A stretch of DNA of 15,895 nucleotides from positions 1 to 15,895 of the forward strand of contig JBHLRO010000039.1 in NCBI GenBank assembly GCA_048882505.1. The letters run 5' to 3'. Shown here one piece after another: positions 1 to 15,895 of this stretch. Numbering within the stretch: the first letter of the stretch is position 1; every line of letters begins with the position of its first letter. The position numbers and the translations under genes were made by a program. The stretch is from Candidatus Thorarchaeota archaeon. GTDB lineage: Archaea > Asgardarchaeota > Heimdallarchaeia > Hodarchaeales > Hodarchaeaceae. The notes beneath the pieces were generated by a model, which searched no databases, was not told the origin of the DNA, and saw nothing but the letters and a program-made list of their open reading frames with translations.

Positions 1-126
1 AATCTGTTAACCCAGATGGATCTTGGCTATTATCTTGAAAACACCTTGGTATATGATCAAAATCCCGAGTCAATAAAGCGAGATTCGTTTACATCCCATA
101 AAAACGAAATTGAAGTTTTCTGGTAG
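1..126 (+). CDS. Possible 3' end of a gene truncated by the window edge (NLLTQMDLGYYLENTLVYDQNPESIKRDSFTSHKNEIEVFW*)
   Basis: Frame +1 is open for 41 codons from base 1 to TAG at 124-126; the other two + frames stop within 12 codons. No recognisable motif. Confidence 0.3.
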   Translation, partial: NLLTQMDLGYYLENTLVYDQNPESIKRDSFTSHKNEIEVFW

Positions 127-349
127 AAAGCAGGATAAAACTACAATCAATTTACCTTGGTGCACTCCCCATTTTTGATTTAGGACTATATTATATGATT
201 TAGGTTGTCCATGTACGTTCACTTCGCATGAAATTCTTCCATAGTCACCGTTTCGTTTTGAAAAGCAGTTGAAGCAGGATATTGGACGCTTGGTGTGCTT
301 GTTCAGTTATTGAGCATTTATTCCTACATTGGGTTCAGTTGCAATCAAT

Positions 350-685
350 TTAGGAACACGTTGACTCTGATGCAGATTTACGCCAAAATGCGATACTTTT
401 TAGTTTTCTGGCAGTGGCATTCCAAATGCACCCACAGCCGGGGAAGGCTTCAAATGAAATAGCTCCTCCACGACAATTTAGTACACATGCTCCACATTCT
501 ATGCATCGTTCGACGGATTGAACCTGATAAGTTCCATCTTCATCGCGGGCAAATACGTTATGAGGGCACACCTCTATACACATCCCACACCTATTACATT
601 TTGATGGATCCAGTTCTGGTACGTGAAGAATTTCCTGTTTTTCCTTTGGAATACTTGCTGTTAGGCTTTTCGTATAACTAGCCAT
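350..685 (-). CDS. hgcB-like: HgcB-like 2x[4Fe-4S] ferredoxin
   Basis: Two cluster motifs, C30-x2-C33-x2-C36-x3-C40-PH and C61-IE-C64-GA-C67-x3-C71, the second matching the HgcB C(M/I)ECGAC signature. Followed by GAI..xxPGCGC (HgcB-type GxGC) and a terminal Cys110. Starts 16 nt after the HgcA-like gene and has its own RBS. TAA stop. Confidence 0.85.
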   Translation of the reverse strand: MASYTKSLTASIPKEKQEILHVPELDPSKCNRCGMCIEVCPHNVFARDEDGTYQVQSVERCIECGACVLNCRGGAISFEAFPGCGCIWNATARKLKSIAFWRKSASESTCS

Positions 686-693
686 GATTGATT

Positions 694-701
694 ACCTACC
701 T
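694..701 (-). promoter_or_regulatory. Ribosome-binding site (AGGTAGGT) for the ferredoxin gene
   Basis: Minus strand reads TGA-AGGTAGGT-AATCAATC-ATG: 8-nt spacer, directly after the upstream stop codon, consistent with an operon. Confidence 0.6.
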
Positions 702-2348
702 TCACCAGCTTATGATTAATTGAAACCCCGTCAAGACAAGTAATATGATTAGTGATATTCCCAAAATGATTATCATTGTCGGATATTCTTCATCGATTTC
801 CGTTGGTTTACTCATAGGGGTCGCTCCTGAATAATCCATCCCTTGGAAATGGCCTATGGAAAATCCTATCACTAACCATTGACCCGTTTCGATAAGAGTT
901 CCATTAGGACCGATTAAACCCAAGGGTGCTAAAAGGATTCCAAGGAGCAACCCGTACATTATACTACGTTTTAAAAATGACCTTGTAGGAAATAACGGAA
1001 ACACTATGGCGAATAATAAATAGGAAAACCATAGTATAGGAAGCAAGAGGATGTTAATTTCAAAAAAATATAGAGTGGGAAAAATCGTAATGCCAATAAA
1101 ACCTGCGAGAAACAACCAAAAGAACAGGAACTTTGAAAGAAAGAATGATTCTTGAAGAGCCATCTCTAACCGTTCTCGTACCCCAAATGAAACGGTTCGC
1201 TGTTTTTCGGTTTTTTTTCCAGTCCGTAGATATGCTGGGATATCCTTGGCATATATTGGCCCAAATCTAGCCCTCCAACCTGTTACTTTCTTAACTTCAC
1301 GATGGTCAATACCCCCAGCCGCAAGTTGTGGGAGTATTATTCTTCGATGATCAACCAACTCACTAATCCGAGTTGCTTTGATTACCTCATCTACTTCTTT
1401 TGTTGAGAATTTATCTCCCCTGGCAGCACACCATACATTCTCTCCCATTGTATCAGCCACAAGAAGGTAGATATCTTGCTTCTGGAGTACGCTGCCCACT
1501 CTTCTGACAGTCAATTGATAGTTTGCTGTAACCAATACAGGTGATTGACTTGTAGGATTTCCATAAGTATACAAACCTGGCTGAATTGGAATCAATGCTG
1601 AGCCTGCTCGTAGTACACAAAGAACTCCACGGATCCATCCCCGAATTCCTCGCATTTTTTGGTCACTAAGGATCGTGGGAACAGGTTTATTCGCACTCTT
1701 CTGAGCAATGATTAACATAAAAGTATCCCCCACAAAGCGTTCTACTTGGAATATCTCAAACCCGCTTGCGCTGAGTCGTTGAGGAAAGTGTTCAAGAGCC
1801 CGAGTCGTTTTTTTAGTTTTCCAATAGGTTCTAATGCCATAGAAAAGTCTCTTGGCTGAGTAGACCAATCGGTTAAATCCCCATCCGTGGGGTTTCGCTT
1901 CGTCCGCGAATGCAATCCTGCCTTCATCAGTCAAGAGCTCCCAACATTGATCAAAGACGAGCTGCTGTTCCAAGAATCGCAGTTCACTTAGAGCTAGTGT
2001 CGAAATGATAAGATCAAATTTCTTTTCAGGCAACGAGATGTCGAGTTGAGTAATATCTCCCCGAATGAATGTAATTTTATCCGCTACATCCTCGTTTTGA
2101 CTTTTTTCTTGAGCGAAAGTGATCATTTTATCAGAAAAATCCATCGCAACGACTTGGGCGCCTTTTTTGGCACAGAGTATCGCTAATGTCCCAGGTCCAC
2201 ATCCCAAATCAAGAACCTTCGATCCCTCTTTGACGTTTTCAAGGATTCTTTCATATACTTCGCTTATTTTACTAGCTGTGAGTTTCGCGATTCCTGACTC
2301 GTATGCATCAGGTGTTTCTTCCAGCACTTTCATGTAAACATAAGCCAA
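702..2348 (-). CDS. hgcA-like: Fusion protein: N-terminal class I SAM-dependent methyltransferase (aa ~1-217) + HgcA-like corrinoid-binding domain (aa ~253-380) + C-terminal multi-pass membrane domain
   Basis: MTase motifs VLDLGCGPG, VVAMDFS, FIRGD, FDLIIS. Corrinoid domain PGLYTYGNP..SPVLVTANY..LLVADTMGENVWCAARG..F..HRRIILPQL..GP..AKDIPAYL..R..F aligns by eye with HgcA/CdhD-family domains; Cys307 codon at 1428-1430. About 5 hydrophobic segments follow, with a DYSGATPMS loop at the position of the HgcA NFTG(S/A)T loop. TTG start supported by an RBS. Confidence 0.9.
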   Translation of the reverse strand: MAYVYMKVLEETPDAYESGIAKLTASKISEVYERILENVKEGSKVLDLGCGPGTLAILCAKKGAQVVAMDFSDKMITFAQEKSQNEDVADKITFIRGDITQLDISLPEKKFDLIISTLALSELRFLEQQLVFDQCWELLTDEGRIAFADEAKPHGWGFNRLVYSAKRLFYGIRTYWKTKKTTRALEHFPQRLSASGFEIFQVERFVGDTFMLIIAQKSANKPVPTILSDQKMRGIRGWIRGVLCVLRAGSALIPIQPGLYTYGNPTSQSPVLVTANYQLTVRRVGSVLQKQDIYLLVADTMGENVWCAARGDKFSTKEVDEVIKATRISELVDHRRIILPQLAAGGIDHREVKKVTGWRARFGPIYAKDIPAYLRTGKKTEKQRTVSFGVRERLEMALQESFFLSKFLFFWLFLAGFIGITIFPTLYFFEINILLLPILWFSYLLFAIVFPLFPTRSFLKRSIMYGLLLGILLAPLGLIGPNGTLIETGQWLVIGFSIGHFQGMDYSGATPMSKPTEIDEEYPTMIIILGISLIILLVLTGFQLIISW

Positions 2349-2356
2349 AGTAATAT

Positions 2357-2361
2357 TCCTC
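2357..2361 (-). promoter_or_regulatory. Ribosome-binding site (GAGGA) for the TTG start of the methyltransferase-corrinoid fusion
   Basis: Minus strand reads GAGGA-ATATTACT-TTG, an 8-nt spacer. Confidence 0.55.
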
Positions 2362-2514
2362 AGAAGGACCTATTTTTATGCCAGAGCAGATTCTGGACAA
2401 ATTGCGTTTTTCGAAATATATATTGAATATTTAGATTGGGGAAAAAGTCTTGGAATTTCCTTGAATTTCCTATTTTAATTCTATGGGAAGAATCGGAAAA
2501 ATAAAAGCAGATTT

Positions 2515-3243
2515 TTACTTACTAATAAAATATCTCATGTCACAGACTTCATCGCCATCTGATAACGTGTGTTCTCTTTGATATTTCCCGCCTTCAACAA
2601 GATGTTCCGCTACGGTATAATCATAGGTACACCACGTTCTTCTAAAAAAACTCATCTCTTCTTGCCCGAATTGGGCATAGAAATCATAGACAGGACATGA
2701 ATAGATATCCAGATGGAATACGTCTCTATCTTTGTAAAGCTTCGTTTTATATCCTGGTTCGCTATATGGAAATTTTAAAGCATCTTTAAGGCGCCTTTCC
2801 AGGTAGGCTATTGGATCCTTCGTCCGTAGTTTAGCCAATTTCATTCTCAACGGATCAAGTATTGGGACTAACCCCTTCATATTCACACGGACTTGCCATA
2901 TCAGGTCTGCGACTAGGCTCGTCGCGTAATTCGGATCTATTTTTTCTTCCACCATTGCTCGGTATATAGCTAGGTGTATCAGTCCGCCATATTCATTCAT
3001 GTAATTACCGATATTATCGTGGTCTTTTAACCAAGGCGATAACTCTTGAATGTTCGATTCTGCCTGAAATATGATGCGTTCCATTTCCTTGGGAGTGAAA
3101 CGACCGTGTTCAGGCATTCCATTCTGTCTGCATCTCGGTGTCAATATCTGGACTATGGCTTTTTTGTGAACTCCCCAAGCTCTTCTACGGATTATTCTTT
3201 TGGTTACTGGCTCGAGCATGCCTATTCTCATTTCATATTCCAC
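2515..3243 (-). CDS. L-2-amino-thiazoline-4-carboxylic acid hydrolase-like (ATC_hydrolase / V4R-like fold) protein; true activity unknown
   Basis: C-terminal pattern DIYSCPVYDFY...WCTYDY...YQREHTLSDGDEVCDMRY with three conserved-looking Cys is typical of this family. Start uncertain (GTG 3243 or a downstream ATG). Confidence 0.75.
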   Translation of the reverse strand: MEYEMRIGMLEPVTKRIIRRRAWGVHKKAIVQILTPRCRQNGMPEHGRFTPKEMERIIFQAESNIQELSPWLKDHDNIGNYMNEYGGLIHLAIYRAMVEEKIDPNYATSLVADLIWQVRVNMKGLVPILDPLRMKLAKLRTKDPIAYLERRLKDALKFPYSEPGYKTKLYKDRDVFHLDIYSCPVYDFYAQFGQEEMSFFRRTWCTYDYTVAEHLVEGGKYQREHTLSDGDEVCDMRYFISK

Positions 3244-3617
3244 GTAGTATGTTAGTATCCAACTTTAAAAACATATCCAAGAAGGCAATTTGAAACAAAA
3301 TGTTTTCGGAGGTGAACTTGATGTATACACATCCTTTTTAACAGTAAATGTTGAGAAAAAATCAACGCATCTTAATAATGTAGTTTATGTCATGCTAAGG
3401 TTTCATTTCTTTTTTATCGTTCAAGATCATAACTTTCTTTTTTTGGTTCTTGTTCCTTGTTTAACCCTGTACTCCATTCAAATCTGTTCAACTGGTAAGA
3501 TTATCAATTTACAAGTAGCCATTTTCGAATAGAACGATCCCAAGTGCTAATCCCTCTTTTTCCGAACAAATAGAACCGATATGGGCAAAAGATAGAGCGG
3601 ATGCCCGTTAAATCTTA

Positions 3618-4121
3618 TTAATAACCTAGTCCTTCTAAATGCTCTGCGTGATGATCATAAGATCCTTCAAGAACTGCAATTAATGGATATCCCTCAAACC
3701 AAGAAAACCTATCGGTATCTACCAGATCATTTTCGTTGACTTTTTCTGCTAATGAGATTAAACGTGAAAAACCTTCTTTCCAATCCTTATAGACACGTTT
3801 CCAGGACTTTTCTCTATTGATTTCATAAATCCATTTGTTAATCTTTTCTAAATCAGCTTCAGATTCTGGATCGAACTCCTCTGGCCACCAATCAAGATCC
3901 GGACTTTTGTTGTTTAATGCTCCTTCGATCCGCGCCACTGAAATCCTTTGCCAAATCCATAAATGCGCAACATCATCTTTTATTGATCTACTAGAATACG
4001 GTCTCTTTACAAACGCTTGATTTTCAGTAAGTTCTGAAAGATGGTTCTTCCATGTGTTAAACATTTCCTTGAGAAGACCAATGCTTTGGTTTTTATCTCT
4101 AAATTTTATTTCTAGGGGCAT
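3618..4121 (-). CDS. DinB-superfamily four-helix-bundle protein (ClbS/DfsB / DUF1706-like)
   Basis: SIKDDVAHL near the N-terminus and HHAEH (H-x3-H) at the C-terminus give the DinB His triad; 167 aa, Trp-rich and helical. AGGAG lies upstream. Confidence 0.75.
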   Translation of the reverse strand: MPLEIKFRDKNQSIGLLKEMFNTWKNHLSELTENQAFVKRPYSSRSIKDDVAHLWIWQRISVARIEGALNNKSPDLDWWPEEFDPESEADLEKINKWIYEINREKSWKRVYKDWKEGFSRLISLAEKVNENDLVDTDRFSWFEGYPLIAVLEGSYDHHAEHLEGLGY

Positions 4122-4284
4122 ATTGGATCTATGGTCTCCTATAATCTATATTTCTTTGTTATACTGAATCAGAATGGTCCGAACTGCTGGATCCCAAGCT
4201 ATCCGATATGGGCCACCTATGCATGAACAGCACTTTTTAAGTGATCCGTTTTCAATGGTCATCACCCGTTTTTTCTTATAAAGA

Positions 4285-4800
4285 GTGACGAACATGATTT
4301 GGGTAACTAGGAATTATGTACATGTAGATAGAGTAGCCTGTCCTTGGCTTATCCAGCGTTTTGTTGATAGAGAGGCTGAGTTCTTATTTGTTCCTGCTGA
4401 GGAGGTTCAAAAAGTCGCTGATGCTGTGGGAGGGACACCGTTTGATATTAAAGGAGCAGAATTGGGTCACGTAGGCGATCAATGTACATTTAACGCCATA
4501 ATCAAGAAATTTAACTTGAGAGATCCAGCTCTTTTGGAGCTTGCAGAGGTCGTTCGTGCTGCAGATACAGGATCTATCGATAAAACCAGTCTCGCTGTTG
4601 GCCTGGAGGCTATCGCGACTGGAATCCCGCTTGTCAGTTTTAACGATCACGATTCGTTACAAAAGCAAATGGCAGTCTATGATTCGTTACTTGCATTCTT
4701 TCGCTACAAACGACTCGAAGAACAGTATCACGGCAAAATGAAACAAATGACAAGAAAAGAACGGAATGAGTTTTTTAAGAAAAAATATAGTTCGCCGTAG
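4285..4800 (+). CDS. Stand-alone chromate-resistance ChrB C-terminal-domain protein (ChrF-like)
   Basis: WVTR..VHVDRVACPWLIQRFVDREAEFLFVP...PFDI.GAELGH.GDQCTF...DPAL..LA..VRAAD is the Chrome_Resist family signature. The N-terminal DNA-binding part of full-length ChrB is absent. ATG at 4294 may be the real start. Confidence 0.85.
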   Translation: MTNMIWVTRNYVHVDRVACPWLIQRFVDREAEFLFVPAEEVQKVADAVGGTPFDIKGAELGHVGDQCTFNAIIKKFNLRDPALLELAEVVRAADTGSIDKTSLAVGLEAIATGIPLVSFNDHDSLQKQMAVYDSLLAFFRYKRLEEQYHGKMKQMTRKERNEFFKKKYSSP

Positions 4801-6022
4801 TTTTTCTGTTTTAAGGGTGTTTAAAGTTTTTAACAATTCAAAGAGCGAATCCCCTTCTTTTCTATTTTATCTTGTGTGCCTAATTGGCGTTCTTGCCCTT
4901 TTAAGTAGCACTATGGCAAAAAACCCCACTCTATCGCTTTTTGCCTCCCATTTGGGATCTGAAGATTGGCAGCTCGGTATTATTGCCGCCATTGGTCCCA
5001 TTCCTGGAATTTTATTGAGTTTTCCGGCCGGTGCCGTCGCGGATAGGTGGGGGAAGATGCGTGTGATCCAACTCTCCCTATTCTTTTTTGCAGCTGCCCC
5101 CTTTTTATACCTAGTCGTCTCTGAATCGTGGCAACTCATCCCTGTACGCTTTTTTCATGGCATTGCTACCGCTATTTTCGGCCCTATCGTCTTGTCTCTT
5201 ATCATTTCATATTACCCTATAAATAGGGCTTCAAGAATGAGCTTCTATTCCTCATTAACCATGGTAGGCCGTGTTATTGCTCCGGCCTTAGCTGGCTTTT
5301 TAATTACCATAGGTTCCTTTATCGCGGTATACTTAACCTGTGCGGTTTCTGGTATTGTAGCTTTTAGTCTAGGATTAACGTTACCACGGGAAAGAGAGTT
5401 ACCTGGTGATGAACGAGCCTCCTTTCGAAGTGGATTAATAGACCTCAAACGCCTTCTCACCAATAAAGGGATAATCATTACAAGCACTGTTGAAGCTATG
5501 ATCTTTTTTGCGTCAGGTGCCTTTGAAACCTTTCTTCCAGTTCAAATGGAGGCCTTTGGGTGGGATCCATTTACTATTGGCCTCATTATGGCGTTCCAGA
5601 TTTCAGCCATCATCTTCATCAAACCATTATCAGGTGCCTTTTCTGATCGATGGAAACGAAAACCTTTTGTCTCGTTGGGTTTGATTGCAAGTGCCTTTTC
5701 ATTCATTGTACTTGCTTCATTTCCAGAAAACTTCCCAGCGTATTTGTTCGGTTCGATTTTTTTTGGCACGGGCGTCGCTTTAACTACTTCCTCGACTGCT
5801 GCTTTAGTATCTGATTTCAGTTTGGAAGATGAAGTAGCTTCCTCGATTGGAATGCTCTCATCTATTATGGATATAGGCCATTCATTGGGTCCTTTTATTA
5901 CAGGTTTTCTCATCAGCTTTACTGGATTTTTTACCGCTTATATTTCCATATGCACTCTCCTTGTCCTCACTGTCTTCGTTTTTCTTTTCATGGTTGTTCC
6001 ACCACCCAAAGAAGCAGTTTAG
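4766..6022 (+). CDS. Major facilitator superfamily transporter (about 12 TM)
   Basis: Motif A in both halves (GAVADRWGKMRV; GAFSDRWKRKPF), RFFHGIA motif and hydrophobic periodicity. The real start may be the in-frame GTG at 4817, which removes the 35-nt overlap with the upstream gene. Confidence 0.9.
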   Translation: MSFLRKNIVRRSFSVLRVFKVFNNSKSESPSFLFYLVCLIGVLALLSSTMAKNPTLSLFASHLGSEDWQLGIIAAIGPIPGILLSFPAGAVADRWGKMRVIQLSLFFFAAAPFLYLVVSESWQLIPVRFFHGIATAIFGPIVLSLIISYYPINRASRMSFYSSLTMVGRVIAPALAGFLITIGSFIAVYLTCAVSGIVAFSLGLTLPRERELPGDERASFRSGLIDLKRLLTNKGIIITSTVEAMIFFASGAFETFLPVQMEAFGWDPFTIGLIMAFQISAIIFIKPLSGAFSDRWKRKPFVSLGLIASAFSFIVLASFPENFPAYLFGSIFFGTGVALTTSSTAALVSDFSLEDEVASSIGMLSSIMDIGHSLGPFITGFLISFTGFFTAYISICTLLVLTVFVFLFMVVPPPKEAV

Positions 6023-6373
6023 CACCATATTTTTCCATATTGGTCTCTAGAGGCACAGATCAGACCAGGTTTCGGTTTAAAAGCCAATAAATTCAGAAAT
6101 AGTATGCTTCCATAGCCGAAAACTTCTCCAATAACATTTCTTTAAATCCAGACGATGATTCTGCCCGTCATTCTCCATGAATTTGCGATGCAACAAATCC
6201 AACTTTGGTTATCTTGATTCTTATTTGGAAGCCTCCATCGCTTTTGCCAGATTGTTCCTGGGTTCAAGATTGACCAGGAAGAACATAAGTATGGTTCTTA
6301 ACCGCTATGGATCCCAGTTACATTTGGGATTGCTGGTTAGGCGATGTCTTATTCAGCTGATCTATGAATAGGC

Positions 6374-6392
6374 TTAAAAACCTGGTTTTTAA
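6374..6392. promoter_or_regulatory. Perfect 19-bp palindrome TTAAAAACC-T-GGTTTTTAA upstream of the TPR gene; candidate operator
   Basis: 9-bp arms with a 1-nt centre, 55 nt upstream of the GTG at 6448. Confidence 0.35.
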
Positions 6393-6447
6393 TCCTAGAG
6401 TCTCAATTTTTAATTGGCATTTGCCAAGATCTTCTAATTTTAGATGA

Positions 6448-7119
6448 GTGGGAAGTAAGATGTGTCCATTTTTTAGGCGAAAGAAAGAACCAGAAACTAT
6501 TGAGGAATGTCATTCCGAAGCAAGAAAGCACATAGCAAAATTGATCAAATCTTCATCCAATAAAGATCTTGAAAATGCTCTTTTGTATCTTAATAAGGGA
6601 GTACAACTTGATCCAACCGTGATCGAAACATATGAGATGATGGGAACAGTTCTTAAGGCAGTTAAACGGCACAACGAAGCGCTAGAAGTGTACATAGAAG
6701 CTTTATCTCATGTTCATGATAAAGTACGAATCATGCGATCGATTATCATGAATCTTTTGGACGCTGAAGAAACTCTTGACGAAGCGCTGGAATGGGCAAA
6801 TCGGGCTCTTGAAATAGACCCTCAAAACCTCAAGGTAATAAACCTAAAGGCAGTATGTAAACACAAGAAGGGTTTAAGAGCAGAGGCCCTCCAAACAGTT
6901 GATCTAGCTCTACAAATCGATCCCAATGATATCTACAATCTAAATCTCAAGGGAACACTTCTGATGAGTGACAGGAAATGGGAGGAGGCAAAAAAGGTTG
7001 AAGAAAAGTTCTTGGCGCTATTAAAACCTAGGGATCAATATTATGAAGAGATGAGAAGCCAATCCTTGAAGAAGATTGAGCTCATTAATGCCATGATTGC
7101 AAAGGAATCCAAAAATTGA
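6448..7119 (+). CDS. Tetratricopeptide-repeat protein
   Basis: Repeated TPR-like units such as ALLYLNKGVQLDP, EALEWANRALEIDPQN, EALQTVDLALQIDPND and NLKGTLLM. Start is GTG 6448 or ATG 6460. Confidence 0.8.
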   Translation: MGSKMCPFFRRKKEPETIEECHSEARKHIAKLIKSSSNKDLENALLYLNKGVQLDPTVIETYEMMGTVLKAVKRHNEALEVYIEALSHVHDKVRIMRSIIMNLLDAEETLDEALEWANRALEIDPQNLKVINLKAVCKHKKGLRAEALQTVDLALQIDPNDIYNLNLKGTLLMSDRKWEEAKKVEEKFLALLKPRDQYYEEMRSQSLKKIELINAMIAKESKN

Positions 7120-7364
7120 TTCGATTTAATAGACTTTTAATCCCGAATTTCTTTGTCCAGATTTTAAACCAGGTGGAATGATCTCGTCATGTATCGAAAG
7201 ATTTCAGGGAAATGTATGGATAAATGATTCTTCTCCCTTTTTTCAGAGAAAGCTCGCCCATTCTTCAAAAGAATATAAAATAAAACAACAGGCGATTGTC
7301 TGATTATATAACACATATTAATTGGGTATCATACCTGTCGTAGATTGAACGCGGGGTTATTAGG

Positions 7365-9308
7365 ATGTCTTTCCCCAAAACATTTCTGGTTCTTTGCCTA
7401 GTAGCTGGAGGATTCCTCTTTATAACATCCGTTTCAGGTGTGGGAGAATCCACTTCCTATCAAGTCCGACCATTTCTTAAATCATCCAAAATTCAGGCTT
7501 TTCGAACCAGATTAGCCTCGGGTTTTTTGGATCACAATCCGATTGCCATCGACTCGAATGAAAACTTTGCTACTACCGTAACCGCAAAAGGTTGGTCTGG
7601 AAATGGCTCCGTATCCAATCCCTTTATCATTGATGGATTAAACATAGAAAGTTTCCCCCCCCAAGGGATATCAATATCTATAAGCAACACTGATAAATAT
7701 TTTGAAATAATCAACTGTTTTCTAACCGGCCCCCATGGGATTGTTTTTTCCCATGTCAAAAATGGTGCAATCATAAATAATGTTTTGAAAAATACCCTCG
7801 GAGGAAACAATGAAAGAATGGGCATTATCCTAGCAGATAATTCAAGTTATAATACAATCGCTAATAACACTTTATTTAATATTGAGTTTCCAATTGCCGT
7901 GGACGGAAACAATAACCTCATAGAATACAATCAGCTGCATGATAACATCAACGGGATATCTATTCGAGGAAATAACAATCTGATCGCTAATAACACCATT
8001 CAAGATGCGGAGGGAGGACCTGGGATCCAGATTGGTGATGCTCTAAATAATACCATTTCCCAAAATATGCTGCTACAGAATTTCTACGGCATCGATCTAG
8101 TCAATACCAATAACTGCAAAATTATCCAAAACAGCATTGTAAGTAGCAAAATTGGGGTAGTCCTCGGTCTAAAATCAACAAATAACTTGGTTACAACGAA
8201 TATCTTTCAGAATAATCTGGACCTAACATCTCAAGCAGTCGATAACGGGATCAATAATATGTTTCATCAAAACTACTGGAGCGAATGGACAGTCCCGGAT
8301 GATAATGGGAATGGAATTGTTGATAATGTGTATTTGATAGAGGGTAGAGCAGGCAACACTGACCCGTTCCCTTTAGCGTCCGTAGATCAAATTGATGGTC
8401 TTCATTTTCTTACATTTCCAAGTTTGATACGACCTAAAAAGGGGGAACTTCTGGCTGAATATTCCCTTCTACAGTGGAATTCACCCAATGACTCTATGGG
8501 CCACTCCATTAGCTATTCTCTATATTTTTCCTCGGATAATGGGAACTCCTGGGTTCAATTAATCATTAATCACACCAGCACCTATTATACCTGGGATACA
8601 TCCTCCTTGACTGATGAATCCCAGGTTCTGATCAAGATTGTGGCCCTATGTTCTGATGGATGGATAACAGCCTATTTTTCAGAAACCTTCATTTTGGAAA
8701 GCGGGAATTTAAGTTCAAACCTCCAAATGATTACCCTCCTTGTCGTTCTCATCGCGATTGTTGGAATAGGAAGCTTTCTTGTTTACAATGCTAAAATTAA
8801 ATCTCCTCAAGGATTTAATGAAATCCTCCAGTCCGCTCCTATCAATGTTTTAAAAAATCTTTATCACAAAGTGGTCATTGGAGTGGATAATATTGCTTCA
8901 GGAATAATTCCTGAATTACAATCATTTCCTGTCTTGGAACCGCCTACTGAATCAGTTTCTTTAATAGAATATTTTCCCTCTGAAATTCGGCATGATCTGC
9001 TATCTAAATTAAAAGGAAGATCCGTCTTAACCTTAATTGAAATCGCTTATCACTATCCTGACAATGTTCACACACTTGAGTTATCAAAAATTTTGGATAT
9101 TTCGCCAACAACACTTTCTTACGAGATCAAAAGATTGCACTCACTTAATTATCTCAAATTTGAACCTTTTGCGCAAGGAGTTCACGATGCTCGTTTTCGA
9201 TTCTACTCTCTTACACCTAAGGGTGCTCATCTTCTCTATTTGTTAAAAGGGGTTCTAAATACGGCAATAATGCGAATGAGGGAATTTGAATCTGGTGGAA
9301 TGAGGTAG
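7365..9308 (+). CDS. Single-pass receptor-like protein: signal peptide, right-handed beta-helix (NosD/CASH-like) repeats, Fn3/Ig-like domain, TM helix, cytoplasmic winged helix-turn-helix
   Basis: Hydrophobic N-terminus (aa 6-25); GI.I..NNN.I.NN.I repeats ending in NYWS..D.NGNGIVD..DPFPL; WNSPND..SYSLYFSSDNGNSW..YTWDT; TM at aa ~455-474; LSKILDISPTTLSYEIKRL..NYL..FYSLTPKG wHTH at aa ~552-632. Confidence 0.85.
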   Translation: MSFPKTFLVLCLVAGGFLFITSVSGVGESTSYQVRPFLKSSKIQAFRTRLASGFLDHNPIAIDSNENFATTVTAKGWSGNGSVSNPFIIDGLNIESFPPQGISISISNTDKYFEIINCFLTGPHGIVFSHVKNGAIINNVLKNTLGGNNERMGIILADNSSYNTIANNTLFNIEFPIAVDGNNNLIEYNQLHDNINGISIRGNNNLIANNTIQDAEGGPGIQIGDALNNTISQNMLLQNFYGIDLVNTNNCKIIQNSIVSSKIGVVLGLKSTNNLVTTNIFQNNLDLTSQAVDNGINNMFHQNYWSEWTVPDDNGNGIVDNVYLIEGRAGNTDPFPLASVDQIDGLHFLTFPSLIRPKKGELLAEYSLLQWNSPNDSMGHSISYSLYFSSDNGNSWVQLIINHTSTYYTWDTSSLTDESQVLIKIVALCSDGWITAYFSETFILESGNLSSNLQMITLLVVLIAIVGIGSFLVYNAKIKSPQGFNEILQSAPINVLKNLYHKVVIGVDNIASGIIPELQSFPVLEPPTESVSLIEYFPSEIRHDLLSKLKGRSVLTLIEIAYHYPDNVHTLELSKILDISPTTLSYEIKRLHSLNYLKFEPFAQGVHDARFRFYSLTPKGAHLLYLLKGVLNTAIMRMREFESGGMR

Positions 9309-9504
9309 CTGTCCTCCCAATGGAGAAAAAAGAATCCTCCTGGTTGGTTTAATTGGATGCATACCTGATGAACCCCTCGAAATTTCATTGTATTTTGGGT
9401 AGCGACATAAAAAACGGGATCTAACTCCTTGTCCACTTATAAAAGGGGAACGAGGTTAAATTTTACATCAGAATATGGAGTTGCCTGACCTTAGGTTGTC
9501 CCAA

Positions 9505-9547
9505 TTTCCACGCGTTTCCACTTGTTTCCGGCATGATCAATGGAAAC
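9505..9547. repeat. Three TTTCC(A) direct repeats at exact 10-bp spacing plus one inverted copy; candidate regulator-binding array
   Basis: TTTCCA at 9505 and 9515, TTTCC at 9525, and TGGAAAC (reverse complement of GTTTCCA) at 9541-9547. Confidence 0.4.
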
Positions 9548-9584
9548 ATTCTAAAGCGTTGGCTTTGTTCTAAATATGATAACA

Positions 9585-9591
9585 AGGAGGT
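9585..9591 (+). promoter_or_regulatory. Strong ribosome-binding site AGGAGGT for the TTG start at 9601
   Basis: AGGAGGT followed by a 9-nt spacer and TTG. Confidence 0.7.
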
Positions 9592-9600
9592 GGAGCTACC

Positions 9601-10869
9601 TTGAAATCGGAAACTCCATTAGACTTCGAATATTCCTTTAGAAGCCAGTTTAATAATTTCGGTTATCTCAAAAAATTCAGTTCATTGGTTCTGTTGCCAT
9701 TCTTACCAATCTATACCGTCAGTAAGGGTTTCCAGATGAGATCCAGGAAAAAACACCCATCGGAACCCCCACCTAGCATATGGAAGTATGTAATTGTAAT
9801 ATGCTCAGTCTACTTCTTCACAGCTTATCCACTCATCTTTTCTGTCGCCTATGTCCTACTTCAAGTCTTTTTATTTCCGGTCACTCTTGTTGTAACATAT
9901 TTCTTGAATAGAAGAGACTTGGTTGTCGAAAAGATGGTTTCTATTCCCCGTAAAGAGAAAGATTTTCAGGTAATTGGATTTGGAAAAATAAGCTTGACCT
10001 TTTTAGGCCTCATCATTCTTGTTGCACTTGTTGGGAACTATTTCCTGCTCGCCACATTTACAGCGTTTGTGTTCATTTTATTTCCGAGGATTTATAGATA
10101 CCTTTATTTCGTTCCCAAAAGATTGTTGGCGCTATCATATCCATTTTTGGCATTTCTCAGCTACATTCCTGGAGTGAATTTAAGAGGTACTTGGTTTATT
10201 GAAGCTGACTCCGAGGTAAAAACCATGAAAAACGGTATGGATTTGGCCAAGTTTGTCATCAGCAATTGGAAACCTTTTTTCGTGCTAAATGTAGGTATTT
10301 CAGCTCTAATCGTTAGAATTATTCTTTTATTGAGAGGAGACCCCCCAGTCCAATCGATAATATCAATAGATGCCCTTTCAAGCTTTGGATTTCTGTTTAT
10401 GTTTCTTGCAGTCCCCATTATTATGGCAGTATATTTTGTATGGGTTTGGGTCTGGGAAGATGCGGAATTGAAGGTCGCCAAAACCAGTGTAAGCACCGCA
10501 GGATTAGATGATTCAGGTAATGAAATCATAGAAACCACGTTGCTCACATTTGCATCCGACTCAATTAGTAATGTCTTCACGCTGGCATTTGGAATCCCCT
10601 CAGTTGCCTGGTTAGTCGATAAAATGGTTTCAACAGATCAACTGGCGAGCGGAGGAATTGTTGGACTCGTAGTTATCATTCTTATTTTCTTCGTGTTAAC
10701 TGGAGCTAACACTATCTTTATGGGAATTATGTATTATCGCTCAGGTATTCACGCTGAGCTCGTAAACAAATTACGAAATGATATCAGGGAATCTTATACC
10801 TCTGAGGAAGAGAGTTCTGTAAAAATCTGCTATTCATCGGTCCAACCGATCAAATTAGAGGTTTTATAA
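9601..10869 (+). CDS. Polytopic membrane protein of unknown function
   Basis: 422-aa ORF with roughly 8-9 hydrophobic segments and a strong RBS; no family motif that I recognise. Confidence 0.75.
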   Translation: MKSETPLDFEYSFRSQFNNFGYLKKFSSLVLLPFLPIYTVSKGFQMRSRKKHPSEPPPSIWKYVIVICSVYFFTAYPLIFSVAYVLLQVFLFPVTLVVTYFLNRRDLVVEKMVSIPRKEKDFQVIGFGKISLTFLGLIILVALVGNYFLLATFTAFVFILFPRIYRYLYFVPKRLLALSYPFLAFLSYIPGVNLRGTWFIEADSEVKTMKNGMDLAKFVISNWKPFFVLNVGISALIVRIILLLRGDPPVQSIISIDALSSFGFLFMFLAVPIIMAVYFVWVWVWEDAELKVAKTSVSTAGLDDSGNEIIETTLLTFASDSISNVFTLAFGIPSVAWLVDKMVSTDQLASGGIVGLVVIILIFFVLTGANTIFMGIMYYRSGIHAELVNKLRNDIRESYTSEEESSVKICYSSVQPIKLEVL

Positions 10870-10978
10870 CCTGAATCCCACACTCTAGTGAATAATTGAG
10901 GGCTTTCTCGATAGATCCTACTTTCAAATTTCATATCATTCGTCATCGAGAAAAAATCTTAAACAAATTCCCTGAATC

Positions 10979-11827
10979 CTATCTGCTATATTCCTTGTTG
11001 AAAAATGCGGCCCAGCGTTCAATGGTCGCTTTCTTCCGTTCGCTCCGATCCCGAGAATAATATTCTGGAAAGCAAGGATCTTGCGCAATTTCTTCCCAAG
11101 TTAACCCTTCATCAAGTTTGTTACGTAAGAAATCAATACTTTGGACGAAGAACTCATTAATTTCTCTTAGATCTGTTAGGGTGGCAGGTGGCACATGTCC
11201 ACTAATAATGATCTCCGGATTGCGAGCGATTAACTCTTCAATCACCTGCTGCCAGCGGACAATATTACAGGTCTCGTCACCCCCGTAAGGAAACTGTCGT
11301 GCAAAAACAACATCACCCGAAAGCAATGTTTTCGATTCAGGTTGCCATAAATAGGCACTCCCCATGGTGTGTCCATCACCTTGTACCAGATCCAATCTTT
11401 TATCTCCATAGAGTATCATACTCTTCTCAAAACACACATTCGGATGGGTTAGGATGAGGTTCTTGACGCCATACCCTCCTGCCTCCCACTCTGCTCGATC
11501 ATCAGGTGATTCGTGAAGCCAGATTTCTTGTTCAAAGCGTAAGGTCTGCTGGCGGGTCTCCTGACTGGAAATGATGGGTACATCAGAAAAGACCTGGTTC
11601 CCAAAGGTATGATCAGCGTGGTGATGAGTTAAAATCAACCCTGACACTGGTTTATCGAAATAGTGCTCAACAACACTTCGCCATTCGGCGGCTAGCTCCC
11701 AGTTCAACATCGAATCTATCACAAAGACTTTTTTCCCGAGATCTATTGCTGCACTATTTCCATAGCCTACATCGGTCCAAATCAACTCATTGTTTACCGT
11801 TTTGTACTCTATCACTTCTTTCTCCAT
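10979..11827 (-). CDS. Metallo-beta-lactamase-fold hydrolase (cyclase-like subgroup)
   Basis: VFVIDS, THHHADHTFGN (HxHxDH), GHTMG, LSGD and IISGH metal-ligand motifs in the canonical order. Confidence 0.9.
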   Translation of the reverse strand: MEKEVIEYKTVNNELIWTDVGYGNSAAIDLGKKVFVIDSMLNWELAAEWRSVVEHYFDKPVSGLILTHHHADHTFGNQVFSDVPIISSQETRQQTLRFEQEIWLHESPDDRAEWEAGGYGVKNLILTHPNVCFEKSMILYGDKRLDLVQGDGHTMGSAYLWQPESKTLLSGDVVFARQFPYGGDETCNIVRWQQVIEELIARNPEIIISGHVPPATLTDLREINEFFVQSIDFLRNKLDEGLTWEEIAQDPCFPEYYSRDRSERKKATIERWAAFFNKEYSR

Positions 11828-11902
11828 CGCACATTTATCAACTCGCGAGCATTCTAAGAGGCTTTCAAGCTCTTTAGAGGTAATCTAGCAGGTAACAATG
11901 AT

Positions 11903-12700
11903 TCAATTCTCTCTTTTTGTGAAATTAAATTCGTTAATAACTCCTCCAAAAAAGTAATAATGCTCTGTTATCATATCTTCTTGTTTTATCCCTCTTTCAT
12001 CCATTTCAGACGTAATTTCCCTTTTTAAACGATAAAGATTCGCGAAAAAATCAGTGATGAGTTCAGCTATTCTTAAGGAATGCTTGGGTGATGAAATATT
12101 CAGAGCTATAGAGAGAAGTGAGTACCCTCCAAAGGGATAATCCTTTCGTTCGGGGATAAGATCATTTTTAATCGCATTTTCTACCTTTTCAAAGTTGCTT
12201 AGGATAAAATTCTCAATACAGTGATGATATGCTAAGGAGCGTCTTGTACTTTGAGCCATTTGGCCTAAATCTGGCTTTTTCTTTAAGGTATTAATCATCT
12301 CTTGGCTGATTTCTTCGACTGGAATTCCTGACCATTTTTTGAATATTGCAGGAATCTCGTTTTCAAATACCTCTAGACTGTCCGATGTTCTATAGTATTC
12401 TCTTGTGATCTCGGTTAATTGGAAGAACTTCCCTCTATTAGTGGATGTTATTTCCTGATCAATTTCAATTATTCTGGGGGTGAATTTCTGTATTTCAGTT
12501 AAATGATGAAATATCGTTGACTCTGTTCTTTGTAACAGCTTAGATAATGTTTTTATGTTTAATGATCCGTACATATGTAAAGCAGTTATTATTGCATATC
12601 TTGTATCCACTTTAAAAACTTCAGTTAATACTTTATTTAGTTCTTCGTTTCCTTTACTAGATCCATTATCGTTATTCCCGTTTTTACTCTCTTTTTGCAT
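11903..12700 (-). CDS. ArsR-like winged helix-turn-helix transcriptional regulator with a C-terminal extension
   Basis: TRYAIITALHMYGSLNIKTLSKLL..TESTIFHHLTEI...KFFQLT wHTH pattern; GGAGGT RBS upstream. Confidence 0.75.
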   Translation of the reverse strand: MQKESKNGNNDNGSSKGNEELNKVLTEVFKVDTRYAIITALHMYGSLNIKTLSKLLQRTESTIFHHLTEIQKFTPRIIEIDQEITSTNRGKFFQLTEITREYYRTSDSLEVFENEIPAIFKKWSGIPVEEISQEMINTLKKKPDLGQMAQSTRRSLAYHHCIENFILSNFEKVENAIKNDLIPERKDYPFGGYSLLSIALNISSPKHSLRIAELITDFFANLYRLKREITSEMDERGIKQEDMITEHYYFFGGVINEFNFTKREN

Positions 12701-12741
12701 GAGAAATTACCTCCAAGGAAAATTATATTAAACTTCGGTCG

Positions 12742-12783
12742 TGGAATAAATTCGATGATCGAATATATAATTAGGTTATTCCA
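12742..12783. promoter_or_regulatory. Divergent promoter region with nested inverted repeats; candidate operator
   Basis: ATTCGAT-G-ATCGAAT palindrome at 12750-12764 and outer TGGAATAA/TTATTCCA arms at 12742-12749 and 12776-12783. TATA-like TTATATTAAA (12723-12732) and TATATAA (12764-12770) are nearby. Confidence 0.5.
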
Positions 12784-13737
12784 ATGAATCTCAAAATTGT
12801 GAAAAATGATTATCAGTTTAGAAAATTAAAAAATAAAGAACTTGGAGATTTTATTGAATATGCTTTTGAATCTACTAGAGATAGGGCAGAGAAAGGCCTT
12901 GGAGTGAGTTTTAAATTTCTTAAAAGGATGTGTCAGTTAAATAGATTTCTTTTAGGAATCCCATGGAAATTAATCGCCCGAAACTCAGACCATATTGTAG
13001 TTATCAAAGAAGAAACAATTTGTGCTGGTTTTACAGTCATTCATGATAAAAAGAAAAATGAGTATGCACTTGGTAATCTCTTTACAAGACCAAAATTTCA
13101 GGGGCAAGGCATCGGGAATCTTGTCATGGAATATATTGTTGAGAGATATGGAAGAATGAAGTTAATTTTAGATGTTGAAACTAATAATGAAGCTGCGTTA
13201 CATCTGTATAGAAAATTTGGTTTTTCCGCAAAATCTTCAATTCAAGAATTCCTTTTTAACTCTCCCCTTAAAACTCGTTCCTTTCCCTCAGGATTTTACG
13301 CACGTAAGGCAAGAAAAGAAGATTTGAATAATCTTGACCGTTTAGAGGCCGAAATAGTCGATATGGGGGATATTATTAAGCGTTACAAAAAGTCATTTAA
13401 TAAAACGAAAGAAAGGAGATTTCGATTGCGGAATGAGATCCCCGCTGTATTATTAAATGAAAACGGAGGAATTTTGGGAATCGGTAGAGCAATGTGGACA
13501 AAATTTATCCCTAATTTCGTTCAGATCATCGCTACAGCTGTTTTACCAGAAGCAAAATTAGCATACCCGGGTTTTATTTCTTTTTTGACCGAGTTAGCTG
13601 CTGAAAAAAACATCTTTAGAGGAGCATGGGAGAGAACCGAAAAAACCGAAGTTTTTTTTGAAGAAATGAAACCTTATATTGGCAAACCTTTCAGTATTAG
13701 TTGGGTCATGGAGAGAGTACCCGTTTCGTCAAATTAA
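12784..13737 (+). CDS. GNAT-family N-acetyltransferase (N-terminal GNAT domain plus a probable degenerate second GNAT-like domain)
   Basis: Motif A LFTRPKFQGQGIGNLVM and motif B LDVETNNEAALHLYRKFGF; the second half begins YARKARKEDL, typical of a GNAT N-terminus. Confidence 0.85.
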   Translation: MNLKIVKNDYQFRKLKNKELGDFIEYAFESTRDRAEKGLGVSFKFLKRMCQLNRFLLGIPWKLIARNSDHIVVIKEETICAGFTVIHDKKKNEYALGNLFTRPKFQGQGIGNLVMEYIVERYGRMKLILDVETNNEAALHLYRKFGFSAKSSIQEFLFNSPLKTRSFPSGFYARKARKEDLNNLDRLEAEIVDMGDIIKRYKKSFNKTKERRFRLRNEIPAVLLNENGGILGIGRAMWTKFIPNFVQIIATAVLPEAKLAYPGFISFLTELAAEKNIFRGAWERTEKTEVFFEEMKPYIGKPFSISWVMERVPVSSN

Positions 13738-13783
13738 GTTTCCAAGCGTTTTGTTACATCAGTATAAGTCAAATCCTTTACGC

Positions 13784-13805
13784 AAAAAAGGTGGACAACT
13801 CCACC
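13784..13805 (-). terminator. Hairpin + T-tract (intrinsic-terminator-like) on the minus strand
   Basis: Minus strand reads GGTGGA-GTTG-TCCACC-TTTTTT: perfect 6-bp stem, 4-nt loop, 6 T. Confidence 0.45.
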
Positions 13806-14103
13806 AATTAACCAACTATTTCTTCCTTTTTTTAAAGGATATTGATAAGAATACGTTTAGCAGAAATATGTTATTCGAGTTCCTCAGATTATTACCTGGT
13901 TTTTCTTGAAAAAGGAGCAACAGGGAGATTCTACTTGTTTAACAAAGGAAACTGTCATCAGAATAAAGAAAAATCGAATATCAAATTTGGTGTGGGGCGA
14001 TTTCATGCCCATTATGCATCCTTTAATGAAGCTCTGGAAATTACTATATGATAATATGTCAGAAATCAAACTAACTAGTTTATTGACCTCTTGGTGAATA
14101 TTT

Positions 14104-15813
14104 ATGTCTCAAATAATGAAATATGGCTCCCTCCTTTCCCCATTGTTCAGATTAAAGAGTTATCTAGAGAGAACTATTTCTCAACCGCTAAAACGTCACT
14201 TTGCCCCAAAACCTTCTGACAGTACATATGAGCTGGGCAATTGGAATAATGAAGCAACTGTTCAAACGAAGTATGGAGTGGTTCTTGGATTTTCAGACAA
14301 AAATACTTGGTGTTGGAAAGGAATTCCCTATGGAACACCTCCAGTGGGAGATTTGAGATGGAAAGCACCACTTGATCCTATTCCTTGGCTTGGAACTCGT
14401 AAAACAACAAAATTCGGTAATTCCGCTGCGCAGGTTATGCTTATCATGGGTCCAACAGGTTCAGAAGACTGTCTTTACCTCAATATATGGCGTCCTATGA
14501 GCTCGGAGTCCGATCTCCCCGTGTACTTGTATATTCATGGGGGAGGTAATTCTATTGGGTCATCTAACACGGCCAGCTATTTTGGTAATACCTTAGCTGG
14601 ACATTCGAACCTGCTTTACGTTTCTGTCAACTATCGTCTCGGGGCAATGGGCTGGTTCAAACACCCTGCTGTGACTGGTTCTGGGTCTTCAGAAGACCAA
14701 AGCGGGAATTATGGAACTCTAGATCTCGTTAAATCCTTACAATGGGTAAGGGATAACATCAAGGCTTTTGGAGGTAATCCAAACAATGTTACTATTGCGG
14801 GTGAGTCTGGAGGCGCATTTAATGTGCTTTCACTTTTAGTTTCTCCCTCTGCAAAGGGACTCTTCCATCGGGCTGTCGTTGAGAGTGGTATAACGTCATT
14901 ATGTTCTCTTGATGAAGCAAAAGCTCAGGTTGAACGGCTTTTGGTTGCCTTGCTTATTAAAGATCGAAAAGCTGCCAATGAAAAAGAAGCTGTGCAGTAC
15001 ATCAGTAAAATGCAAGATAATGAGATTAATACATATCTCCGTTCGAAGTCAGCCTTTACGATTACAAAGAATATTCCTACTATTGCTTTTGGAATGGCAG
15101 AATGGCGTTCCATCATTGCTGATGGGACAGTTATACCTGCAGAGGGGTATAAGGTTTTCTCATCTGGGGAATGGCCAAACATGGTACCAGTAATGATTGG
15201 TTGCACAAAAGATGAAATGAACCTCTTTGGTCACTTCACTAAGGATCCCACTCTGAGCTCCAGGGTTTGGCATTATCATTCTATGTTATGGCGCGCAAAT
15301 GGTGTTGATCTACCAGCTAGCGAAATGACCTCGAACAGCATCGTGCCTGTTTATGTCTACAGGTTTGATTGGGGAAGCCCAGATGATCAAGGGGTCAGTG
15401 TTCTGCCCAAAAACAAAGGGCAAGAGCTAGGAGCTCACCATGGCGCTGAGATCCCCTTCTTCCTAGGTACAAGTGGATCGGATTTTGCCTTTTTGATAGG
15501 AAAGACTCACACAGAGGAAAACAGGATCGGTCGTGAAAAATTGAAAGCCTTGTGCATGAACTATCTGGCAAATTTTGCAAGAACTGGGAATCCTAATAAT
15601 AATGGGCTCCCACATTGGCCTGCTTGGAACAACACTGAAGGGAAAGACAAGGTTCTTATTCTTGATGCAGATTTCAACGACTTAAGGTTATCATACACCA
15701 GTGAAAAAACCACCGTTCAAGATGTACTGGCTCTTGTTAATTCTGAGTTCAATGAACCTGAACGAGGGCAGATATTGACGATGCTTGAAGATTTCATCCC
15801 CTTCAATGAATAG
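14104..15813 (+). CDS. Type-B carboxylesterase/lipase (para-nitrobenzyl-esterase-like alpha/beta hydrolase)
   Basis: KGIPYG.PPVG.LRW, SEDCLYLNIW, oxyanion HGGG, NYRLG, nucleophile GESGG, acid KDE, His in GAHHGAEIPF, and NFARTGNPN; GGTGA RBS 6 nt upstream. Confidence 0.93.
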   Translation: MSQIMKYGSLLSPLFRLKSYLERTISQPLKRHFAPKPSDSTYELGNWNNEATVQTKYGVVLGFSDKNTWCWKGIPYGTPPVGDLRWKAPLDPIPWLGTRKTTKFGNSAAQVMLIMGPTGSEDCLYLNIWRPMSSESDLPVYLYIHGGGNSIGSSNTASYFGNTLAGHSNLLYVSVNYRLGAMGWFKHPAVTGSGSSEDQSGNYGTLDLVKSLQWVRDNIKAFGGNPNNVTIAGESGGAFNVLSLLVSPSAKGLFHRAVVESGITSLCSLDEAKAQVERLLVALLIKDRKAANEKEAVQYISKMQDNEINTYLRSKSAFTITKNIPTIAFGMAEWRSIIADGTVIPAEGYKVFSSGEWPNMVPVMIGCTKDEMNLFGHFTKDPTLSSRVWHYHSMLWRANGVDLPASEMTSNSIVPVYVYRFDWGSPDDQGVSVLPKNKGQELGAHHGAEIPFFLGTSGSDFAFLIGKTHTEENRIGREKLKALCMNYLANFARTGNPNNNGLPHWPAWNNTEGKDKVLILDADFNDLRLSYTSEKTTVQDVLALVNSEFNEPERGQILTMLEDFIPFNE

Positions 15814-15895
15814 TTGGATTTCGATGACTGAACAGAAGGATACTGAGTACTCGAGCTGTAATTGATGTTTACACATTTCTTCAAAACTAGGGAAT

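Follow-up and report, generated by a model that had tools for sequence, protein, structure and literature searches.

A gene that joins a SAM-dependent methyltransferase (MTase) to an HgcA-like corrinoid membrane protein, with an HgcB-like ferredoxin gene directly downstream, raises the question of whether the pair relays methyl groups from SAM through cobalamin and, if so, onto which acceptor. Such a pair lies in contig JBHLRO010000039.1 of a Candidatus Thorarchaeota archaeon, of which we analyzed positions 1 to 15,895 (here called the window). The fusion gene occupies positions 702 to 2348 on the reverse strand; its frame is open throughout and encodes 548 amino acids from a TTG codon, without internal stop. 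An ATG at codon 6 would give a protein of 543 amino acids, but we favor the TTG start, since the five-residue extension that it adds (x-Y/T-V-Y/F before MK) is kept in homologues that begin with MSYVYMK or MATVFMK. The gap between the fusion gene and the ferredoxin gene (positions 350 to 685, reverse strand) is exactly 16 nucleotides (positions 686 to 701, reverse strand) and contains the purine-rich AGGTAGGT, a candidate Shine-Dalgarno sequence as read from the DNA.

The N-terminal part of the fusion protein (amino acids [aa] 1 to 220, positions 1689 to 2348, reverse strand) is a class I SAM MTase domain. Pfam models Methyltransf_31, -25, and -11 matched aa 40 to 151 with E values of 1e-17 to 1e-19, and Foldseek retrieved class I MTases, with TM scores of up to 0.76 to SAM-bound enzymes. 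The domain thus combines a Rossmann-like fold with a Gly-rich SAM motif I (VLDLGCGPG, aa 44 to 53) and an acidic residue after strand 2 (D70). In the alignment of fusion homologues, G49, G51, and G53 were invariant and D70 nearly so, and M6, L9, E10, P13, E122, and E150/P153 stood out as family-specific invariants. The sole conserved Cys of the domain is the one within the SAM motif; the MTase itself therefore lacks a metal(loid) site like that of ArsM, which fits a corrinoid as the acceptor.

A corrinoid-binding domain of the CdhD/CFeSP/HgcA type follows (aa 253 to 378, positions 1215 to 1592, reverse strand). The CdhD model PF03599 matched aa 256 to 373 with 58 bits (cut-off, 24.8), so that the C-terminal region belongs to the CdhD/HgcA family, a profile check that the earlier note had proposed; cobalamin binding is predicted on this basis. 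Among solved structures, the large subunit of CFeSP was matched by sequence (2h9a_A, residues 318 to 440, E value of 1.7e-10), and the top Foldseek match was the integrative model of HgcAB, 9a0b_A. There is no experimental structure of HgcA; by sequence, the fusion protein matched only generic MTases and the corrinoid domain of CFeSP among solved structures. The cap helix reads GENVWC(307)AARGD, with the codon of C307 at positions 1428 to 1430 (reverse strand). C307, N304, and W306 were invariant in 68/68 fusion homologues, and the cap-helix Cys pattern was present at every locus listed. By analogy with Cys93 of HgcA (PMC11588087), C307 would ligate cobalt.

The C terminus (aa 390 to 547, positions 708 to 1181, reverse strand) is a membrane domain with five predicted transmembrane (TM) helices. 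The single-chain AF2 model, which was confident across domains (pLDDT of 93.7, pTM of 0.88), showed five long helices at aa 390 to 422, 427 to 452, 458 to 479, 485 to 507, and 515 to 547, and the conserved cytoplasmic TM4-TM5 loop (GMDYSG(508)ATP) contains a Gly that was invariant in the fusion homologues. Pfam, motifs, and AF2 therefore agree with the earlier note, which had described one 548-aa ORF carrying a class I SAM MTase, a corrinoid domain with C307, and about five TM helices; the dicluster ferredoxin that it placed 16 nucleotides downstream was likewise found there.

The ferredoxin has 111 aa, matches Fer4 families, and is of the HgcB-like 2x[4Fe-4S] type, with two CxxCxxCxxxC motifs (C30 to C40 and C61 to C71). 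The second motif ends in C-R, versus C-P in HgcB. Its thiol tail consists of G-C84-G-C86 and the near-terminal C110. Among 21 ferredoxin partners, the eight cluster Cys were conserved, C86 was invariant, and C110 was nearly invariant. The GCGC motif places C86 as the equivalent of Cys73 in HgcB of ND132, and C110 is the only terminal Cys.

Is the fusion itself genuine? The same architecture occurs at more than 45 independent loci in Asgard archaea, Chloroflexota, Poribacteria, and Desulfobacteraceae, and orthologues with 62 to 76% identity are equal in length to the fusion protein. A separate Logan contig of 2,590 bp spans positions 300 to 2500 without a difference. Strain variants from two further runs in the same study, with contigs that cover the stretch in part and in no case bridge positions 1657 to 2080, carried 16 synonymous and 10 nonsynonymous substitutions and no indels. 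One might suspect a chimeric assembly or a pseudogene in decay because the only contig across the whole stretch probably stems from the source sample and because searches of 9 other genomes of the genus did not recover this type of copy. Given the recurrence of the architecture, the orthologues of equal length, the open frame, the confident AF2 model, and the mostly synonymous variation, we consider that suspicion hardly credible. Mis-assembly, which the earlier note had named as a possible flaw, is thus excluded. The intact domains and motifs are under selection: the SAM motif, C307, and all eight Cys of the clusters are conserved, and the variants are free of indels and mostly synonymous.

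We then asked to which family the module belongs. Against CpaM (NF043040, "corrinoid protein-associated methyltransferase," a 216-position model), the MTase scored 220 bits, above the cut-off of 180, with aa 3 to 217 aligned to model positions 2 to 216; a six-frame search of the genome with this model returned 221.8 bits. The HgcA-like corrinoid protein that CpaM has as a neighbor or fusion partner is here part of the same ORF. The CpaM family that the earlier note mentioned therefore exists and includes this N terminus. Scores against the mercury methylation families were lower than their cut-offs: 214.5 bits for the fusion protein against HgcA (NF040863; cut-off, 275), a model without any match above cut-off in this genome, and 68.2 bits for the ferredoxin against HgcB (NF040864; cut-off, 99). 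The HgcAB-like model (NF043039), which describes one polypeptide, gave a higher score than HgcA, 243 bits, but this too was below its cut-off (285); the match was partial (model positions 14 to 281 of 350), and the ferredoxin part, here a separate gene, is missing from the fusion chain. Moreover, the cap helix reads NVWCAARGD, versus NVWCA(A/S)GK in 30/30 canonical loci, so that the Cys is present although the HgcA pattern N(V/I)WCA(A/G)GK is not. The MTase also weakly matched ArsM, TehB, and UbiE-type enzymes (ArsM, 48.7 bits; cut-off, 263).

To place the locus among its relatives, we classed 80 loci from species-representative genomes by script. Fusions of the MTase to an HgcA-like protein were found at 37/80 loci, and at 29 of these a ferredoxin was detected next to the fusion, so that the combination recurs across genomes in the kind of survey that the earlier note had called for. 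Triple fusions of MTase, HgcA-like protein, and ferredoxin accounted for 3/80 loci by script. At a further 10/80 loci, comprising every fused HgcAB-like gene with visible upstream DNA, a separate CpaM accompanied an HgcA-like protein fused to ferredoxin; the split CpaM was always beside the HgcAB-like gene, directly upstream at 9/10 loci and ∼1.8 kb upstream in L098, and the split pair of L082 scored 296 bits for CpaM (cut-off, 180) and 395 bits for HgcAB_like (cut-off, 285). Canonical HgcA plus HgcB made up the remaining 30/80 loci, and a CpaM-like MTase lay within 3 kb at 0/30 of them, in agreement with the earlier statement that canonical HgcA has no SAM MTase. Together, these results show that MTase, HgcA-like, and HgcB-like modules co-occur obligatorily, in three fusion permutations.

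In the corrinoid tree, the label of the MTase-HgcA fusion needs 4 changes, at least 3 of which are forced by starred branches. Along with the three permutations, this makes the Rosetta-stone argument stronger than the earlier note had put it. The clade of canonical HgcA was supported at 100/99, with the fusion protein outside it, grouped with Asgard MTase fusions (UFboot of 86, SH-aLRT of 80). A careful IQ-TREE analysis with CdhE as the outgroup gave supports of 21 to 46 for the branching among the MTase-linked groups and canonical HgcA. The free maximum likelihood (ML) tree nests canonical HgcA among MTase-linked forms, with the bacterial MTase fusions L027 and L030 as its sister (46/31), and the monophyly of all MTase-linked rows was not rejected (p-AU of 0.249). 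The description of a "full HgcA" was therefore too strong, as both the cut-offs and the canonical clade leave this protein out. The module is part of an already catalogued, widespread family that NCBI names CpaM and that is separate from the canonical HgcAB clade; the notion that the arrangement was rare or new to databases does not hold.

The combination of CpaM and HgcAB-like proteins (NF043040 plus NF043039) is what Gilmour 2018 and Lin 2023 have as "fused HgcAB" in P. furiosus and M. methylutens. It shares with our locus the CpaM-type MTase, the HgcA-like corrinoid and TM domains, the dicluster ferredoxin, and the obligatory linkage of the MTase, but here the corrinoid protein carries the MTase and a gene of its own encodes the ferredoxin, the TM helices number five instead of four, and the ferredoxin has the GCGC motif and near-terminal Cys, both of which the fused ferredoxin tails lack. 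We found no paper containing "corrinoid protein-associated methyltransferase," and literature matches for CpaM were unrelated acronyms. Term searches of mercury methylation gene papers, including the searched passages of PMC10083202, returned mentions of fused hgcAB and none of an MTase fusion, and one of PMC11588087, the paper on the SAM donor, returned neither a fusion nor an MTase domain. Published HgcA trees had the N-terminal alignment columns trimmed (PMC10083202).

On balance, we judge it likely that the two genes form a membrane-anchored, SAM-dependent corrinoid methyl-transfer module of a CpaM/HgcAB-like family. In the relay whose every chemical step we infer, the ferredoxin would dock on the corrinoid domain from the cytoplasmic side and reduce cobalamin to Co(I); the fused class I MTase would bind SAM and transfer its methyl to Co(I), yielding CH3-Co(III) held by C307; and the methyl would then be handed to an acceptor where the membrane faces the cytoplasm, near the TM4-TM5 loop and the C84, C86, and C110 thiols of the ferredoxin. 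No class I Rossmann MTase is known to methylate a protein-bound corrinoid. SAM-to-cobalt chemistry does exist in the superfamily, since SAM methylates Co(I) of the cobalamin in purified HgcAB (PMC11588087), which agrees with what the earlier note had said of SAM as the methyl donor. However, canonical HgcAB takes the methyl of SAM without an added MTase, so the MTase here may do something else.

The first step was addressed with a model of the complex between the fusion protein and the ferredoxin. The median ipSAE was 0.77, versus 0.00 for the best of 3 controls; this mark is reached by 58/80 solved complexes and 2/110 mismatched pairs, counts that calibrate the present model only roughly because custom alignments were used. 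The runs had at least 69% of contacts in common, with a partner pLDDT of at least 67. The modeled interface comprised C307, residues 341 to 350 and 362 to 386, and the 504 to 525 loop of the fusion chain, and both cluster loops and residues 80 to 94 (the GCGC tail) of the ferredoxin. The model supports binding of the ferredoxin at the face formed by the corrinoid domain and the TM4-TM5 loop, though similarity to 9a0b, the deposited integrative model of HgcAB, may account for part of its passing score.

We looked to the genomic neighborhood for the acceptor. The window encodes ATC_hydrolase-like, DinB-like, ChrB_C plus MFS, TPR, NosD-like beta-helix, metallo-beta-lactamase, GNAT, and carboxylesterase neighbors. 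No ars genes were present in the window or at the three closest orthologous loci, which share only the ferredoxin as a common neighbor, so we dropped a reading of this copy as part of a detoxification island. Within the Asgard clade of the fusion protein, 11/17 loci had an ACR3 arsenite pump (TIGR00832, 295 bits; cut-off, 282.8), a gene of the ArsR family, or both within ∼5 kb, with ArsR directly upstream at 5 loci. These related loci hint at a metalloid acceptor. The link to ArsR was also seen at 6/30 canonical hgcAB loci and therefore does not discriminate between targets, and, with no ars genes in the window or at the closest orthologues, the metalloid guess rests on cousins with ∼30 to 35% identity. 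Our leading guess for the acceptor is a soft metal(loid), for example, As(III), and Hg(II) is a less likely one. CdhE was absent from this genome and from the class members sampled, so that the module is not a Wood-Ljungdahl component. The genome also contains a second paralogue, adjoined by a radical SAM gene; in three relatives from the genus, this gene was not conserved next to the orthologous pairs, and we dropped it as a part of the module.

Could the pair instead be a genuine mercury methylase, that is, an HgcAB orthologue that gained a SAM-binding domain? The cap-helix Cys in its NVWCAA core, the five TM helices, the downstream ferredoxin with its Cys73 equivalent and near-terminal Cys, and the nesting of canonical HgcA among MTase-linked forms in the free ML tree would all suit an orthologue, and ArsR-family neighbors and a demonstrated SAM source for HgcAB add to the likeness. 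The subthreshold HgcA and HgcB scores, the position outside a canonical clade that has strong support, the AARGD end of the cap helix, the single terminal Cys where HgcB has a pair, and the N-terminal MTase, found in no canonical locus, point the other way. Furthermore, P. furiosus and M. methylutens, the tested organisms with fused HgcAB-like proteins, form no methylmercury (PMC5893877, PMC10083202). We therefore regard a mercury methylase as unlikely. Of similarly low probability, in our estimate a shade lower, is direct action of the MTase on the final substrate (a metalloid, a thiol, a lipid, or another small molecule), with the corrinoid protein and ferredoxin as a redox partner, for example, reducing a pentavalent methyl-arsenic intermediate. 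The weak matches to ArsM, TehB, and UbiE-type enzymes and the ars contexts of related Asgard loci would accord with it, but the MTase has no conserved substrate-binding Cys, the cap-helix Cys, a methyl-transfer feature in HgcA, is invariant, and the repeated fusion of MTase and corrinoid protein suggests a direct hand-over.

According to a 2026 preprint (bioRxiv 10.64898/2026.04.26.720869), CCl4 is dechlorinated by HgcAB upon heterologous expression, and the preprint proposes such a native role for HgcAB. A reductive dehalogenase that depends on a corrinoid, or an enzyme that processes halomethanes, would fit the arrangement of a membrane corrinoid with a low-potential ferredoxin; for the present module we find it very improbable, since it leaves an intact, conserved, and obligatorily linked SAM MTase without a role, and the claim comes from one unreviewed preprint on canonical HgcAB, not this clade.

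The SAM-dependent methyl-transfer module that we favor has partial parallels in characterized systems. The CFeSP of acetyl-CoA synthase (CdhE/AcsC with CdhD/AcsD) has a homologous cobalamin-binding domain and carries methyl groups by cycling between Co(I) and CH3-Co(III), the cycle that we propose for the fusion protein, but it is soluble, lacks the cap-helix Cys, and receives its methyl from methyl-H4folate/H4MPT via a TIM-barrel MTase. In the reactivation of MetH, a low-potential donor reduces cobalamin to Co(I), which SAM then methylates. This is a functional analogy only, as MetH uses an unrelated SAM-binding fold, is soluble, and performs a repair reaction instead of a main cycle. ArsM is likewise a class I SAM MTase, and some related Asgard loci lie beside ArsR and ACR3, but the As(III)-binding cysteines of ArsM are absent here and ArsM needs no corrinoid.

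We also advance, as a rather doubtful proposal, that domains of the CpaM type are the first class I SAM MTases acting on protein-bound cob(I)alamin and that the Asgard form, with its MTase-HgcA-like fusion and thiol-bearing HgcB-like ferredoxin, uses the CH3-Co(III) so formed to methylate, at the membrane, arsenic or a different metalloid or soft metal via HgcAB-type chemistry, independently of ArsM. If this were true, MTase-linked forms may be ancestral among HgcA proteins, with canonical HgcAB derived by loss of the MTase, as the free tree allows. With arsenic or another metalloid as the acceptor, the module would be a second way in which organisms methylate metalloids, one based on a corrinoid. 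SAM was shown to be the methyl source of HgcAB only recently and unexpectedly; a large, MTase-wired, and often fused HgcA-like sister group provides independent genomic support for SAM-to-cobalamin chemistry across the family, and the fusion offers a one-polypeptide system for studying it. Environmental surveys list Asgard archaea as putative mercury methylators from hgcA-like genes (PMC12484752), and genes like this fusion, which fall short of HgcA, may be miscounted in such surveys.

The fusion protein is encoded by a 548-amino-acid (aa) open reading frame (ORF; 702-2348, minus strand) that starts with TTG and is followed downstream by the ORF of a two-cluster-type ferredoxin (111 aa; 350-685, minus strand), after a 16-nt spacer in which AGGTAGGT was read from the sequence. 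Judging from sequence comparison, TTG is likely the real start, because homologues begin with MSYVYMK or MATVFMK and conserve the five-residue extension. The strain variants found at codons 3 and 5 are both synonymous, which adds weak support. Residues 40-151 matched the methyltransferase (MTase) families Methyltransf_31/25/11 of Pfam (E values of 1e-17 to 1e-19), and residues 3-217 matched the NCBIfam corrinoid protein-associated methyltransferase CpaM (NF043040; 220 bits versus a cut-off of 180), a family that the earlier note had named as having a similar N terminus. The C-terminal part matched CdhD, as had been anticipated (PF03599, residues 256-373; 58 bits versus a cut-off of 24.8). The matches to HgcAB_like (NF043039, residues 253-515; 243 bits versus 285) and to the mercury methylase HgcA (NF040863, residues 255-539; 214.5 bits versus 275) were below their cut-offs, as was the top profile match of the ferredoxin, HgcB (NF040864; 68 bits versus 99).

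An AlphaFold2 model of the fusion protein, built on an alignment of 68 homologues, was confident along the whole chain (mean pLDDT 93.7, pTM 0.88) and showed a Rossmann-type N-terminal domain, then an alpha/beta corrinoid domain and, at the C terminus, five long helices. Its top structural match was the HgcAB integrative model 9a0b_A, with class I methyltransferases in SAM-bound form coming next; the only solved structures related by sequence to the middle domain were CFeSP large subunits. The domains, about five transmembrane (TM) helices and spacer described in the earlier note were thus all found. Its label of a "full HgcA-like" C-terminal part goes too far: the HgcA score falls short and the protein lies outside the canonical clade.

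There is practically no chance that the fusion is an artefact of the sediment metagenome from which the genome was assembled, a concern raised at the outset, given that many genomes encode full-length proteins built in the same way. End-to-end homologues with 62-76% identity formed 17 clusters (at 90% identity), whose named members are from MAGs of Heimdall-, Hod- and Thorarchaeota; many further full-length proteins share 30-40% identity, and ∼25 clusters (at 50% identity) in a library of 1.84 billion representatives align over the whole length. Moreover, a separately assembled Logan contig, probably from the source sample, matched window positions 300-2500 without a difference. In two other sediment runs of the same study, the strain variants were substitutions alone (16 synonymous, 10 mostly conservative nonsynonymous).

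The arrangement recurs among 80 loci from species-representative genomes, sorted by script on ORF content. The window's type, an MTase-corrinoid-TM protein plus a ferredoxin (T1), accounted for 37 loci in Thor-, Prometh-(Loki-) and Hermodarchaeota, Chloroflexota and Poribacteria, and the script found an adjoining ferredoxin in 29 of the 37, a count that omits those of the window and its paralogue, missed solely for their minus-strand position. Three loci (Desulfobacteraceae, Lentimicrobiaceae) carried all modules on one chain (T2), and a 591-aa protein scored as T1 is probably another such triple fusion. Ten loci (T3; Odin- and Bathyarchaeota, Dehalococcoidia, deltaproteobacteria and others) paired a free CpaM (∼219 aa) with a corrinoid-TM-ferredoxin protein (∼360 aa); a T3 pair scored directly was above both cut-offs (CpaM 296, HgcAB_like 395). 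CpaM accompanied every fused corrinoid-ferredoxin gene with visible upstream DNA. The remaining 30 loci (T4; Desulfobacterota, Methanoregula and others) held canonical HgcA and HgcB, and none had a CpaM-like MTase within 3 kb, in line with the earlier statement that canonical HgcA lacks this domain. The association of the three modules is obligatory and has been repeatedly re-fused. In the triple fusions and T3, the linker to the ferredoxin takes the place of the fifth helix, which fits a topology that places the ferredoxin in the cytoplasm together with the TM4-TM5 loop and the corrinoid domain.

In a maximum-likelihood tree of the corrinoid and TM region, with Asgard CdhE as the outgroup, all 30 canonical HgcA sequences formed a single clade (support 100/99), and the window's protein grouped with other Asgard T1 proteins in a clade of 18 members (86/80). 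The T1 label changed four times, at least three of these being forced by starred branches; therefore, fusion or fission of the MTase and corrinoid parts occurred repeatedly. In the free tree, whose deeper nodes lack resolution, canonical HgcA was nested among MTase-linked forms, with two MTase-fused loci of uncultured bacteria (L027 and L030) as an unsupported sister pair (46/31). A topology that united all MTase-linked rows was not rejected (p-AU 0.249). The cap helix separated the groups cleanly, with NVWCA(A/S)GK in all canonical loci and NVWCAA(G/R)G.. in the MTase-linked ones; the window has NVWCAARGD. In the MTase-fused L027, L030 and poribacterial L019, the cap helix (NVWCAAGGGKFS) and the ferredoxin (GVGC and terminal Cys) have a near-canonical look, and these loci are good candidates in which to ask whether an MTase-fused form can methylate mercury.

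Asgard T1 ferredoxins carry GCGC(L/I/V)W directly past the second cluster and a Cys-rich C terminus, usually ..CCG. In this they resemble HgcB, whose GVGC and terminal Cys pair are both required for Hg methylation (PMC11588087). The window ferredoxin has G-C84-G-C86 and a single near-terminal Cys, C110; among 21 ferredoxin partners, C86 was invariant and C110 nearly so. The GC motif and terminal thiols were absent from the Chloroflexota partners and from all fused ferredoxin tails. In ten Chloroflexota ferredoxins (L021, L022, L026, L032, L033, L041, L044, L049, L050 and L054), which have neither the GC motif nor the C-terminal Cys tail, the first cluster motif is degenerate (C-x5-C-x3-CP, one Cys short), and to judge by their sequences these partners may have one cluster and a different substrate.

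The predicted complex of the fusion protein and ferredoxin had a median ipSAE of 0.77 (best of three controls, 0.00), on a benchmark where 58 of 80 solved complexes attained the mark, as did 2 of 110 mismatched pairs, counts that are rough since our own alignments were used. Runs had at least 69% of contacts in common and a partner pLDDT of at least 67. To the modeled interface, the ferredoxin contributes both cluster loops and tail 80-94, and the fusion protein contributes C307, 341-350, 362-386 and 504-525, the last of these being the conserved loop between TM4 and TM5. The model supports docking without proving it, and the pass may partly reflect likeness, because a coevolution-based HgcAB model is already deposited.

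The best-supported reading of the module is a methyl relay from SAM via cobalamin to an acceptor. In such a relay, cobalamin reduced by the ferredoxin to Co(I) would take the SAM methyl from the fused MTase and pass it to an acceptor on the cytoplasmic side of the membrane. Intact motifs, the obligatory re-fused association, the confident fold and the docking model are the observations behind this reading; from them we infer cobalamin binding, MTase-driven transfer from SAM to Co, and an acceptor. That the module is a true mercury methylase is unlikely, as the HgcA (214.5 < 275) and HgcB (68 < 99) scores and the position outside the 100/99 clade all speak against it. It is likewise rather improbable that the MTase methylates the final substrate, aided by the corrinoid in a redox role: the MTase domain has no conserved Cys outside the SAM motif, which argues against its binding a soft metal(loid) directly. 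Halomethane dehalogenation, which a 2026 preprint (bioRxiv 10.64898/2026.04.26.720869) puts forward for HgcAB, is less likely than either.

The module belongs with the curated CpaM/HgcAB-like pair of NCBI, for which our literature search found no paper. In contrast to that pair, the window's MTase is joined to the corrinoid protein, and its ferredoxin, which has retained HgcB-like thiols, is encoded separately. NCBI already names whole fusion proteins CpaM, so the suspicion that the pairing was catalogued proved right, and the arrangement is a variant of this kind, neither rare nor new to databases. In published phylogenies of HgcA, which were built with the N-terminal alignment columns trimmed, Asgard sequences belong to the "fused HgcAB" clade (PMC10083202), and two organisms with fused HgcAB-like genes form no methylmercury (PMC5893877).

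The window genome, which is of the Asgard Heimdall/Hod lineage to judge by how its nearest homologues are named, has no CdhE, so the module is not a Wood-Ljungdahl component; 5 of 6 class relatives sampled gave no CdhE match and the sixth a partial one below the cut-off. It also has no HgcA above the cut-off. On another contig (C5, ∼98.6-102.2 kb; locus L002), it carries another module with this architecture, divergent in sequence (29-30% identity; cap helix NVWCAAGGK), with an 88-aa ferredoxin (L002 136-402), a 553-aa fusion protein (424-2085) and, abutting the start of the latter, a 380-aa radical SAM protein (2086-3228), all on the minus strand. Three genus relatives keep the fusion-ferredoxin pair (43-50% identity), without the radical SAM gene beside it. 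CpaM-like matches (E ≤ 1e-30) occurred in 76 of 201 Asgard genomes, as free-standing (∼220 aa) and fused (∼555-670 aa) frames, and a single genome often had two or three of them. A copy of the window's type (CpaM score 222), whose nearest relatives are other Heimdall/Hod MAGs, was not found in the nine other genomes of the genus that were searched, where there were solely free 220-aa MTases or the paralogue type (112-143 bits); the 15.9-kb contig may have been transferred recently or may have strayed in during binning.

Of 17 loci of the Asgard T1 clade, 11 had an ArsR-family gene, the gene of an ACR3 arsenite pump or both within ∼5 kb; the window has neither. An ArsR link is also described for canonical hgcAB (PMC7438021), and was observed in 6 of our 30 canonical loci. 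The three closest orthologous loci share no neighbor with the window besides the ferredoxin. Directly upstream of the fusion gene (166 nt), a 242-aa protein (2515-3243, minus strand) with a weak ATC_hydrolase C-terminal match (33.5 bits) and no NCBIfam match is missing from orthologous loci. A ChrB C-terminal domain gene (4285-4800, plus strand; PF09828, 154 bits) runs 35 nt into the start of an MFS transporter gene (4766-6022, plus strand); from sequence the two resemble a small pair of a regulator or sensor and an exporter, and they are not kept beside orthologous modules. Farther along are a 647-aa NosD/beta-helix protein (7365-9308, plus strand) and ORFs of 422 aa (9601-10869, plus strand) and 265 aa (11903-12700, minus strand) without Pfam matches. 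In several Promethearchaeota loci, a gelsolin-repeat gene, an Asgard "eukaryotic signature" gene, lies ∼30 nt 3' of the module's ferredoxin gene (in locus L035, 10070-10936, minus strand; weak PF00626 match).
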